A stretch of DNA of 64,000 bases from an uncultured Bacilli bacterium (GTDB lineage Bacteria > Bacillota_I > Bacilli_A > RF39 > UBA660), in contig CAJTRV010000004.1 in assembly GCA_910578855.1 (NCBI GenBank), positions 5,551 to 69,550 of the forward strand, read 5' to 3'. This document shows positions 1 to 64,000 of the stretch, piece by piece. Position 1 is the first letter of the stretch. Each line of letters opens with the position of its first letter. The notes under the pieces were generated by a model. It was not told the origin of the DNA, searched no databases, and was given only the letters and a program-made list of their open reading frames with translations. The position numbers and the translations under genes are program-made.

Positions 1-1
1 T

Positions 2-796
2 TAAACGATCCCGATATTTAATATGAATTTGTTCTCCAAATTTTTCTTTTAATCCATGAATACATAACTGTTTTAAATAGGTATAACTATCTATGCCATC
101 TGGACATTTATAAATCGGTAATAAATTTCCACCAGTTTCAATGGTTACATTACATAACTGATTGATCTTAAGGTTATTATCCCAATCCTCAGGAAACTGA
201 TCCTTAACTTCATCTGGCAAGCGAAATGGTTTGGGAACATCTTTAATCTTATGATCAGTGATTGTTTTTCCATCACGAATATCAGTTAAAATGGTCAGAT
301 ATTTACTATCATCAGCTTCAAAATAACGAATCTCATCCATATAAACACAATGTTCTCCGCGGTAAGAACGGCGTTCTTCTAGTGAAGTATATCCGTGGAA
401 AACATATTGATATATTTTATTAACCTGATCAATCAGTTCCATACTAGCAAATGGTAAGATAGCCAGTAACCCTTTACTATGTGTTTCTAAATCACATAAA
501 GTAAGAGCCCGTTCACTCATAAGGGTCGCCAATTTCATTAAATTATGATACCCATCACTATCCATACAATATAAAATAATATGTTTTTGATTAAAAGTAA
601 TATCTAACCCAATGATTGGTTTGATATCATGTTTCCGACAAGCTTCATAAAATTCCATGACACCAAACATATTATTATCGGTAATTGTGAGGGTGTCTAA
701 TTGATTAGCCTCGGCAAATTTAATCAATTGAGGAATCTTGATTAAACTATAAAGTAAAGAATATTCTGTTTTTAAATTTAGTGGTACGTATTTCAT
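2..796 (-). CDS. dnaE: DNA polymerase III alpha subunit (DnaE type), N-terminal PHP-domain part; the ORF runs off the left edge
   Basis: Absent from the ORF track because it is open-ended. My translation from ATG at 796 (SD aggagg = plus cctcct 802-807) reads MKYVPLNLKTEYSLLYSLIKIPQLIKFAEANQLDTLTITDNNMFGVMEFYEACRKHDIKPIIGLD... with no stop down to position 2. The layout matches a DnaE N-terminus. Confidence 0.75.
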   Translation of the reverse strand, partial: MKYVPLNLKTEYSLLYSLIKIPQLIKFAEANQLDTLTITDNNMFGVMEFYEACRKHDIKPIIGLDITFNQKHIILYCMDSDGYHNLMKLATLMSERALTLCDLETHSKGLLAILPFASMELIDQVNKIYQYVFHGYTSLEERRSYRGEHCVYMDEIRYFEADDSKYLTILTDIRDGKTITDHKIKDVPKPFRLPDEVKDQFPEDWDNNLKINQLCNVTIETGGNLLPIYKCPDGIDSYTYLKQLCIHGLKEKFGEQIHIKYRDRL

Positions 797-891
797 AGAA
801 TCCTCCTCTACCTTATTATAACATGTATCATATTATTTTTGACAATTTCCTTATGATTGTGTTAGAATAACCATAAGAGTGAGGAGTATAT

Positions 892-1794
892 ATGAACGCA
901 ATTTTTTTTACAAATAGACAATTGAAAAAACTACAGAACTGTAGTTTGCAAAAAAGTATTGATCATACCGAATCAAAACTATATATTGTTGAAAATAATG
1001 GAAAATGGCAGCATAAAAAAATGATATTAAAATATTTTTATAATAATAGTGGCGAATACTTTAAAAACAAATTATTTACCATTAATAATCTTATTGATAG
1101 TACTAGTACTATCAATATCAGGGCCCTGATATTGCCCCAAAAATTAGCAATTGCTGGAGGGCAAATAATCGGATATATAATGCCATTTATTGAAAATACT
1201 AATTTATTAACTTTATTACAAGATTTCAAACTCAATACAGAAAAGAAAAAAGAGTATTTAACACAAGTTGGCCAAATTATTTCTCAAGTCCATGACCTAA
1301 ATAAATTTCAAAGCGAGTTATTTATTGGTGACATTCACGAAGCCAACTTCATTGTTGGAAAAGAAGATGATCAAGTATATGTAGTTGATAGTGATAGTTT
1401 TAAAACCAAAAATAATCTTCCTTTTGCTGCCAAATATTTAGCAACCAATCCTAATATATTAAATATGACACATAAATATCCCATCAATACCGAAGGGATT
1501 CATATTCCAAATGAAAATAGTGATCTTCTTTGTTATGTTTTTATCATATTAAACACAATTGCTCGAAAAGAAATGCAGAAAGTTTCTATTGATGAATATT
1601 ATAATTACCTTGATTATTTATTATCACTTGGATTTGGAGACGATTTTATTAAAACATGTGGCAAAATTTATACCAATGCCAAAAATACCTCTCCATTGCC
1701 ATATTTAGAACAAATTCCTAATAATATTTATCAAGCTACCTATCAAGTATTTAAACAGCGTCAATATATAAGTAATAATAACCGAACAAAATAA
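892..1794 (+). CDS. Protein-kinase-like fold protein of unknown function
   Basis: 300 aa ORF with SD gaggag at 881-886. It has a catalytic-loop-like IGDIHEANFIV (HxxN) followed by VYVVDSDSF (D-x-D). No closer family is recognisable by eye. Confidence 0.45.
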   Translation: MNAIFFTNRQLKKLQNCSLQKSIDHTESKLYIVENNGKWQHKKMILKYFYNNSGEYFKNKLFTINNLIDSTSTINIRALILPQKLAIAGGQIIGYIMPFIENTNLLTLLQDFKLNTEKKKEYLTQVGQIISQVHDLNKFQSELFIGDIHEANFIVGKEDDQVYVVDSDSFKTKNNLPFAAKYLATNPNILNMTHKYPINTEGIHIPNENSDLLCYVFIILNTIARKEMQKVSIDEYYNYLDYLLSLGFGDDFIKTCGKIYTNAKNTSPLPYLEQIPNNIYQATYQVFKQRQYISNNNRTK

Positions 1795-1810
1795 ACATTT
1801 TTCATATAAA

Positions 1811-1838
1811 AATTGTTGATTACTCAACAATTTTTTGT
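1811..1838. terminator. Bidirectional rho-independent terminator between convergent genes
   Basis: Nine-bp stem aattgttga / tcaacaatt with loop ttac. A T-run follows on plus and an A-run precedes it. Confidence 0.7.
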
Positions 1839-1841
1839 TCT

Positions 1842-2615
1842 TTATTTAGCTATCATTTTATCGACAATTATCTTAATATCCCGTTCATTAAACGGCTTTT
1901 GTAAGACATCGATAATCGGATATTGAAATGCCTTCTTTACTTCATCATCATTGCCAATTCCAGTAATAATTGAAACCGGAATTTTCGTAAACAATTGTTG
2001 CCTCTGAAAATAATCTAATACCGTAAACCCATCGACATGGGGCATATTTAAGTCTAGTAACATTCCAACAATATCATATTGATTGGATTCAACAATAATT
2101 CGTAATGCTTCTTCCCCATCACTAGCCGTTACAACTTGATATTGATCCATAAATAGCTTCTGAATAAACTTTTGGATAATATCAGAATCATCGACCACCA
2201 AAATAGTTTTATCAGTTGCGACGGTAACTTTCTCATGATCAATTGCAACCTCTCGCTGTTTTCCTAAATACGTTAATCCAATTTGAATCATCTGTTTAAA
2301 TTCCTTGATTAACTCATCATAGTGTTCATACACATAATAAATATCATTTGCACGACTCTTTTCTTCGTGTTGATAACACATATCCCCTAGTACATCAAAC
2401 CCAAAATACCGAGCATCACTTTTTAAGGCATGAACTAAAATAGAGTAATTTCCCATATCAGCGATCTCTTTAAACGCTTTTAATTGTTGAAGACGCTCCT
2501 CAATATCTTGAAGAAAATCCGCCAATGTCTCATCATATGTCTCCATATCTCCAAATAATTCCAAACTCTTTTGAACATTTACTCCATGTTGAAGCAATAA
2601 ATTTACATCTTTCAT
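1842..2615 (-). CDS. HPt domain plus receiver domain phosphorelay protein with no output domain
   Basis: 257 aa. The N-terminal HPt-like motif is HALKSDARYFG. The C-terminal receiver shows ILVVDDSDIIQ, LLDLNMPHVDG and SIITG. Confidence 0.75.
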   Translation of the reverse strand: MKDVNLLLQHGVNVQKSLELFGDMETYDETLADFLQDIEERLQQLKAFKEIADMGNYSILVHALKSDARYFGFDVLGDMCYQHEEKSRANDIYYVYEHYDELIKEFKQMIQIGLTYLGKQREVAIDHEKVTVATDKTILVVDDSDIIQKFIQKLFMDQYQVVTASDGEEALRIIVESNQYDIVGMLLDLNMPHVDGFTVLDYFQRQQLFTKIPVSIITGIGNDDEVKKAFQYPIIDVLQKPFNERDIKIIVDKMIAK

Positions 2616-2643
2616 ATCAATTCTCCTATTTTCTAATCTTTTC

Positions 2644-4485
2644 CTATAAAAATTTCCGCAATACTCTATCTAATTCAGCTCGATCAATTGGTTTTGAAAG
2701 ATAATCATCAAACCCATCTTGCAAATACTTCTCCTTCATTCCGGTAATCGCATTGGCAGTTAAAACAACCGTTGGAATCATAAAACCAGGTATTTTCTTT
2801 AATGATTTTAATGTTTCAACACCACTCATTCCTGGCATCATATCATCTAATAATATCAAATCATACTGTTCACCATTATTAATACGTGTAAGACATTCTG
2901 CTCCTGATGATAAACAAACAGTCTCAACCTCATAATTTAATAATAAGCGCGCAGCTACTTTTAAATTAATACGATTATCATCCACCAATAATACCTTCTT
3001 ACCCTTAGCAACAAACGGTTTTTGGTCCGCGCTTATTAATTTTTCTTGAGCAACTTTTCGCTCCTCTGTAATCGGGATAATTTTCTGATCGATTGCCACC
3101 GTAAAACAAGATCCCTCTCCATAGGTACTCTGAACGACAATTCGGCCATGCATTAATTCAACCAATTTTTTGGTAATTGCTAGCCCAAGTCCCGTTCCTT
3201 CAATGGTTACATTTTTCTCAACATCAAAACGCTCAAACTTGGTAAATAACTTCTGAATATTCTCTGGCTTAATTCCGATTCCAGTATCTTTTACTGATAT
3301 AATTAAGCGACAGATATCATCTTGAATCACCGAACTCATCTGCAACTCGATGGATCCATCTTTCGTATATTTAACCGAATTGGTCAGTAGATTAACCATA
3401 ATCTGCTTTAAGCGCATACTGTCACCATATAATATGGGCGGCATATCGGCAGCCAAATGAAAGTGGAACGCCAAAAACTTATTTCCAATCCGGACTTTCG
3501 TTAACGAGACAACTTCATCAAAGATTTGCCGCGGATGATATTCCGTATTTACAATCTCTAATTTACCAGCTTCAATCTTAGAAATATCCAAAATACCGTT
3601 GACAATTTCTAACAGATTATTAGAGGCGATCAAGATATCTTGAATTTCATCTTGAGTATGTTCAGGTAAATTCTCTTCTAGTAAGACTTGACTGAATCCG
3701 ACAATCGAATTTAATGGTGTTCGAATCTCATGTGACATATTAGATAAAAACTCTGATTTTGCTTCGTTAGCGCGGACCGCCTGTTCCCGCGCTAGTTTCA
3801 GTTCATGAATTAATTTCAAATCAGGATTCTCAATAGTAAAATACATTAAGAATGTTACAAATGTCTCCATCGATGTAATAAGTAATAAACTAGGATTATA
3901 TTTTTGTAATAGCATAATTACCGTTCCAAACGTTAATAGAAAAAATAATGGTAAATATTTCTTGGAACGAATATTTTTTAAATTCGCAATTAAACTAACA
4001 ATACTGATTATAATACAAATGATCGACACCAAATAAACCAAATCAATACTAGGACCATAAGAATATATCTGTCCAGCAGTATTAACAAATGATATTGGTA
4101 AAAAAATTAATAATACAATAATAATCCAATAACTTATAGTAACAAAATTCATTACTTTCCTAATATTTGTACTAATATCATAGTGAATTTTATCTTCTTT
4201 ACTAAAGGAAATAATAAAAATATAAACAGTAAAAATTAAAATCCATGTTAATAAATAAACCAAATATAATTTTGAAATAACTAAATTATAAAGGGGATAA
4301 GAATTCATATTTAACACAGAATAATAATTTAATAATTCGATCATTAAACCGAGAAAATTAACGACAATCAAAATAGAAAAAATTTTATTTTCAACACTTT
4401 TCACTTTATCTTTTCTAAAAAAAACCGTCATTAATGAAATACTATAAAATAAACTTCCGACGATTAAGATAACACTTCCTATCAT
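2644..4485 (-). CDS. Hybrid sensor histidine kinase (polytopic membrane sensor, HisKA, HATPase, C-terminal receiver)
   Basis: 613 aa. The first ~220 aa are hydrophobic. It has H-box [10 protein letters not shown]-boxes DTGIGI and GTGLGLAI, and receiver motifs [21 protein letters not shown] and VVLTANA. Confidence 0.85.
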
Positions 4486-4603
4486 GAAACATCATCCTTT
4501 ACTATCTGTCAATATTATAGCATAGAAAAAGAGAAAAAGTAAACACACTTTTCCCTTTCACTATTTAGTAAAAAATACTAATTGTTAACATCCATTTATT
4601 TCT

Positions 4604-6496
4604 TTAGCGTTTATAACAATACACCTTTGAATTTTCCTTTTTATATTGATTAGCCGTTAATAACTGGCCTGTCTCTATACTAGGTTTCACCATAAAATCA
4701 CCATCATACCCTTCAGCCTTTAACAAGGGTTGACTACGCTTTCCGCAACCGCTTAACGGAAATGACTCTTTCATACCACGAATTCGATAATACAAACAAT
4801 TTAACACTTCATCAGAAAAAACATTCTTACATCTTTTTTCAGCTCCCATTAAAACATTCGTGACATTAATCTTTACTCCTGGTTGAAACTCAATATGCAC
4901 AACAATCTTATCATCATTTTTATCATCTTTTACCATGACTAACTCGCATGACAAAATATGTTTGGTATCTTTTAATATCTCATCGCTTATTAAAAATAAG
5001 GGAATTTTTTCGCCATTACTACTAATAAATTCATTTCCTATTCTTCCTTTGATATGAATAGATCCAAATTGATCAATATATCCATAAACTTGACAATCTC
5101 CCCATCTTTTTCCTGTATTATCATAAATAAAAAATTGCCTCGTCGCTTCCGGATTATTTTTATATCCTTTCATTGTACAATTAGAATTGGCAACTAATCT
5201 CCCTAGTTCATTGACTCCACATCGCTTCCCGTTCTGATCCAAGATAGCATACTCAGCCAAAGCAAATGGTTTTAAACCAAATGATTTTTTCCGTAGCCAA
5301 CATGATAATCGCTTTTCTTGTAATGCCTTATAGAGAGTAAAAAATAATCCACCGTGTTCACAATCTCCCCCACCAATCGAAAGGCAAACTGGCGTATAAG
5401 GTAAATGAAACAGATCCTTTCCCGCTTTAGTAGTTTTCAAAGCTTTATTAATAAACTTTTCTTCATTAGGTGCGACCGGCTCACCTACCGCAGTTGGTAT
5501 TATCAAGAATGGCAATTGTAAATTTCGGTATGACTCATCAAATCTAATTTTCTTCGCCGCATTTAACCAAAAACTTGTAGTAGCTGGAACAAAATTAGGT
5601 TTGTTAATCATCAAACTAGTCAAAAAGAAATTTTGATCATAGATTGGCTCTAAGGCAACCGTCCCATGCTGCGATAATACATCAGAAATACTCGTAATTA
5701 AATCCGTATTCGAATGAGCTGGAATATGCGCTAATCCTCTAATATTTTTCATTGCTGGTAATCCTGAAACATCAGAATCATGAATCCGCGCCATGGTAAC
5801 AAAACTTCTAATTCGATGAACAATTGCCTTGGGTCTTGTTGAATGGGTAGAACCACTACTATATGTAATGGTGAATTCATCATCTAAATTGGTATTGGCA
5901 GGAACAATATCCTCCATATCATCACCAAAAGCTGCAAACTCTTTCACATCGATGATTTTATCATTTTCACATTGAAATTCTGGAATTTTATTCCTAAATT
6001 CGCAAAAAATCTTATCTACCTCATCATAAGGATCTATCCCGTCCTTCAATGAACTAGTCAACGAAACCAAAACAATCTTTTCAATGCTACTTTCTAAAGT
6101 TATATTCTTAATATCTTCATATTGACAGTCAGTCGCAAAGAATACTTTTGAACTACAATCATCGATAATCTTTTTTATATAATCCTGATCAAACTGACTT
6201 CCAAAAAGATTAATTTTAGCTCCAAGCATACTAATAGCCAATAAAAGATAAATAAGTTCTGGTGTATTAGATAAGCATGCTGATACTTCATCACCTTGTT
6301 TTATTCCTAGTTTTCGTAATGACTTTGCATACCTATTTGCTTCTTTCAACATCTCTTGATAAGAGATGTTGGTACCGCGGTACCATAGGGATGGCGCATC
6401 TAAATTATCTTTGTTTCGCTCATAAATGTCTTGAAACCACGACTCGTTATGTTGTTCTATTTCACTTAGTACTTCTTTGATATCAGATTCTTTCAT
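4604..6496 (-). CDS. Adenylate-forming enzyme (ANL superfamily, acyl-CoA synthetase-like), divergent
   Basis: 630 aa. A degenerate AMP-binding motif TYSSGSTHSTRPKA replaces the usual T-S-G-T-T-G-x-P-K. A hinge-like GDCQVYGYIDQFGSIHIKGR is present. Confidence 0.6.
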   Translation of the reverse strand: MKESDIKEVLSEIEQHNESWFQDIYERNKDNLDAPSLWYRGTNISYQEMLKEANRYAKSLRKLGIKQGDEVSACLSNTPELIYLLLAISMLGAKINLFGSQFDQDYIKKIIDDCSSKVFFATDCQYEDIKNITLESSIEKIVLVSLTSSLKDGIDPYDEVDKIFCEFRNKIPEFQCENDKIIDVKEFAAFGDDMEDIVPANTNLDDEFTITYSSGSTHSTRPKAIVHRIRSFVTMARIHDSDVSGLPAMKNIRGLAHIPAHSNTDLITSISDVLSQHGTVALEPIYDQNFFLTSLMINKPNFVPATTSFWLNAAKKIRFDESYRNLQLPFLIIPTAVGEPVAPNEEKFINKALKTTKAGKDLFHLPYTPVCLSIGGGDCEHGGLFFTLYKALQEKRLSCWLRKKSFGLKPFALAEYAILDQNGKRCGVNELGRLVANSNCTMKGYKNNPEATRQFFIYDNTGKRWGDCQVYGYIDQFGSIHIKGRIGNEFISSNGEKIPLFLISDEILKDTKHILSCELVMVKDDKNDDKIVVHIEFQPGVKINVTNVLMGAEKRCKNVFSDEVLNCLYYRIRGMKESFPLSGCGKRSQPLLKAEGYDGDFMVKPSIETGQLLTANQYKKENSKVYCYKR

Positions 6497-6580
6497 AATA
6501 CCTCCATCAAACTTTACTACTCACTCTTATCATAACACAGTTAAATGAAATATAGAACTACTTTAATCATAAATATCTTC

Positions 6581-7672
6581 TTATTTTTGATAACGACTAA
6601 TATTTAAAATAATTCCAATACTAGACATCGTAATAAGCAAGCTAGAGCCTCCATAACTTAGAAATGGAAGTGTAACCCCAGTTACGGGAATTAAGCCAGT
6701 TACAACCATTAAATTTAAAATCGCTTGGAAGCCAATTTGAAAGGCAATCCCAAATGTCAAATACTTCGCAAACATATCTTGACTCTTTCTAGCAATCTTA
6801 AACGCACGCGTAAGAATAATAAGAAACAAACCAACGACAATAATGACCCCTAGAAAACCAAACTCTTCACTGATAATGGAGAATATAAAATCAGTCTGTG
6901 GTTCTGGTAGATAGAAATGCTTTTGTCGCGAATTTAAAAAGCCATAGCCAAATAATCCTCCAGGACCAATCGCATATAACGATTGAATGATCTGGAAGCC
7001 ACTACCAAGTGGATCCTTCCATGGATTTAAAAAGGATAATATCCGTTCTAACCGATAGGGAGCTACAGCAATCAAGCCAACAATCCCGGCCATTCCAAGC
7101 ATTCCCATGCGTAAGAAAAATTTGAAAGGAACACCGCCAACAAAGATAAGCCCCATAATACTCATCACGATAATCATTCCGGTTCCAAAGTCAGGTTGTA
7201 ACATAATAATTCCAAAGACAAGTAAGGTAAGGCTTAGAATCGGTAAAACCCCTTTTTTGATATCAGTCATCTGCTTTTCATTCTTAACCAGATACTTCGC
7301 TGTAAAAATGATAAGTGCCAATTTCATGAACTCACTTGGTTGAATCCCAAATGAGCCAATTCCAAACCAGCTACGACTTCCATTCCGAACCGTTCCAATC
7401 CCAGGAATTAAGACCAACACCAATAAAATAAAACAGGTAATAACCAAAGGTGTAGCCTTCTCATAATAAAGTCGATAATCAATTTTACTAATAACATACA
7501 TAAAAACTAGTCCCAAGAGAAAGAAGACACCTTGATTAATGACAAATTTAAATGGATTATGAAACTTATATTCAGCCCATACATAAGAAGCGGAATAAAT
7601 CATGATAATTCCAAAGATGGAAATCAAGATCACACTAATCAGAAGTCCATAATCAATATTCCCTTTTTTCAT
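6581..7672 (-). CDS. ftsW: SEDS-family peptidoglycan polymerase FtsW/SpoVE
   Basis: 363 aa polytopic protein with motifs LPEPQTDFIFS and GVTLPFLSYGGSS. It sits immediately downstream of mraY in the dcw cluster. Confidence 0.85.
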   Translation of the reverse strand: MKKGNIDYGLLISVILISIFGIIMIYSASYVWAEYKFHNPFKFVINQGVFFLLGLVFMYVISKIDYRLYYEKATPLVITCFILLVLVLIPGIGTVRNGSRSWFGIGSFGIQPSEFMKLALIIFTAKYLVKNEKQMTDIKKGVLPILSLTLLVFGIIMLQPDFGTGMIIVMSIMGLIFVGGVPFKFFLRMGMLGMAGIVGLIAVAPYRLERILSFLNPWKDPLGSGFQIIQSLYAIGPGGLFGYGFLNSRQKHFYLPEPQTDFIFSIISEEFGFLGVIIVVGLFLIILTRAFKIARKSQDMFAKYLTFGIAFQIGFQAILNLMVVTGLIPVTGVTLPFLSYGGSSLLITMSSIGIILNISRYQK

Positions 7673-7684
7673 TCTATCACCCTT

Positions 7685-8677
7685 TTAAAACCATACTCCA
7701 AATGCCAGCGCAACCATTGCCCCCAATAGTCCGATAATCCAAAATAACTTCACAATATCATTTTCCTTCCAGCCCCATTTTTCAAAAGTATGATGAATCG
7801 GTGCCATAGGAAAAAGGCGTTTTTTCGTTAGTTTATAATAATAACGTTGTAAAATACAACTCATCGTTTCTAGAACAAAGACAATCCCGATGATCACTAG
7901 TAGCAATTCATGACGCGTCAAAATGGCTAGTGTTCCTAATGTTGCCCCAAGAGCGAGCGAACCGGTATCACCCATAAATATTTTAGCTGGTTTGGTATTA
8001 AACACAAGAAACCCTAGTAGTGATCCAATCAGAATAAAACAAAATAAGCCAAGATCCGTATACCCCTCTAACCAACCAGTATTATAACTAATTAAACCAA
8101 AAGCAAGAAAAGCAATAACGGAAAGACCGCCAGCAAGACCATCTAAGCCATCGGTTAAGTTAACCGCATTACTACTGGCAAGGAGCAAAAAGAGAATAAA
8201 TAAACCATAGAAGAACCCGATGTTACAGCGAATATTAAATGTATGAATCCAGATTAGTGGCTCGTTCCCAGCTTTCATAAATAAATAGAAAAAGACAATC
8301 GCAATGATCAATTGTAATAATAATTTTTGTCCCTCCGATAATCCTTTATTATTATGTCTTAACACAATTAGATAGTCATCGATAAACCCAATCATTGCAT
8401 AACCAATAAACGATAATAAAACGATTGCTAGCGTATAAGTCATCACCATCTTGCCTGTAAGAATTAAGATCGTCACCGTAAATAACGTTGGAAGTAGGAA
8501 AATAAGTCCGCCCATCGTCGGTGTATGCGACTTACTCTGGTGGGCCTCCCGAAGATAAATACTGAGATTTTGATCAACCTTAAATTTCTTTAAAATAGGA
8601 ATGAGAATCGCAGCGGTAATCACCGATAAAATAAATCCGATCATCATTGCTAGTACTGATTTTGTCATTAGTAACAT
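7685..8677 (-). CDS. mraY: Phospho-N-acetylmuramoyl-pentapeptide transferase
   Basis: 330 aa with motifs NAVNLTDGLDGLA and FMGDTGSLALG. SD ggagga lies 6 nt upstream of ATG 8677. Confidence 0.92.
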   Translation of the reverse strand: MLLMTKSVLAMMIGFILSVITAAILIPILKKFKVDQNLSIYLREAHQSKSHTPTMGGLIFLLPTLFTVTILILTGKMVMTYTLAIVLLSFIGYAMIGFIDDYLIVLRHNNKGLSEGQKLLLQLIIAIVFFYLFMKAGNEPLIWIHTFNIRCNIGFFYGLFILFLLLASSNAVNLTDGLDGLAGGLSVIAFLAFGLISYNTGWLEGYTDLGLFCFILIGSLLGFLVFNTKPAKIFMGDTGSLALGATLGTLAILTRHELLLVIIGIVFVLETMSCILQRYYYKLTKKRLFPMAPIHHTFEKWGWKENDIVKLFWIIGLLGAMVALAFGVWF

Positions 8678-8687
8678 ACCATTCCTC

Positions 8688-10604
8688 CTACTGTTTTAAT
8701 AACAATCTTACTACGTCACCCTCGTAAATTTTCTCGCCTGCTTTAGGTGATTGATAGGCGATTGTCTCCCCAGTTCCAGAAAATTCTACCTTGAAGCTGG
8801 TAAGCTCCTTCATCGCCTCACTGGTACTCTTGCCAACAACATTTGGAACCTTGGCATATTTCTTATCCCCATAGTTATAGCGTTTCTCGCTACTTCCTTT
8901 TCGTTTGGGAATATTAAGAGCAGTAATCGAATCTTGTAAAATAGTCTTAGCAATCGGTGCCGCAACAGTTCCACCATACTGGGTAATGCCCTTGGCATTG
9001 TCAATTGCTACATAGACAACAACCTGAGGATCATCAGCTGGTAAAAAACCAATAAACGAGGTAATATAGTTTCCTACCATATAACGACCATCCTTTACCT
9101 TTTGCGCTGTCCCAGTCTTTCCACCAACCCGGTACCCATCAATAAAGGCTGGGCGTCCTGTTCCATTGGTTACAACACTTTCTAGCGTCATTCGTACTTG
9201 CTCAGATGTTTTCGAACTGATGACTTTGCGGACCACTTTCTTCTTCGTCTCTTTAATTACACCATTGGTTTCCGGTTCATTTAAACTCTTAACAATATAG
9301 GGTTGATATAAGTATCCCCCATTGATGGCTGCACTAACTGCTGTAATCTGTTGAATTGGTGTAACTGATACCCCTTGCCCAAATGACGTCGTTGCAAGTT
9401 CAACAGGCCCTACTTTATCGAGTGGAAACAAGATACCAGATCCTTCTCCATTTAAATCAATTCCGGTTTTCGTTCCAAAACCAAAATTATGAATGTACTG
9501 GAACAATTTTTCCTTACCGATTCGCTGCCCCAGTACAACGAATCCTGGGTTGCATGAATTTTCAACAACCTGTAAAAAAGTTTGTTCCCCATGACCTCCA
9601 TGCTTCCAACACTTAATCTTGGCATTCTCAACCCGAATTGATCCCCCATCGGTAAACTTATCTTTATTAAGATCAACAAGCTTCTCTTCTAAAGCCGTTG
9701 CAAGGGTAATAATTTTAAATGTCGATCCTGGCTCATAGGTCATCCAAATTGGTAAATTTCGATTGATTTCCTCGATGGTATAATCTTGATAATTACTTGG
9801 TGAAAAATTAGGACGCGAAGACATTGCTAATATCTCCCCACTCTTAGGATCCATCACAATTCCAAGAGCTTGATCAGGATTATACTTTAACATCGCATTA
9901 TCTAGTTCCCGTTCTAGTGAGGATTGAATATCATAATTAATTGTTAACGTCATATTCATTCCATCCTGTGGTTTTTCATAGACCTCATTTAATTCTAACT
10001 TGTTTCCCTTGGCATCACTAAAATATTTAATTGCTCCATATTCTCCCGTTAAATACTGATCATACATGAGTTCCAATCCTGATAATCCTTGGTTATCAAT
10101 TCCAACAAATCCAATCGTATGTGATAAATACCGATCGTTAGGATAATTGCGTTTTGACTCTTTTACGAGATAAACCCCTGGTAATTCTAAAGCAGCAATT
10201 TTATCGGCAACATCATATGACAAACGGCGTCCTTCAGGGTGAACCCGTTCAATCGACTCCTTCTTGGTAACATGCTGATAAATAGTCTGATATGAAACAC
10301 CTAAAATCGCACTGATCTCTTTGGCTGTCTTTTCCTTATCTTTAATTTGATTGGGAATAAAGACCAATGACGATGTTGTTAGATTATCAGCGAGAACAAC
10401 CCCATTACGGTCATAGATATTACCACGACTCGCCTCGATAGGAAGATTACGACTCCATAAACCAGCTGCATATTGATTAAGACGTTTATAATCGATTACT
10501 TGAATATAAAAGACTTTCCCAATGATCATCAAAAATAATAGAAGCATGATCAATAAAACAATCCGAATACGATAGTGAATATTTTTAAAGAACATGGTAA
10601 TCAC
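8688..10604 (-). CDS. spoVD: Class B penicillin-binding protein with one C-terminal PASTA domain (SpoVD-like)
   Basis: 638 aa with an N-terminal TM segment. Catalytic motifs are SxxK (GSTFK), SxN (NSCN) and KTGTA. The single PASTA-like tail and second position in the cluster match the B. subtilis pbpB-spoVD order. Confidence 0.7.
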   Translation of the reverse strand: MITMFFKNIHYRIRIVLLIMLLLFLMIIGKVFYIQVIDYKRLNQYAAGLWSRNLPIEASRGNIYDRNGVVLADNLTTSSLVFIPNQIKDKEKTAKEISAILGVSYQTIYQHVTKKESIERVHPEGRRLSYDVADKIAALELPGVYLVKESKRNYPNDRYLSHTIGFVGIDNQGLSGLELMYDQYLTGEYGAIKYFSDAKGNKLELNEVYEKPQDGMNMTLTINYDIQSSLERELDNAMLKYNPDQALGIVMDPKSGEILAMSSRPNFSPSNYQDYTIEEINRNLPIWMTYEPGSTFKIITLATALEEKLVDLNKDKFTDGGSIRVENAKIKCWKHGGHGEQTFLQVVENSCNPGFVVLGQRIGKEKLFQYIHNFGFGTKTGIDLNGEGSGILFPLDKVGPVELATTSFGQGVSVTPIQQITAVSAAINGGYLYQPYIVKSLNEPETNGVIKETKKKVVRKVISSKTSEQVRMTLESVVTNGTGRPAFIDGYRVGGKTGTAQKVKDGRYMVGNYITSFIGFLPADDPQVVVYVAIDNAKGITQYGGTVAAPIAKTILQDSITALNIPKRKGSSEKRYNYGDKKYAKVPNVVGKSTSEAMKELTSFKVEFSGTGETIAYQSPKAGEKIYEGDVVRLLLKQ

Positions 10605-10630
10605 CTCTAATAATGTATATGTACAAGCAC

Positions 10631-10660
10631 AAAAAAAAGAACAACATCACGATTGTTCTT
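10631..10660 (-). terminator. Rho-independent terminator downstream of the deacetylase gene and upstream of spoVD-like
   Basis: On minus the sequence reads aagaacaa-tcgtgatg-ttgttctt followed by tttttttt. Confidence 0.7.
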
Positions 10661-10839
10661 AGCGTTCTTTATGTGCATAAATATAAAGTGAGATAGGGTA
10701 ACCAATCTAATGATCATTGCGGTCATCAACCAGTAACAAAGTCCCTGGATGCGCAAAAAATATTTCAAATAATACTACACCAATGGGAAGATTATGCTTC
10801 CAGATTTTCCAAAAAGTTCTCCAGTAAGACAACTAAATC

Positions 10840-12042
10840 TTAATTGTTCACTCCATGATGGATGGGCTTAGTCCCAGCTGTAATCCGATCAAACTGATAG
10901 CCATTCTGTTTGCCATAGGTAATAATACGGTCTAAAGCATCCGCTGTTTGTTGGTTTGCTGCATAATCATGCATCAATACAACATATGTGGACTCATTAC
11001 CTAAACTAGACGTTACATTTTTGACAATCGCATCGCTCCCAATTCGCCCAGTATCTCCGCTATCAATATTCCAATCAAAATAATGAAATCCTCGGCGCAT
11101 TACTTCGGTTGTCAGAGTACTCATAATGCCTGGTTGAAACTTACTAACAGTATTCGAACTTCCTCCTGGAAAACGAATAATATTAGCATCTTCCCCAGTA
11201 ATCGTTTTTAAGCGAGCTCGTAATTCATAAAGATCTTTAAAATAAGTATCCACTGATTGATAAATATAACGATAATTATGCGTATTGCTATGAATTGCCA
11301 CCGTATGACCTTCATCATGTACTCGTTTCGTGATAGCATTGTAACTAGAATCTTTCCCGATCATAAAAAATGTTGCTTTGACCCCATGCTGCTTTAAAAC
11401 ATCCAATATGGCAGGTGTAACCTGCGATGGACCGTCATCAAATGTTAAATAAATAGTTTTTAAATTTGGATCTTTCTTAGGAACCACTCGAATTGTTCGG
11501 ATTTCCGTCACTTCATTCCCCGCTTGATCCTTACTATAATATTGTAATCGATATTCCCCCTGTTTCTTTGGATTGACTTGCCCCGTTACCCGAACAGATT
11601 TGGTAATATCTCCATCATTATTATCGATTGCCTGATAACCAGGCTCGGTATAGTTTGTCCCCTCTTCTACAAACATCTCTTTGGCTCCATGTAGGACAAG
11701 TCGGGGTTTATCACGGTCTATAACAATCACTGTTCGTGATTTACGAATCGTTCCATTTAGATAAGAAATACGATATTGAATTTGATACCTACCAGCTCTC
11801 TTCATATTTAAATTACTTTTAACGATAACCCGTGGTGACTTCATTCCAAGTATCACTGAAACCTTCGTTCCAGGATCAACATAGTTCTCCCCCATAGGAA
11901 TAGTCATTGTCTTTGGACCCTTCAATTGGATCCTTGGACGATATAATACCAGTCCCGTAATTAAAATAAATAAAAAACTCCAAAAAACAACGAGAAACTG
12001 CATTCTTCGCGTCCATTTTTTTATCGCTTGTTGCTTCATCAA
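10840..12042 (-). CDS. Membrane-anchored NodB-type polysaccharide deacetylase with N-terminal Ig-like repeats
   Basis: 400 aa with an N-terminal TM segment. NodB motifs are LTFDDGP, HSNTH and RFPGGS. Repeated beta-rich segments precede the catalytic domain. Confidence 0.8.
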   Translation of the reverse strand: MMKQQAIKKWTRRMQFLVVFWSFLFILITGLVLYRPRIQLKGPKTMTIPMGENYVDPGTKVSVILGMKSPRVIVKSNLNMKRAGRYQIQYRISYLNGTIRKSRTVIVIDRDKPRLVLHGAKEMFVEEGTNYTEPGYQAIDNNDGDITKSVRVTGQVNPKKQGEYRLQYYSKDQAGNEVTEIRTIRVVPKKDPNLKTIYLTFDDGPSQVTPAILDVLKQHGVKATFFMIGKDSSYNAITKRVHDEGHTVAIHSNTHNYRYIYQSVDTYFKDLYELRARLKTITGEDANIIRFPGGSSNTVSKFQPGIMSTLTTEVMRRGFHYFDWNIDSGDTGRIGSDAIVKNVTSSLGNESTYVVLMHDYAANQQTADALDRIITYGKQNGYQFDRITAGTKPIHHGVNN

Positions 12043-12152
12043 TAATCACATCCTACATCCTCATCATTAGTATAACTAATTTTAATCAAAATACTCTTTT
12101 TATCATAACACACCCAAATCTTTTTGTATAGCAAGTTCTAACTTATTTTAGC

Positions 12153-12184
12153 AAAAAAACATAGTCATTTTTTCATGTCTATGT
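12153..12184 (-). terminator. Possible terminator overlapping the pbpB stop codon
   Basis: On minus the sequence reads acatag-(14 nt loop)-ctatgt followed by ttttttt. The stem is short and the loop large, so this is weak. Confidence 0.35.
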
Positions 12185-14377
12185 TTCTTTTTTAGAATCT
12201 TGTTCCTCTACATATTTATCATTTAAAATAATTTTAATCGTTTCTTTTCCAGTAATTACCGTTCCTGGTTTGATACTCTGGTTAGTAATATATCCATGTC
12301 CTTCTGTTTCATACGCAATTCCTAATAAGGTAAACAGGTGAATGGCATCACCACTCGACCAACCAGTTAAATCAATCATTTTTTTATTGGCATCATTGGT
12401 TAATAGAATTACTTTATCTCCTGACATAACGGTTGTTCCACGAGAAGGATATTGACTAATAATTTTTGCACCCTCTCCAATGACGATTGGCGTAATTTTT
12501 TGATTGGTTAACTCTTTTACCACCGTCTCCTTTGTTTTGTTGATATAGGATGGCAACACATAAGTAACAATCGCCGTCTTATCTAATGTTTCACCAAACA
12601 TATTTCTATATTTGGCAATACTAGTAATCACACTCTTAACCGCGGTATATAGGCCTTTACTTTCACCCCAGCTTGGTTTTCGCATGGCACCATAAATAAT
12701 AATTTCCGGCTCATCTTTGGGATACATCCCAGCAAACGAGAAAATATAATCATTTTTCCCACTCAAATATAGACCTGTTTCATTGTCAAAAATTTGGGCA
12801 GTTCCGGTTTTTCCAATAATATCAAAACCATCAATTTTATATGTTGTTCCGGTCGTTCCAAGATCTTTTCCGTGAATGGTATTCCACATCAATTCTTTCA
12901 TCTTATCAACCGTCGATTGTTTGACTAGTTGTTCTGATTCTTCCCGCTTCGCCTTATACGTAACTTTTTTGGTATTAGGATCGACGATTTTATCAACAAT
13001 ATGTGGTTTCAACATCTTTCCATTATTCGATAGAATTGTAAGGGCTTGTAAATTTTGAATTTGCGTTGTTGTAATCCCTTGCCCAAATCCCGCATTGGCA
13101 ACTTCAATGGGATATGTGAATGAAATATCACCAGTTTGTTCCCGAGGAAGTTCAATTCCCGTCTTCGCCCCAAAACCATATTTTTTAAGACAAGTCCGTA
13201 AATCTTCTTTATTGATAAACCGCGATAGCATATTGGTAATACCAACATTTGAAGAATACTCATACCCTTTATCAAAGGTGATGTTTCCCCAACCTTTTCG
13301 GTTCCAATCATATACCGTATTCTCACCTACAGCAATCGATCCCGATTTAAACGAAGCTTGACCATCATAAGTACCTTTTTCAAGCGCACACATATAGGTA
13401 AATGTCTTCATCGTCGATCCTGGTTCATAGACATATGAGACTAAAGGATTCTCATAGTTTTCAATATCTCGTAAATTAGGATCAAATGAAGGAATCGAGG
13501 AAGTACCAAGTATTTTCCCAGTCTTTGCATCCATAGCTGTTAAAATTAGCCATTCTGGATCATAAACGTTTTCACTTTCTTTCACCGCACTTTCGATAAA
13601 GCGCTGAATATTAGAGTCAAGTGTAAGATAGATATTTGCCCCATCCAAGGCTGGAGTCTTATATTCTTTCGTATCAGGTATTTGATATCCATTTCGGTCC
13701 TGTTGTTGCCTAAGACTCCCATTACTTCCTTTCAGTAAATCATCATACATACTCTCGATACCAAGCTCTCCAACAATATAGCTTTGAATGGTACTAATAC
13801 CATTATCTTCAATTGTTTTATCATACTGTTTGGCATATCCAACGACATAAGAAGCAAAATTTCCATTTGGATAGTAGCGTTTCTTATTCTCAGTAAAACC
13901 AATTCCTGGTAGCTCCAACTGTTCAATCTCTTCTTTTTTTAGCTCCGTAATTCCCCGACCACCAGGTCCAAGCTCAACCTGATAGGCATTGCTACTAAGT
14001 AGCCGCTCTAAATATTCTACAGTCATCCCAAGAACGGGCGCTAATTTTTCGGCTGTCTTCTTTTTATCGACAACATGACGTGGCTTTTTCGAATTGGTGG
14101 TTCGGCTCTCACTTAGATAAGCAACCACCGTATACGAGTAAACATTTAAAGCGAGCGTATTTCCATCTTTATCATAGATATTTCCCCGCTTCGCATATAA
14201 TGTTTTCGTTACTGTATTTCGAGCCTTAGCAAATTTCTCCATATTAATTCCATAAATAATTGGTGACAATGATAAATAACACAATTGCACATACAAAAGA
14301 ACCATAAAAAAAAGGAAGCATTTTAAAATCAAATTTGGAAATTTCCAAGCTTTTAATTTTACACTTCTCTTCTTCAT
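12179..14377 (-). CDS. pbpB: Class B penicillin-binding protein 2B (FtsI-like) with two PASTA domains
   Basis: 732 aa. Catalytic motifs are SxxK (GSTMK), SSN and KTGTA. Two PASTA-like repeats lie in the last ~130 aa. It follows ftsL directly. Confidence 0.8.
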   Translation of the reverse strand: MKKRSVKLKAWKFPNLILKCFLFFMVLLYVQLCYLSLSPIIYGINMEKFAKARNTVTKTLYAKRGNIYDKDGNTLALNVYSYTVVAYLSESRTTNSKKPRHVVDKKKTAEKLAPVLGMTVEYLERLLSSNAYQVELGPGGRGITELKKEEIEQLELPGIGFTENKKRYYPNGNFASYVVGYAKQYDKTIEDNGISTIQSYIVGELGIESMYDDLLKGSNGSLRQQQDRNGYQIPDTKEYKTPALDGANIYLTLDSNIQRFIESAVKESENVYDPEWLILTAMDAKTGKILGTSSIPSFDPNLRDIENYENPLVSYVYEPGSTMKTFTYMCALEKGTYDGQASFKSGSIAVGENTVYDWNRKGWGNITFDKGYEYSSNVGITNMLSRFINKEDLRTCLKKYGFGAKTGIELPREQTGDISFTYPIEVANAGFGQGITTTQIQNLQALTILSNNGKMLKPHIVDKIVDPNTKKVTYKAKREESEQLVKQSTVDKMKELMWNTIHGKDLGTTGTTYKIDGFDIIGKTGTAQIFDNETGLYLSGKNDYIFSFAGMYPKDEPEIIIYGAMRKPSWGESKGLYTAVKSVITSIAKYRNMFGETLDKTAIVTYVLPSYINKTKETVVKELTNQKITPIVIGEGAKIISQYPSRGTTVMSGDKVILLTNDANKKMIDLTGWSSGDAIHLFTLLGIAYETEGHGYITNQSIKPGTVITGKETIKIILNDKYVEEQDSKKET

Positions 14378-14390
14378 AGGTTCACCTCGA

Positions 14391-14687
14391 TTATTTATTA
14401 ATTATTACAATATTATCATTATTATACTCTAAACCCATTTCCTTGGCAACATCTTTCACTTTATCAAAAGATGTTAACTCATTGACTTTCATCGTTAAAC
14501 TCTCATTCTTTTTTTCTTGTTGGGTAATATCATATTTTAACTTTTCAACATTCATTTTTAAATTTCCAATATTGGCTCCACAAAAAATAGAGGAAGCAAA
14601 AGAAAGCACAGCACAAAGAACTGCTGCTGTATATAATATTTTCTCACCCTTAGTAATACGTAGTCTTCTCACTTTTCTCGTTCTCAC
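14391..14687 (-). CDS. ftsL: Cell division protein FtsL
   Basis: 98 aa with a basic N-terminus, one TM segment and a coiled coil. It lies between rsmH and pbpB. Confidence 0.75.
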   Translation of the reverse strand: MRTRKVRRLRITKGEKILYTAAVLCAVLSFASSIFCGANIGNLKMNVEKLKYDITQQEKKNESLTMKVNELTSFDKVKDVAKEMGLEYNNDNIVIINK

Positions 14688-14701
14688 ACTGAACCCTCGC
14701 T

Positions 14702-15619
14702 TTATTTTATTCTTTCAATGACTCTAAGTCGCGCACTACGAGCCCGATTGTTTTCTTCTAATTCCTCAGTACTTGGACAAATATTAGCAATGATTTGATA
14801 CTTTGGCAAGTATTCCTCCGGAACTACCGGCAATTGCCGCAAGCTAGCATCCATTGTACTATGTGCTTTAAAGATCGTCTTTACCAACCGATCTTCTAAG
14901 GAATGAAAGGTAATTACACAGACTCTTCCCCCTACTTTGACAAGCTCCAGTGCTTGTCTTACCGCTTCTTCACAGACTGCTAATTCCTGATTCACTTCAA
15001 TTCGAATTGCCTGAAACACTTTGCGTGCAGGATGTTTTAAACGACGATATTTTTCAGGAACATGATTCTTAATAATCTCAACCAGCTCTAATGTCGTGGC
15101 AATTGGTTGTACTTCTCTTGCTTGAACAATTCCCCGGGCAATTTGATAAGCAAATTTTTCTTCTCCATATTCTTTAAAAATACGGGTTAAATCAGAAATC
15201 GTATAAGTATTAACCACTTGATAAGCAGATAACGCTTGATCCTGATCCATGCGCATATCAAGCGGTGCATCCTGATGAAAACTAAACCCCCGATCTTTTT
15301 CATCTAATTGTGGACTTGAAACCCCAAGGTCAAACAAGATCCCATCGACCTCTTGGATTCCCCGCTTCTGTAATTCTTCTGTCATATGACAAAAATTACT
15401 CTTGATAATTTCAAAATTAGGCGCTATTTCACTAAGCCGTTTCTGACTATGAGAAATAGCATCGCGATCTTGGTCAAAGGCGAATAGAAACCCCTTTTTA
15501 ATTTCTTTTAAAATGGCACTACTGTGCCCGCCATATCCCAAGGTGGCGTCGACGATAATACTATCGTCGTGTATTTTTAAATAGGATAGACTCTCTTCTA
15601 ATAAAACACTTTTATGCAT
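14702..15619 (-). CDS. rsmH: 16S rRNA (cytosine1402-N4)-methyltransferase
   Basis: 305 aa with motifs DATLGYGGHS and FDLGVSSPQLD. It follows mraZ. Confidence 0.92.
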   Translation of the reverse strand: MHKSVLLEESLSYLKIHDDSIIVDATLGYGGHSSAILKEIKKGFLFAFDQDRDAISHSQKRLSEIAPNFEIIKSNFCHMTEELQKRGIQEVDGILFDLGVSSPQLDEKDRGFSFHQDAPLDMRMDQDQALSAYQVVNTYTISDLTRIFKEYGEEKFAYQIARGIVQAREVQPIATTLELVEIIKNHVPEKYRRLKHPARKVFQAIRIEVNQELAVCEEAVRQALELVKVGGRVCVITFHSLEDRLVKTIFKAHSTMDASLRQLPVVPEEYLPKYQIIANICPSTEELEENNRARSARLRVIERIK

Positions 15620-15627
15620 AGTCCCTC

Positions 15628-16059
15628 CTAATTAAAACTTGTAGAAAATAGATTATCAGCAATTGCTGATAAGTTGCTCTCATTTTCATCAATAAACGCT
15701 TCCCAACGATCTTTACTCCAGATTTCCAAACGATCATTGACGCCAATAATAATACAGTCTTTCACTAGACCGGCAAATTTCATCAGTGGTGGTGTTAATT
15801 TTAAACGTCCTTGTTTATCAAATTCACAAGTGGTCGCACCCGATAAAAAGAAGCGCATGAAATTACGAGCATCTTTCGTATTGGGTAATTCTTTGTACTT
15901 CTCAATAATGGAATTCCATTCTTTCATCGGATAGACAAATAGACAGTTATCAAGACCTCGCGTCACGACAAAAGTTTCTCCTAGGTCATAACGGACTTTC
16001 GACGGAATGGTTAATCGGCCTTTGTCATCAACCGAATGATGATATTCCCCCATCAACAT
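15628..16059 (-). CDS. mraZ: Transcriptional regulator MraZ
   Basis: Two SpoVT/AbrB-like halves are present (DDKGRLTIP and DKQGRLKLTPPL). I place the start at the internal MLMGEYHH (ATG at 16059). The longer track ORF to 16119 would translate through the operator repeats. Confidence 0.85.
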   Translation of the reverse strand: MLMGEYHHSVDDKGRLTIPSKVRYDLGETFVVTRGLDNCLFVYPMKEWNSIIEKYKELPNTKDARNFMRFFLSGATTCEFDKQGRLKLTPPLMKFAGLVKDCIIIGVNDRLEIWSKDRWEAFIDENESNLSAIADNLFSTSFN

Positions 16060-16066
16060 GAAATCA

Positions 16067-16124
16067 CCCACTTTGCTCCACTTTATTCCACTAGATACCA
16101 CTATTTTACTCCATAACACCCACT
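16067..16124 (-). promoter_or_regulatory. Array of five MraZ-box-like direct repeats (AGTGG[G]) immediately upstream of mraZ
   Basis: Plus-strand ccact occurs at 16068, 16078, 16088 and 16098, exactly 10 nt apart, and again at 16120. The minus strand reads aAGTGGGtg...tAGTGGtatctAGTGGaataaAGTGGagcaaAGTGGGtgatttcATG. Confidence 0.6.
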
Positions 16125-16336
16125 TTGTAAATAGGTCCTTTCGATTTTTTCATAAAAAGTGAAGCAAGAAAACAAATTAGAAATCAATTATGACAAGTAA
16201 ATTGTCAAGAAATAAGAATGGCCAACCATAAGACACAAAAAAAGACAATCAAAAATTCGATTGTCGAGACCATTATCAGAAATTGTGAATAGTATTTGAT
16301 AAATCGGTATTCCCAATTTAAAATCAATTCTATCAA

Positions 16337-16795
16337 TTACCAACGTCTTACTTTATTATTTTTTACTCTTTGAATATTTTGAATATTAAGCTGATTGTAA
16401 TTTTGTTCTGCACCACAGAGATTCAATATATCTTCATCAGAGTTTAATTCAAAGAATCTTTTTAACGACTCCTCTAAAGTGATATTTTTACCTTCCATTC
16501 GCTGCTTCATTAGCCATATTTGCATATCACCATAATTCATAATATTTTTCAGAAGCAGTAGGAATTCATCATACTCCATCTTTTCTTGTCTTTTATCTTC
16601 AATAGCTGCTTTTATTATCCAAAGTCTTTGTAACACTTCATCATCCCGAATACCGTATACTAACTTCATATCTTCTAATGTTTCATTTATAATAAGAATG
16701 TCTGTACAACAAAGTTTGCTCGGTTCCGTACCACATCCCTTTTTCTGCTTCCTCTTTAAACTTTCACTCAATTTTTTAAATATGTTTTCACCCAT
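16337..16795 (-). CDS. Hypothetical protein
   Basis: The start is moved to MGENIFKK (ATG 16795) because SD gggagga sits 7 nt upstream. No motif is recognised. Confidence 0.5.
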   Translation of the reverse strand: MGENIFKKLSESLKRKQKKGCGTEPSKLCCTDILIINETLEDMKLVYGIRDDEVLQRLWIIKAAIEDKRQEKMEYDEFLLLLKNIMNYGDMQIWLMKQRMEGKNITLEESLKRFFELNSDEDILNLCGAEQNYNQLNIQNIQRVKNNKVRRW

Positions 16796-16885
16796 ATATA
16801 CTTCCTCCCAGAAGTAGTATAACATATTTTAGATATTATTGTTATTATCTACTAATATTATTTAAAATAACTGTATAAAATTTTA

Positions 16886-16918
16886 TATAAAAAAGAAAAG
16901 AGGACTACTCTCCTCTTT
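16886..16918 (-). terminator. Rho-independent terminator after the micro-ORF pair
   Basis: On minus the sequence reads aaagagga-gagtag-tcctcttt followed by a T-rich tail. It overlaps the stop codon at 16917-16919. Confidence 0.65.
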
Positions 16919-17057
16919 AAAAGAAACAAGAACCTAAAATAATTGCTAATAAGATGTATAATACGATAATGCAAACATAATTATTTCCGGTGTTGCATCC
17001 ACATCCACATCCACAATTAGTTGGTTCTGGACGACTGCAATTGTTTCCACATGCCAT
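16917..17057 (-). CDS. 46-aa Cys-rich small hydrophobic protein, YjcZ-like (sporulation micro-protein family)
   Basis: Below the ORF-track size cutoff. My translation is MACGNNCSRPEPTNCGCGCGCNTGNNYVCIIVLYILLAIILGSCFF, with SD aggagg 6 nt upstream. A Gly/Cys head plus an IVLxILLxI tail is the YjcZ-type pattern as I remember it. Confidence 0.55.
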   Translation of the reverse strand: MACGNNCSRPEPTNCGCGCGCNTGNNYVCIIVLYILLAIILGSCFF

Positions 17058-17073
17058 ACGATTCACCTCCTGC

Positions 17074-17157
17074 CTAAATGTACGCTCCAAGTATGATTAT
17101 TAAAAGAATAAATAATACTAAAACGATAGCAGCGCCTGATACTCCTGTGTTACACAT
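17074..17157 (-). CDS. 27-aa small hydrophobic protein, YjcZ-like paralog
   Basis: My translation is MCNTGVSGAAIVLVLFILLIIILGAYI. SD aggagga lies about 9 nt upstream of ATG 17157. An alternative ATG at 17166 is too close to the SD. Confidence 0.5.
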   Translation of the reverse strand: MCNTGVSGAAIVLVLFILLIIILGAYI

Positions 17158-17192
17158 AAAAATCATTCCTCCTTTTTTTGTCTTTTCAAGAG

Positions 17193-17219
17193 TATTTTAT
17201 GGCAATCAGAGTAATTTGT
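17193..17219 (-). promoter_or_regulatory. Possible mother-cell (SigK/SigE-type) promoter for the micro-ORFs
   Basis: The minus strand reads AC-16 nt-CATAAAATA, which resembles the AC-17-CATAnnnTA consensus. It sits about 35 nt upstream of the start. This is a by-eye match only. Confidence 0.3.
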
Positions 17220-17303
17220 GATTACTTATAACCAAAATATTGTAATTTTTATATTTTTTTGATAATATAGTACATGTATAATTGAAAGGAGTTCATAAAA
17301 CAT

Positions 17304-18299
17304 ATGAATAAAAACAGAAATAAAAAACTAGGTTTGATTGCCCTTGTAGCAGTTGTACTGTTAACAGCTGGATGTGGAAAGGTATCAAAACTAAAAAATG
17401 GTGAAGAATTAGTTGCTAGTATCAATGGAAAGAAAATTACAACCGAAGATTTATACAAGGAATTAAAAAAACAGGGAGGATCTAGTGTTCTGATTAATTT
17501 AATTGACGAATATATCGCCAATAAAGAAGTAAAAACCGATGATACAACCAAAGAATATGCCAATGCACAATTAGAACAAATGAAAACACAATATACCCAA
17601 GCTGGACAAGACTTTAATGCAGCTCTTATCAATGCTGGTTATAAAAATGAAGCGGCATTTAAAGACGTATTAATTCTCGACTATAAAAAACAACAAGTAG
17701 TTAAGAAATTCTTAGAGAAAGAATTGAAAGATGAAGAAATTGACAAATACTATAAAGATGAAATCTTTGGAGCCATGACAGCTCGCCATATCTTAATTAA
17801 ACCTGATGTCAAAGATGATGCTAGTGATGAAGACAAAGAGAAAGCGGAAGAAGCAGCAAAGAAAAAAGCCGAAGAGCTCATAAAAAAATTAGAAGATAGC
17901 AAAGATGTTGAAAAAACATTCAAGGAACTAGCTGAGAAAAATTCTGACGATGAAGCTACAGCCAAAGAAGGTGGACTATTTAGTGACTTTGAAAAAAGTG
18001 AAGTCGTAACTGAATTCTGGGATGCAAGTGCCAAATTAAAAGATGGAAAATATACCAAAGAGCCAGTAAAAAGTGACTATGGATATCATATCATTTATCG
18101 TGTTAGCCAAAAAAGCAAACCAAAATTAAAAGATGTCAAAGACGAAATTAAAGAAACCCTTGTTTCTAATAAATTAACAAATGACGCTAACTTATCTAGT
18201 AAAACTTGGGATCGTATTCGTCGGGAAAAGTATAAATTAAAAATTGAAGACAGTGAACTAAATGATTCTTATAAGAGCATTGTTGATAATATTAAATAA
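17304..18299 (+). CDS. prsA: Foldase lipoprotein PrsA (parvulin-type peptidyl-prolyl isomerase)
   Basis: 331 aa with lipobox LLTAGCG. The parvulin core shows ARHILI and GYHIIY. SD aaaggag lies upstream. Confidence 0.85.
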   Translation: MNKNRNKKLGLIALVAVVLLTAGCGKVSKLKNGEELVASINGKKITTEDLYKELKKQGGSSVLINLIDEYIANKEVKTDDTTKEYANAQLEQMKTQYTQAGQDFNAALINAGYKNEAAFKDVLILDYKKQQVVKKFLEKELKDEEIDKYYKDEIFGAMTARHILIKPDVKDDASDEDKEKAEEAAKKKAEELIKKLEDSKDVEKTFKELAEKNSDDEATAKEGGLFSDFEKSEVVTEFWDASAKLKDGKYTKEPVKSDYGYHIIYRVSQKSKPKLKDVKDEIKETLVSNKLTNDANLSSKTWDRIRREKYKLKIEDSELNDSYKSIVDNIK

Positions 18300-18300
18300 A

Positions 18301-18322
18301 AAGAGCAACTGCTCTTTTTTTG
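18301..18322. terminator. Short hairpin plus T-run between convergent prsA and truB
   Basis: The sequence is aagagca-ac-tgctctt followed by tttttt. The usable stem is about 5-6 bp. Confidence 0.45.
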
Positions 18323-18327
18323 ATCTT

Positions 18328-19188
18328 CTAAAACATAATCCGTGGTTTAAAGTGTCCTGGTTCATATTGTTCATATATCCCAATCGGTGAGCCATCAGGA
18401 TTAATAAATAAAATCTTATCAACATCATAATAAGCTTCTATTTTATTACCATTCCGGATCCGGGTTGCATTTTCATCACCAACGACCATCTGTTTGACAT
18501 CGACTAATGCTTCGGGAATCGAAATACAACGATAATTGCCATTTTCAAGCGCGGTTAAGCGAATTGCCGATGCCAAGGTATAATTTCCCTGTCTCGTCCG
18601 TTCTAACCGCAGCATCGTTCCAATCGTTCCCAACTGAGCAGCCAAGTCCCGGATGAGACTACGAATATAAGTCCCCTTACTTACCGTTGTTCGAATCGTA
18701 AACCGAATTTTTCCATCGCTAACAGTAAGTGGGGAAATCCGTTTTAAAGAGGCAATTGTCACCTCTTTTTTTGGTAATGTTACTGCCTCATGATGACGAG
18801 CATACTCATATAATTTTTTTCCCCGAACCTTAACCGCTGAATAAATTGGTACTTCTTGCAGATACGTCCCAATCATTTGCGCTAAGGCATGATCAATCTC
18901 AGTCTCTGATTTCCTTACTGTTTCCGAAGCGAGAATCTTACCCGTAATATCTAAAGTATCAGTCAACGTTCCCAATTCTATTTCGGCAATATATTCTTTC
19001 TCCTTATTGGTAATATAATCCACTAATTTCGTTGCTTTCCCAACGGCTAAAACCAACACCCCGGTAGCCATGGGATCAAGAGTTCCCGTATGGCCGATTT
19101 TCTTCGTCTTTAGGGCCTTGCAGGCAATGTTTACAACATCACGACTTGTATACCCTGTTTCCTTATTAATCACAATAAACCCATTCAT
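18328..19188 (-). CDS. truB: tRNA pseudouridine(55) synthase
   Basis: 286 aa with the catalytic-Asp motif HTGTLDPMATGVL. Confidence 0.9.
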   Translation of the reverse strand: MNGFIVINKETGYTSRDVVNIACKALKTKKIGHTGTLDPMATGVLVLAVGKATKLVDYITNKEKEYIAEIELGTLTDTLDITGKILASETVRKSETEIDHALAQMIGTYLQEVPIYSAVKVRGKKLYEYARHHEAVTLPKKEVTIASLKRISPLTVSDGKIRFTIRTTVSKGTYIRSLIRDLAAQLGTIGTMLRLERTRQGNYTLASAIRLTALENGNYRCISIPEALVDVKQMVVGDENATRIRNGNKIEAYYDVDKILFINPDGSPIGIYEQYEPGHFKPRIMF

Positions 19189-19253
19189 ATCATCACCACT
19201 CGTCTTACAGTATAAAGAAAATTATTGAAAAAGGCAAGAAAAAAAAATCCAGG

Positions 19254-19715
19254 TTATGAATTCTTACAGGTAAGACCATCATCTTCCATCTGTTTTTGAT
19301 ACTTTTTCACATCAATCGTTTTCTTGTTTGCATCATACTTAGGCATAAACTTTTGAATATCTGCTTCCGAAGCCTTGGCAAAATCTAGCTCTAATAACAC
19401 GACAAGATTGTTATCCTTCTGTTTAACCGAAGCTTCGACTCCGGTAGCATTATATGATTCATAGGCTTTTTTTAATGCCTCATAGGCAGCGGTTCTAACA
19501 CTCTCTTGCTGCTTAGAAACATCCATATCAACCGATATCGTCATTTGTTGAATCGCATTTCGCTTGGTCTTTAAAACCATTTTTTGCTCGGTTGGAATCC
19601 CAGAATCTTCCGTATGCTCCGTACAAGTTAAGGTCTTCGTTCCCCCGAAACATCCCGTTACCATGCTTACCATTAAAACAGTAACAACAATGGCAACTCC
19701 TTTTTTCTTTATCAT
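19254..19715 (-). CDS. Small lipoprotein (YehR/DUF1307-like)
   Basis: 153 aa with a signal peptide and lipobox MVTGCFG. Confidence 0.5.
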   Translation of the reverse strand: MIKKKGVAIVVTVLMVSMVTGCFGGTKTLTCTEHTEDSGIPTEQKMVLKTKRNAIQQMTISVDMDVSKQQESVRTAAYEALKKAYESYNATGVEASVKQKDNNLVVLLELDFAKASEADIQKFMPKYDANKKTIDVKKYQKQMEDDGLTCKNS

Positions 19716-19790
19716 TTCCTCACTCCTCCTATTTCAATTATAACATAATTTGACTTTTTTCACCAATGTTTCACATTCAAAAAAACAAGA

Positions 19791-20489
19791 TCAATCACGA
19801 TCTTGCATCATTATAATAATTCGCAAAATATTTAGAATATTCGATACCAAACTCGCCACATAAGTCATCGCTGCTGCTTTCAACATATCAGCGATCCCTT
19901 GTTTTTCGTCTGGTTCGATTAACATTAACTGTTCTAACTGAACTCCAGCTCGTTTAGAAGCATCAAATTCAACTGGCAATGTCACTAGCTGAAATAACAA
20001 TGTCGCACATAACACCAAGATAGAAACCATGAAATATCCTGTCAGTCCACTAAATAAAGAAATGATAATTCCAAAATATCCAAGGTAAGAAACAAGATTT
20101 ACAAATGGTACTAAAGCTGAACGGATTTTCATCATGGAATACCCTTCTTTATCCTGAATCGCATGCCCTACTTCATGGGCAGCAATTGCTAAGGCAGCAA
20201 TCGTTTCCCCATGGAAAATCTGTGACGACAGACGAATCACTTTTCTACTAGGATCGTAGTGATCAGTCAATTCTCCTTTGGTTTCCACCACATAAATCTC
20301 TTGTAACCCATTGGCATCTAGAATAACGCGAGCAGCTTCTGCTCCACTCATCGTTTTCTTATTCTTGATCACTCTAAATCGTCGGTAGGCGCTGCTTATT
20401 TTTGACTGTGCAACAACTACAATGATAATTGCAATAATTGATAATAATATGGTTAAGGGCGTCTCATAGCCCCATGTTAAATAATTCAT
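19791..20489 (-). CDS. Membrane zinc metallopeptidase (YpfJ/Zn_peptidase_2-like)
   Basis: 232 aa with motif HEVGHAIQ between N- and C-terminal TM segments. Confidence 0.7.
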   Translation of the reverse strand: MNYLTWGYETPLTILLSIIAIIIVVVAQSKISSAYRRFRVIKNKKTMSGAEAARVILDANGLQEIYVVETKGELTDHYDPSRKVIRLSSQIFHGETIAALAIAAHEVGHAIQDKEGYSMMKIRSALVPFVNLVSYLGYFGIIISLFSGLTGYFMVSILVLCATLLFQLVTLPVEFDASKRAGVQLEQLMLIEPDEKQGIADMLKAAAMTYVASLVSNILNILRIIIMMQDRD

Positions 20490-21890
20490 TTATTTCTCCT
20501 CTATTTCATATGTCGTACCAACTCTTGTATCTCGAAGCACAATTCCTTGTTTTAAGAGCTCTGATCGAATTCGATCGGCAGTTGCAAAGTCTTTTTGCTC
20601 TTTGGCTTCTTGACGTTTGGCTATTTGTTCTAAAATATATTGTTCTAAATTTTTATCAACTTCAACTGTTTCTAACAATGACAATGATAAAACAGAATCG
20701 AACTTACGTATCAAATCAAGTTTGGTCGCATTGTTACAATCCAATTTCAAGACATCATATAAAACAGTACAAGCATTGGCAGTATTTAAGTCATCCATTA
20801 ACGCTTCCTGAAATTGCCTGTCATACTGAAAAACGATTTTAGAATCAACTTCTCCACTAGAATCTAATAATAAACCTCGTACCCGCTGTTTTAGTTTTTG
20901 ATATGCCTTCGCCGCACTTTCTAATGATTCATAATGAAACAATAACTGTTTACGATAATGCGAACCAAGACAGAAAAAGCGGTAACTAAGTGGATCAAAG
21001 CCTTTTTCTTCTAAGGTTGCCACCGTAATAAATTCCCCAGTTGACTTACTCATCTTCCCACTTGCTATATTCAAGTGTTCATTATGAACCCAATAGTTAC
21101 ACCATTTATGCCCCAAATAGGCCTCACTTTGGGCAATTTCGTTGGTATGATGGGGAAAAATATTATCAACTCCGCCACAGTGAATATCCAATGTTTCCCC
21201 AAGATGACACATCGAGATACAGGAACATTCAATGTGCCAGCCAGGATAACCAATTCCCCATGGACTATCCCACTTCAGCTCCTGATCATCAAACTTTGAC
21301 TTAGTAAACCACAAAACAAAGTCGGCCTGATTTCGCTTACTATCATCATACTCTACCCCAGCCCGTGCTCCTACTACCAAGTCATCTTCCTGATGATTGG
21401 TCAGTTGATAATAATCATCTAGCTTAGATGTATCAAAATAAATATTACCTTGACTCTCATAGGCATACCCTTTGGCTAGTAACGTCTCAATCATTTTAAT
21501 ATAATCAGCAATATGGCTCGTTGCTGGGGAAACAATATCAGGGTATTTAATATTTAATTTTTCACAGTCTTGAAAAAATGCTTTCGTATATAAATCAGCA
21601 ATTTCTAATACCGTTTTATGTTCCCGTTTGGCCCCCTTTAACATTTTATCTTCACCAGTATCTGCATCACTACTAAGATGTCCAACATCGGTAATATTCA
21701 TCACTCTCGTAACCTCGTATCCGATATACCGTAAAGTCTTTTCTAAAATATCTTCCATAATATAATTACGAAGATTTCCAATATGTGCATAGTGATATAC
21801 CGTCGGACCACAAGTATACATTTTTACTTTTCCTTCTTCAAGGGGAACAAATGGTTCGATCTTTCCAGACAATGTGTTATATAATTTCAT
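20490..21890 (-). CDS. cysS: Cysteine--tRNA ligase
   Basis: Class I motifs are HIGN (YAHIGNLRNY) and KMSKS. The start is set at MKLYNTLSG (ATG 21890) with SD ggaggga upstream. Confidence 0.92.
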   Translation of the reverse strand: MKLYNTLSGKIEPFVPLEEGKVKMYTCGPTVYHYAHIGNLRNYIMEDILEKTLRYIGYEVTRVMNITDVGHLSSDADTGEDKMLKGAKREHKTVLEIADLYTKAFFQDCEKLNIKYPDIVSPATSHIADYIKMIETLLAKGYAYESQGNIYFDTSKLDDYYQLTNHQEDDLVVGARAGVEYDDSKRNQADFVLWFTKSKFDDQELKWDSPWGIGYPGWHIECSCISMCHLGETLDIHCGGVDNIFPHHTNEIAQSEAYLGHKWCNYWVHNEHLNIASGKMSKSTGEFITVATLEEKGFDPLSYRFFCLGSHYRKQLLFHYESLESAAKAYQKLKQRVRGLLLDSSGEVDSKIVFQYDRQFQEALMDDLNTANACTVLYDVLKLDCNNATKLDLIRKFDSVLSLSLLETVEVDKNLEQYILEQIAKRQEAKEQKDFATADRIRSELLKQGIVLRDTRVGTTYEIEEK

Positions 21891-21910
21891 AGTTTCCCTC
21901 CACACTATTT

Positions 21911-21938
21911 ATTATATCATATCTCATTTACTTTGGAA
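21911..21938 (-). promoter_or_regulatory. Putative sigma-A promoter of cysS
   Basis: The minus strand reads TTCCAA-16 nt-TATAAT, ending about 20 nt before the start codon. Confidence 0.45.
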
Positions 21939-22028
21939 ATATGTTCGACATCTCTATATTCCGCTATATTTATGGTACCTAGACCAAAAAGATTTAAAAC
22001 TATTTTTACATCTTCTTAAAGTAAGTAT

Positions 22029-22057
22029 TTGAATATTCATCCCCAACATGTTATAAT
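22029..22057 (+). promoter_or_regulatory. Near-consensus sigma-A promoter
   Basis: TTGAAT (22029-22034), a 17-nt spacer, then TATAAT (22052-22057). Confidence 0.6.
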
Positions 22058-22154
22058 ACAACCATTCCAAGTCACGCTTTTAAATACCATAAAAAGAAGT
22101 GAGGAAAATATAATATATATATCTTACTATTTATGTATATTATATTACTTTATA

Positions 22155-22907
22155 ATGAAATATAATTTAGACAAAGAGGCGGCGCTATTTATCGATAGAA
22201 TTAATCATGGTTTTTTCTACCAAGATTACCTAAAAAACGGGGCAAAAAGTTATCACGATACCGGAAAAGCAGACCAAGATGTCCAGACGTTCCTTGATTG
22301 TATGCTTTTAGATTTTCCTGATTTATTCGCCCAGGAAACCCCTTATACAATTAATGTCAAATACAGCGAATTATTAGATCCAATTTATTTTGAAACAATG
22401 AAAAATAGATATAAAATGATTCTAGAAGAAATGATAGCTTTCATTGAAAAAGGTAATCATGAAAATAATTTAATTATAAATACCAATCTTTTAAGTCAGG
22501 CTATTTTGGATTACTTTCTTAATATTCAACATTTAAAGAGTATTTATAATGTTTACAATGTTAACACCGATATCATCTATGCTGATACAGCATTCTGGCT
22601 CTTACGAAAGAAGCCTATTCAAGTTATCCCTACTTTGAATCATGATGAAATAACAATTCCAAACCAAAAGGAAGCAATCAATCAATTCCTATTTATCAAT
22701 GAAGAGTTTGTTGCTTTCCAAATGATAAGTAATCTTTTATCAGACTTAGAAATTAATCCATTCTTATTAAAAACGGAAGAAACACATCTTACTGAGTTTT
22801 ATAATCATTTATTATACTATTTTAAAAATTATGATTTCACATCATTCCATTTAGAGTTAATGGTGAAGGGATTTAGATCCGGCTATACATTCGGTAAAAG
22901 AAAATAA
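22155..22907 (+). CDS. Hypothetical protein; start uncertain
   Basis: The track ORF starts at a TTG that is really the -35 box. The first ATG in frame is 22155 (MKYNLDKEAALF) but it has no clear SD. GAGGAA at about 22101 is followed only by ATA codons. Confidence 0.45.
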   Translation: MKYNLDKEAALFIDRINHGFFYQDYLKNGAKSYHDTGKADQDVQTFLDCMLLDFPDLFAQETPYTINVKYSELLDPIYFETMKNRYKMILEEMIAFIEKGNHENNLIINTNLLSQAILDYFLNIQHLKSIYNVYNVNTDIIYADTAFWLLRKKPIQVIPTLNHDEITIPNQKEAINQFLFINEEFVAFQMISNLLSDLEINPFLLKTEETHLTEFYNHLLYYFKNYDFTSFHLELMVKGFRSGYTFGKRK

Positions 22908-23061
22908 TTTTAATACCTTTCATGCCAAAATAAAAGACTAAATAGCAAAGTTGATTTTCAAAACCGCCTTTGCTACTAGCCTATAAAATTTTAAAATAAA
23001 CCGGTTTATTACAATTGGGAACTTTTCTAAAGTTGCCAGGATCGATTATATATCCCATTGT

Positions 23062-24021
23062 TTAAGAAATTATCTCATAATCTAACAATTCAATTTGATT
23101 AGATAAATAAGCTGCATCAGAATTGATCTCATCGGCATACGAAGTAGATAAATATTTTTTATTATCATCAGGAAAAACGGTTGCAACTACTCCAGGATAA
23201 TCAGCTTGTTCTAAGACAGCTGCTAAAAAATTAGCACCCGAAGAAATTCCTACGCCAAGTCCAAGTTTGGCTGCTAAGAGCCTTGCCATATTAACTGCAT
23301 CATCATCATTAATTAATCGAACATCATCTAATAATGATTGATCGACTAATTCAGGAATAAAATCATCGCCAATTCCCTCAATTTTATGTTGACCGAGTAT
23401 CGCTCCATTTGTCAGCATTGGCATCTTATCAGGTTCTAAAGCTACAACCCGAATACGAGGGTTATTCTCTTTGAGATAAGAGCCAATCCCCATTAATGTT
23501 CCACCCGTTCCAATCCCTGATACAAAACTCGTAACACCAGGAAGCGATTTATATATCTCTAAAGCGGTACTTTTATAATGGGCCTTTCGATTATCAGAAT
23601 TTGAAAATTGATCAGGTCGATATCCACCAAGTGTTTTCGCTAAGGCATCTGCTTTTGCAATACACCCAGCAAACCCACCTTCTGCTTTAGATACCAGTGT
23701 AAGATGGGCGCCATATCGCTTCATCATAAGTTGTCGTTCTTTGCTACACCAATCTGGCATAAAAATATAAACTGAGTGATGATAACGAGCTCCTAACGCT
23801 GCAATCGATATTCCTGTATTCCCACTCGTTGCTTCGATAATCGGCATACCATCTTTTAACATTCCCGTTTGTTTGGCATTCGTTAATATATAATCGACCA
23901 TTCGGTCTTTAATGCTACCTGATAAATTATAGTACTCTAATTTGGTATAACATGAGCCCATCACTCCTTGATATCGATAGTTTATTTTGATCATTGGGGT
24001 ATTTCCAATTAATGTTGTCAT
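23062..24021 (-). CDS. cysK: Cysteine synthase A (O-acetylserine sulfhydrylase)
   Basis: The PLP-lysine motif is SGSIKDR, and TSGNTG is present. The start is set at MTTLIGNTPM (ATG 24021). Confidence 0.85.
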   Translation of the reverse strand: MTTLIGNTPMIKINYRYQGVMGSCYTKLEYYNLSGSIKDRMVDYILTNAKQTGMLKDGMPIIEATSGNTGISIAALGARYHHSVYIFMPDWCSKERQLMMKRYGAHLTLVSKAEGGFAGCIAKADALAKTLGGYRPDQFSNSDNRKAHYKSTALEIYKSLPGVTSFVSGIGTGGTLMGIGSYLKENNPRIRVVALEPDKMPMLTNGAILGQHKIEGIGDDFIPELVDQSLLDDVRLINDDDAVNMARLLAAKLGLGVGISSGANFLAAVLEQADYPGVVATVFPDDNKKYLSTSYADEINSDAAYLSNQIELLDYEIIS

Positions 24022-24092
24022 CTTTTTCCTCACTTTCACATATATTATTATAGCCAATTTTTAAATAATTGCCCTCTTTTTTAGAAATAATG

Positions 24093-24121
24093 TTGCAAAA
24101 TCATCAAACTTATGATATTAT
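24093..24121 (+). promoter_or_regulatory. Sigma-A promoter of the tRNA pair
   Basis: TTGCAA, a 17-nt spacer, then TATTAT. It ends 18 nt before the first tRNA. Confidence 0.6.
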
Positions 24122-24139
24122 TAAATAGCGATGTATCTT

Positions 24140-24216
24140 GGACCTTTAGCTCAGTTGGTTAGAGCATCCGGCTCATAACCGGACGGTCGATGGTTCGAGT
24201 CCATCAAGGTCCACCA
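24140..24216 (+). tRNA. tRNA with CAU anticodon, most likely tRNA-Ile2 (lysidine-modified) rather than Met
   Basis: Cloverleaf folded by hand: acceptor GGACCTT/AAGGTCC, anticodon loop ctCATaa, T-loop GGTTCGAGTCC, encoded CCA. The C4-G69 and C5-G68 pairs match known TilS determinants. Confidence 0.85.
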
Positions 24217-24222
24217 TTACTT

Positions 24223-24307
24223 GCGAGTGTGGCGAAATTGGCAGACGCACTAGACTTAGGATCTAGCGCCTTATGGCATGGGGGTTCAAGTCCCTTCACT
24301 CGCACCA
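24223..24307 (+). tRNA. tRNA-Leu (UAG), class II with long variable arm
   Basis: Acceptor GCGAGTG/CACTCGC, anticodon loop ctTAGga, long variable arm, T-loop TTCAAGT, encoded CCA. Confidence 0.9.
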
Positions 24308-24348
24308 TCGATGAATCTGTTCGAACTATTCGAACTTCATATATAAAT

Positions 24349-24375
24349 ATCAACTCAATTTGGGTTGATTTTTTC
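24349..24375 (+). terminator. Rho-independent terminator after the tRNA pair
   Basis: The sequence is atcaac-(9 nt)-gttgat followed by ttttt. Confidence 0.55.
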
Positions 24376-24589
24376 GTTATATGGAAAATCATCCTACTAA
24401 GAAAAGCTAGTGTCTATGATAAACATTATTAAGCAAGAAATAACTTTTGATGAATCTTTAAAATAAAAATTAGAGTTTATCTATAGTTTTTGCAATACTA
24501 CATCTACTATTTATAATGAATTTATCATATTTCTTCATTATTCTTATCTCCAATGATATCATACTAAGATGTATCACAAGGGTAAATTT

Positions 24590-25135
24590 TTCATTAAAAA
24601 ACGTCTATACCCAAAACTGCACCAGCGTATTTTGACCAAGTTACTTTAAATTCACTTTGGACTACTTTTAGATTAGCAGTAAATTTTATAGTCTTTACTT
24701 GGAACATATTTTAAGAAATTTCTAATTAAACGTACAATACATCTTTGTACAATAACACCTTTAAAGATTCCTTTTGCACCATCCTCAATACCACTGACTT
24801 CATCCATAGAAATAAAGAATATGTCTTCAACACCACGAGTTTTTATCTCATCAAATATTTGCACCCAAGAATGCTTCGATTCTGTCTCATTTAACCAGAT
24901 ACCAGTGAGATCCCTATGACTATCATCATATCCAAGTATTATATAAACAGCACTTTCCGTACGTTCAGATTCATAACACATCATAACATACACATTTCAC
25001 CCTGTAGCATCACCTCAAACATAGGAACAAATACATCTTTTAATACATCCGGCACTTCTTTAGTAGTTTCTGGTTGATAAACACCTAACATTGATTGAAA
25101 TAGCTCATTTTACTTCTCATACTTTTACCTCTTTC
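24590..25135 (-). pseudogene. IS256-family (mutator-type) transposase relic, internally deleted and frameshifted
   Basis: The 106-aa track ORF contains the IS256-like core ...GVEDIFFISMDEVSGIEDGAKGIFKGVIVQRCIVRLIRNFLKYV. Other frames upstream read ...KEVPDVLKDVFVPMFEVMLQGEM (N-terminal region) and downstream ...SEFKVTWSKY. No intact transposase-length ORF and no terminal inverted repeats were identified. Confidence 0.6.
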
Positions 25136-25210
25136 ATTTATTTTATCACACTATAAAAGTGCGTAGCTTTTACTAGACTACACACTTTATTTTACGCACT
25201 CTCGACTTAA

Positions 25211-25558
25211 TTATAATTTGATGCTAATATTTTTAGTTGCTCCCTGATTACCAGTTGCAAATACTTTTATACTTTCTGGATCTGTTAAAAAGTACATGTT
25301 GTAAACTACTTTTTCCCTTATTAATTGTAACCATTTATTATCATCATCAACCATAGATCTACCAAACCTTGAAATTAGAACTAAATCGTCACCAATTTCA
25401 GTTATGTTTCTTTTTATTGTATCAACGTCATTGTGAATAAATCCACATGCATCTGAACAAGCTAAAAGATAATCTAGCGCCTGAAAATCTTCTAAACTTT
25501 GAAGTCGATTCCAAAGCCTACCACTTTTTAAAGTCGTCAAACTTGCTAAACTTATCAA
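25211..25558 (-). CDS. Hypothetical protein, possibly a 5'-truncated remnant
   Basis: The track start is a TTG. The frame stays open 36 more codons upstream with no ATG or SD, and the upstream gene ends only about 90 nt away. Confidence 0.3.
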   Translation of the reverse strand: MISLASLTTLKSGRLWNRLQSLEDFQALDYLLACSDACGFIHNDVDTIKRNITEIGDDLVLISRFGRSMVDDDNKWLQLIREKVVYNMYFLTDPESIKVFATGNQGATKNISIKL

Positions 25559-25645
25559 TAGATGTTCATCAATCCCTAACTCTTGTAAGATAAATGTCGT
25601 CAGTATTGATATATAATATCTCTAAAGTTTAAAAATAACTAAAAA

Positions 25646-26650
25646 TTATAATAGCGTTTTTAATACTAAGTCAATTAAAAAAGAGATCGTTTTAGATTTT
25701 CCATAAAATTGATAAAAAAAGTTTCTAATATAGGTATTATAAATTAAGAATTTTGATATTCTATGATTAAAAATTATAAATCTATCCTTCCACATTCGAA
25801 CTTTATAAAACCAATTCATTGATTTTGATAAATTATAAGAAGATGATACAGCATAATAAATTCCCTCACCACTTACTGGAGAAATAAGACCTGCGGCATC
25901 TCCTACAAAAAATATATCCCCTTTTCTCAGAAAAATATTATTCCCTGTTGGCAAAAAGGCTCCCCTCATAGGAATATCATTCTTTAAATAAAAATGATTT
26001 AAAAATATATTTTGAATATCCGTATTTTGAGAAACATCTCCCAACCCCCTCAAATTAGTTTTATTATTTGAAATAGTCCAAGCATATCCTTTGAAATGAT
26101 TAAAAAAATCTATTTGAATTATTTCGTTTTTTATGGCATTTTCACTTTCAATAGCAAAATTCATTTTCTGACGTTTACCTGTCAAATCATTTCTTACTTT
26201 ACTAAAAACCCCGTCTGCCCCAACTAAATGATTATATTTAAAAGCTTTCTCAGAAGTATATATAATTTTATTTTTAAAATCTATTTTTTCATAACTAGTG
26301 TTATCAATAACTTTCCCACCACATTGTTTAAACTGATTAACTACAAAATCGTCCAAATCTTTTCTATCTATTGTATATATCGAATGCATCTTTATTTCTT
26401 TTGTAATTCCATTATTATTAACCTTAAAAGTATCAAATTTTTTAAAATCTATTTTTGCAAGTTCTGTTCCATATATTTTAAATAAAAGTTTATATGCCTT
26501 CGTTGTAACGATCCCCCCACATAATTTGTTTTTCTTTTTTAAATCTTGACTTTCAACAATCATTACAGTTTGTTTTTTATTTAGAAGAAGATTACCCAAA
26601 GTGCATCCTGCTAATCCCGCTCCTATTATTATAGTATCAAAATACTCCAT
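25646..26650 (-). CDS. FAD-dependent oxidoreductase (geranylgeranyl-reductase-like)
   Basis: 334 aa with an N-terminal dinucleotide fold DTIIIGAGLAGC, a KLCGG motif and GDAAG near the C-terminal third. The gene is very AT-rich. Confidence 0.65.
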   Translation of the reverse strand: MEYFDTIIIGAGLAGCTLGNLLLNKKQTVMIVESQDLKKKNKLCGGIVTTKAYKLLFKIYGTELAKIDFKKFDTFKVNNNGITKEIKMHSIYTIDRKDLDDFVVNQFKQCGGKVIDNTSYEKIDFKNKIIYTSEKAFKYNHLVGADGVFSKVRNDLTGKRQKMNFAIESENAIKNEIIQIDFFNHFKGYAWTISNNKTNLRGLGDVSQNTDIQNIFLNHFYLKNDIPMRGAFLPTGNNIFLRKGDIFFVGDAAGLISPVSGEGIYYAVSSSYNLSKSMNWFYKVRMWKDRFIIFNHRISKFLIYNTYIRNFFYQFYGKSKTISFLIDLVLKTLL

Positions 26651-26937
26651 TTTAACCTCCGATATTTAAATTTTTCCTTTTGATAATTATACCATTTTTT
26701 ATAAATTTATAATAGAATACTAAAATCTTTTTATATGCTTTTTATTTAACCAAAAGTTACATAATTATAATCGATATCGTAAATATAGTATTAAATCAAT
26801 ATAGCTCCATCTTATCCTATTGTATACAACTCTATCTAATTACCGATCCCTGTCCCCTAACCTCATCAAAAATACACGTTATTCATAAAAAATATGCTAT
26901 AATAGTTATAATCATTTTAACCATTGGAGGTGTTGGA

Positions 26938-27537
26938 TTGTCAAAGATATCAAATGTTATAACAATGCTTAATCTTCTAGCAACTGGTAAAAAATATGGC
27001 ATTAAAGAACTCGCTAATCTGCTAGAAGTATCACCAAGAATGATTAGAATATATAAAGAAGAGTTAGAAAAAGCAGGAATCTATATTGATTCTATTATGG
27101 GACCATATGGAGGATATGTCTTAAATCAAACAATTAGAATTCCAAAACGTAAATTTAAACAAGAAGATTATCTATTACTCGATCAACTACTAACGAATCA
27201 TATTTCTAATCTAGAAAAAGAAAAACTAGAACTATTAAAAGATAAAATTAGAGGTATCTACATTGGAAGTACCCAAGAAAGAGTCGAATTAAATTTGGAC
27301 GATTACAATTTAAAAAAATATAATATTTTAACACGAGCCATTAAAGAAAGACAAAAAGTAAATACCTTATATTATTCTTATAACAAAGGTGAACATGAAA
27401 GAGTAATCTGTCCAGCTGAAATGTTTTTATTTAAAGATGGCTGGTATTGTGCCGCCTATTGCACCCTTAAACACGATATGAGACACTTTGAATTAAAACG
27501 AATTAGAAATATAGAACTTTTAGATGATAAATTTTAG
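26938..27537 (+). CDS. HTH plus WYL-domain transcriptional regulator (YafY/BrxR/CapW-like architecture)
   Basis: 199 aa with a TTG start and SD ggagg at 26926-26930. The N-terminal HTH is YGIKELANLLEVSPRMIRIYKEEL. The C-terminal WYL-like segment is FLFKDGWYCAAYC...RHFELKRI. Confidence 0.7.
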   Translation: MSKISNVITMLNLLATGKKYGIKELANLLEVSPRMIRIYKEELEKAGIYIDSIMGPYGGYVLNQTIRIPKRKFKQEDYLLLDQLLTNHISNLEKEKLELLKDKIRGIYIGSTQERVELNLDDYNLKKYNILTRAIKERQKVNTLYYSYNKGEHERVICPAEMFLFKDGWYCAAYCTLKHDMRHFELKRIRNIELLDDKF

Positions 27538-27549
27538 AGTAGACCATAT

Positions 27550-27588
27550 ATTACCTCCTTACGTGATAAGATTCATGTAGGAGGTAAT
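27550..27588 (+). promoter_or_regulatory. Perfect 10-bp inverted repeat that sequesters the SD of the downstream gene
   Basis: attacctcct (27550-27559) pairs with aggaggtaat (27579-27588) across a 19-nt loop. The 3' arm is the SD of the ATG at 27596. Confidence 0.6.
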
Positions 27589-27595
27589 TTTAATT

Positions 27596-28510
27596 ATGAA
27601 AGACAATATGAATGATAATTTTTCTAAATTACAAGCAAGAGTCTTCGATTCTATAGGCAAAACAGATTTACTAGCAATACGAAATATTTTATCTACAATA
27701 AAGGACCCTACACTGGTAAGTGGGGTCGGTGGTTCATCCGTAGTGAGTTTATTTTTATCCAAAGTATTAAGTGCTAAAAATAATATTATATGTGAAGATG
27801 TGACCCCAAGAGACTTAAATTATAAAAATTTACAAGGTTTTAAAAATATCATCGTCTGTAGTTATGGAGGGCTTAACTATGGTGTTACAACAGCCTTTAA
27901 TCATGATTTAACAAAATATTTATTGGCTAGGAACACCAAAGACGAAATCATCAATCTTCAATATCAAAACGATGATCTAGAAAAAAGTTTTATTTCACTG
28001 GCGGCAACTTTAATCCCAATGACTATTTCCTTGATGTATTATTTGGACAATGATCCTACGATTATCTATGAAATTTTGAATTCATCACCTCAGTTTGATT
28101 TTATCGATCATGATATCTATGAAATATTGACTGGATACGAAACGAGCACAGCCGCAAGATTCATGGAATCAACCCTAGTCGAAGCAGGGCTTGCAATTCC
28201 TATCCTCCACGATAAATATGACTATTGTCATGGAAGAACAACATTAGGCTTTCAACAAGATCATGGTTTACTATTCTTTAATAATCATAATGAGTTAGAC
28301 CAACTATATAGCGAGATACTAAATCATGCCTATCACAACATCATCACAATCGATCGAAAATATGATGATCATATTATTAACGATTATTATTTTACCTATA
28401 TAAGTATGCTATTATGTAAGAAAATTGCCGAACAAAAAGGAAAAGATTTATCAAATGTAAGTTATTCGCCACTCGTCAAAAAACTATATTTTTATAAAGG
28501 AGAAATGTAA
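27596..28510 (+). CDS. SIS-domain-like protein of unknown function
   Basis: 304 aa. VSGVGGSSVVSLFLSKVL and IIVCSYGGLNYGV resemble the SIS phosphosugar-binding fold (GxGxS ... S-x-S-G). The C-terminal half is unrecognised. Confidence 0.4.
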   Translation: MKDNMNDNFSKLQARVFDSIGKTDLLAIRNILSTIKDPTLVSGVGGSSVVSLFLSKVLSAKNNIICEDVTPRDLNYKNLQGFKNIIVCSYGGLNYGVTTAFNHDLTKYLLARNTKDEIINLQYQNDDLEKSFISLAATLIPMTISLMYYLDNDPTIIYEILNSSPQFDFIDHDIYEILTGYETSTAARFMESTLVEAGLAIPILHDKYDYCHGRTTLGFQQDHGLLFFNNHNELDQLYSEILNHAYHNIITIDRKYDDHIINDYYFTYISMLLCKKIAEQKGKDLSNVSYSPLVKKLYFYKGEM

Positions 28511-28511
28511 A

Positions 28512-28537
28512 AAAAGTCTACAATTAAATAGACTTTT
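28512..28537. terminator. Bidirectional hairpin between convergent genes
   Basis: The sequence is aaaagtcta-(8 nt)-tagactttt, flanked by A and T runs. It overlaps the stop codon of the FkbM gene. Confidence 0.6.
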
Positions 28538-29480
28538 TGATTTCATTCTTCTCAGGATAGATCGCAAATAAAACAATTTCCGTTGGAAAAATATTACTAC
28601 CATAAAATCTTAAATAAAATTCATATCCGGGACAAATCTCCTCGATCATTTTAGGAATTTTCCACAAATCCTCATGGTTATGGTAAACAGATAGTAATAA
28701 TTTAGGATGATCTTCTACAATATGTCGCCGACACCCTAATAATGCTTTCGTCTCTGCCCCTTCAATATCCATTTTCACCATTGTAATTGGTTCACTAATA
28801 TCATCATCCAAGGTTACCGTTTCGACAAATGTATTCCCATTGTCTACTAACACATTGGCAGAAGCATTGACCCTATTCGTATCCATCGAGACAACTTCTT
28901 GTCGATCAGTCACAGCTTTTTTACGACATACAATATTGGGATAATCTTTGACATTTGTTTGGAGATTTAAAAATGTCTCATCCGTCATTTCGTAACAATA
29001 AATTTTTTGATAAGCATCCAAGCCATAACTATGAATAAAGTCTAAGGTCGAATCACCAATATAAGCTCCAACATCAACCAATATTTCTTGATCACAAGTC
29101 ACAATATCTAAATCAAAATAGTGACAATAAGTTTGATCCATTAACTCCTTTAAAGTTGTAAAATCGTAATCATACCAATTATATAATATAGCAAATAATA
29201 ATTTTTTTGAACGATAATCTTTTAAGTGTTGATATAACCAGCGATAATCATCAATATGATCATGAAGTGATTCTGCTTTATTATGAATCTCTTCATATAC
29301 TTTCTTCTGATCATCTAATACACCCCAATAAGGAAAATCAGATAAGAATTGTTCCATTGACTGTTTCACTGCTAGTGGAAGTAGCTGGTACTTCTTCTTG
29401 ATATGTTCAAATACTTCTATCTTCGTTTTTCCTTTTATTTCCGAAGTTAACCATTCAAAATTGCGATCCACATAATTCAT
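28524..29480 (-). CDS. FkbM-family methyltransferase
   Basis: 318 aa with motifs VDVGAYIGD and VKMDIEGAETKAL, typical of the FkbM family. Confidence 0.7.
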   Translation of the reverse strand: MNYVDRNFEWLTSEIKGKTKIEVFEHIKKKYQLLPLAVKQSMEQFLSDFPYWGVLDDQKKVYEEIHNKAESLHDHIDDYRWLYQHLKDYRSKKLLFAILYNWYDYDFTTLKELMDQTYCHYFDLDIVTCDQEILVDVGAYIGDSTLDFIHSYGLDAYQKIYCYEMTDETFLNLQTNVKDYPNIVCRKKAVTDRQEVVSMDTNRVNASANVLVDNGNTFVETVTLDDDISEPITMVKMDIEGAETKALLGCRRHIVEDHPKLLLSVYHNHEDLWKIPKMIEEICPGYEFYLRFYGSNIFPTEIVLFAIYPEKNEIKKSI

Positions 29481-29586
29481 CTTCTCACATCCTATTTCTT
29501 TACATCATATTCTAAACTTGAAAAATGATACCAATAATTGATTAAAGAATCGGAAACGTCCATAAATAATATTATGAACGTTTTTT

Positions 29587-30810
29587 TTATTCATTAAAAA
29601 TTCCTTTTAACATATTGGATACCGCAACAAAAATAGCTGATATTCGATACCAAGTAGCAAAGTTAACAATTCCTGTAACTGGTAGATTAAAAACACGTTG
29701 AAATACCTTTACGGCCTCGATCGTATCTGGGCCATATATTCCATTGGCCTTTTGAATGGAAGGAATAGCAGGATAACTCCCTCTAATTTTATTCAATGCA
29801 TTTTGTAATAGTTGAACTTCTTCACCACATGCCCCTTCTGTCAAATTATAACCTGGAAACGAAGTTGGCAACCCTGGGACAATTTCAGCTGTAACAAGCT
29901 CGATGGTATTTCCATAATAATAACGAACAATTTGTAGAGAATTATAACCTTGGTCCCCTAGTGACTTAGACCCCCACTGACTAAGCCAACCTTCTCGCAC
30001 TACATTAATTCCATCACTATATTGGGCAAAAAAAGGATAAGAACGTCCAGGAAATTTTAAATATTCCATAAATACTTCATCGACTACATTAGATATGGTA
30101 TCAAAAATTGTTCGATTATGAGAATATTTTTGATCATATGCAGTCGAAGAGGTAATCGTAAAATTATACCCTTTAGAGTAATACCATTCCGTATAGACCC
30201 GATTTAAAGTAAATGATACAATCGCATGGACATTGGCCTTTAGTGTTTCTCTAGGCCAACTAGGATAAATTTCTGACGATGTGACATTCTTGATATAATC
30301 TGAAAATGATACATAATAATTTGGAGCATAAGTATCCGTAGGAATTCCATCATGAACAATAATATATTCGGGAATGACAACCCGGGGTAATACCTTAGAT
30401 TCCAATGATCCTATCTCTGGATGTTCAACAATTTTGGGAACTTCATTGTCCCATATCGTTGGTGGTGGGACAATTGTTGTTATCTTTCCTGATCCCCCTG
30501 TTGTTGTACTGAGATATACATCCTGAATCGATGTAATACCAGCATAAACTTGAACCCCGAGAACGGTTCCGGTTCCAAGGCCATCTTTGGTTACGGTAAC
30601 ATTATACGTCTCCCAAGGTTGAACTATCGTCTGTGGTTCTAAAGAGTATTCGATATTAGGTGCTTCAAGAGCAATCGCCTCCGTCCTTCCAGATTCATCA
30701 GTAACAACATTAATATTGGTATTATTTCCACTAATATTCACTCTGGCCCCCATTAATGGTTGCGCAACATTATCTACAAACACATTCACAACCAAATGTC
30801 CAATTGCCAT
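29587..30810 (-). CDS. Peptidoglycan-binding protein (N-terminal CarboxypepD_reg-like domain, C-terminal PG_binding_1), possibly SleC-like cortex hydrolase
   Basis: The C-terminal motif is GEEVQLLQNALN...GIYGPDTIEAVKVFQRVFNLPVTGIV. The start is moved to ATG 30810 because the TTG at 30819 abuts the SD. The hydrolase role is a guess. Confidence 0.5.
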   Translation of the reverse strand: MAIGHLVVNVFVDNVAQPLMGARVNISGNNTNINVVTDESGRTEAIALEAPNIEYSLEPQTIVQPWETYNVTVTKDGLGTGTVLGVQVYAGITSIQDVYLSTTTGGSGKITTIVPPPTIWDNEVPKIVEHPEIGSLESKVLPRVVIPEYIIVHDGIPTDTYAPNYYVSFSDYIKNVTSSEIYPSWPRETLKANVHAIVSFTLNRVYTEWYYSKGYNFTITSSTAYDQKYSHNRTIFDTISNVVDEVFMEYLKFPGRSYPFFAQYSDGINVVREGWLSQWGSKSLGDQGYNSLQIVRYYYGNTIELVTAEIVPGLPTSFPGYNLTEGACGEEVQLLQNALNKIRGSYPAIPSIQKANGIYGPDTIEAVKVFQRVFNLPVTGIVNFATWYRISAIFVAVSNMLKGIFNE

Positions 30811-30928
30811 AACACTCAAATCCTTTCTTTCTATAATTCAATATATGTTTTTTAACAACTAATATCATTAAAAGACAACATTTTTCATCTTTCTAATATA
30901 ATACAAGTAATAGAGATGGGGTTATAAA

Positions 30929-31942
30929 ATGAATGATAACAAAAAATACTTTGTTCACCAAGAAACGGTTTCATCACTAGAAAATATGTATTTTAATGAT
31001 GTAATTACGATGATTCAACATCAACTTAAAACATTAGGTTATTATGATGTCAGCATTACCGGTAGCTACGACCACAATACCAAAACAGCAATCAAAAATT
31101 TTCAGACAGATCACCATTTAAAAAACGATGGTACGCTCAATGATCAAACCTGGGATACACTTTACTCTAACAGAAATAATTTAGAGCGCCAAGTAGCGGA
31201 ACGCCAAACAAGACCGGTTCTTAGACTCGGTAGTACTGGCCCATATGTAACGGAGTTACAAACAATTTTAAAAAATCTTCTTTACTATACTGGTACCATT
31301 GATGGTAATTTCGGAAATACTACTGCTCTCGCAGTCAAAACATTTCAGACGAATAATCACTTAACACCAGATGGTGTTGTCGGTCGAGATACTTGGAGTG
31401 CCCTTTCGACGCTATATTCACCACTGGCTATCTGTGATGACAACGAAAATGGAAATGGGAATAATCCAATTTCTTATACAGTGGTGGCCGGGGACTCCTT
31501 ATGGAGTATTGCCAAACGATTTAATACTACCGTTGAGGCAATTAAACAATTAAATCAATTAACGAGTGATGTTATTTATGTTGGTCAGCAACTTCTCATC
31601 CCGAGCGGCAATGATAATGGAACACCGCCAACTTATACCCTATATACGGTGGTAGCTGGTGATTCTCTATGGAATATTGCCAAACGATTTAATACCACCG
31701 TTGAAGAGATTAAAAGCCTCAATAATCTGACAAGTAACCTATTAACTATCGGTCAACAATTAAAGATCCCATCAGATACTTCAAATGTCATCACCTATAC
31801 AGTAATTGCTGGGGATACATTATGGAAAATAGCTCAAAAATTTAATACTACTGTAAATACATTAAAAAGCTTTAACAATCTTACCAATGACACTTTAAAT
31901 ATTGGTCAGCAATTAAGAATCCCAATCAATCGTAACGAATAA
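30929..31942 (+). CDS. Cell-wall-binding protein with 2 PG_binding_1 and 3 LysM domains
   Basis: The pattern TAIKNFQ...L..DG occurs twice. The pattern Y(T)V(V/I)AGD(S/T)LW.IA.(R/K)FNTTV...L...N.LT...(L/I).(I/V)GQQL.IP occurs three times. Confidence 0.8.
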   Translation: MNDNKKYFVHQETVSSLENMYFNDVITMIQHQLKTLGYYDVSITGSYDHNTKTAIKNFQTDHHLKNDGTLNDQTWDTLYSNRNNLERQVAERQTRPVLRLGSTGPYVTELQTILKNLLYYTGTIDGNFGNTTALAVKTFQTNNHLTPDGVVGRDTWSALSTLYSPLAICDDNENGNGNNPISYTVVAGDSLWSIAKRFNTTVEAIKQLNQLTSDVIYVGQQLLIPSGNDNGTPPTYTLYTVVAGDSLWNIAKRFNTTVEEIKSLNNLTSNLLTIGQQLKIPSDTSNVITYTVIAGDTLWKIAQKFNTTVNTLKSFNNLTNDTLNIGQQLRIPINRNE

Positions 31943-31968
31943 AAAATACCATCGAAATGGTATTTTTT
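31943..31968. terminator. Bidirectional rho-independent terminator
   Basis: The sequence is aaaataccat-cgaa-atggtatttt followed by tt. Confidence 0.75.
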
Positions 31969-31973
31969 GTTTC

Positions 31974-32942
31974 TTATATAATTAATCGTTGGCCTGGATA
32001 AATTCTATTGGGATTATCTCCAATCGTTGCTTTATTCTTATTATAAATAGTCTGCCATGTCGTCCCAAATTGTTTGGCAATTTTAGATAAATTATCGCCT
32101 TTTTTTACAATATAAACAGTTGGTTCAACTGCAGTAGATGGCAAGATTAGTACTTGACCTGGATAGATTAGATTGGGATTTTTAATATGATTCAATGCTA
32201 CTAATGTCGCAACAGTTGTTTGGTACCTACTTGCAATCGTCGATAAGTTATCACCAGCTTTTACGACATATGTTTTCTGATTAGTTGGTGGTTCATCTGG
32301 ATCAGTTGGTTCTGTTGATTCATCTAGGTGGTTTAATCCTCGTTCTTTTATGATCATAGGATAATCTAGATAAGCAATATCACGATCGACTCGACCATTA
32401 ATTCCGGAAATACTTCCATCACTCGTATACTGCCACATACCAAATGGTTTATCATAAGTAGGAAGATTACTCCATTGTGCCAACCACTTATCATAGCGAT
32501 CTAATTTAGGTGAATTTAATTTTGATTGAAAAAAGGCTTTGCTCGAATATATTCCTACATAGTATCCAGCCTGCTCTATTTTATCACAAAATGTTTGACA
32601 CATTTTTACCAGCATTTCATTACTATTTTGGTCGGTATAAGAGTTAGCCTCAATATCATAATAAATCGGATATTCTAGTCGGTAATTCTTAGCCAATCGT
32701 AAAGCATGATCTGCTTCACTACTCGCTTCAGCTGTTCCCCTGGCGTAACTAAATAAATAGATTCCAAAGGGAATCCCTAACCGAGTACATTCTGAAGCAT
32801 TACGGTGGAACTTTGTATCATCTTGACTAGTACGATCAACACCATAACCACATCTTAAAATAGCAAAATCAACTTGATCTTTAACTTTTTCCCAATCGAT
32901 ATCACCTTGGTAATAAGAAACATCAATTCCTTGCTTTTCCAT
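31974..32942 (-). CDS. GH25 muramidase (lysozyme) with two C-terminal LysM domains
   Basis: [16 protein letters not shown] and [10 protein letters not shown] are GH25 signatures. Two LysM repeats are present ([13 protein letters not shown] and [13 protein letters not shown]). The start is at MEKQGID. Confidence 0.85.
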
Positions 32943-33025
32943 ATACAACTCCTTTCGTTATTATAGTATACGAATGAAATAATATAAGAGTAAGGAAGTC
33001 AAACTAAAAAAGAAGGAATAACCTT

Positions 33026-33445
33026 CTATTTTTGAATCATGTTTAATAAATTGATTTTAAAAATGTCTTTTTCCGCATGTTCTTTCGAAACCATAACACC
33101 CTTGTAAGTAACCAATTCCGATTGATGACCTTCTGCTAAAATATCTTCCGGTGTAATCGTATCTAACATAATAATATGATCTGCTTCATAAACGTGATAA
33201 TGTAATTTAATATCACCATGGACTTTAGAAAACATGGAATCCGTTGGCAATTTTAATTCATAAGTTACAGTTCCTTTGCTTTGATTGGTAGAAACAATTT
33301 CTCCTAGAAAAATACCAGTTTTTAGTTTTGGATAAAATTCGAAATATAATTTTTTATAGGCTAACATATTATACTTTTTTAAAGAACGTTCAAGCTTCTT
33401 AAATTCATTTTCATTGACATAGTCAAATACGTAAGCACCCTTCAT
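33026..33445 (-). CDS. Hypothetical protein
   Basis: 139 aa with no motif recognised. Confidence 0.4.
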   Translation of the reverse strand: MKGAYVFDYVNENEFKKLERSLKKYNMLAYKKLYFEFYPKLKTGIFLGEIVSTNQSKGTVTYELKLPTDSMFSKVHGDIKLHYHVYEADHIIMLDTITPEDILAEGHQSELVTYKGVMVSKEHAEKDIFKINLLNMIQK

Positions 33446-33565
33446 TATATTTCACCTTCCCCATGCATCTACTATTTTCTATCGTACTTAAATGATAACA
33501 TGATTACTGGTTTTTGTCAAACAAAAAAAGGAAAGATTCCTTTCCTTTAGAAACTTGAATAACAA

Positions 33566-35239
33566 CTATCGTGACATTCCACCAGTAGATGCTTCTACTT
33601 GAACAGGAGTGCCATCAGATAAATACCAGTTACCATCAGCACCCATAATCAAGTCACTATAATAAACTTCCTCAGTCGTCGTTGTAGTAGTTGCACTATT
33701 ACTATTTTCATTTGGTTGCGACTGTCCACCATTATTTGGAAGCACATTACCACTATCGAAACCTGGATAATAGTTGTCTTGTGTATCTTGATTATTATCT
33801 ATAACATTATCGTCCTCAGGTGGCGTTATGTTATTTTTAACAGAATTATATCCTAACATATAATTAGAATCACTTGATTGTGGTGGCAACCCTGCAAGTG
33901 CATCATTTGCCCCACGTTGAACTAATTGTTCAACTGTTTCTTTATTTGACTGTTGATTGTTTTCATCATGAAAACCGGTATCCACTTCTTGACCTTTATG
34001 TTCATTATAATCAGCTACACCTGCATTAATCGTCGTTTTTCCAGTCTTTGGATCAGTTCGCAAATTTTTATAATCCTCCGCTGTCATCTGACTACCTTTT
34101 TGTTTTTTCATTGCTTCTGTATATTCATGTGAATCACTTGCTTGCGAAGCAATTTCACTAGCATTTTTCTTATTTTCAACTTTTACTTTACTAATTTCAA
34201 TCGCGATTTCTTTTAAAGATTTACCACCATCAGACTTTGATTCATCAGTTGCTTTTTCAATTTCAATCATCTCAGTAATATTTTCTAATATTGATGTGAA
34301 AGCACTGGAATAACTAGAATGATTTTCTTCAATAAAATCCGTATTTTCTGTTCTTTCAGCACATGCTTTATCGAGATGATCAATGAAAGTATTTCGAACA
34401 GTTTGATTAATATCCTTATAGCTATGAAAATACTGAGCGTAACTTGTTGCAACGAACATAGCCATTTCACTATAACCAGCTGATCCATTTTGAATTTTAT
34501 CTAAGGTCTTTACCAATTCATCACGATTTTCATTACTTCGTTCTGTATTCAATTTTTGATACAATGCTTGTAACTCATTTAACATCTTCGCATCATATTT
34601 TTTCGGAAATATACTAGACCAATCCACTTTGAATTGATTAGTCATCAACCCAGTATTCAATGATTGTCTATATTCCTCAAGGTATTTCAACGCATCCGCT
34701 CTATTAGATACAAACTCAGAAATATTTAATGATTTAATTCTAGCATCAGTTTTTGCTTCAAAACCAGCTAATATTGAATAAAATGCTAACTTATCATTAG
34801 AAAACCGTCCCTCTTCTAACAATCCATTTTCACCTAATAACTTCTTAATACTAATTCCTTGATCAATTAGCGTTTGGTCTGCTAAAGCATTACGGCTCCA
34901 ATAATCCTCATCAAACAAAACAATATTATTTTTATCTGAACCTGGTTCTTTATCTTTACTATCATTTCCACAACCAGTCAAGGAAACCGCAATTGCTCCA
35001 ATTAGTCCCACTGGAACTAGTATTTTTACAAGTACTCCATACTTTTCTTTAATTTTACTGACAATATTTTCCCGAACACCCTGTTGCTTTTTATAGTCCT
35101 TCACAATTTTATTAATTTTAGTTAATGCTCCATTCGAAAAATCATTTAGTTCAAGTTTCGAAAAGGCTTCCAACACATTTTCCCCGCGATCGAGTGTTCG
35201 TTGTAAAGCTGCAATTATGGACATTTCATATGCATTCAT
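33566..35239 (-). CDS. Hypothetical single-pass envelope protein with Q/N/D/T-rich C-terminal tail
   Basis: 557 aa. An ~80-aa cytoplasmic head is followed by the TM segment ILVPVGLIGAIAVSLTGCG, then a large external region and a low-complexity tail ending NSATTTTTEEVYYSDL. Confidence 0.5.
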   Translation of the reverse strand: MNAYEMSIIAALQRTLDRGENVLEAFSKLELNDFSNGALTKINKIVKDYKKQQGVRENIVSKIKEKYGVLVKILVPVGLIGAIAVSLTGCGNDSKDKEPGSDKNNIVLFDEDYWSRNALADQTLIDQGISIKKLLGENGLLEEGRFSNDKLAFYSILAGFEAKTDARIKSLNISEFVSNRADALKYLEEYRQSLNTGLMTNQFKVDWSSIFPKKYDAKMLNELQALYQKLNTERSNENRDELVKTLDKIQNGSAGYSEMAMFVATSYAQYFHSYKDINQTVRNTFIDHLDKACAERTENTDFIEENHSSYSSAFTSILENITEMIEIEKATDESKSDGGKSLKEIAIEISKVKVENKKNASEIASQASDSHEYTEAMKKQKGSQMTAEDYKNLRTDPKTGKTTINAGVADYNEHKGQEVDTGFHDENNQQSNKETVEQLVQRGANDALAGLPPQSSDSNYMLGYNSVKNNITPPEDDNVIDNNQDTQDNYYPGFDSGNVLPNNGGQSQPNENSNSATTTTTTEEVYYSDLIMGADGNWYLSDGTPVQVEASTGGMSR

Positions 35240-35253
35240 CTAAACCCCTCCTT

Positions 35254-36606
35254 CTATTTTTCTTTCTTCTCGCCGGTCCATTCATAACCGTCGTTGATTA
35301 AATTTTTATCGTCACACTTGCTCCATTTTTCATCACGCCATCCGCTCTTAATAGATCGTGTTCGGTAACGATAATACTTTGTATTAACAGGAACTTTGAC
35401 CGTTCCATAAATTGGTTCGGTTGTTTTTTCGACCCGTTGTGATGTACCATAATCTACAATCACCTTAATGGTTGTATAAACAGGTGTTGACTTCGTCTCC
35501 CATTTTGTACATACCGTTTGCGTTTTAGTAACTTCGTACTTTTGACATGTTTTTTGAGCCCATATCTGATATTCTCCAAAAGAACAATTACCACAATGCT
35601 CTGGGACATCTGAAATCCAATACCAATACTCAGTATCACTAAAAGTTAACTCGTCTCTACTTCCAACCTTTTTTCTAACCCCTGTATCAGTAAATTTTGT
35701 ATATTTATACTCACCAGTTCCCACTTCCTGAGTTTTCGTTGCTGTACATACTTTTTTCTGTTCAGTACCAATTTGAATTTGTTTATCACCATAAATTGGC
35801 TTATTTTTATCTTTATATGTAATGGTCTTGGTGATAATTCGTTCTCCAATTTTAACCGTCTCATTTTTATAAGTAACTTCGTTTTTCGTTTCAACATCAG
35901 TTAAATCATCTTCATACTTTGGTGATGTTGACCAGCTTGACCAGTTACCCCAATCAGTATAGGAAGCCTTTACCGTCTTAACATACTTACAAATAAATTC
36001 TTTTTGACCTGGTGTTGGCGTTGGTTTTGGTTTATTTGTCGGAGTTGGTGTCGGTTTTGGTTTACTAGTTGGCGTTGGTGTTTTACTAGGCTTACTGGTT
36101 GGTGCTGGAGTTGCCTTTGATGGTAAGATCGCTGGTGTTTTCACATCCTTTTCATCTTTTTCACAGATGGTCGTCTTACAATAATCATAACATCCCATGT
36201 AAACTAATAAATAATTTTCTTGTTCAGTACATTTCAAGTTGACCTTCATGATATACTCTTCATCCATCTTCGTAATTTCTACATAAGAAGCCGTATTATC
36301 ACATGATCTTCCTTTACTATCGGTAAATGGTAACACAATTTTCTTGTCTAACATTTCACCTAATGTCATCGACACTTTATCCCCAACTTTTTGTGGCAAT
36401 CGCGGCGTCGTATAATAACTCTTTGCTGAATCTTTCATCATTAAAATGTTTTCATTAAAGATTCGATCATATAAAGGTGTTAACGCATCCTTTACAAATT
36501 GTTTTGATGGAAATAAATAAATTAAAATAAATACAAACAGTACTACAAATAAAATCTGTAATACAATATCCTTAATTGAAAAACTATCTTTACGTTCTTG
36601 ATACAT
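35254..36606 (-). CDS. Hypothetical single-pass envelope protein with Pro/Thr/Lys linker
   Basis: The start is moved to MYQERKD (ATG 36606, SD gaggggga). A TM segment is followed by a globular part, the linker PAPTSKPSKTPTPTSKPKPTPTPTNKPKPTPTPG and a Cys/Trp/Tyr-rich beta-type C-terminal domain. Confidence 0.5.
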   Translation of the reverse strand: MYQERKDSFSIKDIVLQILFVVLFVFILIYLFPSKQFVKDALTPLYDRIFNENILMMKDSAKSYYTTPRLPQKVGDKVSMTLGEMLDKKIVLPFTDSKGRSCDNTASYVEITKMDEEYIMKVNLKCTEQENYLLVYMGCYDYCKTTICEKDEKDVKTPAILPSKATPAPTSKPSKTPTPTSKPKPTPTPTNKPKPTPTPGQKEFICKYVKTVKASYTDWGNWSSWSTSPKYEDDLTDVETKNEVTYKNETVKIGERIITKTITYKDKNKPIYGDKQIQIGTEQKKVCTATKTQEVGTGEYKYTKFTDTGVRKKVGSRDELTFSDTEYWYWISDVPEHCGNCSFGEYQIWAQKTCQKYEVTKTQTVCTKWETKSTPVYTTIKVIVDYGTSQRVEKTTEPIYGTVKVPVNTKYYRYRTRSIKSGWRDEKWSKCDDKNLINDGYEWTGEKKEK

Positions 36607-36742
36607 AAAAACTCCCCCTCTTCTCAAATTATGTTCGCTATGATAACACAACCGTCTATTCTTGTCAAGTGCCACACAATTCCAATTTTTTCTTATTTTT
36701 CAAACCATCACTTGTTAATAAATTATACCATATTTTAGGCTG

Positions 36743-37012
36743 TTAGTCAATTTTGATTTGGACAATTGTACAACCATGATTATAGTAAAAACTCTTGTAA
36801 TCGATTACCATTTTATGACTTCTTAATACTTCGTTGGTCGTGCTTCTTAAAATTCCATATCCAATTCCATGAATGATAACGATAATTGGTTGTTTTAACG
36901 TTCTTTGATCACGAATAAAATCCTGAATGGCTACTCTCGCCGTTTCCCGATCATAACCATGTAAATCTAGTTTAGGAAAGCGATCAATAAAAATAACATC
37001 ATTTAAATTCAT
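36743..37012 (-). CDS. Small Smr-domain protein
   Basis: LDLHGY and IIHGIGYGILR are Smr signatures. The start is at MNLNDV (ATG 37012), overlapping the pfkB-type gene by 14 nt. Confidence 0.65.
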   Translation of the reverse strand: MNLNDVIFIDRFPKLDLHGYDRETARVAIQDFIRDQRTLKQPIIVIIHGIGYGILRSTTNEVLRSHKMVIDYKSFYYNHGCTIVQIKID

Positions 37013-37898
37013 AAAAATACTTCCGCATTTCTTCTTTTTCGGGCATCGAAGGCTTACTGCCAATGCGGGTTGCCGAAATGGCCCCAGCTAAATTACCGAT
37101 TCTGAGGCAATCTTCAAACGGATAATGTTTGGCAATCGCATAAGTAAATGCCCCATGAAAAATATCACCTGCTCCAGTTGTATCTTTGGCCTCAACCGTA
37201 ATAGATGGCATGATTTTGATCATTCCGTCATATTCATAAAGACAACCATGTGCTTCTAAAGTAATAACAATATTGGTTTGAAATCGTTGTTGTAAATAAC
37301 GGAGATTATCAATTAACGTTTGATGATTTTCGTAATCAATAGTAATCCCACTTACTTGCTCAGCAAAATCATGAGAACAAACAACATAGTCAACCAACGA
37401 ACATAATTCCTGAATCTCAGGAGTGGACCTACCCGCATCGATAATTCCAATTGCCTTCGGATACTGCTTTAACACCATCTTCGCATAGGCATATTCCTGA
37501 CCATCAATTAAAATAATATCAGGTTCCACAGGATAACACGGTGCCTGGTATTCTAACTGATCAGAGCGATATGTCAAAATTGTCCGTGACCCTGTTTCCG
37601 TATTGACAATTACCGTTGATGATGTTGTCGCCCCTGTCTCACTAAACGCTAAATAATCCGTATTGACATGGGCTTCCGTTAATTCCTGCTTAATCTTCTC
37701 TCCAAAACGGTCTTTTCCAACCACCCCAGCAAAGGCGACATCTAAGCCCCATTTTCCTAGTAAATAGGCAGCATTACATGCCGGACCACCGCCACATTCA
37801 ATTTGCTGTTTCACTCTATTTTTGGTATTTTCCTTAGGATAACCATCAACGGGAATGGTCGTATCATAGGCAGCATGTCCAATTGCTAAAATTTTCAT
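36999..37898 (-). CDS. PfkB-family carbohydrate kinase
   Basis: 299 aa with GGGPACNAA (signature 1-like) and DTTGAGDIFHGAF (signature 2). Confidence 0.8.
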   Translation of the reverse strand: MKILAIGHAAYDTTIPVDGYPKENTKNRVKQQIECGGGPACNAAYLLGKWGLDVAFAGVVGKDRFGEKIKQELTEAHVNTDYLAFSETGATTSSTVIVNTETGSRTILTYRSDQLEYQAPCYPVEPDIILIDGQEYAYAKMVLKQYPKAIGIIDAGRSTPEIQELCSLVDYVVCSHDFAEQVSGITIDYENHQTLIDNLRYLQQRFQTNIVITLEAHGCLYEYDGMIKIMPSITVEAKDTTGAGDIFHGAFTYAIAKHYPFEDCLRIGNLAGAISATRIGSKPSMPEKEEMRKYFYEFK

Positions 37899-38009
37899 TG
37901 ATCCACCTCATCTTGTGTATCGTACTATTTACGATCTACTATTATTATTCTACCACAAAACTAATTATTACAGAAAAAAAGTGATCAAAATCATCACTTT
38001 TTTACAACT

Positions 38010-40637
38010 TTACATCATTTCTTTTACTTTGGCCTGTGCTGCCGCTAAACGAGCAACCGGAACACGGAATGGACTACAAGACACATATGTAAGGCCAATG
38101 TTATGGCAGAACTCGACGGTTGCTGGTTCTCCACCATGCTCTCCACAGATTCCCATTTTCATATTTGGTCTTGTTTCACGACCTTTTTCCACAGCCATTT
38201 TCACAAGCACTCCCACACCTGTTTGATCTAATTTAGCAAATGGATCAGCCTCGAAAATTCCTTTGGCATAATAATCTTCTAAGAATTTACCAGCATCATC
38301 ACGACTAAATCCATATGTTAGTTGTGTTAAATCATTGGTTCCAAAACTAAAGAACTCAGCCTGTTCGGCAATCTTATCAGCTAAAAGCGCTGCTCTTGGA
38401 ATCTCGATCATCGTTCCAACACTATAACGAAGTTTTACACCAGATTCAGCAATAATTGCATCGGCTGTTTTAGTGACAATATCTTTTACAAATTGCAATT
38501 CCTTTTCATCACCAATCAATGGGATCATAATCTCAGGTTCAACATTCATACCATCTTTATTAACATTGATGGCCGCTTCAATCACCGCTTGTGTCTGCAT
38601 TCTTGCAATTTCTGGATATGTTACAGCAAGCCTGCAACCACGATGTCCCATCATCGGATTAAATTCTTTTAATGATTCAACCCGCACCTTTAATGCTTCA
38701 AAAGTCATCCCAAGACTTTCAGCAAGTGGTTTTATCTCTTCATCTGTATGAGGCAAGAATTCGTGAAGTGGTGGGTCTAAGTAACGAATGGTAACACTAT
38801 ATCCATCCATTGCTCTAAATAAGCCTTCGAAATCGTCACGTTGATAAGGAAGAATTTTTTCTAAGGCTTCTTCACGTGCTTCTACTGTTTCTGCGGTAAT
38901 CATTCGGCGGAAATTAAAAATTCGCTCTTCTTCAAAAAACATATGCTCCGTTCGACAAAGTCCAATTCCCTCAGCACCATATTTACGAGCATTGATCGCA
39001 TCTTTTGGGGTATCCGCATTCGTTCTGACCTTTAATGTACGAATATCATCAGCCCAAGCCATAAACACTTCGAAATCCCCAACAATTTCTGGATCAACAG
39101 TTTCAATCTTTTCCCCATAAACATTACCAGTAGTTCCATCTAAACTAAACCAATCACCCTCATGGTACTCATGACCATCTTTGGTTCTAACAATTTTAGC
39201 TGTTTCATCGATTTGTAATTCACCACAGCCACATACACAGCAAGTTCCCATTCCTCGGGCAACCACAGCAGCATGACTGGTCATTCCCCCACGCGTTGTC
39301 AAAATACCATGGGCGAGGTTCATCCCTTCGATGTCTTCCGGTGATGTTTCTAATCGAACAAGAAGAATATCTTCAATCCCTTCTTTATGTGCCTTAATTA
39401 CATCAGGAGCTGTAAAATAAATATGTCCCGTAGCTGCTCCAGGAGAAGCTGCAAGTCCTTTGGCAATGACCGCCCCATTCTTCAACGATTCACTATCAAA
39501 ATTAGGATGAAGCAATTGATCTAATTGCTTTGGTTCTACTTTTAACAAAGCCTCTTCTTTGGTACACATTCCTTCATTGACTAAGTCAACCGCAATTTTT
39601 AATGCTGCTGGCGCTGTTCGTTTCCCATTTCGAGTTTGTAGCATAAATAGTTTTCCATCTTCAATCGTAAACTCCATATCTTGCATATCACGATAATGAT
39701 TTTCTAAAATACCACAGATTTTTACAAATTCGTTATAACAATCAGGCATAACCTCTTTTAACGTATCAATTGATTGTGGTGTTCGAATTCCGGCAACCAC
39801 ATCTTCTCCTTGGGCATTCATGAGGTATTCTCCGTATAACTTCTTTTCACCTGTCGCTGGATTACGTGTAAAAGCTACTCCGGTTCCTGAGGTTTCCCCA
39901 CGGTTACCATAAACCATCTCTTGGACGTTAACAGCTGTTCCCCAACTTCCTGGGATATCATTTAAACGGCGATAAGTAATTGCCCGGTCATTGTTCCAAC
40001 TACGGAATACTGCTTTGACCGATTCTAATAGTTGTACCTTAGGATCTTGAGGAAAATCAGTTCCTGCATGATTGCGATATTCATTTTTATAGATTTCCAC
40101 CACTTCTATTAAATCTTCAGCAGTTAAATCAGTATCAAACTCAACTCCCTTAGCTTCCTTGATACGATCAAACTGATGTTCAAATGAACTTTTAGGAAAT
40201 CCCATCACCACATCAGCAAACATCTGGATAAAACGACGATAACTATCATAAACAAACCGGGGATTATTGGTGATTTCGATAAATCCTTTGGCAACTTCAT
40301 CATTTAGTCCCAAGTTGAGAACCGTATCCATCATTCCTGGCATACTCGTTCTTGCCCCACTACGAACTGATACCAATAATGGATTCTTAGGATCGCCCAT
40401 TTTCTTACCCGTCATCACTTCGAGCGCCGAAAGCTGTTCAAAGATTTCCTTTTCAACTTCCTCGCTAATTCGTTTCCCATCTTCATAGTACTTGGTACAA
40501 GCTTCGGTCGTAACAGTAAATCCTTGAGGAACTGGTAGTCCTAATCCCGTCATTTCTGCAAGATTGGCGCCTTTTCCTCCTAACAAATTCTTCATTTCTT
40601 TATTTCCCTCTTTAAAGAGGTAAACGTACTTTGTCAT
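38010..40637 (-). CDS. ppdK: Pyruvate, phosphate dikinase
   Basis: 875 aa. GGKGANLAEM and the phosphohistidine motif GGMTSHAAVVARG are present, with a PEP-utilising C-terminal barrel containing GICGE. Confidence 0.92.
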   Translation of the reverse strand: MTKYVYLFKEGNKEMKNLLGGKGANLAEMTGLGLPVPQGFTVTTEACTKYYEDGKRISEEVEKEIFEQLSALEVMTGKKMGDPKNPLLVSVRSGARTSMPGMMDTVLNLGLNDEVAKGFIEITNNPRFVYDSYRRFIQMFADVVMGFPKSSFEHQFDRIKEAKGVEFDTDLTAEDLIEVVEIYKNEYRNHAGTDFPQDPKVQLLESVKAVFRSWNNDRAITYRRLNDIPGSWGTAVNVQEMVYGNRGETSGTGVAFTRNPATGEKKLYGEYLMNAQGEDVVAGIRTPQSIDTLKEVMPDCYNEFVKICGILENHYRDMQDMEFTIEDGKLFMLQTRNGKRTAPAALKIAVDLVNEGMCTKEEALLKVEPKQLDQLLHPNFDSESLKNGAVIAKGLAASPGAATGHIYFTAPDVIKAHKEGIEDILLVRLETSPEDIEGMNLAHGILTTRGGMTSHAAVVARGMGTCCVCGCGELQIDETAKIVRTKDGHEYHEGDWFSLDGTTGNVYGEKIETVDPEIVGDFEVFMAWADDIRTLKVRTNADTPKDAINARKYGAEGIGLCRTEHMFFEEERIFNFRRMITAETVEAREEALEKILPYQRDDFEGLFRAMDGYSVTIRYLDPPLHEFLPHTDEEIKPLAESLGMTFEALKVRVESLKEFNPMMGHRGCRLAVTYPEIARMQTQAVIEAAINVNKDGMNVEPEIMIPLIGDEKELQFVKDIVTKTADAIIAESGVKLRYSVGTMIEIPRAALLADKIAEQAEFFSFGTNDLTQLTYGFSRDDAGKFLEDYYAKGIFEADPFAKLDQTGVGVLVKMAVEKGRETRPNMKMGICGEHGGEPATVEFCHNIGLTYVSCSPFRVPVARLAAAQAKVKEMM

Positions 40638-40751
40638 AACTCTTCCTCCTTTATGTTATACATCCACATTATAACACATTTTATTTTGTTTGTAACAAAG
40701 TATGTAAAAACACAATGATTCGACAAAAAAAGAATGTCACTTGACAATCAT

Positions 40752-41648
40752 TCACTTCTCATGGGCCCGGGGATGGGTGTGGAGATAAACACTTCGAAGT
40801 CGTTCATTCGAAACATGGGTATAAATTTGGGTTGTACTTAAGTTTTCATGTCCCAATAATTCTTGAACACTCTTTAAATCCGCCCCATTATTTAAAAGAT
40901 GGGTGGCAAAGGTATGGCGCAGCGTATGGGGAGAAACATGGAGTTTTAATCCACTTTGCTTCAATAGTTTATTTATGATATAACGAACTCCGGCAGTCGA
41001 TAATTGATTCCCATCTTTATTTAAAAATAAATATGATGTCGGTTTCTGGTGAAGCAACTTCTTTCGACCATCTTGCAAGTATAATTCTAATAATTTAGCA
41101 CATTGACGACCATATAATACATAGCGTTCCTTGTTTCCTTTTCCGCAAATTTTAATATTCCGCTCAGTGTATTTAATGTGTTTTAACTGAATAGAAACCA
41201 GCTCACTAACCCGAATGCCGCTAGCATACAGTAATTCCAAAATTAAGGCATCACGCTGCCCAAATGGATCTTTCAAATCAGGAAGTCCTAAAATTGTCTC
41301 AATTTCTGTATCATTGAGATAATTTGGTAACTTTTTATCCTGTTTTGGATTACTAATCAAAGTCATAGGGTTAACCGTAATCTGCTCTTCCTGAAGCAAA
41401 TACTTAAAAAAAGAGCGTAGTGTACTAATATGTCTTGCAATCGTCTTTTTAGCATATTGTTTTTCATACATCATTTTTAGAAAAGAACGAATATCTTGAT
41501 ATGTCACTTGTGAAAACGAATGCATCTTCTGCTGCCTCAAAAATTCACTAAAATGACATAAATCTTCTTCGTAACTCAAAATGGTATCATCCGCATACTG
41601 TTTTTCAAATGTCAAATAATCTAAAAAAGCTTGTTTGTTTCTATCCAT
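40752..41648 (-). CDS. Tyrosine recombinase, XerC/XerD family
   Basis: 298 aa with ASGIRVSEL, HTLRHTFATHLL and LGHENLSTTQIYTHV, which supply the R-H-R-Y residues. Confidence 0.8.
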   Translation of the reverse strand: MDRNKQAFLDYLTFEKQYADDTILSYEEDLCHFSEFLRQQKMHSFSQVTYQDIRSFLKMMYEKQYAKKTIARHISTLRSFFKYLLQEEQITVNPMTLISNPKQDKKLPNYLNDTEIETILGLPDLKDPFGQRDALILELLYASGIRVSELVSIQLKHIKYTERNIKICGKGNKERYVLYGRQCAKLLELYLQDGRKKLLHQKPTSYLFLNKDGNQLSTAGVRYIINKLLKQSGLKLHVSPHTLRHTFATHLLNNGADLKSVQELLGHENLSTTQIYTHVSNERLRSVYLHTHPRAHEK

Positions 41649-41718
41649 ACTATCATCTCTATTTTTAGCATAACAAATTTTAAAAGAAAGAGCAAATAAA
41701 AATGACTATGAAAGTCAT

Positions 41719-42705
41719 TTAACGTCTTATTGTGCATCCATTATAATTATCTTGGGGACGATAGTATCCAGGTTGAGTCAAACGATCGATAAGATCAAAA
41801 ATCTCACCCGCAAGGTCAGCACGTTCTTGGCGTAAAACATCAAATTGCATCATCATCTCCAGCATTGCTTTTACCCTATCATAATCATTTCGTCTACGAA
41901 AAGGAATCTTTGAAAGATCAACCGTTCCATTAATAATTGATTGATAAAATTTCCAAACCACTTCATTTCCTTGATAACGAAGAGAATCAATATAACTCAA
42001 ATTTTCACTTCCGAAAGAAGCGGCCGTTATTTCATCAGGCTTTTCGCAATGATAAAGCCACCAATCGCGTTGTGTTACTTTTTGTTCCTTTAATTCCTTA
42101 AAATAATGACTTGCAGCTATATAGGTTCCGCGTAATACAGGATAAGAACTCATCAACTGAAAGACATTATAAATTGAGACGTGATTCCCATTATAGTGTT
42201 GTAATGCCTGTTTCATCTTAGTTCCAATATAAGGACCTTCCATCAAATGATTCCGGTAAGCTGCTTGATCGATATCATTCATAAATTGTTCTTTATAATG
42301 CAAAAACGAATCAGCAAGCATAGGGATTGTTTCATTCTTCGAATCCATACTTTCGAGAATTTCTTCCATCATATAATCATGATAAAGTGGCTCGATATCG
42401 ATTCGTTGCTTCTGTTTCTTTTTAAATAATTCAATCCGTACAAAAGCTTTGTACTGATCTTCAAATGGATCATATGATGTAAAATACTGATCAATAAAGT
42501 GTTCCATGCAATCGTACTTTAACAATTCACGATCAATATCACTAAGCCGATTCCCAATCTCTTCAGGACAAAATGTATAGATATGATCAAAACGGGTATA
42601 ATGATTGATCGTTAAATGAAATAAACTAGGATCTTTTGGCTTTATTTGATCTCCCATAGTTTCAACGATAAGAAAATACTGATTATTTCGTTTTCTTACT
42701 TTCAT
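41719..42705 (-). CDS. Hypothetical protein
   Basis: The start is moved to MKVRKRNNQYF (ATG 42705, SD gaggga). No motif is recognised. Confidence 0.45.
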   Translation of the reverse strand: MKVRKRNNQYFLIVETMGDQIKPKDPSLFHLTINHYTRFDHIYTFCPEEIGNRLSDIDRELLKYDCMEHFIDQYFTSYDPFEDQYKAFVRIELFKKKQKQRIDIEPLYHDYMMEEILESMDSKNETIPMLADSFLHYKEQFMNDIDQAAYRNHLMEGPYIGTKMKQALQHYNGNHVSIYNVFQLMSSYPVLRGTYIAASHYFKELKEQKVTQRDWWLYHCEKPDEITAASFGSENLSYIDSLRYQGNEVVWKFYQSIINGTVDLSKIPFRRRNDYDRVKAMLEMMMQFDVLRQERADLAGEIFDLIDRLTQPGYYRPQDNYNGCTIRR

Positions 42706-42792
42706 ACTATCCCTCACTTCTTTCATTATATCCAATCTTGGGCCAAACGTCAATTGCATCTTTATCCTTTTTCCTACAAAAAAAGGGAAAGC

Positions 42793-43212
42793 TTATTTCC
42801 CTTCGCTTTCCAAACGTGTTAACACTTCTTTGGTCGTTGTAATCGCTTTTTCCCGAATTGAGTTTGCTGTTTTTTCTAACACTGGTGTCCCTTTTTCTAC
42901 CGTATATTCAACCAATTCTTCCACAGCATCTTGAATTTGTTTTGCTTTTTTCTTGGCAATCTTAAGAACTTTCTCTTTGTCTAAGTCTTCTAGTTCTTCT
43001 TTGATCTCATACAACTTTTCTTCAAACTCTACTTTTACTTCTTCAACATCAATATCTTTAATTTTAAGAATCATATCATCGATCGCTTTTTTTAAATCTT
43101 CTCTTGTTTCACTTCCTTTTTTCGGTGCGAACAAAATTCCAAGTCCAGCCCCAAGTGCTGCTCCAGCTAAAAATTTTCCAAAACCACTATGCTTTTTACT
43201 CTTTTTACTCAT
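42793..43212 (-). CDS. YtxH-domain protein
   Basis: 139 aa with GKFLAGAALGAGLGILFAPKKGSETRE followed by a charged helix. Confidence 0.7.
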   Translation of the reverse strand: MSKKSKKHSGFGKFLAGAALGAGLGILFAPKKGSETREDLKKAIDDMILKIKDIDVEEVKVEFEEKLYEIKEELEDLDKEKVLKIAKKKAKQIQDAVEELVEYTVEKGTPVLEKTANSIREKAITTTKEVLTRLESEGK

Positions 43213-43492
43213 AATTGTTATCCTCTTTTCTTTTTCTATTCATGATACGACTCACGGTTCGTGTAATATATCCAACCGCCATATCACTTACCGATGCTAA
43301 AGCATCAGCAGTATGATCAACAATATCAAACACACCATTTAACTTACTCGCTTTTAAATTAACATCATCAATTAGCGTATCCACTCGATTCAACGTCTGA
43401 ATCAATCGGACACCTAATACAATCATGACAATTAATAATATGCTACCTAACATATAAAGTATGATTGGAAATAATTCATTTATACAGATCAT
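43205..43492 (-). CDS. DUF948-like membrane protein
   Basis: 95 aa with an N-terminal TM segment and a helical tail. Its stop overlaps the ytxH-like start. Confidence 0.55.
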   Translation of the reverse strand: MICINELFPIILYMLGSILLIVMIVLGVRLIQTLNRVDTLIDDVNLKASKLNGVFDIVDHTADALASVSDMAVGYITRTVSRIMNRKRKEDNNYE

Positions 43493-44292
43493 TATTCTTC
43501 ATCTCTCTTTTCATACATCGAATCAATCAAATGAAACAAATCATTTTCATCTAATTCTTGGTCTTCTACTTCTTGATTTAACGCTTCTTCAACCATATTA
43601 TCAGATTCGATCGCGTGGGCCATTGCTGGCGATTCTTCCACATTACCAATTGTAATATCATCCGTCTGATCAATCACTGGTTCGGTAAGATGATCGACAC
43701 TCATTTCCTCAAAAATATCATTTTCTAATGACTCTTCACCAAATTGATTTTCTAAGACAAGATCATCATCTTGCAAAGCAGATTCGGTATGCAAATTCAA
43801 ATCTATATCATCTTCTAGAGTGCCAAATGCCTTTTTTCGTACTTCATCTACCGTTAATTCTCTTGTTGTCTCATGGTAATAGGATGATACAAAATCTTCT
43901 CCTTTATTCACAATATCTTCTTTTTTATAATTTTTATCTAAAATACCATACACTGGAGAAATAATTGGCGAAGGCTCGAATACATGCTTTTCCCGACGGT
44001 CTTTTTGATGATACGTTGGCCGTTCCGTTCGCTTAGCAGGTACTTCCTCTTTCCGTTTTGGCTTTGGTTTTGGTTGTTCCAAATTGACAAAATCCTTGTC
44101 ATCAAAGAACACTGGTCCCGATGTTTTCATTTCTTCTAATGGGGCAATGACATGATCCACTTCAGGTACTCGTACAGTTTCCTTCTTCGGTACTGGGGCC
44201 TTAATCTCCACCTGCATCACTTCTTTTTTAACGGGTTCAATGATTTCCTCTTCCTCTGTGAATAAATTCTTCATTTTTTCCATAAATCCCAT
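43492..44292 (-). CDS. Hypothetical acidic protein
   Basis: 266 aa, E/D/K-rich and probably disordered. It is translationally coupled to both neighbours. Confidence 0.45.
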   Translation of the reverse strand: MGFMEKMKNLFTEEEEIIEPVKKEVMQVEIKAPVPKKETVRVPEVDHVIAPLEEMKTSGPVFFDDKDFVNLEQPKPKPKRKEEVPAKRTERPTYHQKDRREKHVFEPSPIISPVYGILDKNYKKEDIVNKGEDFVSSYYHETTRELTVDEVRKKAFGTLEDDIDLNLHTESALQDDDLVLENQFGEESLENDIFEEMSVDHLTEPVIDQTDDITIGNVEESPAMAHAIESDNMVEEALNQEVEDQELDENDLFHLIDSMYEKRDEE

Positions 44293-44293
44293 C

Positions 44294-44944
44294 TTATTTC
44301 ACCTCTTCGTTTTTCTTTGCTTCTGCTTCCAGGCGTTTTGCTTCTTCTTCATCATACTGTAAAAAATTGTTATCAGTATCCTTCTTAGTCGTGTCAAAAA
44401 TATCATATTTTTCCTCTTTATTGACAAAACTATTTTCATTCATCATAAGTTTAATTACATTATGATTAAATTTAACTGTTGACAAGATATAGGAAGCATT
44501 TAAGACTGTTTCGTTGATATCTTGTTTATCAACCAACGCTTCAATCTTAGAATAGTTATACATGAATTCAATGAGATATTTTCCATCCATCTCGTTAATC
44601 TCCAAATAGCCTGTCTTACCATTCATATTTAGCGCTCTAGAATAATAAGCATCCGGATTTTCTTGATAATTACTCTTGGCTTTATGATAATACCGAATTG
44701 CGTCAATATATAAATAATAATAAGTACCATTGGAATACAGCTTTTCATTTAATTCATTGGTATCAATATAAGTTACACCTCGTGGTACATAATACTTATA
44801 TCCCTTACCTACGCGATTATATAATGTATTGTTCTTCGATAATATTACATTGATAGTATTATCTATACTTGCTGTATCTATTCTCACAACAGTACATCCT
44901 GATAGAAAGACTACAGTAAGCATTATCCATATGAGTTTTTTCAT
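44294..44944 (-). CDS. Lipoprotein of unknown function
   Basis: 216 aa with a signal peptide and lipobox FLSGCTV. Confidence 0.55.
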   Translation of the reverse strand: MKKLIWIMLTVVFLSGCTVVRIDTASIDNTINVILSKNNTLYNRVGKGYKYYVPRGVTYIDTNELNEKLYSNGTYYYLYIDAIRYYHKAKSNYQENPDAYYSRALNMNGKTGYLEINEMDGKYLIEFMYNYSKIEALVDKQDINETVLNASYILSTVKFNHNVIKLMMNENSFVNKEEKYDIFDTTKKDTDNNFLQYDEEEAKRLEAEAKKNEEVK

Positions 44945-45023
44945 ATATCACCACTCTTTCTAAATTATATCAGATTTTAATGACTTGCAAAAGTCCTTTT
45001 GTTTTTTAGTGTATATCAAATGT

Positions 45024-45662
45024 CTAATCATGCTTTTTGGCAACTAGTTTATAGATTGGAAAACCTTGATTGGCAAACCTTTCTTCATATTCAGTTGGAA
45101 TATTATCCTTTACATTATCTTGATATAAATCGAGAGATAATTCCGTTAGTTGGTATCCATAATTAGCAATACTCATTATGGAATATGCAAATAAAGATCG
45201 ATTATCTGTTTTCATAACAATTTGTTTTTCTTGACAAAATAAGGAATCATATTTTTGAAGAAATAACGGACTACTTAATCGACGATTCTGATGCCGTTTC
45301 TTAGGCCATGGATCAGAAAAATTCAAATATACAGTCGTAATTTCATGATCAAATACCTCCATAATATGAAGCGCATCCATACGAATTAGTTTTAGATTTT
45401 GTAGTGGTTCTTCCACTTCCAACTTCTCAATCGCCCGAACAATCACACTATCAAATTTTTCAATTCCAATAAAATTGATCTCAGGATAACGTTTGGCATT
45501 TTCAATAATAAAATTTCCTTTTCCCATTCCAATTTCAACATGGATTGGATTATGATTTTGAAAGACTTGGTTCCAGGCTCCAAAATGGTCCTTAGGATCT
45601 AAGACCATATAGGGGGAGTTATAAATCTTCTCCTCTGCCCCTTTCACTTTTTTTAATCTCAT
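45024..45662 (-). CDS. trmB: tRNA (guanine46-N7)-methyltransferase
   Basis: 212 aa with motifs VEIGMGKGNF and NFSDPWPKKRH. Confidence 0.9.
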   Translation of the reverse strand: MRLKKVKGAEEKIYNSPYMVLDPKDHFGAWNQVFQNHNPIHVEIGMGKGNFIIENAKRYPEINFIGIEKFDSVIVRAIEKLEVEEPLQNLKLIRMDALHIMEVFDHEITTVYLNFSDPWPKKRHQNRRLSSPLFLQKYDSLFCQEKQIVMKTDNRSLFAYSIMSIANYGYQLTELSLDLYQDNVKDNIPTEYEERFANQGFPIYKLVAKKHD

Positions 45663-45757
45663 ATTATCACCACAGACATTATATCATATTTTTAAATTTG
45701 ACACCATTTTATTCTAGATGCATATAATGAATTAGAGAAATAAAAGGAGTGTGTAAT

Positions 45758-46126
45758 GTGAAGAAAGATAGAAACTGTGGTTGTCCTGGAAACATGGCAA
45801 TGCCCTATGGTGGTATGCCCGTAATGCCAGGTGCTCCAATGCCAGGAGGAATGCCAGGAGGAATGCCTGTATATCCAATGGGTCCAGGAATGGCATACCC
45901 AATGCCAAATGATATGAATACCATGCCAACACCTAGTACAGGAAGTACGATGAATTCTAATTCAGGCATCACGACCAACCAAGCTGTAACAGCCGTTGAA
46001 CAGTTACAAGCCCAGATCAATAATATTGATCGCCGAGTTAGTCGCTTAGAGTCAATGATTCAAGATACTAAATCAACATCATTCTCTAGTAACAAATATA
46101 CTGATTCAAATTATCATATGATGTAA
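45758..46126 (+). CDS. Pro/Gly/Met-repeat protein with C-terminal coiled coil
   Basis: The GTG start at 45758 lies 8 nt after SD aaggag; the track start at 45749 overlaps the SD. The sequence reads MKKDRNCGCPGNMAMPYGGMPVMPGAPMPGGMPGGMPVYPMGPGMAYPMP... and then AVEQLQAQINNIDRRVSRLESMI. Confidence 0.55.
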   Translation: MKKDRNCGCPGNMAMPYGGMPVMPGAPMPGGMPGGMPVYPMGPGMAYPMPNDMNTMPTPSTGSTMNSNSGITTNQAVTAVEQLQAQINNIDRRVSRLESMIQDTKSTSFSSNKYTDSNYHMM

Positions 46127-46133
46127 CAAAAAA

Positions 46134-46158
46134 CTTCACAAATCGTGAAGCTTTTTTT
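46134..46158. terminator. Bidirectional terminator between convergent genes
   Basis: The sequence is cttcac-aaatc-gtgaag followed by cttttttt, with an A-run upstream. Confidence 0.6.
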
Positions 46159-46162
46159 AGTA

Positions 46163-48073
46163 TTAGAAACGGCCACCACCACCGCCGCCACCGAAAGATC
46201 CACCACCACTAGAAAATCCTCCGCCAAATCCGCCACCAGATGAGTTGGACGACTGAGCAGCACTTTTGGTTGAAATCGCATTCGATACAGCCCGACTCAT
46301 TCCCTGATTAATTGCTCGGTTAAATGAAACCATAAAATAGAAATCATATGAACTATCTGGGTAAATCGAATGGTCACCAGAATAATATTCCTGAGCCTTG
46401 ATCTCCATCGTTTTCGCTAGCTTATTAGCACATCCTAGAACGACAGCATAAACAAGATATTTTTCCCATAGAACAATCTCTGGTAATTCTTTTTGACTAA
46501 AATTCCCAAAGTCTAATAAGAAATTTTTAAACGCTTTCCAGCGAACATATAATTCATTTCCTTGAATCGTTCGTTTTTGAAATGATAATAGATAGATTAT
46601 ACTACCAATTGTCAGTACCAAAATAGAGGCTATAACAATATTATTTACCTCTAAATTAACAAGCATAAAGACAAGAATAAATCCTAGTAAAGCATAGAAA
46701 ACAGTTCCTATTTTTTGACGCGTAAAATTGTAGAAAAAATTACGTTGTTCAGCCTCTTTTTTCACAATATTTTTCCAATCCTCATAGCCACTTAAAAAGG
46801 TATCATAGTTGCGTTTGGCATCCTTTTGCAATTCTGATAACAAGATACTTTCCTCTTTTGAAGCATCATGATGACTTTTCTGAAATAACCATCCTATCAA
46901 AATTCGATCAGTTGGTGATAACGTCTCATTGGCAATTTGATCTGGTTGATAAAGAAAACGATAGTCATCTTTTTTCTTTCCTTGAACTTTTTCAACCTTA
47001 ATTGCTTTCCGATAAACAAGATCTAAAATGGTTGCCGATAATGCCTTAGTTCCAATTTTTTGTTCCATCAAATATTCAATTGTTGACGGCGAATCCTCAC
47101 TCGGAAACTCTCGATAATACTTACCTGTAAAATTACCTCGATATTCTTTATCATACTTGAAATAAACCCAGATCACGATTGCGATCATTCCCAGTGACCA
47201 TAATCCACTAAGCATTAAAACTCCATAGTATTTTACCCGAGCTTGCTTACGAATTTGATTGGCTTCATCGGCCATTTTCTCCTCATACTTCAGAATCTTA
47301 TCTAAAGCTATCACATCTGTTTTTTTCGTACTTTCTTTAATCACTTCTTGATCAAAAGCGAGCCGAACATCAAAGGCAGTATTTGCTGATAAATGATCGA
47401 TGGTCACTTTGACTGTTTCAGAATCAATTATTTCACTCTTTCCATTCAATGGACCATGCGCCCAAATTCGCATCAAAGTTTTATTATCCGGAAGATGAAC
47501 CATTAGTTCAAAATAACCAACTGATTCTTTTAATTCGTCACTAAAAATATTCCAACCAATTTCTGCCATATCCTGATGTAGAATGGCTGCATTTTTGACA
47601 ATATATTCTAAATAAAATGATTTGTTTCGCTCACTTGGATTATAAATTCGGTACCGATAACCATTTGCTTTACTTATTGTTGTGTAATCCCCATAATCAC
47701 TTCCAATATTGGTAGCAGTAAAGACTTCGATATCACGATCTGTAAGTGTTTCTAAACGTTTCCCACGATCAACTGCCCCTACTCTTACTAGTACAATATC
47801 ATCAGCATTATGAATGTCACTCCCACCATAATAATTTTGATTTGCGTCAAAAGATGAAGCAAGGGAGTTCTTATAATTAATAATACGATCATACCCATTA
47901 TAATCCCCATTCACGGTAAATAATTCCTTTATGAGAATATCCCCGTTAGCCTGTACAGTTGCATCCATATAATAATGCTTAATGCCATCATCACTTGCCA
48001 TTACATAATCAGGCGCAACATTCAATGCCAAAACAAAGAAAAATGCAATGATAAGACTTTTTATTTTTTTCAC
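46163..48073 (-). CDS. DUF2207-family membrane protein with Gly-rich C-terminus
   Basis: 636 aa with a signal peptide, a large external domain and TM segments. The tail is SSGGGFGGGFSSGGGSFGGGGGGGRF. It is adjacent to lemA, which is the usual pairing. Confidence 0.7.
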   Translation of the reverse strand: MKKIKSLIIAFFFVLALNVAPDYVMASDDGIKHYYMDATVQANGDILIKELFTVNGDYNGYDRIINYKNSLASSFDANQNYYGGSDIHNADDIVLVRVGAVDRGKRLETLTDRDIEVFTATNIGSDYGDYTTISKANGYRYRIYNPSERNKSFYLEYIVKNAAILHQDMAEIGWNIFSDELKESVGYFELMVHLPDNKTLMRIWAHGPLNGKSEIIDSETVKVTIDHLSANTAFDVRLAFDQEVIKESTKKTDVIALDKILKYEEKMADEANQIRKQARVKYYGVLMLSGLWSLGMIAIVIWVYFKYDKEYRGNFTGKYYREFPSEDSPSTIEYLMEQKIGTKALSATILDLVYRKAIKVEKVQGKKKDDYRFLYQPDQIANETLSPTDRILIGWLFQKSHHDASKEESILLSELQKDAKRNYDTFLSGYEDWKNIVKKEAEQRNFFYNFTRQKIGTVFYALLGFILVFMLVNLEVNNIVIASILVLTIGSIIYLLSFQKRTIQGNELYVRWKAFKNFLLDFGNFSQKELPEIVLWEKYLVYAVVLGCANKLAKTMEIKAQEYYSGDHSIYPDSSYDFYFMVSFNRAINQGMSRAVSNAISTKSAAQSSNSSGGGFGGGFSSGGGSFGGGGGGGRF

Positions 48074-48092
48074 TCTAACACTCCTTCATTAT

Positions 48093-48117
48093 AAAAAAGG
48101 GCTTACTTTGTAAGCCT
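48093..48117 (-). terminator. Hairpin plus T-run between lemA and the DUF2207 gene
   Basis: On minus the sequence reads ggcttac-aaa-gtaagcc followed by cttttttat. It overlaps the lemA stop codon. Confidence 0.5.
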
Positions 48118-48679
48118 AAAATTTTACTTGTGGCACTTCTTTATCCGCTTCAGATGCTTCAAAGAATGCTTCCTGTTTAAATCCAAACATTCCGGCGATA
48201 ATATTAGATGGGAACATTTCTAATTTATTTTTATAGGCAAGTACCGTATCATTATAAAATTGTCTTGCAAATGTTATTTTATCTTCGGTATCCTGTAATG
48301 AAGCTTGTAATTCCATAAAATTGGTATTGGCTTTTAAATCAGGGTAACTTTCCGTAAGAGCAAATAAACGACTCAAGGCACCACTGAGTTCTCCATTAGC
48401 GGCCATTTCATCAACAGGGGTAGTCGCACTCACCGCTTTATTCCGCGCGTTGATCACCGCATCTAATGTTTCTTTTTCATGACCAGCATATCCTTTGACA
48501 GTTTCCACTAAATTAGGGATTAAATCAGCCCGTCTTTTTAAGACAACATCCACTTGTGCCCATTGATCTTTCACTCGATTCCTTAAACGAACTAAGGAAT
48601 TGTAAACTCCCATCGCCCATAGGGCAATTAAGACGATTAAGACAACGATAACAATAACACCAACCATAATTCCATTCAT
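48116..48679 (-). CDS. lemA: LemA-family protein
   Basis: The start is at MNGIMVG (ATG 48679, SD ggagga 6 nt upstream). A TM segment is followed by YNSLVRLRN...QW..V...L.RR.DLIPNLV, which is typical of LemA. Confidence 0.8.
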   Translation of the reverse strand: MNGIMVGVIVIVVLIVLIALWAMGVYNSLVRLRNRVKDQWAQVDVVLKRRADLIPNLVETVKGYAGHEKETLDAVINARNKAVSATTPVDEMAANGELSGALSRLFALTESYPDLKANTNFMELQASLQDTEDKITFARQFYNDTVLAYKNKLEMFPSNIIAGMFGFKQEAFFEASEADKEVPQVKF

Positions 48680-48737
48680 AACAAATCCTCCTTCTATTTT
48701 CATTATATAATAATTTTCTAAAAAAATATAGATAAAT

Positions 48738-48767
48738 TGAATAAAATTGAATTATTTCATCACTATA
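48738..48767 (+). promoter_or_regulatory. Possible forespore (SigG/SigF-type) promoter of sspI
   Basis: TGAATA, a 17-nt spacer, then CACTATA. This is a by-eye match to the GHATR-17/18-CAxxxTA consensus. Confidence 0.35.
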
Positions 48768-48786
48768 ACTTAGAAAGGATGGTTAT

Positions 48787-48990
48787 ATGAATATCGATAT
48801 TAGAAAAAACATCATCGACAATTTTAAAGGATCAGATATTGAGGAGATTAAAACATCGATTGTCTCTTCAATTTCAGAACATCAAGAAATTACATTACCT
48901 GGACTTGGTGTCTTCTTTGAATTACTATGGAACAATAGCGATGAATCAAATCAAACCGAGATATTAAATACCATCAAAAAAGGACTTTAA
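48787..48990 (+). CDS. sspI: Small acid-soluble spore protein I
   Basis: 67 aa: MNIDIRKNIIDNFKGSDIEEIKTSIVSSI...LPGLGVFFELLWN. This matches my recollection of Bacillus SspI (LPGLGVLFEVIW core). Confidence 0.6.
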   Translation: MNIDIRKNIIDNFKGSDIEEIKTSIVSSISEHQEITLPGLGVFFELLWNNSDESNQTEILNTIKKGL

Positions 48991-51900
48991 CAGTCTTTTT
49001 TTGATGCTAATTCTTGATAAGATTGAAAGCGTCGCATCGCATCTTGTTTATTTTGTTCAAACAATTCTTTCGCATGATCAGGATTAACTGTTTCTAACAT
49101 TTGATAGCGAAGCTGACTTCGTAAATAGTTCTCATACTGATCAAAATCGACATTTTTATAATCTAGAAGGAATTTTCCGGTCTCAGGATGCCGATGAAAG
49201 ATTGGGAAATAGCCACAAGTAACCGCCAGTTTTTCACTCGCAATACTCTCCTGCATTCCCCCAATTAGTCCATGGGCAATACATGGGGCATAAGCAATGA
49301 TAATAGATGGCCCATCATAATTAGCAGCCTCCCTCATCACCCGAATTACCTGTTGCATATTGCCACCCAGTGATACTTGGGCAACATAAACATGAGGATA
49401 CATAAGCGCAATTGCTGCCAAATCTTTCTTAGCTAGTTTCTTTCCACTCGAAGTAAATGAGGCAATCGTTCCTTTGGGACTTGCTTTACTAGACTGCCCG
49501 CCAGTATTAGAATAAACTTCAGTATCTAAAACGAGAATGTTGATATTATCACTCCGTGATAAAACATGATCAATCCCACTATATCCAATGTCGTAGGCCC
49601 AACCATCCCCGCCGATACACCAAACTGTCTTGGTCAAAAAATCACTTCGATAATTTTCTAACTCACTTGGTAACTTCATAGTACTTAACGTATGATATAA
49701 TTCTTTTACTTGATCCAAATCATGATGTTGTTCAAGCCATGTTTCAAAAATAGGATATTCCCTTTGATATTTCGCTACCAGTGCTCGCATCCGTTCTTGT
49801 TTTAGCTGTTCTGACAATAAAATTCCATACCCATATTCAGCATTGTCTTCAAACAATGACGATCCCCAGGATACTTGATATGGTAATGTCGGAACACTGG
49901 CTCCATAAATAGACGAGCACCCAGTCGCATTGGCAATCACGAGTTGCTCCCCAAATAACTGTGTTAATAATTTAATATAGGCTGGTTCCCCACAGCCAGC
50001 ACAAGCCCCACAGAATTCAAATTTAGGCTTGCGAAATTGACTTCCCTTGATCGTATATTTATTCCCTACAGGTTTTTCTGTAACATGTTGATTTACATAA
50101 TCAAATATTTCCTGCTCATGATTTCGCTTGCTATCGTCTAAACTAATTTCAGTAAGAGCTTTCGGAATCGCAGGACATGTTTTAATACATAACCCACACC
50201 CGGTACAGTTTTGAATCGATACAGCCAACAAATAGTAATAGTCGGATAAATCTGGTGTTTTGGCCTTTATTGCACGCTGTTTTACAATATCTGGAGCTTC
50301 TTGATACTCTGCCTCTGTTAATAGAAAAGGTCGAATGACACTATGCGGACAGACAAAGGAACATTGATTACATTGAATACAATTGCTGCTGATCCACTCG
50401 GGAACCAAGGCACTGATTCCCCGTTTCATCGTCTCCTTTTCATCATAGTAGAATTTTCCATCGGCCCCTTTAAGAAATGCGCTAGTTGGAAGAAGATTGG
50501 CAGTTCTATTTTGGAGAGCGTTGATCACACTCTTATTGGCAAGATCTAATATTTCAGCATCATCAGTGTCATATATACTAATTCTTGTGATATAGCTAAG
50601 GGCTTGATCAAGCGCTTGAATATTGGCCTCGACAACTTTATGACCTTTTTTATAAAAGTGATGTTGAATATACTGGATTAATTCCTGTTTCATCTCTTCA
50701 TGAGAAAAATCTTCTAATAAAGACAGAATTGCACTTTCCATAATCATACTAATTTTATCTTTTAGACCTAACTTTCGAGCTAGTGCATAAGCATGAATGG
50801 TGTAGCAAGTAATATTTTGATCCCGTAATAACTGCTTATCTTTTGGTGTTAATAAATGATTCAATTCTTCTTCCGTCTTAGCCGTATTAATTAAGACAAT
50901 TCCATTTTTACAAATTCCATGAAAACAATCAAAGTCATCAAGGTAAGTATCTTTACTAATAACCACAATCCGTGGATGTTCAACATAATAAGTTGATCGA
51001 ATAGGATGCTCACTAATTCGTAGATGACTAATCGTTACCCCACCTGATTTTTTAGAATCATATTGGAAATAGCCTTGAATATACTGATTTTTACTAGTTC
51101 CGATTAATTTTAACAAGGACTTACTAGCGCTGATCATTCCGTCACTACCATATCCATAAATGCGCATTTCATGCGATGATGAAATATAAAAATGATGATC
51201 AACTGGCAAACTCAAATGGGTCACATCATCGATAATCCCCACCGTAAAGTTATGAAATGGTTGCTTTCGTAAAAAATCATAGACCGCCTTGATATCAGCC
51301 GGAGTTGTATTTTTACTAGATAATCCATAACGTCCTCCATAAACAGAAATGTTATCTCCTAAGACACTCTTAATATCTAAATATAACGGTTCCCCTACAC
51401 TTCCACTTTCTTTGGTACGATCTAAGACTGCAATTCTTTGAACTGTGGTCGGCAATACTTGTAATAGATACTTCGGACTAAATGGGCGATATAGGTGAAC
51501 GATGATCAACCCTACTTGATATCCTTGTTCATTTAAGACATCAATCGTTTCCTTGATCGTCTCTGTCACCGACCCCATTGCCACGATAATATGCTCAGCA
51601 ACACTCGATCCATAGTATTCAAATGGCTGATAATGCGTCCCCTTAATCCGATTGATTTTAGTCATGTAATCGTTAACTATATCAGGAATTGCATCATATG
51701 CTTGATTTCGTGCTTCCGTAGCTTGGAAGTAAATATCATCATTCTGATTGGTTCCAATAGTATAAGGGGTCTCTCCTAATAAAGAATGAGTTCTAAATTT
51801 CTCTACCTTTTTCTTATTCAATAATGGAGCTAGATCATCACGTTCTAATAAAGTCACAGTAGATAATTCATGACTGGTTCGAAAGCCATCAAAAAAGTGA

Positions 51901-52397
51901 AGAAAGGGCATCCCCGCCTCGATCGCCGCTAAATGACTAACCGCCGCCATATCGCCTGCTTCTTCTGGATTAGATGAAGAAAGCATGGCAAAGCCAGTCA
52001 TTCTTGTCGCATAGACATCTTGATGATCCCCTAAAATACTAAGAGCATGAGTCGATAAACTACGGGCTGCTACATGCATTACACAAGGTAGCATTTCCCC
52101 GGCTATCTTATACATGTTGGGTATCATCAACAATAGACCTTGACTTGCTGTATAGGTAACTCCTAAAGTACCAGCTTGTAAAGCCCCATGCAAAACCCCG
52201 GCAGCCCCTGCTTCACTTTGCATCTCGACTACATGGACCTCGGTATCAAACAAATTTTTCATATTCTGACTGGCAAACGCCTCGACATGCTCGGCCATCG
52301 GACTCGACGGTGTAATCGGATATATGCTAGCAAGTTCTGTAAATAAATAAGAGACCCTTGCTACCGCCTCATTACCATCTATCATTAATTTTTTCAT
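48987..52397 (-). CDS. nifJ: Pyruvate:ferredoxin (flavodoxin) oxidoreductase
   Basis: 1136 aa with two 4Fe-4S motifs (CIQCNQCSFVCPH and CTGCGLCIKTCP) and a TPP-binding motif GGDGWAYDIG. Confidence 0.92.
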   Translation of the reverse strand: MKKLMIDGNEAVARVSYLFTELASIYPITPSSPMAEHVEAFASQNMKNLFDTEVHVVEMQSEAGAAGVLHGALQAGTLGVTYTASQGLLLMIPNMYKIAGEMLPCVMHVAARSLSTHALSILGDHQDVYATRMTGFAMLSSSNPEEAGDMAAVSHLAAIEAGMPFLHFFDGFRTSHELSTVTLLERDDLAPLLNKKKVEKFRTHSLLGETPYTIGTNQNDDIYFQATEARNQAYDAIPDIVNDYMTKINRIKGTHYQPFEYYGSSVAEHIIVAMGSVTETIKETIDVLNEQGYQVGLIIVHLYRPFSPKYLLQVLPTTVQRIAVLDRTKESGSVGEPLYLDIKSVLGDNISVYGGRYGLSSKNTTPADIKAVYDFLRKQPFHNFTVGIIDDVTHLSLPVDHHFYISSSHEMRIYGYGSDGMISASKSLLKLIGTSKNQYIQGYFQYDSKKSGGVTISHLRISEHPIRSTYYVEHPRIVVISKDTYLDDFDCFHGICKNGIVLINTAKTEEELNHLLTPKDKQLLRDQNITCYTIHAYALARKLGLKDKISMIMESAILSLLEDFSHEEMKQELIQYIQHHFYKKGHKVVEANIQALDQALSYITRISIYDTDDAEILDLANKSVINALQNRTANLLPTSAFLKGADGKFYYDEKETMKRGISALVPEWISSNCIQCNQCSFVCPHSVIRPFLLTEAEYQEAPDIVKQRAIKAKTPDLSDYYYLLAVSIQNCTGCGLCIKTCPAIPKALTEISLDDSKRNHEQEIFDYVNQHVTEKPVGNKYTIKGSQFRKPKFEFCGACAGCGEPAYIKLLTQLFGEQLVIANATGCSSIYGASVPTLPYQVSWGSSLFEDNAEYGYGILLSEQLKQERMRALVAKYQREYPIFETWLEQHHDLDQVKELYHTLSTMKLPSELENYRSDFLTKTVWCIGGDGWAYDIGYSGIDHVLSRSDNINILVLDTEVYSNTGGQSSKASPKGTIASFTSSGKKLAKKDLAAIALMYPHVYVAQVSLGGNMQQVIRVMREAANYDGPSIIIAYAPCIAHGLIGGMQESIASEKLAVTCGYFPIFHRHPETGKFLLDYKNVDFDQYENYLRSQLRYQMLETVNPDHAKELFEQNKQDAMRRFQSYQELASKKDC

Positions 52398-52491
52398 AAG
52401 ATCCTCCTTTTAAGCATACGAAAGAAACATTCTATCTATTAATATTTTATCACAAAATTCTATATTATGGGCCCTGGAAACAAGATTTACC

Positions 52492-52517
52492 AAAAAAGAG
52501 TAGCATCATCGCTACTT
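52492..52517 (-). terminator. Rho-independent terminator after sigH
   Basis: On minus the sequence reads agtagc-gatgat-gctact followed by cttttttgg. Confidence 0.6.
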
Positions 52518-52524
52518 TCAATAA

Positions 52525-53151
52525 TTACTTTGTATCTAATTCATCTAAAATATTACGCATTTTCCCTTTGATCCGTTGTAAAGCATTATCGATAGACTTC
52601 GTATTCTTATCTAAAATGCTGGCAATTTCATCATAGGAAAAATGGTTAAGTTTTAATTCAAATACCTGCAATTCAAGATCAGTTAACTGATCTTTGATTA
52701 AATTGGATAAGATATGTTCCCGTTCACTATTTAATAAAACATGTTCTGGATCCGTAGTTTCATCACGTAATAGATAATCAGCATAGACCATTTCATTATC
52801 ATCACCACGCACTTCAAAAGGAACTGATTCATTGAGAATTTTATGTTTCATTCGACGGGTGCTAACAGCTGCAGTAATGATTTTCCGTTCAATACACGTT
52901 TTAGCAAACGTATAAAAAGTAATATTCTTTTTTTCATTAAAGTGATCAATCGCTTTCGATAGACCTAACATCCCTTCTTGAATCAAATCATTGAGTTCGA
53001 GGCCACCATTTTCACAATAAGGAAGCATTTTCTTCGCAAAATTAACAATTAATGGTTTATATTTATCGTATAAAAGAGTTTCTGCTTCATCACTATGTTC
53101 TGCAATCGCATAATTTACCAACTCATAATCATTAAGATCTTTATAATTCAT
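52525..53151 (-). CDS. sigH: RNA polymerase sigma factor SigH
   Basis: 208 aa. DLIQEGMLGLSKAIDHF...FYTFAKTCIERKIITAAVSTRRMKHKILN parallels B. subtilis SigH region 2. The synteny mrnC-rlmB-sigH also supports the call. Confidence 0.8.
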   Translation of the reverse strand: MNYKDLNDYELVNYAIAEHSDEAETLLYDKYKPLIVNFAKKMLPYCENGGLELNDLIQEGMLGLSKAIDHFNEKKNITFYTFAKTCIERKIITAAVSTRRMKHKILNESVPFEVRGDDNEMVYADYLLRDETTDPEHVLLNSEREHILSNLIKDQLTDLELQVFELKLNHFSYDEIASILDKNTKSIDNALQRIKGKMRNILDELDTK

Positions 53152-53157
53152 AAGAAC

Positions 53158-53853
53158 CTACTTTCTAAGTCTTACTGCTTCATAAATAATAATCCCGGCA
53201 GCCACCGAGGCATTTAGACTATTGGTCTTACCCTTCATAGGAATACTGGCAATAAAATCACAGTTTTCTCTGACCATTCGCGCCAAACCGTCACCTTCAT
53301 TTCCTATCACAATCGCACATTTTCCACGATAATCAATATCGCTATAGTCTTCACCCTCCATATCTGTTCCAACAATCCAAAACCCCTGTTTCTTTAAATA
53401 ACGCATCGTATTATTTAGATTGGTTACCTGGGCTATTTTCATATAATCAATCGCCCCCGTACTCACTTTAATAACCGTTGGGGTTACCCCAACAGATCGA
53501 TGTTCTGGAATAATAATTCCATCCACTCCAGCCGCTTCACAAGTACGAATAATCGCACCTAAGTTATGAGGATCTTCTAAATGATCGAGAATGACAATGA
53601 GTGGGTTGTCCCCTTGAATTAGGGTTTCTATTTCATCATACTGAAAATCAGGAACTTGCAAAACAATTCCTTGATGATTTCCTTTAACCATTTGATCCAA
53701 CTGTCTTTTTTCGACATAGCGAATTGGAGCTGCAGTCGTGGCAAGGGCACCTATGACTTCGTTATCCCGAAATTGTTTGGATAAGTAAACCCGTTTTATT
53801 TTCTTGTTCGTCTTAATTGTTTCTAATGCGACATTTTTTCCATAGATATACAT
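53158..53853 (-). CDS. rlmB: 23S rRNA (guanosine-2'-O)-methyltransferase, SpoU/TrmH family (RlmB)
   Basis: 231 aa with motifs DPHNLGAIIRT, VIGNEGDGL and SLNASVAAGI. Confidence 0.85.
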   Translation of the reverse strand: MYIYGKNVALETIKTNKKIKRVYLSKQFRDNEVIGALATTAAPIRYVEKRQLDQMVKGNHQGIVLQVPDFQYDEIETLIQGDNPLIVILDHLEDPHNLGAIIRTCEAAGVDGIIIPEHRSVGVTPTVIKVSTGAIDYMKIAQVTNLNNTMRYLKKQGFWIVGTDMEGEDYSDIDYRGKCAIVIGNEGDGLARMVRENCDFIASIPMKGKTNSLNASVAAGIIIYEAVRLRK

Positions 53854-54230
53854 AATTTTTCTCCTAACATTATTTCCATAATTTCTTGAATTCGATTAAA
53901 GTGACCATTTAGATAATGATACCCAATTAATGCTTCTAAACCAGTTGATTCTTTATAAGTTACAATGTCAGTATGCTTAGGATGACGAGATCCTTTATGA
54001 TTCCTGGCACGTTTCACAATCTGAATCTCTTCGGTTGTTAATGATTCCTGATCTAGTAACATTTTTAAATAACGACTTTGGGCTTTGGCACTAACATATT
54101 GAACAGCTTCTTTCTGAAGATCATTCACTTTACAAAGACCTTTTTTTAATAACAGAGTCCGAATAACAACTTCATAAATACTATCACCAACATAAGCCAA
54201 CGCCAAAACATTTAGGCAATCTGTTTTCAT
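53823..54230 (-). CDS. mrnC: Mini-ribonuclease 3
   Basis: 135 aa with motif LALAYVGDSIYE, which resembles the RNase III signature. It lies upstream of rlmB. Confidence 0.8.
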   Translation of the reverse strand: MKTDCLNVLALAYVGDSIYEVVIRTLLLKKGLCKVNDLQKEAVQYVSAKAQSRYLKMLLDQESLTTEEIQIVKRARNHKGSRHPKHTDIVTYKESTGLEALIGYHYLNGHFNRIQEIMEIMLGEKLCISMEKMSH

Positions 54231-55108
54231 ACAAGTTCCTCAATTCGATCAAAGGTAATTCCTTTTATTAGACCACTTTTCATATCGTTTAAAATGAGAT
54301 TCATCACGCGGTCATAATCAATTTCCCCACCCTGAATCATACATCCTCGACGTTTACCAATGATATCCAACGTGTTAACCATATCTTCTTCATCAATAGT
54401 CGTAATTCCATAACGTGATTCTAACTCCTGAGGATAATAAGTATATAGCATGTTCAAAATGTAACAGACCACATCATAAATAGGCAATACTTCCTCTTTA
54501 ATTGCCGTTAAACTTGCGAGATTAAGGGCAATAGTTTGATCATCAAACTTCGGCCATAGTACCCCTGGTGAGTCTAACAATTCAAGACGCTGATTGATGC
54601 GAATCCAATCCAATGACTTCGTCACTCCAGGACGGTTTCCAACATTGGCAACCTTTTTTCCAACTAAGCGATTGATCAATGTGCTCTTTCCAACATTGGG
54701 AATCCCGACAACAAGGACCCGAATACGTCTTGATTTCATTCCTCTAGCAATCATATCATCCATCTTATCTTGCATCATCGCTTCAGTCTTTTTCACTATT
54801 CCGGTTGTACTTTGTTGATGCTCTAAATCAACCCCCATTACTTGATAACCTAGTTGTTCATAATACCGAATCCAGCGCTCTGTTTCTTTTTTATCACATA
54901 GATCCATCTTGGTCATAATTAACAACTTCGGCTTATTTCCAATAATCGATTCAATATCTTGAATCTTTGATGAGTATGGCATCCGAGCATCGATTACTTC
55001 ATAAACAACATCAATAACACTCATTTTTTCCTTCATAATTCGCTTGGCTTTCGCCATGTGACCGGGATACCAGTTGATTGTCGTATTTTGTCCTTTATTG
55101 TCGTTCAT
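54227..55108 (-). CDS. rbgA: Ribosome biogenesis GTPase A (YlqF/RbgA), circularly permuted GTPase
   Basis: The start is at MNDNKGQNTTINWYPGHMAKAKR (ATG 55108, SD aaggaag). The G4-like MTKMDL precedes the G1 motif GIPNVGKSTLIN. The longer track ORF to 55156 lacks an SD. Confidence 0.88.
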   Translation of the reverse strand: MNDNKGQNTTINWYPGHMAKAKRIMKEKMSVIDVVYEVIDARMPYSSKIQDIESIIGNKPKLLIMTKMDLCDKKETERWIRYYEQLGYQVMGVDLEHQQSTTGIVKKTEAMMQDKMDDMIARGMKSRRIRVLVVGIPNVGKSTLINRLVGKKVANVGNRPGVTKSLDWIRINQRLELLDSPGVLWPKFDDQTIALNLASLTAIKEEVLPIYDVVCYILNMLYTYYPQELESRYGITTIDEEDMVNTLDIIGKRRGCMIQGGEIDYDRVMNLILNDMKSGLIKGITFDRIEELV

Positions 55109-55123
55109 TTGTTTCACTTCCTT
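55070..55123 (-). repeat. Junction A: native rbgA SD plus first 13 codons, the chromosomal member of the repeat family that bounds the cassettes
   Basis: The minus strand reads aaggaagtgaaacaaATGAACGACAATAAAGGACAAAATACGACAATCAACTGG and then continues into rbgA (TATCCCGGTCAC). It aligns with copies B and C up to AACTGG (plus ccagtt at 55070-55075). Confidence 0.7.
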
Positions 55124-55559
55124 TAGATTTATTTTTATATTTAACATATTCTTCAATTTTTTTATTATAGTTCTTTAAATCTTCTACAAATTGAGGCTTA
55201 AATTGATTTAAATAATCAATGATTAAATCAGCATATTCATCAATATTTTCATCATCAACTATATCTATGAGATATTTATTGATTCCTTTTTTAGTATTTA
55301 TTCTTTCTACATAAAAGGCTAACAAATTAGTTGGACCTATTTTTTCTTTTGCTGATAAAACAATAGAAATCAAATTTTCTCTTGATGCATAATATCTCGG
55401 TTTAAATCCATTTGACCTAGAAAATAATATCAAAGTACAACCAATAAATAATTTATCTGAACCATTTTTAGGAAATGTTTTGTTTGCAAATTCAATTAAA
55501 CTTTCTGTATTACCCTGTTCGTAATCATCATATAGTTCCATTAAAATTCTATTTATCAT
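55095..55559 (-). CDS. Hypothetical protein (cassette 1 cargo)
   Basis: 154 aa with SD gaggag upstream of ATG 55559. The last 13 codons read through the rbgA SD and start codon. No motif is recognised. Confidence 0.5.
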   Translation of the reverse strand: MINRILMELYDDYEQGNTESLIEFANKTFPKNGSDKLFIGCTLILFSRSNGFKPRYYASRENLISIVLSAKEKIGPTNLLAFYVERINTKKGINKYLIDIVDDENIDEYADLIIDYLNQFKPQFVEDLKNYNKKIEEYVKYKNKSKGSETNERQ

Positions 55560-55569
55560 TTTATCTCCT

Positions 55570-55845
55570 CTATTTATATAGACTTTTTATAACTCTATTA
55601 ATGCAATCTTTGGCACTTCTGTTATTATTTGAAAAACTAATTTTTACTAATGTCCCATTTACTTTAAAAGCATATGGATTCTTTGTGGAAGCAATAAAAT
55701 CCAATATTCTTTCATTACTAGGTTTTCTTCTATCTATTTTTATATTTGTTATTTCATCCACATCTTCTAATTTTACATCATCAAGATTTACATTTCTACA
55801 TCTTTCTAATTTTTCTGCTAATTCTTTAATATTATATTTATTCAT
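55570..55845 (-). CDS. Small DUF6870-like protein (cassette 1)
   Basis: The start is at MNKYNIKELAEK (ATG 55845, SD ggagtg). The pattern ...DVDEITNIKIDRRKPSNERILDFIASTKNPYAFKVNGTLVKISFS resembles small proteins I recall from Firmicute mobile elements. That assignment is from memory. Confidence 0.5.
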   Translation of the reverse strand: MNKYNIKELAEKLERCRNVNLDDVKLEDVDEITNIKIDRRKPSNERILDFIASTKNPYAFKVNGTLVKISFSNNNRSAKDCINRVIKSLYK

Positions 55846-55927
55846 AAAATCACACTCCATATTAATTATAAAATCAAATACAATTAATGTTAAATGTGCA
55901 ATTTTTTATTATAAATGATAATCTTTA

Positions 55928-56953
55928 CTAATCTTTATTATTTTCTGAAGTTTCTAATAATTTTGTACTTTCAATAAATTTATCGAAGTCAGAAATATAT
56001 AATTGGTCTTGTTTTTCCTTAAACTTATCATACTCTTTATATGCAAGTTCTTGAGCCACTTTATGAGATATTTTTCCTGCATCATGCAGTATTTCTTGCC
56101 CATTAAATTGTAAAAACGCATCCAATTTTTCTACCCAATCTTTCATTGTCATCGCATTATGATTTTCTGCTTGTAATTCAGCATAATCTAAATACATAGT
56201 AACTATTCTATTTAAGTTTTTTAATTCTTTTTCTGTCAAATAATTTTTAGCAATATCAACATCATATTTATAAATCGTTCCATCAGGAGAACCTGTCCAA
56301 TTTGTTAAACCCATATTGTCTTTTTCTGAATCAACTCTATTATAAATAATCTCTGCAGCAGTATTACCAGTGACTGAATAATGAAGTTTATTCTGCACAG
56401 TTTTAAAAAAAGTTTTAGTGATTTCTGAATCTTTATCATAATCAACACTACAAGATGAATATATATCTGTTATCTTTTGGTAAAATCTTCTTTCACTAGA
56501 ACGAATATTTCTAATTCTTTCTAGTGTTCTTTCAAAATAATCTTCTCCAAAAATATAATTTGGATTTTTTAATCTCTCGTCATCCATAACAACGCCAGTA
56601 ATTAAGTATTCTTTTAGAACTTTTGTTGCCCATATTCTAAATTGCGTTGCTTTTTTGGAATTAACTCTATAACCTACAGCAATAATCATATCTAAATTGT
56701 ATATTTTAGATTTTCTTCCACCTGTACTTTCGTCGGAAATTCCGACAGAAGTTTCTTCCTTAAGTTCACCACTATTTAATATATTATTAATATGTTCTGT
56801 TATGGTACTTCTACCTACTCCAAATAATTCAGCAATCAAATTTTGCGTCAACCAAATATCATTATTAATTAATAATACATTCACTTTGATATCATTATTA
56901 TCATCACGATATATTAAAAAGTCGTGGGTAGTTATTTGTAAATTATTTTTCAT
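55928..56953 (-). CDS. RhuM-family protein (N-terminal HTH, conserved RhuM core)
   Basis: 341 aa with motifs WLTQNLIAELFGVGRSTITEHINNI, YNLDMIIAVGYRVNSKKATQFRIWATKVLKEYL, SERRFYQKITDIY and MYLDYAELQA. Confidence 0.75.
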   Translation of the reverse strand: MKNNLQITTHDFLIYRDDNNDIKVNVLLINNDIWLTQNLIAELFGVGRSTITEHINNILNSGELKEETSVGISDESTGGRKSKIYNLDMIIAVGYRVNSKKATQFRIWATKVLKEYLITGVVMDDERLKNPNYIFGEDYFERTLERIRNIRSSERRFYQKITDIYSSCSVDYDKDSEITKTFFKTVQNKLHYSVTGNTAAEIIYNRVDSEKDNMGLTNWTGSPDGTIYKYDVDIAKNYLTEKELKNLNRIVTMYLDYAELQAENHNAMTMKDWVEKLDAFLQFNGQEILHDAGKISHKVAQELAYKEYDKFKEKQDQLYISDFDKFIESTKLLETSENNKD

Positions 56954-57209
56954 TTATTTTCACCGCTTTCTTATGTTCTTAAATGTCGTAATCACCTATC
57001 TAATTTCTATTATAAATAGCGCAAAAATTACTATATTTTTATGAATTTTTATTGTTTTTTATCATTTTTTAATGAAAACATGCAAGATATAAATTGGATA
57101 GTTTCCTTTATTTATAAGGGTTTAAGGGTGTTCTTAATTAAATCGTAATCAACCAGTTTATGTTTGCCTGATTTTGTCGATTTTCATTATTCATTTATTT
57201 CACTTCCTT
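56954..57209 (-). repeat. Cassette-boundary repeat B, containing a decoy rbgA 5' end
   Basis: Positions 57107-57209 match 59039-59141 at 99 of 103 nt; the rest is roughly 80% identical by eye. It contains SD, ATG (57194) and MNNENRQNQANINWLITI* (57138-57194), the core ccagtt at 57153-57158, and two cgtaatc motifs at 56987 and 57144. Confidence 0.8.
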
Positions 57210-57704
57210 CAATTCAATATTATTTTCTAATAAAACGCTTTCTAATGTTTCATTTTCGTTTATAATATATAAGTTCTCATAATTTCTTTGCAAACAATCC
57301 TCATAGAATGGAACAAATACATTTCCCAAGCCACTAATAAAACTTTCATTATTACCTCGATTTATACACTTTCTCTTTACATCTTCCCAATTATTAATAT
57401 TAGGATATGCTATACTGTATTTAATATTATTTTTATCGAAATAATCGAAGTGTTCTGGTTTTAATTGAACTAAAACAACATCATATTCCTTTATAGCCAT
57501 TCGAATGGCTTTATAGTAATTCTTTGGCCATTCACTATTTACTTCTCTTTTCGTTCCTTTTCTTGCTTCAACAGGTACATTTTCAAGATTAGTATTAATA
57601 TATTTAAAATTACTCGATTCTAAATCAATTACATTCCTATATTTTTTACCCAAAATGCTTTTTCCACACGTTGCAAATCCTGCAATTATTATTCCCTTAG
57701 CCAT
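57195..57704 (-). CDS. P-loop NTPase/kinase-like protein (cassette 2 cargo)
   Basis: 169 aa with Walker A IIIAGFATCGKS. The C-terminal KEVK and stop are encoded by the repeated rbgA SD segment, and the TAA abuts the decoy ATG (TAAATG). Confidence 0.55.
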   Translation of the reverse strand: MAKGIIIAGFATCGKSILGKKYRNVIDLESSNFKYINTNLENVPVEARKGTKREVNSEWPKNYYKAIRMAIKEYDVVLVQLKPEHFDYFDKNNIKYSIAYPNINNWEDVKRKCINRGNNESFISGLGNVFVPFYEDCLQRNYENLYIINENETLESVLLENNIELKEVK

Positions 57705-57993
57705 TATTTACCTCTTGTCTATATAAATTTTCTAAAATTTTAGTTAAACAATCATCTGCAGTTAAATTACTATTTTCTGAAAATCTTATTCTAACTAATT
57801 TCCCATTGACTTTAAATATATATGGGTTCTTTTTCTTCATTACAAACGCTAATATTCTTTCATTACTAGGTTTTCTTCTATCTATTTTTATATCTGTTAT
57901 TTCATCCACATCTTCTAATTTTACATCGTCAAGATTTACATTTCTACATCTCTCTAATTTTTCTGCTAATTCTTTAATATTATGTTTATTCAT
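57697..57993 (-). CDS. Small DUF6870-like protein (cassette 2)
   Basis: The start is at MNKHNIKELAEK (ATG 57993). The first 143 nt match the cassette 1 paralog at 139 of 143 positions, and the C-terminal half is diverged. It overlaps the next gene by 8 nt. Confidence 0.5.
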   Translation of the reverse strand: MNKHNIKELAEKLERCRNVNLDDVKLEDVDEITDIKIDRRKPSNERILAFVMKKKNPYIFKVNGKLVRIRFSENSNLTADDCLTKILENLYRQEVNNG

Positions 57994-58056
57994 ATTATAC
58001 CTTCTTTCTATAATAATTTTATTATTTAGAAAGAAATAACACAAATGTGCAAAATA

Positions 58057-58899
58057 CTAGATATTATCTTTTTCTCCTAATAGTTTTATCTTTTCTGCAT
58101 TATTAAGTATATCAAGTTGATACTTAGCAATGCTACTTAATATTTCAAATCTTTCTTCTTTGCTTTTTCCTTCTTTAATTAGTTCTGCATTATGTGATTC
58201 TAAATTAGATAATACTGTTAATTCATTTATCGATGCATAATCTCTAACATTTGAGTTTTTTGCTAAATTCGGATTAAGTTCTCTCCATCTTTTAGCAGTT
58301 GTGTTAAATAAGGCAACATTTAAAATATCTGCTTCTTCTGCATACTTTAACCATTCTCTATCTTTATAATAATCATTATCAGGTAATATATAATTTTTAA
58401 TTGCATCTGTATGAATAAGATAATTATTTTTGGTTAAGATTCTTTTTATATCCCATTCCCTATTTTGATTTTCTAACTCTTTTAGTCTTTCAAATTCTTT
58501 TATCAAATATAGTTTAAAAACCGGACTAATAGAAGATGCAAATTCAAAAGCAATGTCTTTATGAGCATAAGTTCCACCATATTTTCCACGCTTCGAATAT
58601 ATCCCAATTGCATTTGTTTTACTACACCATTCTGTAACACTTAGTGTAAAAGTATGAAGTCCTGCCTCACTTTTAAACCCGTCGAATTCGACGGAATTAA
58701 AATTTGGATTGTAAATTGACTCCCAAGTACCTAAAAATTCTAAAGTAATTCTATTTCTTAACCAATTTCTGATAACATCATCTGATGTAGATTTTCCTTC
58801 TTTAAACTTGGTAAAATCAGAAATACAAATATAATCGCTATCATTTATATTTGTTATGTTCACTTTAATATTTTGAACTTCAATTATTTTGTTTGGCAT
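58057..58899 (-). CDS. KilA-N domain protein
   Basis: 280 aa. ICISDFTKFKEG...IRNWLRNRITLEFLGTWE...GGTYAHKDIAFEFASSISP has the KilA-N layout. Confidence 0.7.
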   Translation of the reverse strand: MPNKIIEVQNIKVNITNINDSDYICISDFTKFKEGKSTSDDVIRNWLRNRITLEFLGTWESIYNPNFNSVEFDGFKSEAGLHTFTLSVTEWCSKTNAIGIYSKRGKYGGTYAHKDIAFEFASSISPVFKLYLIKEFERLKELENQNREWDIKRILTKNNYLIHTDAIKNYILPDNDYYKDREWLKYAEEADILNVALFNTTAKRWRELNPNLAKNSNVRDYASINELTVLSNLESHNAELIKEGKSKEERFEILSSIAKYQLDILNNAEKIKLLGEKDNI

Positions 58900-59141
58900 A
58901 TATTCGCCTCTTTTCCATGTCCTTAAAATTCGTAATCACCTATCTAATTCTTATAATAAATAATACCAAAATTATTAGTTTTTATATTTTTAATTATTTT
59001 TTAATGAAAATATGCAAGATCTAATCTAGATAATTTTCTTTATTTATAAGGGTTTAATGGTATTCTTAATTAAATCGTAATCAGCCAGTTTATGTTTGCC
59101 TGATTTTGTCGATTTTCATTATTCATTTGTTTCACTTCCTT
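58900..59141 (-). repeat. Cassette-boundary repeat C, containing a decoy rbgA 5' end
   Basis: It is homologous to repeat B throughout. It contains SD, ATG (59126) and MNNENRQNQANINWLITI* (59070-59126), the core ccagtt at 59085-59090, and cgtaatc motifs at 58931 and 59076. Confidence 0.8.
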
Positions 59142-59147
59142 TATTAT

Positions 59148-59321
59148 TTAACATTGAGAATTTAAAAAATTTGCAATTTGTTCTAAATTTTTAAATATTT
59201 TTCCATCATTTCTTATAACTATTCCTCTTGCACCATATCTCATTCTAGGCTCATTCATTTCAATCATACTTTCGCCTAAATCTTCATCAGTTATTTTACA
59301 TATTAATTTCATTAATATCAT
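59148..59321 (-). pseudogene. Possible 5' fragment of a NUDIX-type hydrolase gene (57 codons)
   Basis: My translation is MILMKLICKITDEDLGESMIEMNEPRMRYGARGIVIRNDGKIFKNLEQIANFLNSQC*. The RxGARGIVIxxDGKI stretch resembles the strand preceding a Nudix box, but the box itself is absent. Confidence 0.25.
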
Positions 59322-59338
59322 CTCGCTTTCATTTTATA

Positions 59339-59863
59339 TTACAACTTGTATTCTTTTATCTCACAATTCTTCAATCCACGATTTAAAAACCAACCATCAT
59401 TAATGCCATCAAAATATGCACTAAAAGCTTTTGAAACACCACTATGTGCAACAATTAAAACACTTTTATAATTTTGAGTTTTAAGTTCATCTAAAAAATT
59501 ATATATTCTATCAAAAAAGTCTTTTATATTTTCAGAGGTTCCATATTGAATTGTTGTATTATAATTCCAATATTCATCACGATTAGTTATTTCAAGAGGT
59601 TTACCACTTAAATCTCCACAACTTCTTTCTTGAATTCTATCATCAATAATAATTTCATTATTATTAGCATTAATAATATTAGCTGTGTGTTTTGCCCTAA
59701 TTAAAGGTGAAGAAATTATAATATCAAAGTTTATATCTTTAATTTTGTCTCTTAATTCTTCTGCTTGACTTATTCCAAGTTCAGTTAAATCTTCATCTTT
59801 TGTATTATATTGTTTCAATGCATTATGAGGTACTTCACCATGTCTTACTATATATATTTTCAT
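59339..59863 (-). CDS. Histidine phosphatase family protein (phosphoglycerate-mutase-like)
   Basis: 174 aa with the RHG motif IYIVRHGEVPHN, plus SSPLIRAKHTA and VAHSG. Confidence 0.75.
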   Translation of the reverse strand: MKIYIVRHGEVPHNALKQYNTKDEDLTELGISQAEELRDKIKDINFDIIISSPLIRAKHTANIINANNNEIIIDDRIQERSCGDLSGKPLEITNRDEYWNYNTTIQYGTSENIKDFFDRIYNFLDELKTQNYKSVLIVAHSGVSKAFSAYFDGINDGWFLNRGLKNCEIKEYKL

Positions 59864-59989
59864 TTATTGACTCCTTTTTTATAGAATTTTTATAGTAACA
59901 TTTTATCATCGAGGATATATATTTATTTTATTATTGATACCATTATATTAAAATCATACTCATTTTTACTATTTTTATCTGTTTCTAAG

Positions 59990-61254
59990 GTTATATGATT
60001 ATTCTCTGTTTTTCCTTTAAAATAAAGCAAATCAGCTATTTTAAATTGTCGTGTCATTTCGCGTACACAAGCCAGGAAGTCAGGCCCATATGTTCTTTAT
60101 TTGAATCAACTCTATTATATATAATTTCTGCTGTTTGTTTTGATACAGCAAAATGCATTTTGTTTTGTACTTTTTTAAAAAATTCAATTGATATTGGAGA
60201 TTTAAAATCATAGTCAATACTTGTAGCATATATATCTGTTATTTTTTGATAAAATCGCCTTTCTGATAACCTTATTTCTCTAATTTCTTCTAATAATTTT
60301 TCAAAATAATCTTCTCCAAAAATATAATTTGGATTTTTTTATCTTTCGTCATCCATAACAGCATCATTAATTAGATATTCTTTTAAAACCTTTGTTGCCC
60401 ATATTTTAAATTCTGTTGCTTTTTTAGAATTGATCCTGTATCCAACTACAATAATTACATCTAAATTATATATTTTGGTTTTATATTTTTTACCATCAGA
60501 GGCAGTTATCGAGGATTCCTCGATAACTGAATCCTGATTTAATGCATTATCTTTAGAAATTGCAGATTTTTTTATTTCCTTTTCATATAAATCTCTAGCA
60601 CCTTTAGCAACTCCTCCGCCTCTTTTTGCTACATTTAAATTTTCTTTTAAACCTTGCGGATGTTCTTCTCTTGCAATATCTCGTGTTGCAATCTCTCCTA
60701 TATTTGTTCACTAGCTTTCATTCCAGACCACCCCTTATAGATTTCATTGGTTTGGTTATGCCTCCTTCTTTCCAAACATCTGTAAGTTTAAATCTATCTA
60801 CAACCCCCATTAGTCTTGCCTTAATCCATTCATCAGAGTACCCTTTATTACGATAATAATTTACTGCTCTATTTATTGCAATTTCAGGATCAAATACTTC
60901 ATCAATCCTCTCACTACCAAGACTCGCTAACCAAACTTTAAATGGTTCGGCCTTAGGGCTAGAAACTGATTCAATTAATCTTAATATTCCATTTGTATCT
61001 AAAGTATCAGTTATACGATTTTTACCATCCCGGGCCTCCATTTTCAACTGCACGATTTCTTCGTGCAGTTCACTTCCTTCATAAATTAATCTTCTTTTTA
61101 AACCGCTCCAATAATTTCTTGGGATTTTTGCTTCAGTTAATACACTTATTACATCAGCAACGCTAAAATAATACTCTTCTTTTTCACTATCCCAAATGCT
61201 TCTTATTTCTTTACCTTCAAATAAATTTGATATTGTTTCTAATTTGTTGTTCAA
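59990..61254 (-). pseudogene. Bro-N / RhuM-core chimeric gene, inactivated
   Basis: The N-terminal Bro-N-like ORF (TTG 61254 to 60718) reads FEGKEIRSIWDSEKEEYYFSVADVISVL. A frameshift near 60715 follows. The RhuM core then continues in another frame (YNLDVIIVVGYRINSKKATEFKIWATKVLKEYL). An in-frame TAA at 60339-60341 sits where the intact paralog has TTA (DER-L-KNPN). The 3' end is truncated near 60054. Confidence 0.7.
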
Positions 61255-61396
61255 ATATAACACCTCTTTTCTATGGTCTTAAATGCCGTAATCATCTTTC
61301 TAATTCTTAAATAAAAATATGGAAAATTTAAAATCGTACAACCTCCTTATTTATAGGGATTTACTTAAGAGTGCAATAAATCGTAATCAAACAGTT
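61255..61396 (-). repeat. Cassette-boundary repeat D, the outermost, degenerate copy with no rbgA decoy
   Basis: It shares with B and C the blocks cttaaatgccgtaatca, tttataggg/tttataaggg and aaatcgtaatcaaacagtt. Homology stops at acagtt (61391-61396). Beyond that a different short frame, MRQEKRIAKVIKKVFHQSELTV*, reads into the core. Confidence 0.6.
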
Positions 61397-61503
61397 AATT
61401 CTGACTGATGAAAAACTTTTTTGATTACTTTCGCTATTCTTTTTTCTTGTCTCATTTTTCCCTTTTGATATATATCCATATTTTTCACTTTCTTTTCAAT
61501 AGT

Positions 61504-62064
61504 TTAAAGTTTTTTACCCATTACAATGGGTCTATCATCATAAATATGAATTCTGTTATTTATATCACTAATTAATGCAACAAGTTTTCTAGGATTTTCT
61601 ACTCCTTCAAAACTCATTCCATTTTTTATTTGTTCAATTAAATTATTAGCATAAAAATTAAAAGATATATCTCCATAATTATTTTTTTCTCTTGCAATTC
61701 CAATATGTTCTATATCAGATATATTTTCTATCCTAAATCCATTTTTAGAATTATATAGAGCTATCCTTTTATTGGTAATAAAATATTCATTATTTTTCTT
61801 TTTATATTTTAAGAATATATTATAAACTAATCCATAAATTAAACAAATTGTTAATATGCCCAAAGTAAGAAAAATTATCAAAATTTCAAAATTTAGTATT
61901 TCCCCACTTTTTATACCTATTATAATTAATATCCAAAATAATAACAATACGGCAAAACCTAATAAAAATCTACCATATTGTTTACTAGTCTTACTAACGT
62001 TTGAAACACCATAGAATAATATTTTTTCATTCTCTTCCAATTTATTTATAAACTCATTTTTCAT
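61504..62064 (-). CDS. Membrane protein with bacterial PH-like (YdbT/bPH_2-type) domain
   Basis: 186 aa. EKILFYG is followed by two TM segments and then YFITNKRIALYN, as in bPH_2 proteins. Confidence 0.45.
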   Translation of the reverse strand: MKNEFINKLEENEKILFYGVSNVSKTSKQYGRFLLGFAVLLLFWILIIIGIKSGEILNFEILIIFLTLGILTICLIYGLVYNIFLKYKKKNNEYFITNKRIALYNSKNGFRIENISDIEHIGIAREKNNYGDISFNFYANNLIEQIKNGMSFEGVENPRKLVALISDINNRIHIYDDRPIVMGKKL

Positions 62065-62201
62065 TTATCTCTCTCCTTACAATTTATTAAATATAATACC
62101 ATTTAATAAAAGAGAATTCCTTTATTAAAATCATTCTAGTTTTATCCACTATAGATTCCTCATAAGATAACCATTTATTCATTTCGAAAATGCATTTATT
62201 T

Positions 62202-62840
62202 TTATTTAAAGATTACATATGGAATGCCCATTTTATGATAAACATCATAAGCTCGTGGCCACGAGAACATTCGGGCAATTAATAAATTATAAAGTTCATC
62301 AAACATGATGATAGAACACAATGTAATTGAAAGCATTAAAAATAATTTTTTATTCATCCGTTTCGCAAGAAAAAAACACATAGGAATTATGACATACATC
62401 AACAATAAACTAGATAACCCAAAGAACATAACACTTCTTAAACAAACAAAACCATGAATGTTTCCAAAGTTTAAAATTTCCGAATTATAATCCCAACAAC
62501 GCATTCCATTTCCAATGATATACATGCCCAAACCTGATATATATTCGAGAATCCCAGTTGCAAAAAAACTAATTAAAAATACCCAGAATGGTTTTTTTCG
62601 ATGCTTGTAAGTTAATAGATAAATCATAATTGAACCTGTCGCATATATATTAATCCATGGTAAGAAATTACCACCTCGCCAATAAAATTGTTTCATACCA
62701 CCATTAAAATAATAAAATATAAATTCATAGATCCAACCAAAAATTCCGGTGATAACGATTAACAGACAACAAATTCCTAGCATCGTCCATTTATCAAACG
62801 AATGATTATTTTCTATATAATGTTTATACCATTTCTTCAT
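62202..62840 (-). CDS. Polytopic membrane protein (possibly the putative ABC-transporter type IV / DUF1113 family)
   Basis: 212 aa with about 6 TM segments and an N-terminal GIFGWIYEFIFYYF. The family call is from memory. Confidence 0.4.
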   Translation of the reverse strand: MKKWYKHYIENNHSFDKWTMLGICCLLIVITGIFGWIYEFIFYYFNGGMKQFYWRGGNFLPWINIYATGSIMIYLLTYKHRKKPFWVFLISFFATGILEYISGLGMYIIGNGMRCWDYNSEILNFGNIHGFVCLRSVMFFGLSSLLLMYVIIPMCFFLAKRMNKKLFLMLSITLCSIIMFDELYNLLIARMFSWPRAYDVYHKMGIPYVIFK

Positions 62841-62896
62841 ACTACTAAACTCCTACCTCATTATATCGTAAACAAAATATTAACTTAACAATTGTC

Positions 62897-64000
62897 CTAC
62901 TTTCGTTCTTCCATTTTCAATATTTTTTGTTTTCCTTTTTCATAACTGCTATCTAACACTTGCTGCTGCTTTAATAACTGTTCTTGTTGAGCCATAACCG
63001 TTTCTTCTAACGATTGTAATTCCTCTAAAAATTGTTCCACTTCAGGACTTCGATCATAAGCGAACTGTCCCATAAACTCCATCTTTAACGATTGAAGTTG
63101 ATCAAGTGAATCAGCGCAAAAATCAATCGACATCATCAAAGCATCTTTCTCTGTTTTTAATTGTTTCATTATCTTTTTTAAATCAAAATAAGCAATATCC
63201 TCGTTTCGGTCTTTGACCATATTGCGCATACCGCGAATTCCATGGTTCGTAAGCAATATCCCAGTTAGTAAGCCAAAGGCATTCTTGCGACTCTTTAATA
63301 ACGTAAAAACCCCCAGACTAGCAAACATTGTATGTTTAATTAACGATCCTAATCGAAAGAGACGACCACGTTTTCTCTTATGTTGTGGCAGTTTCCAAAG
63401 ACTCGCCTGTAATGACTCAATCATAATCCGTTGTTTGGTAATTTCTTGACTCATTTTTTTCTTTTCCAGAGTAATATCGACCATTTTCTCTTTTTGTTTA
63501 TTCAATACTTGTTTCTCTTTTTCTTTTTTTACCACTTGCTGCTTCTGCTTCACTTGCAATTGGTGAGTTCGCTCTTGACACTTCTTCAATCTTGATGCAA
63601 AGATAAGATCGGATGTTAAAAAATGTTCCTTATCTATCTTTTTTAATGTCTTATCAGAGGCAAACTTTGAAAAACGATATTGCTTTCGCATCGATAATTC
63701 TGACATATGACAAGAAAATATTTTATCATAAAGATTCGATAATTGAAGCAGAACCATTCCTATTTCCTTGTCATCAATTGATCCAGTATATTTTGCAAGT
63801 TCCCGGTCAAATTCTTTTAGTTTTTCATGACTTTCTTCTAAATATTGAGCAAGTACCACGATCGCTGGATCTTTACCCTCACCGACTTTTTTTCGTTGTG
63901 GAGAAACCAAGACCATTTCCGTGGCTTCTGCTAGCGCTATTTCTTTTTGTTCTAATTGTTCACTTACCGCATCGATCGTATCAAGTGTTTCCTCAAGTTG
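62897..64000 (-). CDS. Coiled-coil protein with a central hydrophobic hairpin; the ORF is open at the right edge
   Basis: The track starts it at Met 63916, but the frame stays open to position 64000 (…QLEETLDTIDAVSEQLEQKEIALAEATEMVLV…). It is K/E/Q-rich, with a TM-like segment MFASLGVFTLL...LLTGILL. Confidence 0.5.
   Translation of the reverse strand, partial: QLEETLDTIDAVSEQLEQKEIALAEATEMVLVSPQRKKVGEGKDPAIVVLAQYLEESHEKLKEFDRELAKYTGSIDDKEIGMVLLQLSNLYDKIFSCHMSELSMRKQYRFSKFASDKTLKKIDKEHFLTSDLIFASRLKKCQERTHQLQVKQKQQVVKKEKEKQVLNKQKEKMVDITLEKKKMSQEITKQRIMIESLQASLWKLPQHKRKRGRLFRLGSLIKHTMFASLGVFTLLKSRKNAFGLLTGILLTNHGIRGMRNMVKDRNEDIAYFDLKKIMKQLKTEKDALMMSIDFCADSLDQLQSLKMEFMGQFAYDRSPEVEQFLEELQSLEETVMAQQEQLLKQQQVLDSSYEKGKQKILKMEERK

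Follow-up and report, generated by a model that had tools for sequence, protein, structure and literature searches.

Genes and cassettes of the locus

The window, i.e. the whole stretch of 64 kb that was analysed, carries a tandem array of three cassettes of approximately 2 kb each on the minus strand (55072-61392). The array adjoins ylqF/rbgA (54227..55108, minus; true ATG at 55108), the gene for ribosome biogenesis GTPase A, whose product was matched by the Pfam families MMR_HSR1 and RsgA_GTPase on the identical locus L142. According to the gene calls all array genes lie on the minus strand, and the GC content is 24–28% in the island versus about 36% in its flanks. An earlier note on this DNA had described the cassettes from the sequence. 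They are real, and its gene calls and gene lengths were all borne out by our gene calls and Pfam matches, as were an 8-nt overlap (57697-57704) and a 10-nt gap (55560-55569), both of which are exact. The feature does not end at 59863 as stated there, but reaches about 61400. Also overlooked were repeats of ~250 nt and the pseudo-copies of the ylqF 5' end within them, as well as site-specific insertion at the 5' end of ylqF as the probable principle that organises the locus.

Cassette 1 (55072..57154, minus, 2083 nt), delimited by repeats and junctions, is intact and nearest to ylqF. It consists of a right arm with linker, a RhuM-family head gene, a DUF6870 gene, a cargo gene and a left arm. 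The head (55928..56953, minus, 341 aa) matches Virulence_RhuM with an E-value of 4e-109 (364 bits, cut-off 33.7). It is followed by DUF6870 gene a (55570..55845, minus, 91 aa) and a gene for a 154-aa protein (55095..55559, minus), the stop codon of which overlaps the ribosome binding site (RBS) and start of ylqF. Cassette 2 (57155..59086, minus, 1932 nt) is likewise intact. Its KilA-N head (58057..58899, minus, 280 aa; Pfam E 4e-19, 68.9 bits, cut-off 23.8; phrog_2657) precedes DUF6870 gene b (57697..57993, minus, 98 aa), which overlaps the gene for a 169-aa cargo protein (57195..57704, minus) by the 8 nt mentioned above. Profile searches, proposed in the earlier note, assigned both small proteins to DUF6870 (PF21757; E 7e-20 and 1.6e-16; 71.1 and 60.5 bits, gathering cut-off 24.4). 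Of the cargo, the 169-aa product is a P-loop protein with a nucleoside-monophosphate-kinase-like fold and the Walker-A motif GFATCGKS, whereas the 154-aa protein had no match in Pfam, PHROG, NCBIfam, PADLOC or PDB. The latter belongs to a small orphan family with just 55 representative clusters among 1.84 billion proteins.

Cassette 3 (59087..61392, minus), farthest from ylqF, was reconstructed from gene calls and homologue mapping. It had been described as a decayed Bro-N/RhuM chimera, and indeed a frameshifted Bro-N head is found next to a truncated RhuM fragment. The Bro-N ORF (60718-61263, minus) scores 34.5 bits (cut-off 25.6); an intact homologue of 290 aa aligns, with its residues 1-175, 181-195 and 219-288, to 61263-60498 in three frames. 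The RhuM fragment (60575-60072, minus) covers residues 46-219. A histidine phosphatase gene (59339-59863, minus, 174 aa; His_Phos_1, E 3.5e-36, 125 bits, cut-off 21.7) and a 57-aa ORF (59148-59321, minus) follow. The label 'NUDIX-like' given to this ORF was confirmed by none of the profile libraries. Cassette 3 probably represents two cassettes merged through deletions.

Linkers, junctions and att core

The cassettes are separated by a conserved linker of ~250 nt, which starts with a pseudo-copy of the beginning (RBS and ~16 codons) of ylqF/rbgA, the essential gene downstream. This pseudo-copy stops at AAC|TG, and the conserved arm GTTGATTACGATTTA comes next. Every cassette opens with this right arm and closes with a left arm, which extends to the core ATCAAC-TG-G and is a working substitute for the RBS, the start codon and ~12–16 N-terminal codons of ylqF. 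The repeats between cassettes are located at 56954-57211, 58900-59144 and 61260-61409. The att-junction motif AAYTGNNTGATTACGA has exactly three copies in the 64 kb, each at a cassette boundary; when up to two mismatches were allowed, seven matches were found in the window versus 1.9 expected.

The junction next to ylqF (55065..55121, minus), recognised by comparison with strains of the same species and by the junction consensus, is attR-like, i.e. a regenerated attB-like site. It reads in the order RBS GGAAGTGA, ATG, cassette-borne left arm, core ATCAAC-TG-G with the TG at 55072-55071, and ylqF body GTATCCCGGTCAC. It falls at codons 12–13 (Asn-Trp), at the 5' end of the gene, and the att left arm supplies codons 1–12 (55108-55073, minus) as an N-terminal extension. 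Linker 1 (56954..57211, minus; repeat families D2, D3, D5 and D10; nhmmer E 2e-62) holds the pseudo-RBS and 5' codons of ylqF at 57207-57156 and the core TG at 57155-57154, followed by right-arm motif A (TGATTACGA, 57151-57143), an A/T-rich segment, motif B (56994-56986) and the RBS of the head gene. In linker 2 (58900..59144, minus), supported by repeat and profile evidence, the corresponding elements are the pseudo 5' end (59139-59088), core TG (59087-59086), motif A (59083-59075) and motif B (58938-58930). The leftmost, attL-like junction (61254..61492, minus) combines a relic ylqF 5' end (61492-61394), core AACTG (61396-61392), motif A (61389-61381), a shortened linker and motif B (61294-61286). 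Its flank AAAAAAGTTTTTCATCAGTCAGAATTAAC differs from the functional ylqF 5' end of the same-species strain L148 by 3 mismatches in 31 nt.

In the consensus of 77 internal and 54 true junctions the sequence switches directly after AACTGGT. The TG is flanked by the dyad ATCAAC/GTTGAT (consensus ATCAAC-TG-GTTGAT), and an outer inverted repeat AAATCG...CGATTT is also present at the core. On sequence grounds, the crossover dinucleotide and the half-sites may be placed at the TG core. The B' arm (GTATCCCGG...) is unlike the P' arm. Within the linker itself no strong sigma-70 match was found, nor did it match Rfam, and as single-stranded DNA it folds no better than shuffled sequences (z = -1.16).

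Occurrence in other genomes

At 77 genome loci and 92 metagenome loci, the latter retrieved with the 20-nt att core, co-oriented arrays immediately upstream of ylqF are subdivided by the same linkers. The cassettes recur in many uncultured gut Bacilli, and arrays with up to 5–6 linkers occur. Without exception the arrays are co-oriented with ylqF. This gene was reached downstream in 53 of 75 DUF6870 loci, most of the others stopping at a contig edge. One locus (L002) has three 44-nt copies of the ylqF 5' end that are 100% identical. Within the species of the window, strains diverge exactly upstream of AAC|TG; two of them (L143 and L148) match the window identically only from 55079/55075 onward.

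Head proteins can be 95–97% identical between genomes whose YlqF proteins are only ~53% identical. For the RhuM head of cassette 1 the identity is 94–97% in genomes with 44–59% identical YlqF; the KilA-N head of cassette 2 has 92–97% identity in other species. The cassettes have thus moved recently between distantly related hosts. This bears on a reading in which the cassettes are not mobile, but are what decay has left of the right-hand ends of full-size ICEs or prophages that arrived in succession with DUF6870 and LSR (large serine recombinase) genes, the remainder having been deleted. Such a history would fit the visible decay of cassette 3, the larger, possibly ICE-like inserts found at the same site in four loci (L019, L021, L024, L053) and the strain variant L143, where LSR genes stand in cargo position. 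We regard it as highly improbable, however: besides the sequence identity of heads across hosts, cassette size is uniform (median 2158 nt), the conserved ends are complete on both sides, purifying selection acts on the ORFs, which are intact, and independent deletions would not be expected to produce the same 2-kb units repeatedly.

Head and cargo genes

The earlier note had proposed a recurrent order of a DNA-binding head gene, a DUF6870 gene and cargo. This grammar is real and recurs in other genomes, with about 45 of 60 fully bounded cassettes showing it in genomes that were retrieved via DUF6870, a sample biased by this choice of seed. In arrays retrieved with the linker it was found in 2 of 40 cassettes, and 21 of the 40 contain a single gene. 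Homologues of the 154-aa cargo (63–86% identity, in other ylqF arrays) and of the 169-aa cargo likewise serve as cassette cargo ahead of ylqF in other species; they are not housekeeping genes in fixed contexts.

All three heads have end-to-end matches in PADLOC: RhuM to PDC-S05 (E 5e-140), KilA-N to PDC-S22 (7e-116) and Bro-N to PDC-S13 (6e-69), which are phage defence candidates defined by genomic association, not validated systems. This lends weak support to the defence reading of the earlier note, in which each cassette would be a self-contained three-gene anti-phage or abortive-infection operon of DNA-binding sensor, DUF6870 adaptor and enzymatic effector, and the array a defence island. 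The close-packed, co-oriented genes, the many nucleotide-related small enzymes among the cargo (deaminases, an NMP-kinase-like protein, phosphatases, a nucleoside deoxyribosyltransferase) and the HerA, reverse transcriptase or ABC-ATPase genes in a few cassettes would also be in line with this. Yet heads and cargos assort freely, any head occurring with any cargo, and the four head families (RhuM, KilA-N, Bro-N and YhcG) share no detectable homology. DUF6870 genes are also found headless, next to recombinases and in a phage contig, and the linker-seeded sample is dominated by single-gene cassettes. Of 68 cargo proteins, defence models recognised only a few; the predominant kinds are GNATs, ADP-ribosylglycohydrolases, peptidases and transporters. 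A defence operon is therefore unlikely. The gene order recurs, but the free pairing of heads with cargos, the headless DUF6870 genes and those beside LSRs speak against a three-part functional system of binder, adaptor and effector. We infer that the cassettes carry heads (RhuM, KilA-N, Bro-N, YhcG nuclease) and small-enzyme cargos as exchangeable payloads.

DUF6870 and the recombinases

The DUF6870 protein is under selection, and its gene has a promoter of its own. Purifying selection on the protein follows from the entropy at the three codon positions (0.28/0.17/0.69). Genes a and b share a 151-nt stretch with 95% identity (repeat family D4). The promoter-leader of DUF6870 (55846..55901, minus) consists of TTGCACATTTAACA, a 17-nt spacer and TATAAT, then GGAGTG and ATG, and is the best sigma-70-like match of the region (11/12). 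This leader is found ahead of DUF6870 at over 50 loci, regardless of what is upstream, and headless DUF6870 genes, located right after a linker, always have it as well. In L076, L088-L100, L143 and L144 the gene is followed directly by one to three LSR genes. This adjacency was found in integrative elements and in a phage contig (L097), where DUF6870 and one LSR follow the lysis genes; for distant homologues an LSR is not always adjacent. Neither a structural relative of DUF6870 nor literature on it was found. Since the protein is selected, has its own promoter and in some cases is encoded beside LSRs, it may be a recombinase accessory, e.g. an LSR directionality or regulatory factor.

LSRs are the sole recombinases found in the arrays. 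Other recombinase classes were absent among the array ORFs tested; no tyrosine recombinase was found among the scanned array and flanking ORFs nor in the gene calls for the loci. The 64-kb window has no LSR gene, and neither have most of the surveyed arrays. Linker-bounded cassettes with an LSR occur in ten loci (L026, L048, L053, L063, L065, L087, L157, L192, L224 and L230), and LSRs of 411 aa lie inside such cassettes (LSR411 at L065:15867-17102). Furthermore, DUF6870 followed by two tandem LSRs stands directly at ylqF in L143 and L144. At the same junction as in the window, L143 has the order Resolvase-DUF6870-LSR-LSR-ylqF, with the pair LSR569 and LSR528 at L143:5207-8459. In L088 and L092 ylqF follows such a pair within the contig, and the other short IMG/VR contigs (L089-L091, L093-L096) have the same combination of DUF6870 and two LSRs. 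The LSRs contain the Pfam domains Resolvase, Recombinase and Zn_ribbon_recom, which assigns them to the LSR superfamily only.

Shuffling via homologous recombination would also be conceivable between the conserved linkers and DUF6870 genes. As the sole explanation, this would mean recombination or gene conversion between these segments, e.g. after uptake of foreign DNA, and no dedicated recombinase. Within the array the linkers are indeed 90–95% identical, as is the initial 150-nt part of DUF6870, heads and cargos are independent modules between conserved segments, and most arrays lack a recombinase gene. Nevertheless we consider it very unlikely, as AAC|TG marks an abrupt end both to strain differences and to the similarity between linker and ylqF, a naive ylqF would have offered homology on just one side for the first insertion, LSR genes recur in the arrays, an LSR element occupies the exact same junction, and the core has dyad symmetry of the recombinase-site type.

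Proposed mechanism

Taken together, the three cassettes seem to be small mobile elements that lack a recombinase and are stacked serially where the first codons of ylqF/rbgA hold a recombination site, and the region looks like non-autonomous cassettes accreted in tandem at an LSR attachment site. We consider it probable that this holds jointly with LSR action in trans, an accessory role of DUF6870 and the payload nature of heads and cargos. LSRs supplied in trans would catalyse insertion and excision; action in trans is assumed because the window and most arrays encode no LSR. The source may be sister cassettes with the ~411-aa LSR or larger elements with DUF6870 and two tandem LSRs at the same site. 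Each insertion would regenerate an attB-like site beside ylqF because the left arm of the cassette mimics the chromosomal arm, so that new cassettes would stack nearest to ylqF and older ones decay farther off. Decay polarity along the arrays was 6 versus 0 discordant loci. Neither an excised circle nor an empty site was observed. The promoter of the DUF6870 module, together with translational coupling via the cargo gene, could keep ylqF expressed, while the DUF6870 protein would assist the LSR and heads and small-enzyme cargos would ride along.

Comparison with known systems

A published description of this cassette system was not found in the literature. Among the closest known systems are the staphylococcal SCC/SCCmec elements. 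Their LSRs, in many cases two in tandem, target one end of a conserved housekeeping gene with a ribosome-related function, the reading frame of which is kept; direct repeats containing the target-gene end bound each element, and recombinase-less cassettes (ccr-less ψSCC) form tandem stacks with mobilisation in trans (PMC11470126, PMC6222049). With SCC/ψSCC and the Enterococcus cassette chromosome the locus shares tandem recombinase-less cassettes and direct repeats with the target-gene end, here in three linkers. It is not SCC: LSR569, LSR528 and LSR411 reach 66–98 bits against the NCBIfam Ccr models with curated cut-offs of 900 and are not Ccr orthologues, and the target is the 5' end of ylqF/rbgA instead of the 3' end of rlmH (orfX). 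As a 5' end is targeted, each cassette must bring an RBS, a start codon, N-terminal codons and a promoter. Furthermore, the cassettes measure 0.5–2 kb compared to 3–60 kb for SCC, the linkers of ~250 nt are highly conserved, a DUF6870 gene accompanies the recombinases, and the hosts are uncultured gut Bacilli.

Streptococcal ICEs and IMEs integrate into the rbgA 5' end, preserving the RbgA N-terminus, while the upstream region can be replaced (PMC4701971). Target gene and end are the same as here, but those ICEs are full-size and use tyrosine integrases, whereas serine recombinases only and mini-cassettes in regular arrays are found here. In the ICESt1/ICESt3 family, att-flanked elements without recombination genes (CIMEs) accumulate beside autonomous ones.

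Sedentary chromosomal integrons and CALINs also hold co-oriented small, mostly one- or two-gene cassettes between recombination sites, with the newest apparently nearest the insertion point and a cargo rich in GNATs and small enzymes. An integron was rejected, as there is no IntI tyrosine recombinase among the ORFs scanned and the linker, with its fold z-score of -1.16, provides no attC hairpins. Unlike integrons, the arrays have direct-repeat linkers and cassettes with promoter-like leaders of their own, and are located inside the start of an essential gene. Finally, the heads match the PADLOC candidates PDC-S05, PDC-S22 and PDC-S13, but behave here as optional payload modules of mobile cassettes.

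Cassettes and linkers in the window

The three cassettes lie on the minus strand directly behind one another (cassette 1, 55072-57154; cassette 2, 57155-59086; cassette 3, 59087-61392), with ylqF (rbgA) located downstream. Cassette 1 carries a RhuM gene (341 aa), a DUF6870 gene (91 aa) and a 154-aa ORF; cassette 2 a KilA-N gene (280 aa), a second DUF6870 gene (98 aa) and the gene of a 169-aa Walker-A protein. In cassette 3, a decayed Bro-N gene and part of a RhuM gene precede the gene of a histidine phosphatase and a short ORF of 57 aa. The gene content is as described in the earlier note, every gene of 55095-61263 is on the minus strand, and the tight packing (an 8-nt overlap and a 10-nt gap) was found to be exact in both instances. 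Cassette 3 is indeed decayed; however, what had been read as one Bro-N/RhuM chimera is a frameshifted Bro-N pseudogene plus a separate RhuM piece. The pseudogene still spans most of an intact 290-aa homologue and the adjoining RhuM piece covers only residues 46-219. Therefore, two decayed cassettes fused by a deletion are the more likely origin of the supposed chimera. The "NUDIX-like" label of the 57-aa ORF found no confirmation in profile-library searches. The GC content of the island is 24–28%, compared with about 36% in its surroundings.

Conserved linkers of about 250 nt, overlooked in the earlier note, separate the cassettes (56954-57211, 58900-59144 and a shortened copy at 61260-61409). 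Each opens with GGAAGTGAAAYAAATGAA...AACTGG, which is a pseudo-copy of the RBS, start codon and first ~16 codons of ylqF, the true start of which is at 55108. The similarity ends at AACTGG, from where the linker goes on as TGATTACGATTTAATTAAG. Across the 64 kb of the window there are exactly three copies of this junction motif, each at a cassette boundary. The pseudo-copies encode MNNENRQNQANINW, which is closer to the ylqF starts of other species (for instance MENRQNQANINW in the comparison locus L005) than to the window's own MNDNKGQNTTINW. In another comparison locus, L002, a 44-nt ylqF start is present in three copies which are 100% identical.

Each linker has a direct repeat of TGATTACGR followed by TTTAA, the two copies being separated by about 150 nt: motif A, placed after the core (57151-57143, 59083-59075, 61389-61381), and motif B, right before the RBS of the head gene (56994-56986, 58938-58930, 61294-61286). 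The intervening 150 nt are apparently optional, because two comparison loci (L055 and L066) have a single copy with the DUF6870 leader directly after it. An RNA element or riboswitch found no support in Rfam (no match at E <= 1), nor did an attC-like site, as the folding of the single-stranded linker DNA was not significant.

Two observations concern the neighbourhood of the island. Upstream of the array, at 61504-62840, are the genes of a 186-aa and a 212-aa membrane protein. The latter (PF06541 in the gene calls of contig L142) is also encoded just upstream of the arrays in four further loci (L015, L081, L181, L186; 58–68% identity). No att motif flanks its gene in the window, and the gene could stem from an old cassette or simply be conserved in this neighbourhood. 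At L142:15241-15444 (corresponding to window ~48700-48990, minus-strand neighbourhood), a gene for the small acid-soluble spore protein SSPI adjoins a pyruvate:ferredoxin oxidoreductase gene, which points to spore formation in this uncultured mouse-gut Bacilli bacterium.

The crossover point

Aligning 77 internal junctions, located at linkers, with 54 true junctions at functional ylqF genes yielded one left arm common to both kinds, ...AATCGACAAAATnCGACAAATATmAAC TG G. The two diverge directly after AACTGGT, internal junctions continuing as TGATTACGATTTA and true junctions as ATCCAGGnCATATGGC. The consensus core ATCAAC-TG-GTTGAT forms a dyad around a non-palindromic TG and is enclosed by an outer inverted repeat, AAATCG...CGATTT. 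In the window (55073-55108) and at the other ylqF starts of this alignment, YlqF has a variable N-terminal extension of about 12–17 residues ahead of the conserved NWYPGHM, and this extension is encoded by the att arm of the cassette. RbgA of B. subtilis has only about four residues ahead of the corresponding Trp.

Strain variation points to the same position. Contigs of the same species, recognised by an identical mini-RNase III protein, vary upstream of ylqF, with at least five configurations among them, and their ~99% identity to the window begins no earlier than 55079/55075, at AAC|TGG. The flank of the leftmost junction in the window agrees with the functional 5' end of ylqF in the same-species contig L148 at 28 of 31 positions, which marks this flank as the relic of a former ylqF start, in keeping with an attL. 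L148 itself was considered as an empty ylqF site, but it carries a different terminal cassette; no empty site was found. Another same-species contig, L146, is 100% identical to the window over cassette 1 save for an 82-nt deletion (window 55768-55848). The deletion takes out the start of the DUF6870 gene and shows that decay is still going on within the population.

Recurrence upstream of ylqF

More than 500 close homologues of DUF6870 are known from database searches, and in other metagenome-assembled genomes the gene is again part of co-oriented arrays that adjoin ylqF on its upstream side. A scan of one genome per species gave 77 loci, the hosts of which are all uncultured gut Bacilli, "Tenericutes" or Mollicutes; the comparative loci are metagenome assemblies throughout. 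According to a linker HMM and tblastn, linkers lie solely on the ylqF strand. In 53 of 75 loci ylqF follows 0.4–7 kb downstream of the last DUF6870 gene, and most of the others stop at a contig edge. The position is kept despite different outer genes: elsewhere rplS-lepB upstream and rnhB-topA downstream, in the window mrnC-rlmB-sigH. Searching with a 20-nt att-core pattern added 92 contigs from human-gut, rumen and other metagenomes, with arrays once more adjoining ylqF. An 18-nt right-arm pattern gave 41 single matches in IMG/VR, of which only contig L110 has a real linker; the others look like chance matches.

In four loci (L024:11040-19155; also L019, L021 and L053) the last linker is followed by genes for a ParB_N protein (342 aa), a 231-aa protein and a 909-aa adhesin with thioester and SpaA domains, and ylqF is absent within 9 kb after that linker. 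This insert resembles a larger element, possibly a conjugative one, that occupies the ylqF site.

Cassette grammar, DUF6870 and cargo

The order of head gene, DUF6870 gene and cargo proposed in the earlier note holds for part of the cassettes. Among 60 fully bounded cassettes from DUF6870-seeded loci (median 2158 nt), about 45 follow it, with one or two cargo genes. This sample is biased by its seed, and among 40 bounded cassettes from a linker-seeded metagenome set only two show the grammar, whereas 21 consist of a single unrelated gene (median 1.3 kb). The grammar is therefore one common form within a cassette system of wider scope.

Besides KilA-N, RhuM and Bro-N there is a fourth type of head, a YhcG/DUF1016 PD-(D/E)XK nuclease. 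A domain common to these four families was not found by hhalign (top pair RhuM and Bro-N, P = 0.009), and heads and cargos pair freely, any with any. DUF6870 always has its own leader of ~58 nt, TTGCACATTTAACA-17 nt-TATAAT, then GGAGTG and ATG, which is the best promoter-like site of the region. As the leader is unchanged whether a bare linker or a head gene lies upstream, the heads seem to be optional, inserted between the linker and a module made up of DUF6870 and cargo. The codon-position entropy of DUF6870 is 0.28, 0.17 and 0.69; judged by sequence, it is a genuine protein under purifying selection.

Recurrent cargo comprises GNAT acetyltransferases, ADP-ribosylglycohydrolases, cytidine/dCMP deaminases, ASCH proteins, HAD and histidine phosphatases, a nucleoside deoxyribosyltransferase-like protein, PNP/UDP phosphorylases, and M20 and S51 peptidases; ABC/two-component modules, reverse transcriptases and HerA are found occasionally. 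The 154-aa cargo of cassette 1 belongs to a tiny orphan family found again in other arrays. The suggestion that the cargo consists of defence genes did not hold up, as only a few of 68 cargo proteins matched defence models (PADLOC).

Serine recombinases associated with the arrays

No gene for a large serine recombinase (LSR) is encoded in the 64-kb window, and the majority of arrays are without one. In two same-species contigs, L143 and L144, the region directly upstream of ylqF encodes PemK, a short resolvase, DUF6870 (91 aa) and tandem LSRs of 569 and 528 aa (L143:5207-8459). A different N-terminal extension of ylqF follows the LSRs, joined at the same ATCAAC|TGG. A shorter LSR of 411–414 aa (e.g. 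L065:15867-17102) is found within ordinary linker-bounded cassettes of at least ten arrays. These proteins are members of the LSR superfamily and not orthologues of Ccr. Tyrosine recombinases (integrases) and transposases were not found among the array ORFs scanned. In linker-bounded cassettes of three species, a reverse transcriptase (510–550 aa, RVT_1) adjoins the ~411-aa recombinase (L048:338-3201, L026:5994-8817, L053:13870-16631).

In every short IMG/VR contig with a close DUF6870 homologue, the DUF6870 gene is followed by two LSR genes, or three in L100. The phage contig L097 encodes a holin and an endolysin, then DUF6870 and one LSR. A prophage origin was considered and rejected: with L097-L100 as exceptions, the IMG/VR matches are short chromosomal fragments with DUF6870 and two LSRs, two of them including ylqF, and not phages. 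The DUF6870-LSR link is not universal: three distant homologues (L152, L154, L156) have no LSR after them, so it exists only in some branches of the family. The homologue in L154 (6001-12258) lies beside two reverse-transcriptase genes and, on the opposite strand, a ResIII helicase gene, with no serine recombinase in view. DUF6870 is the sole gene common to the head-DUF6870-cargo cassettes and the autonomous LSR elements. Most simply, it might act as an accessory or regulator of LSRs, a role which we propose only tentatively.

Mobility and proposed mechanism

RhuM and KilA-N heads have a median identity of 95–96% to those of the window where YlqF identity is only 44–60%, which is hard to explain otherwise than by recent horizontal transfer. 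Decay is polar as well: the DUF6870 copy nearest to ylqF is intact and the next one decayed at six loci, the reverse at none, and the window fits with cassettes 1 and 2 intact and the distal cassette 3 decayed.

An excised cassette circle would carry an attP-like site in which the left arm is joined to the right arm, as in the linkers. An LSR provided in trans would recombine it with the ylqF site at the TG of the Asn-Trp codons. The sequences show that the incoming left arm takes the place of the RBS and N-terminal extension of YlqF, the old start staying behind as the pseudo-copy. As the cassette's left arm mimics the chromosomal one, the junction at ylqF would again be attB-like and the upstream junction attP-like, permitting repeated insertion and excision by the same type of reaction. 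Under site-specific excision, the deletion product would have the upstream left arm joined directly to TGGTATCCCGGTCAC. Homologous recombination between linkers probably contributes to the shuffling. No terminators are predicted within the array and cargo stop codons overlap ylqF-type RBS/start sequences (55095-55121, 57195-57207), which suggests that read-through and translational coupling keep the essential ylqF expressed. DUF6870, cargo and ylqF may thus share one transcript that starts from the DUF6870 leader (55865-55901).

Uncultured gut Bacilli may possess an undescribed LSR-driven platform for cassette capture in the start of ylqF, a Firmicute counterpart of the integron with cassettes of 0.5–2 kb and with DUF6870 as a new family of LSR accessory or directionality factors; we consider this possible, though the balance is somewhat against it. 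The translated att arm of each cassette would rebuild the ylqF N-terminus and restore the insertion site, and DUF6870 would let recombinase-less cassettes pass between distantly related hosts.

Significance and comparison with known systems

If this is true, Firmicutes have tiny mobile cassettes in regular arrays resembling integrons but relying on serine instead of tyrosine recombinases, and a concrete att site with candidate recombinases (the ~411-aa LSR and the LSR pair) is at hand. The conserved family DUF6870 would gain a candidate role in LSR control, which is of interest for genome-engineering tools. Carriage on mobile cassettes, as in these genomes, is also a possible explanation for the occurrence of RhuM, KilA-N, Bro-N and YhcG genes in variable "defence island" regions, and the ylqF site would be a hotspot at which genes are exchanged rapidly among gut bacteria that are still poorly known.

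We found no papers on DUF6870 or on the array, and none linking serine recombinases to ylqF. Integration at the rbgA 5' end is reported only for streptococcal ICEs (PMC4701971); thus the same 5' target is known, but with tyrosine integrases. The closest analogues of the array are the SCC/ψSCC composite islands and the Enterococcus cassette chromosome, in which the serine recombinases are of the Ccr type; they integrate elements into the end of rlmH and also mobilise tandem cassettes that have no recombinase, some of these cassettes carrying defence genes (PMC11470126, PMC6222049). With integrons the array shares small, regular cassettes; it differs in that no IntI was found among the ORFs scanned, in lacking an attC hairpin and in that its cassettes have promoter-like leaders of their own. 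The array is a member of neither the SCC nor the integron family.

What the first reader, a model, noticed from the sequence alone, without database searches (positions are those of the whole stretch)
55570..57993. Mosaic paralogs: 97% identical 5' halves, diverged 3' halves, with a sharp breakpoint
**Seen in sequence.**
- The two small DUF6870-like genes match at 139 of 143 nt from their ATG (55703-55845 against 57851-57993). This gives 2 amino-acid differences in 47.
- Identity collapses abruptly 3' of that point.
- The C-terminal halves are DFIASTKNPYAFKVNGTLVKISFSNNNRSAKDCINRVIKSLYK and AFVMKKKNPYIFKVNGKLVRIRFSENSNLTADDCLTKILENLYRQEVNNG, about half identical.
- The genes upstream of them (RhuM against KilA-N) are unrelated.

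**Inference.**
- A conserved-head, variable-tail pattern with a sharp boundary suggests recent gene conversion or homologous-recombination shuffling between cassettes.
- This is the logic used by polymorphic toxin/immunity and specificity-subunit switching loci.
- The conserved half may interact with a common partner, and the variable half with the cassette-specific cargo.
Basis: partly seen in the sequence, partly recalled or inferred. Interest (0 to 1): 0.5.

Follow-up and report, generated by a model that had tools for sequence, protein, structure and literature searches.

The report
Recombinant gene in a cassette array
Two neighbouring small genes share a near-identical front half because one is a recombinant, stitched together where two mobile gene cassettes crossed over; the cassettes form a stack of candidate anti-phage genes inserted one after another at the start of the essential gene rbgA.

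Summary
The two DUF6870 genes match at 139 of 143 nt from the ATG, and identity falls to about 67% after codon 48.

Gene A (55570-55845) is a chimera.
- Its head, upstream spacer, RhuM gene and promoter region match RhuM cassettes of other gut MAG species at 86-100%.
- Its tail and the downstream orf154 match a different DUF6870 lineage at 90-100%.
- The switch lies between nt 132 and 153. This is one of the two longest identity blocks (20 nt) between the parental lineages (informative sites 38:0 against 3:30, p = 6e-17).

Neighbour B was not needed as donor: nine heads from other genomes are closer to A.

A step in synonymous diversity at codon 48 also appears across 26 genes that carry this head. 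The cause is recombination, not a regulatory RNA and not protein-level "variable tail" selection.

The context is a tandem array on the minus strand, upstream of rbgA. Each cassette holds a promoter region with two GATTACGA boxes, one phage-defence-candidate gene (RhuM, KilA-N, Bro-N or YhcG), DUF6870, a small enzyme, and a spare rbgA 5' end. Sister strains and thousands of contigs carry DUF6870 followed by two large serine recombinases at the same rbgA site. I read the array as an SCC-like pile-up of cassettes.

The parts
55570..55845 (-). DUF6870 gene A (91 aa), a chimera. Codons 1 to about 44-48 come from the widespread 'c0' head lineage. Codons from about 51 to 91 come from a minor DUF6870 lineage.
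   Evidence: Pfam; protein halves; three-way nucleotide alignment; informative sites 38:0 against 3:30.
55693..55713 (-). Crossover interval (gene nt 133-153, coding ..RILDFI..). This is one of the two 20-nt blocks of exact identity, the longest between the two parental lineages.
   Evidence: last donor-type site at nt 132, first resident-type site at nt 153; identity run nt 133-152.
55703..55845 (-). Head of A, the 143-nt block that is 97% identical to 57851-57993.
57697..57993 (-). DUF6870 gene B (98 aa), with a major-lineage head and tail. Its stop overlaps the start of the downstream P-loop gene.
55928..56953 (-). RhuM-family gene (341 aa), PADLOC phage-defence candidate PDC-S05. It is co-inherited with the head of A.
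   Evidence: Pfam E = 4e-109; PADLOC E = 5e-140; 86-100% nt identity to RhuM cassettes of five other MAG species.
55095..55559 (-). orf154, the cargo gene co-inherited with the tail of A.
   Evidence: 90-100% nt identity to L042 and L001, where it follows a minor-lineage DUF6870.
58057..58899 (-). KilA-N gene (280 aa), PADLOC candidate PDC-S22.
   Evidence: mostly above 90% (up to 100%) nt identity in 50-nt windows across most MAGs compared.
57195..57704 (-). P-loop protein (169 aa), cargo of the KilA-N cassette.
   Evidence: PHROG 4182.
56942..57158 (-). Junction element J1: two GATTACGA boxes (57143-57150 and 56986-56993) flanking a promoter-like region upstream of RhuM.
57153..57211 (-). 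Displaced rbgA 5' end (RBS, ATG, MNNENRQNQANINW), broken after AACTGG. This is the right end of the KilA-N cassette.
58886..59090 (-). Junction element J2 upstream of KilA-N (boxes at 59075-59082 and 58930-58937).
59085..59143 (-). Second displaced rbgA 5' end.
59148..59863 (-). Histidine-phosphatase cargo gene plus a 57-aa remnant of a NUDIX gene.
60080..61263 (-). Oldest cassette: a Bro-N gene (PDC-S13) truncated at about aa 173 and joined to a RhuM pseudogene fragment.
61242..61460 (-). Leftmost junction J3, with an older rbgA-5'-like remnant followed by TTGATTACGATTT.
54227..55108 (-). rbgA. The integration point is after codon 13 (..ATCAACTGG|TATCCC, window about 55070). Sister strains become identical to the window from 55075-55079 onward.

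Best explanation
Gene A is the product of a single homologous crossover inside DUF6870.
- The crossover joined the left part of a RhuM-type cassette (junction element J1, RhuM, an 86-nt spacer and the DUF6870 head) to the right part of a resident cassette (DUF6870 tail of a different lineage, orf154 and the rbgA 5' end).
- It resolved in one of the two longest stretches of exact identity between the two diverged DUF6870 lineages, the 20 nt that encode RILDFI.
- A resembles its neighbour B only because both carry the same young, widely spread head haplotype.

DUF6870 is the one gene shared by all cassettes of the array, so it supplies the homology that re-assorts upstream defence-candidate genes with downstream cargo. 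(The chimera is shown. DUF6870 acting as the shared homology arm is inferred.)

The array itself is best explained by serial site-specific integration at codon 13 of rbgA, with each element bringing a replacement rbgA 5' end. The recombinases are probably large serine recombinases supplied in cis or in trans. DUF6870 belongs to the recombination module of these elements and may be a directionality or accessory factor. (The array anatomy and strain variation are shown. The recombinase assignment and the DUF6870 role are inferred.)

The confidence of 0.8 refers to the chimera-by-crossover statement. I put the serine-recombinase array model at about 0.6 and the directionality-factor role of DUF6870 at about 0.2.
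For: **Chimera**
- Four database proteins share 88-93% of A's C-terminal half but only 54-58% of its N-terminal half.
- Nucleotide informative sites: 38 donor against 0 resident in the head, 3 against 30 in the tail, Fisher p = 5.7e-17. The switch lies between nt 132 and 153, inside a 20-nt identity block.
- Flank profile: positions -1350 to +150 match the RhuM cassettes of L008, L009, L010, L023 and L065 at 86-100%. Positions +150 to +700 match L042 and L001 at 90-100%.
- The same array sequence occurs in independent assemblies from two mouse-gut samples.

**Population**
- 360 gene pairs have heads at least 93% identical, against 55 for tails. 94 pairs have head at least 0.93 with tail at most 0.82, against 2 pairs the other way round.
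- Change point after codon 48 in the non-circular test.

**Array**
- 58 junctions in dozens of MAG species read RBS-ATG-(about 12 rbgA-like codons)-AACTGG|TTGATTACGATTT.
- GATTACGA occurs 197 times forward and 5 times reverse.
- Cassette DNA is mostly above 90% identical between hosts whose RbgA proteins are mostly 45-65% identical.
- The array is 25.7% GC against 34.5% for the rest of the window.
- Sister strains with an identical MrnC protein differ exactly upstream of rbgA nt 30-34.

**Recombinase**
- DUF6870-LSR570-LSR528-rbgA is seen in L102 and L103 and in contigs of P0131 and P0177 (1709 and 2580 index blocks), with junction GTAATCAACTGG|TAYCC.
- Cassettes that carry a large serine recombinase are bounded by the same boxes in L021 and L047, with one such box beside the recombinase gene in L061 and L063.
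Against: - No recombinase gene lies in this window's array, so the mobility of these particular cassettes is not shown.
- The left ends of the recombinase-bearing ICE-like elements were not recovered. Their sharing of the TTGATTACGA arm therefore rests only on the small recombinase-bearing cassettes.
- Why one head haplotype sits behind three or four unrelated upstream genes with different spacers is not fully explained by crossovers inside DUF6870 alone.
- The population step at codon 48 could reflect a few inherited ancestral events rather than a recurrent hot spot.
- The true minor-lineage parent of A's tail is only 91-93% identical to the best available relatives.
- All the data come from metagenome assemblies.
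Confidence: 0.8

Rival explanations
1. Recent intra-array gene conversion copied the head of B onto A (or the reverse), homogenising the two paralogs in this genome.
For: - The two genes lie 2.1 kb apart in direct orientation and share 139/143 nt.
- Three other within-array pairs also have heads more alike than tails (L015, L014, L028).
Against: - Nine heads from other MAGs are closer to A than B is (L006 99.3%, L007 98.6%, B 96.5%).
- With B as donor, 3 head sites do not fit. With L006 as donor, all 38 fit.
- A's head is continuous with its own spacer and RhuM gene, as in five other species.
- Heads of this type are no more alike within arrays (0.93) than between genomes (0.94).
Confidence: 0.07
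2. The head is held constant by a function at the nucleotide level that overlaps the first 143 nt of the gene. Candidates are a regulatory RNA, an antisense transcript or ORF, a protein-binding site or a recombination site.
For: - Synonymous sites are nearly invariant in 26-30 heads from different species.
- Antisense ORFs are open over both heads.
- The boundary is sharp.
Against: - No Rfam hit at E up to 1.
- Folding z-scores of 0 to +0.9 on both strands.
- Heads of other lineages are only about 73% identical in nucleotides and 54-58% in protein.
- In the other 47 genes third-position diversity is 0.29, close to the 0.36 of their tails.
- The upstream KilA-N and RhuM genes are just as conserved as the head. 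This fits recent common descent rather than a special constraint.
- The open antisense ORFs follow from a purine-rich sense strand.
Confidence: 0.06
3. Functional modularity maintained by selection. The head binds a partner common to all cassettes and the tail is matched to the cassette's cargo, so head/tail chimeras are selected specificity variants, as in polymorphic toxin or specificity-subunit loci.
For: - DUF6870 always lies between one of four alternative large genes and a very variable downstream enzyme.
- Tail identity rises by 0.077 when the downstream gene is the same, and by only 0.003 when the upstream family is the same.
- DUF6870 and the cargo are tightly packed or overlapping.
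Against: - The tail-cargo association is what physical linkage predicts.
- Non-synonymous divergence is equal in both halves (0.14).
- Within the common head group, tails differ mostly at synonymous sites (pN 0.09, pS 0.42).
- In the recombinase-linked subfamily the variable part is residues 1-27, not the tail.
- There is no toxin or immunity domain, and no inverted repeats or invertase.
Confidence: 0.1
4. The chimera is an assembly artefact caused by the repeated head.
For: One scaffold (L105) has an N-gap exactly over the head of A, so the repeat does disturb short-read assembly.
Against: - The junction lies where the parental lineages share only 20 identical bases, shorter than common assembly k-mers.
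- Identical sequence is found in assemblies of two samples made by different pipelines (L101, L104, L111).
- The exact protein is on record from 4 further contigs (P0001).
- No minor-lineage head exists in the window that could have been mis-joined.
Confidence: 0.02

Closest known systems
Staphylococcal cassette chromosome (SCC/SCCmec) composite islands at rlmH (orfX)
   Same: - Elements integrate site-specifically at the end of a conserved ribosome-related gene.
- They pile up in tandem, separated by repeated attachment-site sequences.
- They are moved by a pair of adjacent large serine recombinases.
- Many units lack recombinase genes.

The comparison with SCC rests on my own knowledge. The recombinase pair here is shown.
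   Different: - The target is the 5' end of rbgA, and each unit must carry a spare RBS and about 13 codons.
- The recombinases are only distant relatives of CcrB/CcrC (NCBIfam scores of 66-98 bits against cut-offs of 900).
- Cargo is defence-candidate genes plus small enzymes.
- A conserved DUF6870 gene is present in nearly every unit.
- Mobility has not been tested.
ICEs integrating in the 5' end of rbgA (Tn5253 and related streptococcal ICEs)
   Same: The target is the same gene end, and an intact coding sequence is restored by a duplicated target segment (PMC6079316, PMC4701971).
   Different: - Those elements use a tyrosine integrase with Xis and an 83-bp attB that covers the first 20 nt of the coding sequence.
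- Here the break is after nt 39 and the only recombinases seen are large serine recombinases.
- The window holds short units of about 2 kb, not a conjugative element.
Accretion of integrative elements and cis-mobilisable elements (CIMEs) at one att site
   Same: There are tandem units bounded by att-like repeats, internal junctions of attP type, and units without their own integrase. The comparison rests on my own knowledge.
   Different: Here the pattern recurs in dozens of species with a stereotyped unit architecture: junction element, defence candidate, DUF6870, cargo, rbgA 5' end.
Chromosomal integron cassette arrays
   Same: There is a one-orientation array of small, strain-variable cassettes. 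Cargo is rich in GNAT acetyltransferases, NUDIX and other small enzymes.
   Different: - No IntI tyrosine recombinase, attI or attC hairpins.
- Each cassette has its own promoter-like region.
- Insertion is into a coding sequence.
PADLOC phage-defence candidates PDC-S05 (RhuM), PDC-S22 (KilA-N), PDC-S13 (Bro-N) and PDC-S02 (YhcG/DUF1016)
   Same: The large gene of each cassette matches one of these models at E = 6e-69 to 5e-140. A PDC-S05 representative protected E. coli against T7, T5 and T4 (10.1101/2024.09.26.614923).
   Different: These candidates were defined as single genes embedded in BREX, DISARM or type I RM loci (10.1101/2024.01.29.577857). Here they sit in an rbgA-linked array and are followed by DUF6870.

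Membership tests
Pfam DUF6870 (PF21757) | Significant match to the family HMM above the gathering score. | tested here: met
   A scores 71.1 bits and B 57.9 bits against a cut-off of 24.4. All 224 listed database relatives carry PF21757.
Recombinant (mosaic) allele | Two segments with different nearest relatives, and a statistically supported single switch point. | tested here: met
   Informative sites 38:0 against 3:30, Fisher p = 5.7e-17, switch at nt 132-153. The flanks agree.
Intra-genomic gene conversion between the two paralogs | The paralog in the same genome is the closest relative of the converted tract. | tested here: not met
   B ranks tenth among heads closest to A.
Polymorphic toxin / immunity cassette locus | A long conserved N-terminal delivery region joined to a variable C-terminal toxin domain, followed by a cognate immunity gene. 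| tested here: not met
   The proteins are 91-98 aa with no toxin or immunity domain. The downstream genes are ordinary small enzymes.
Polymorphic toxin / immunity cassette locus | Diversifying (non-synonymous) change concentrated in the variable part. | tested here: not met
   Non-synonymous divergence is 0.14 in both halves. Tail pN/pS is about 0.2-0.3.
Specificity-subunit switching (shufflon or hsdS-type) | Inverted repeats within the coding sequences plus a nearby invertase, giving reversible swaps. | tested here: not met
   The copies are direct repeats. No recombinase was seen among the array's ORFs, and a tblastn with the L102 serine recombinases found nothing anywhere in the window; tyrosine recombinases were not searched for outside the array.
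Integron | An intI gene with attI, and cassettes bounded by attC hairpins. | tested here: not met
   No tyrosine integrase was seen in the arrays that were checked (the census is incomplete). The junctions are direct boxes and have no conserved fold.
SCC-like cassette chromosome island | Site-specific insertion at one end of a conserved housekeeping gene, with repeated att sequences between tandem units. | tested here: met
   58 junctions with AACTGG|TTGATTACGA and rbgA-like arms. Strain-level breakpoints fall at rbgA nt 30-34.
SCC-like cassette chromosome island | Large serine recombinase(s) encoded by at least some units at the same site. | tested here: met
   Two recombinase genes (Resolvase + Recombinase + Zn_ribbon_recom domains) lie directly upstream of rbgA in a sister strain and in many hosts. 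Recombinase-bearing cassettes sit between the same boxes.
SCC-like cassette chromosome island | The recombinases are CcrA/B/C orthologues. | tested here: not met
   Best NCBIfam scores are 66-98 bits against equivalog cut-offs of 900. They are large serine recombinases, but not Ccr.
SCC-like cassette chromosome island | Demonstrated excision and circularisation of units. | not testable with these tools
   This needs PCR or long-read evidence for circular junctions and empty sites.
Tn5253-type ICE at rbgA | Integration in the rbgA 5' end that restores the coding sequence. | tested here: met
   compared with PMC6079316.
Tn5253-type ICE at rbgA | Tyrosine integrase with Xis, and a conjugation module. 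| tested here: not met
   None is present in the window array. The related large elements carry serine recombinases.
PADLOC PDC-S05 / S22 / S13 | Match to the PADLOC family models. | tested here: met
   E = 5e-140, 7e-116 and 6e-69.
PADLOC PDC-S05 / S22 / S13 | Anti-phage activity of these particular genes. | not testable with these tools
   Only a distant PDC-S05 representative has been tested (10.1101/2024.09.26.614923).

The most novel reading that the evidence does not exclude
Low-GC gut Bacillota carry a previously undescribed, serine-recombinase-driven cassette platform at codon 13 of rbgA, comparable to an SCC or an integron. It captures and reshuffles anti-phage genes. DUF6870, now a protein of unknown function with no structural match, would be its cassette-borne recombination directionality or accessory factor, and would double as the homology arm for cassette re-assortment.
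Probability: 0.3. Interest if true: 0.75.

Novelty: new variant of a known kind. Interest (0 to 1): 0.55.

Why it matters
- It turns an odd pair of paralogs into a dated, mapped recombination event, and shows how cassettes in a defence-gene array are re-assorted.
- It points to a strain-variable integration hot spot at an essential gene, seen here in dozens of species-level genomes of uncultured gut bacteria.
- It links four untested phage-defence-candidate families to a common mobile scaffold.
- It gives DUF6870 a testable role next to large serine recombinases. These sit on elements found in thousands of gut contigs, some of which carry a vanG-like gene set.
- The att sequences and recombinase pairs could also be of practical interest as new site-specific integration tools.

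Tried and rejected
- **Known RNA families.** Rfam scan of 52000-64000 at E up to 1 found nothing.
- **RNA structure in the head.** No structure on either strand.
- **Conserved fold in the junction element.** None: consensus energy -0.7 kcal/mol and no covariation.
- **Other profile libraries for DUF6870.** NCBIfam and PADLOC gave nothing meaningful, and PHROGs only one weak hit for B (E = 5e-4).
- **Literature.** No paper in the library mentions DUF6870 or PF21757.
- **Viral contigs.** A scan for the junction 17-mer gave 19 hits, of which only one (L083) is a real relative. No phage carrying an attP form was found.
- **Exact look-up of the window's RbgA.** Not on record. MrnC was used instead.
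- **Diversity-generating retroelement (template/variable repeat pair).** Considered and dropped: the four A/B mismatches are T/C and A/G transitions with no adenine-only pattern, and no reverse transcriptase is nearby.
- **Error.** My first RbgA query was out of frame. It was corrected.
- **Circularity.** My first change-point test was partly circular, because the cluster was defined on codons 1-48. It was repeated with selection on codons 1-30 only.
Full report
**1. The observation**

Two minus-strand genes, A (55570-55845, 91 aa from the ATG at 55845) and B (57697-57993, 98 aa), both match Pfam DUF6870.
- BLASTN gives 139/143 identical bases from one base before the ATG, 55703-55845 against 57851-57993.
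- After codon 48, nucleotide identity falls to 67% and protein identity to 49%.
- The proportion of synonymous differences is 0.12 in the head and 0.49 in the tail.
- There is no third copy in the window.

The description is correct.

**2. Gene A is a chimera**

Among the 120 closest database proteins, the family is well conserved along its whole length. B follows the consensus in both halves, whereas A departs from it only in the C-terminal half.
- Four proteins (P0087, P0099, P0110, P0119) match A's tail at 88-93% but its head at only 54-58%.
- Contigs that carry P0110 show the native setting of this minor lineage: a RhuM fragment, DUF6870, then a 154-aa gene that is 93% identical in DNA to window orf154.
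- A three-way nucleotide alignment shows A following the major lineage up to about nt 150 and the minor lineage afterwards.
- With L006 as major-lineage representative and L029 as minor-lineage representative, informative sites split 38:0 in the head and 3:30 in the tail (Fisher p = 5.7e-17).
- The switch lies between nt 132 and 153. That interval is a 20-nt run of exact identity between the two lineages, tied for the longest.
- The flanks agree. From the junction element through RhuM, the 86-nt spacer and the head, the window is 86-100% identical to the RhuM cassettes of five other species-level MAGs. From the tail through orf154 to rbgA, it is 90-100% identical to L042 and L001.

The event was therefore one homologous crossover that joined two cassette halves, not a two-sided patch.

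**3. The neighbour B is not the donor**

- Nine heads from other genomes are closer to A than B is.
- With B as donor, three head sites do not fit.
- Heads of this type are as similar between genomes (0.94) as within arrays (0.93).

**4. Population pattern**

I extracted 80 full DUF6870 genes from 76 loci of species-representative genomes plus related contigs.
- One head haplotype group holds 30 genes at 92% identity or more. It sits behind KilA-N, RhuM and Bro-N genes alike and is combined with at least 16 tail types.
- 360 pairs have heads at least 93% identical, against 55 pairs for tails.
- To avoid circularity, I selected genes on codons 1-30 only. Third-position diversity stays at 0.118 for codons 31-47 and jumps to 0.344 for codons 48-64, with the best change point after codon 48.
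- First- and second-position diversity does not differ significantly between the halves.
- The remaining 47 genes show no such step (0.29 against 0.36). Heads of different lineages are only about 73% identical.
- In the recombinase-linked subfamily it is residues 1-27 that vary, while 28-91 are nearly invariant.

The step therefore reflects a young head haplotype recombined onto old tails. It is neither a nucleotide-level constraint nor a protein-level "variable tail". No Rfam family matches and no RNA structure overlaps the head.

**5. The surroundings: a cassette array at rbgA**

Repeats upstream of RhuM, KilA-N and Bro-N align as a junction element. Immediately before each junction element lies a copy of the rbgA ribosome-binding site, its ATG and about 13 codons, broken after AACTGG and followed by TTGATTACGATTT.
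- The same junction occurs 58 times in dozens of species.
- GATTACGA occurs 197 times on the coding strand and 5 times on the other, in 1.07 Mb. It usually comes in pairs 157 nt apart.
- In 56 of the 76 genome-scan loci, rbgA lies downstream of DUF6870, with mrnC following where it was detected.
- The gene directly upstream of DUF6870 is RhuM (17 cases), Bro-N (16), KilA-N (15) or YhcG/DUF1016 (11), together 59 of 75.
- All four match PADLOC phage-defence candidates: PDC-S05, S13, S22 and S02. These were defined by embedding in other defence loci (10.1101/2024.01.29.577857). A PDC-S05 representative has shown anti-phage activity (10.1101/2024.09.26.614923).
- The downstream genes are very variable small enzymes: ASCH, HAD, histidine phosphatase, GNAT, NUDIX, deaminase, HD and others.
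- Cassette DNA is mostly above 90% identical between hosts whose RbgA proteins are mostly 45-65% identical.
- The array is 25.7% GC against 34.5% for the rest of the window.

The cassettes are therefore horizontally mobile.

**6. Strain variation and the recombinase**

The window is identical over the 14 kb compared (50000-64000) to a mouse-gut contig. Contigs with an identical MrnC protein differ immediately upstream of rbgA.
- Some carry the window's array.
- Others carry a histidine phosphatase or a RhuM fragment plus a 211-aa gene.
- L102 and L103 carry a PemK toxin, a resolvase fragment, DUF6870 and two large serine recombinases.
- Identity with the window resumes at 55075-55079, which is rbgA nt 30-34.

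The DUF6870 variants of that last type (P0131, P0177) are on record in 1709 and 2580 index blocks. In nine of the ten places read, across varied hosts, they show the order DUF6870, recombinase of 569-570 aa, recombinase of 528 aa; rbgA follows directly in eight (the ninth, L114, is not at rbgA, and in L120 a second element interrupts the first recombinase gene). These elements also carry a vanG-like gene set (VanW, D-Ala-D-Ala ligase, VanY, alanine racemase), ABC transporters or conjugation-type ATPases. Their right junction is GTAATCAACTGG|TAYCC. Remnants of their rbgA-like arms occur inside arrays of other species. Smaller cassettes that carry a serine recombinase lie between two such boxes in L021 and L047; in L063 the recombinase-bearing stretch runs from a box to rbgA itself, and in L061 a box follows the recombinase gene. 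The recombinases are not Ccr orthologues.

**7. Mechanism**

*Shown*
- The chimera, its breakpoint and its two parental cassette types.
- The stereotyped cassette anatomy.
- The common break in rbgA.
- The strain-level variability.
- The association of DUF6870 with serine recombinase pairs at this site.

*Inferred*
- Elements integrate at codon 13 of rbgA through large serine recombinases, and each brings a replacement 5' end.
- Later arrivals push earlier ones upstream, which leaves attP-like internal junctions.
- Units without a recombinase persist or move in trans.
- Because DUF6870 (and the junction element) are the only sequences shared by all units, homologous recombination between incoming and resident units exchanges the defence-candidate gene together with the head. 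The crossover tends to resolve in the most conserved stretch, ERILDF.
- DUF6870 may act as a directionality or accessory factor. This rests only on its position immediately upstream of the recombinase genes. Its predicted fold has no match.

**8. Comparison with known systems**

- The rbgA 5' end is a known target of streptococcal ICEs that use tyrosine integrases (PMC4701971, PMC6079316).
- Tandem accretion with recombinase-less units and paired serine recombinases is the logic of SCC islands (my own knowledge).
- The cargo resembles that of chromosomal integrons, but intI and attC are absent.
- I found no paper in the searchable library that describes DUF6870, or a paired-serine-recombinase element or a cassette array at rbgA.

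**9. Verdict**

The finding is real, and its core inference of recombination between cassettes is right. The more elaborate analogies are not. The mosaic itself is ordinary for mobile DNA. The interest lies in the array and in the link between DUF6870 and the recombinases.

Noticed in passing
window 56942-57158, 58886-59090, 61242-61400: The junction element has two direct GATTACGA boxes about 157 nt apart, with conserved CCCTTATAAATAAAG and ATCTTGCATATTTTCATTAAAAA between them. It has no conserved RNA fold. It may be recombinase or regulator binding sites plus the cassette promoter.
   Followed up: partly
window 60080-61263: A Bro-N gene is truncated at about aa 173 and joined to a RhuM pseudogene fragment (79% nt identity to 56432-56713). 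This is a decayed older cassette.
   Followed up: partly
window 59148-59321: The 57-aa ORF is the 5' remnant of a NUDIX gene that is intact after the same histidine phosphatase gene in L001 (6001-6540).
   Followed up: partly
window about 61388-61460: The leftmost junction keeps an rbgA 5' remnant (..AAAAGTTTTTCATCAGTCAGAATTAACTG|TTTGATTACG) that resembles the functional rbgA 5' end of sister strain L107.
   Followed up: partly
window 55109-62100 against 1-52000: The array is 25.7% GC while the rest of the window is 34.5% GC, which is consistent with foreign origin.
   Followed up: yes
window 55865-55893 (minus strand): A near-consensus promoter-like site (TTAACA-17-TATAAT, 11/12) lies in the RhuM-DUF6870 spacer. 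Gene A may therefore have its own promoter.
   Followed up: no
L083 5847-7536 (IMG/VR UViG_3300006149_000131): A phage tail-gene contig ends with a RhuM C-terminal fragment, an APH-like kinase and a 216-nt junction-element relative (77%). It may be a prophage abutting or carrying a cassette.
   Followed up: partly
L047 13870-16628: A reverse transcriptase ORF (550 aa) lies next to a serine recombinase fragment inside an array.
   Followed up: no
L120 9365-13161: A second element, with its own pair of serine recombinases and phage lysis genes, is inserted into the first recombinase gene just downstream of DUF6870.
   Followed up: no
L117, L118, L121 1-4534: The recombinase-bearing rbgA elements of the P0177 type carry a vanG-like gene set: VanW, D-Ala-D-Ala ligase, VanY, an acyltransferase, alanine racemase and VanZ.
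   Followed up: no
L105 1853-1926: A scaffold gap of Ns falls exactly over the head of gene A. The 143-nt repeat breaks short-read assemblies.
   Followed up: yes
window 55475-55918 (+) and 57806-58039 (+): Long antisense ORFs run over both DUF6870 genes. A purine-rich sense strand explains them, and there is no evidence that they code.
   Followed up: partly

Follow-up and report, generated by a model that had tools for sequence, protein, structure and literature searches.

Paired, co-varying half-site-like motifs in the 5′ module of small mobile gene cassettes arrayed within the start of rbgA

The cassette boundaries in the 64,000-nucleotide stretch analysed here (the whole of which is referred to hereafter as the window) are copies of a conserved ~200-bp 5′ module belonging to small mobile gene cassettes. 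These insert in succession into the 5′ end of rbgA, which encodes an essential GTPase; the insertion point is a TG dinucleotide in the codons for Asn-Trp (AAC TGG), close to where the gene begins. Judged from the sequence, the motif copy next to this core (TTGATTACGATTTAATTAAGAAC) reads as half-site P′, on the right of a ~50-bp dyad with the TG at its centre, in keeping with the attP architecture of large serine recombinases (LSRs), and the gene-proximal copy reads as a third half-site-like element in the same orientation, usually 157 bp (~15 helical turns) downstream. On balance, and with measured confidence, we favour as the best explanation of the whole an LSR-type P′ half-site in rbgA-inserting cassettes, accompanied by a distal copy that would be bound by the same LSR.

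A preliminary description of this DNA had reported the paired motif at every cassette boundary. All of the TGATTACG positions it gave on the minus strand proved right (57144, 59076 and 61382 for the core copies; 56987, 58931 and 61287 for the gene-proximal ones), as did its statement that the core copies directly border the AACTGG core (AACTGG/AACTGT in the sequence) and its inter-copy distances of 157, 145 and 95 nt for cassettes B, C and D. The whole window contains nine TGATTACG (1.9 expected), six of which lie within the three boundaries; the composite TGATTACGN{0,2}WTTTAW, equivalent to TGATTACG(N0-2)WTTTAW, occurs six times (0.07 expected), exclusively at these boundaries, and 0/100 shuffles reached that number. 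The block AATTAGAWAGRTGATTACG is kept in all three units, as had been claimed. Two details required amendment: the literal “ATTTAA” of the described motif is a mere consensus, because the gene-proximal copy of C is TGATTACGAATTTTAA and the core copy of D ends in ..ATTTAT, and the third, degenerate copy placed near 61335 in D aligns, in the family consensus, with an unrelated stretch, TTTTCGAATTTAGATC, and is not a conserved feature. Background frequency does not account for the pattern; across related loci totalling 691 kb, TGATTACG is found on the cassette strand 113 times at cores and a further 76 times at +114..165, against 12 times on the opposite strand (~11 expected). The paired motif is also kept at the same boundary in L139, another strain of the same species. 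Enrichment of the motif at cassette boundaries is real, and the original observation is confirmed.

The core pattern was matched at 118 loci, ~103 of which are from AT-rich gut Bacilli; counted as species-level genomes, ~100 uncultured gut Bacilli have this boundary. A second TGATTACG is located 114–165 nt downstream in 76/113 junctions (exactly 157 nt in 44; ~0.2 by chance), and a true rbgA junction lies 0.8–4 kb downstream of a core in 34 loci. Near-identical contigs from different samples split exactly after ..ATCAACTG, one continuing into rbgA and the other into a new cassette, and left of AACTGG the cassettes differ between strains of the species to which the window belongs. Natural insertion polymorphisms break directly after ..AACTG (L131 vs L130) or within AACTGGT (L126 vs L129), positions compatible with strand exchange at the TG. 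Throughout, rbgA remains intact because every cassette supplies, at its end, a replacement ribosome-binding site and replacement first codons; in the window, the ribosome-binding site and first 12 codons of rbgA come from cassette B, and the junction at which ..ATCAACTG meets GTATCCCGGTCACATGG agrees with 34 rbgA junctions in related loci. The rbgA-proximal junction is attR-like, combining a cassette P-side half with the B′ half of rbgA. Cassette B has a G+C content of 24–28% (flanks 35–38%), and the leader of the decayed cassette D has lost ~62 nt. Beyond D lies an older remnant, E, whose membrane protein is 93.5% identical to the product of an array gene in L125, whereas for rbgA the identity to any locus does not exceed 63%; the class-3 end of E matches the ends of LSR cassettes in L019 and L117.

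Table 1. Features of the rbgA-proximal cassette array, in window coordinates.
Feature	Position	Strand	Description
rbgA (ylqF), ribosome-biogenesis GTPase, target gene	54227..55108	-	Pfam MMR_HSR1/RsgA_GTPase
Crossover dinucleotide TG, rbgA-proximal junction	55071..55072	-	same-species and near-identical contigs split exactly there
Cassette B	55073..57153	-	leader, RhuM, DUF6870, 154-aa ORF, replacement SD and rbgA 5′ codons
Cassette B, RhuM	55928-56953	-	
Cassette B, DUF6870	55570-55860	-	
B copy 1, P′ half-site	57130..57153	-	GTTGATTACGATTTAATTAAGAAC; immediately after crossover TG 57154-57155
B copy 2	56975..56994	-	TGATTACGACATTTAAGAAC; 157 nt from copy 1; SD 18 nt downstream
B leader interior	57080..57120	-	quasi-palindrome CCCTTATAAATAAAGG 57105-57120; GATCTTGCAT-type box, TTGCAT 57080-57085
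Cassette C	57156..59085	-	leader, KilA-N, DUF6870, 169-aa ORF, rbgA 5′ mimic ATGAATAATGAAAATCGACAAAATCAGGCAAACATAAACTG
Cassette C, KilA-N	58057-58899	-	
Cassette C, DUF6870	57697-58044	-	
Cassette C, 169-aa ORF	57195-57704	-	
C copy 1, P′ half-site	59062..59085	-	GCTGATTACGATTTAATTAAGAAT; after TG 59086-59087
C copy 2	58919..58938	-	TGATTACGAATTTTAAGGAC; 145 nt from copy 1, ~one helical turn under 157
Cassette D, decayed	59088..61391	-	shortened leader, Bro-N, RhuM pseudogene fragments, His_Phos_1, 57-aa ORF, rbgA 5′ mimic
Cassette D, Bro-N	60718-61263	-	
Cassette D, RhuM pseudogene fragments	~60000-60700	-	
Cassette D, His_Phos_1	59339-59863	-	
D copy 1, P′ half-site	61368..61391	-	TTTGATTACGATTTATTGCACTCT; TTGCA-type outer block; after TG 61392-61393
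D copy 2	61275..61294	-	TGATTACGGCATTTAAGACC; 95 nt from copy 1
Older cassette remnant E	61394..62064	-	186-aa membrane-protein gene 61504-62064; class-3 rbgA 5′ mimic, end ..AAAAAAGTTTTTCATCAGTCAGAATTAACTG

The core-proximal half-site is bipartite: TGATTACG forms its inner block, and an example of its outer block is TTAAGAAC; the latter is common to both copies in B, lying 2 bp closer in copy 2. Mirror scores are highest when the centre is placed on the TG of AACTGG, and copy 1 of B mirrors the P-side halves of related loci, for example GTTCTTAATAAAAGTGTAATCAAC in L010 (21/24) and also that in L129. As dyads, L010 scores 21/24 and L019 19/24, with outer blocks that match on both arms, and L129 is near-perfect (GTTCTTAATAAAAGCGTAATCAAC-TG-GTTGATTCCGATTTAATTAAGAAC). 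The junctions of the window itself make poor dyads (9–13/24), as the left half of each is a mimic of the rbgA 5′ end. At its best (L010, L019, L129), the site has the form of an attP-type element—~40–50 bp of imperfect inverted half-sites about a central dinucleotide. The earlier suggestion of recombinase core or arm sites is upheld in substance by the dyad on the TG and by the co-variation of the copies described below, but the comparison points to an LSR and away from a tyrosine integrase with lambda-type arms.

The gene-proximal copy is placed between promoter-like boxes and the Shine-Dalgarno sequence, and in B is preceded by AATTAGATAGG (56995-57005). We observe that the inner blocks of the two copies change jointly (copy 1/copy 2: TGATACCG/TGATACCG, TGATACCA/TGATACCA, TGATAACG/TGATAACG, GGAAAGC/GGAAAGC, GGTAATGGAAG/GGTAATGGAAG), and that the leader interior is still homologous across the lineages in which they have changed. 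The outer 9-mers are also alike, with an identity of 7.14/9 between copies vs 5.55 ± 0.15 under permuted pairings, and the outer-block offset is 11 in copy 2 and 13 in copy 1 in 53/55 cases. Several motif families are present together in one array; the motifs are therefore cassette-specific, not host-specific. Copy types are mismatched in some leaders (e.g. L019, L014, L029), and copy 2 is dispensable for integration, since short-leader cassettes, one LSR-carrying cassette among them, lack it. Inside the leader, the quasi-palindrome and GATCTTGCAT-type box are conserved at fixed positions across 83 leaders. A structured cis-regulatory RNA (riboswitch or leader RNA) was rejected, an Rfam search of the leader giving 0 matches at E<=1 and RNAalifold finding no consensus structure in the 83 leaders.

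LSRs with Resolvase, Recombinase and Zn_ribbon_recom domains are present inside cassettes in 7 loci, and an LSR gene is situated 0–3 genes upstream of rbgA in 7/7 homologue lineages looked up (45–71% identity). These proteins are ~405 aa long and are encoded by a minority of cassettes. Some family loci carry a candidate cognate LSR within the element, whereas a search for one within the window found none, such that the window's cassettes would rely on an LSR acting in trans. The link between LSR and motif is correlative and the mapping imperfect; the LSR of L130b is 41–45% identical to all others yet sits in a TGATACCG cassette, and those of L126 and L132 are 80% identical while their inner blocks differ.

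Co-variation of the copies bears on whether copy 2 might be a relic devoid of function, left by a fossilised junction or by a duplication that arrived with a promoter module of 157 bp, beside a recombinase half-site at copy 1, its similarity persisting via linkage, recent spread or gene conversion. The likeness between copies does span ~30 nt, the short-leader cassettes demonstrate integration without copy 2, and L007 resembles what a deletion between the repeats would make of L114. We nevertheless consider a relic improbable: copy 2 and its preceding block are among the best-conserved leader positions (80–99%) where neighbouring stretches are variable, several lineages with homologous leader interiors show parallel changes in inner and outer blocks, and the 2-bp spacer difference retained in 53/55 cases is one that conversion would erase. 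Both copies might instead be operators for a cassette-backbone protein other than the recombinase, with DUF6870 the best candidate, or for a host factor, but the occurrence of several motif families within one host speaks against the host factor. DUF6870, which is small and highly conserved, is the commonest second gene of cassettes (34 occurrences in the loci, behind RhuM, Bro-N, YhcG or KilA-N alike); it is present in B and C, is recurrent in rbgA arrays and adjoins LSR genes in L137. It is, however, missing from many cassettes that have the paired motif (D and the LSR cassettes of L019, L117 and L119 are among them), and it is at least 64% identical over 120 homologues whereas the motifs diversify; the copy 1 dyad around the crossover, moreover, fits a recombinase site, and we doubt that either kind of operator is the answer. 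A structural model of DUF6870 has a pLDDT of 63, too poor for judging DNA binding.

Two further readings fare worse. Streptococcal ICEs with tyrosine integrases insert at the rbgA 5′ end with coding frame and N-terminus preserved (PMC4701971), a precedent for seeing the motifs as core- and arm-type sites of such an integrase and the cassettes as integrase-less (CIME-like) derivatives mobilised by an rbgA ICE-type element. The 7-bp AACTGGT common to cassette and target would suit an overlap region, and the ~200-bp leader is similar in length to a lambda-type attP arm. We regard this as very improbable, given that a tyrosine-recombinase (HxLRH-type) signature was found in 0/579 ORFs of at least 150 aa from ~100 loci, that no recurrent Phage_integrase match was found, and that LSRs are the sole recombinases recurring inside cassettes; identity past the TG is, in addition, not needed, because one polymorphic pair splits directly after AACTG. 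Arm sites of a lambda-type attP normally differ in sequence from its core sites, whereas here the distal copy repeats and co-varies with the core motif; a lambda-type attP with arm sites was rejected, the integrase being absent in the searched loci and both copies being the same motif. Operators for the DNA-binding protein encoded by the first gene (RhuM, KilA-N or Bro-N), which the preliminary description had entertained for RhuM and KilA-N, would agree with the position of copy 2 just upstream of the first-gene SD and with the ~60% of long-leader cassettes that begin with Bro-N, RhuM, KilA-N or YhcG. The identical motif, however, precedes these four and at least 25 unrelated first genes, and its variants follow the attachment site rather than cargo or first gene, making such a role unlikely, to the extent that we give it almost no credence.

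Among known systems, the closest analogue is the tandem SCC cassettes. SCC/SCCmec and ccr-less SCC-like cassettes (rlmH/orfX, staphylococci) are likewise integrated site-specifically by LSRs at a conserved housekeeping gene, and likewise form tandem arrays; many of the elements are recombinase-less and mobilised in trans, as would be the case here. Their cargo, like that of the present cassettes, shows an enrichment of genes for anti-phage defence (PMC11470126). An SCC-like element proper was rejected because the SCC target is the 3′ end of rlmH, whereas here it is the 5′ end of rbgA, with replacement of N-terminal codons and ribosome-binding site; the present cassettes are also far smaller (0.8–4 kb), have single ~405-aa LSRs rather than CcrA/CcrB pairs, and each possess a conserved leader that is promoter-like and contains a co-varying second half-site. 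Integron cassettes are similar in forming strain-variable arrays of small, co-oriented one- or few-gene units without their own recombinase, entering at one array end and bearing diverse cargo (here GNAT, HAD and methyltransferase genes and defence candidates). Integrons, however, use IntI and foldable attC sites with R″/R′ boxes (GTTRRRY), and their cassettes are promoterless; here we found no tyrosine IntI and no attC hairpin sites, the junction misfits GTTRRRY, each cassette brings its own leader with conserved promoter-like boxes, and the array is anchored at an essential gene, the start of which is rebuilt with every insertion, and an integron attC/cassette was accordingly rejected. Streptococcal ICEs/IMEs share target gene and gene end with the present cassettes, but are large, conjugative elements with tyrosine integrases and 12–54 bp direct repeats.

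For copy 2, res sites provide a working analogy. In the Tn3/gamma-delta and Sin/beta systems, the serine recombinase binds the crossover and extra sites ~50–100 bp away, and these accessory sites overlap promoters, giving autoregulation and topological control. The enzymes concerned are small serine recombinases, whereas the candidate binder here is an LSR, and each of their accessory sites is a full dimer site lying within ~120 bp, in contrast to a single half-site-like copy ~157 bp away; we know of no canonical LSR that uses a site beyond its ~50-bp att site.

Returning to the LSR reading, the motif arrangement suggests that, most likely, both copies are bound by the cassette LSR, with the distal copy serving to regulate the leader promoter or to aid recombination. 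The ~405-aa LSR of the family would bind core-proximal and gene-proximal copies alike and, being encoded in a minority of cassettes, would act in trans on the others, including the three of the window. Alternatively, or additionally, the distal copy may be an accessory recombination site. We propose that the leader promoter would be controlled by LSR sitting on the distal copy, which may be looped to the P′ site, and that expression of recombinase and cargo would in this way be held in check; a coupling of recombination state to expression in these cassettes is plausible.

All genes between 54 and 64 kb lie on the minus strand, and upstream of rbgA three co-oriented units (cassettes B, C and D, with B adjoining rbgA) are set apart by a G+C content of 24–28%, the flanks having 35–38%. 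On this strand every unit opens with ..AACTG/G(T/C)TGATTACGATTTA.. (slash, junction), followed by a leader, a gene-proximal motif (copy 2), a Shine–Dalgarno sequence (SD) and the genes; every unit closes with GGAAGTGAAAYAAATGAA...ATAAACTG, a mimic of the rbgA ribosome-binding site and first codons (the real rbgA junction reads GGAAGTGAAACAAATGAACGACAATAAAGGACAAAATACGACAATCAACTG/GTATCCCGGTCACATGG). This shared start and end layout therefore identifies the units as tandem site-specific insertions in the Asn-Trp codons of rbgA, the start of which is rebuilt by each inserted cassette. The rbgA ATG follows GGAAGTG and is conserved in relatives, although ORF calling extends the gene to an upstream TTG; the last ORF of B overlaps the rebuilt start codon by 14 nt (55095–55108).

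Features of the rbgA array, listed from the distal end toward rbgA (minus strand, window positions; genes of each unit in order)
Feature	Unit	Position	Remark
186-aa membrane-protein gene	upstream of D	61504–62064	
Copy 1 (beside AACTGG)	D	61382	
Copy 2 (near SD)	D	61287	
Bro-N gene	D	60718–61263	PDC-S13/S04
RhuM pseudogene	D	~60000–60700	frameshifted
His_Phos gene	D		
57-aa ORF	D		
Copy 1	C	59076	
Quasi-palindrome	C	59037–59052	
Copy 2	C	58931	
KilA-N gene	C	58057–58899	PDC-S22
DUF6870 gene	C	57697–58044	
169-aa ORF	C		
Copy 1	B	57144	
Quasi-palindrome	B	57105–57120	
Copy 2	B	56987	
RhuM gene	B	55928–56953	PDC-S05
DUF6870 gene	B	55570–55860	
154-aa ORF	B	55095–55559	last ORF of B
rbgA/ylqF	target	54227–55108	ribosome-biogenesis GTPase; ATG 55108, extended call TTG 55156

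The preliminary description had placed two motif copies at each boundary, one beside the AACTGG core (copy 1) and one near the SD, and its positions are exact: TGATTACG occurs six times in the three boundary regions out of nine in the 64-kb window (1.9 expected), at separations of 157 (B), 145 (C) and 95 nt (D), as claimed. The composite TGATTACGN{0,2}WTTTAW is found six times in the window, every one at a boundary (0.07 expected), and the block AATTAGAWAGRTGATTACG, likewise proposed to be conserved, falls within a ~250-nt alignment of all three boundaries. The third, degenerate copy suggested for D (~61335) did not hold up; the part of the family consensus opposite it is unrelated to the motif, and with no conserved feature there in either the boundary alignment or the consensus we regard it as a chance resemblance. 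The RhuM pseudogene of D retains 74–87% DNA identity to the RhuM gene of B (repeat families D1, D9 and D12), and this pseudogene, together with the loss of ~62 nt from the leader, makes D look old and decaying.

Scanning species-representative genomes with AACTGNNTGATTACGATTTA, which selects on copy 1 only, returned at least 118 loci, and ~103 of the 118 matches listed are AT-rich contigs from uncultured gut Bacilli, 'Tenericutes' or Erysipelotrichaceae MAGs. Among the matches listed, a true rbgA junction lies 0.8–4 kb downstream of the core in 34 loci, and a second TGATTACG follows 76/113 cores at +114 to +165; the spacing between copies is exactly 157 nt in 44 of these cases and 154–159 nt in 68. 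The usual left flank is rimM-trmD-rplS-lepB. Across 691 kb of these loci the opposite-strand TGATTACG numbers 12, about the composition expectation, and the pairs stand far above this background. The leader consensus alternates sharply conserved blocks (the core, the CCTTATAAATAAAGG box, GATCTTGCAT and GGAATTAGAAAGGTGATTACGAC) with variable stretches. Within the window species (identical SpoU protein, mouse-gut metagenomes; L136–L143) the array is hypervariable: at least five arrangements occur to the left of AACTGG, the right side being the same, and the boundary is conserved in another strain (L139), which retains leader B with both copies. The RbgA N-terminal extension falls into four classes (..NRQNTTINW, ..NGVNKSVINW, ..NRQNSTNINW and ..KSFTSVGVNW). 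The membrane protein encoded upstream of D is 93.5% identical to that of an array gene in another genome (L125:1200–1757) whose rbgA is far less similar (no locus exceeds 63% rbgA identity), a disparity that indicates recent horizontal transfer of cassette cargo. Viral contigs gave four hits, one of them a real leader, and no evidence for phage carriage of cassettes.

Mirror symmetry across the junction is highest with the TG of AACTGG as its centre (8.4/16, vs 3–6 at shifted centres). In cassettes ending ..NVLNKSVINW the junction forms a ~50-bp dyad, at one locus (L010) GTTCTTAATAAAAGTGTAATCAAC-TG-GTTGATTACGATTTAATTAAGAAC, with 21/24 agreement. Another locus (L019) reaches 19/24, and its two arms share an outer block of their own, GGGTTGCA. 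The attP sites of large serine recombinases (LSRs) have this same size and layout, and copy 1 is, judged by its sequence, half of a crossover site. Natural before/after pairs locate the point of entry: L126 matches L129 without a difference for 3000 nt to ..ATCAACTGGT, beyond which L126 continues into rbgA and L129 into a new cassette, and L131 diverges from L130 directly past ..ATCAACTG. The junction next to rbgA is therefore where new cassettes enter. A ~410-aa protein with Resolvase, Recombinase and Zn_ribbon_recom domains, encoded within cassettes at seven loci, is an LSR; its homologues number in the thousands (more than 6000), and in 7/7 lineages looked up (45–71% identity) its gene is co-oriented with rbgA and 0–3 genes upstream. 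A tblastn search with an LSR query found none in the window, so the cassettes here would depend on an LSR supplied in trans. A further strain of this species has a different element at rbgA (L137:2280–6502), in which two larger LSRs of 569 and 528 aa lie side by side, recalling ccrA/ccrB pairs, with DUF6870 adjoining their genes; it also carries a 163-aa resolvase-domain protein and a PemK toxin, and ends in a palindromic-type half, GGGGTTAATAAAAGTGTAATCAAC-TG.

Several other binders could be proposed for the paired motifs. The suggestion that they are recombinase sites survives in substance: copy 1 fits an LSR half-site, but arm sites of a tyrosine integrase are rejected, since signature searches associated no such enzyme with the loci (0/579 ORFs of at least 150 aa; no recurring Phage_integrase family among 150 representative proteins). 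Streptococcal ICEs with tyrosine integrases do integrate at the rbgA 5′ end (PMC4701971). An operator role for the cassette-encoded RhuM, KilA-N or Bro-N proteins, also put forward earlier, is not supported: the motif is unchanged whether the first gene belongs to one of four such families or is any of at least 25 unrelated ones. A structured RNA was likewise discarded: an Rfam scan of 54900–62300 at E ≤ 1 was empty, and RNAalifold on 83 aligned leaders gave no consensus structure. DUF6870, as the commonest second gene of the cassettes, is a weaker candidate for the motif binder, being missing from many paired-motif cassettes. This ~91-aa protein (also at L148–L151) shares no less than 64% identity with each of 120 homologues; it holds its rank as second gene whatever the first gene, and an independent look-up again placed it in rbgA arrays. 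Its AlphaFold model is too poor for interpretation (pLDDT 63) and our searches found neither literature nor a PDB relative; it could be a backbone factor, for example a directionality factor or a regulator.

We observe that the two copies vary together. Half-sites are bipartite; the inner block is TGATTACG, and in 80 leaders the outer blocks match between copies (e.g. TTAAGAAC, TTGCAACCCC, TTTAAACCCC and TAGTAACT), with a mean identity of 7.14/9 against 5.55 ± 0.15 when permuted (maximum 6.04 in 2000 permutations). The outer block sits at an offset of 11 in copy 2 and 13 in copy 1, 2 bp closer, in 53/55 cases. In diverged cassette lineages, found via their LSRs such that the motif was not used for selection, the inner block shifts jointly in both copies: TGATACCG at a spacing of 155–157 nt, TGATACCA at 156, TGATAACG at 156–157, GGAAAGC at 127 and GGTAATGGAAG at 113, with the leader interior homologous throughout. 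Several motif families occur in one array, so the motifs are cassette-specific rather than host-specific. The parallel change and the retained 2-bp difference argue for selection by what would be one sequence-specific binder, as against descent or gene conversion. A 12-mer self-match on variant leaders (own 8.9, cross 7.5) was noisy in AT-rich windows and was replaced by the aligned-copy comparison and the permutation test. The LSR tree fits the motifs in part, with clade A carrying TGATTACG, a 58% lineage TGATACCG and a 50% lineage TGATAACG; the misfits are one distant LSR within a TGATACCG cassette and two LSRs 80% identical whose inner blocks differ. From these patterns we infer that the LSR probably binds at both copies, and that the distal copy has a function.

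As to what that function might be, copy 2 lies between conserved promoter-like boxes and the SD, and its distance to P′ (the right half of the crossover site) is tightly constrained. Some deviations fall near whole helical turns (C, −12 nt; D, −62 nt), others off them (151, 165 and 113/114 nt). Copy 2 is missing from short-leader cassettes, one of them LSR-bearing, and is therefore dispensable for integration. We favour a regulatory role for copy 2, in which the cassette promoter would be flanked by recombinase on P′ and on copy 2 and might be looped out between them; resolvase at res, which brackets or loops a promoter, provides the model. The alternative is an accessory element in recombination. 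Cassette genes are all oriented toward rbgA, and a promoter/terminator scan, uninformative in such AT-rich DNA, found no terminator-like site between them and rbgA; promoter-like sites were rarer than in shuffled sequence, and the leader boxes were not singled out. The predicted leader promoters are likely to drive the essential rbgA as well, which would explain why the promoter travels with the attachment site. Between the two copies, a 15-bp quasi-palindrome (CCTTATAAATAAAGG) is fixed at +40 from AACTG across 83 leaders, and in 11/66 its reverse complement (CCTTTATTTATAAGG) takes that position; predicted neither as a terminator nor as an RNA hairpin, it may be where a dimeric or DNA-bending protein binds. 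In one pair of loci sharing a first gene (L007:238 and L114:1762, oriented coordinates), a deletion fuses copy 1 to the sequence immediately past copy 2, removing the promoter module; the direct repeats can therefore recombine or slip to leave a promoterless cassette.

The closest working analogue of the rbgA arrays is SCC/SCCmec, in which Ccr LSRs mobilise tandem cassettes at rlmH, ccr-less and defence-rich ones included (PMC11470126). Integrons are alike in cassette size, orientation and strain-level turnover. The rbgA arrays differ in their target, an essential gene whose first codons every insertion rebuilds, in the short single LSR, and in a portable promoter-bearing leader with a co-evolving distal half-site. 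The literature searched contained no account of LSR cassettes at rbgA, and its incomplete coverage makes this weak evidence of novelty. Beyond the anatomy, conservation, co-variation and insertion polymorphisms observed here, we raise tentatively, as a reading we consider rather unlikely in its entirety, that the arrays are an undescribed integron-like platform in which ~405-aa LSRs would insert promoter-bearing mini-cassettes into the first codons of rbgA, and would use a third, co-evolving half-site, in phase with the crossover at ~15 helical turns, to loop out the promoter as a cis-encoded regulatory or directionality device. To our knowledge, no such third half-site has been reported for LSRs. 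The three first genes (RhuM, KilA-N and Bro-N) match candidate single-gene defence families in PADLOC (Table), relatives that have an LSR also encode AAA_15/OLD-TOPRIM, reverse-transcriptase and GmrSD proteins, and by gene content the arrays look like defence islands.

If confirmed, this would be a widespread cassette-capture system of uncultured gut Bacilli (human, mouse, rabbit, ruminant and chicken samples), working like an integron or SCC but with a short LSR and an anchor in an essential gene. Variation between strains of one species, together with candidate anti-phage genes, would make mining the arrays for defence and accessory genes practical, and the attP variants occurring in nature, each matched to an LSR lineage, could serve as orthogonal integration tools. 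The paired, co-varying half-sites suggest that the LSR may recognise a distal, promoter-side site, which bears on the control of integration, excision and expression in small LSR elements that have no obvious directionality factor.
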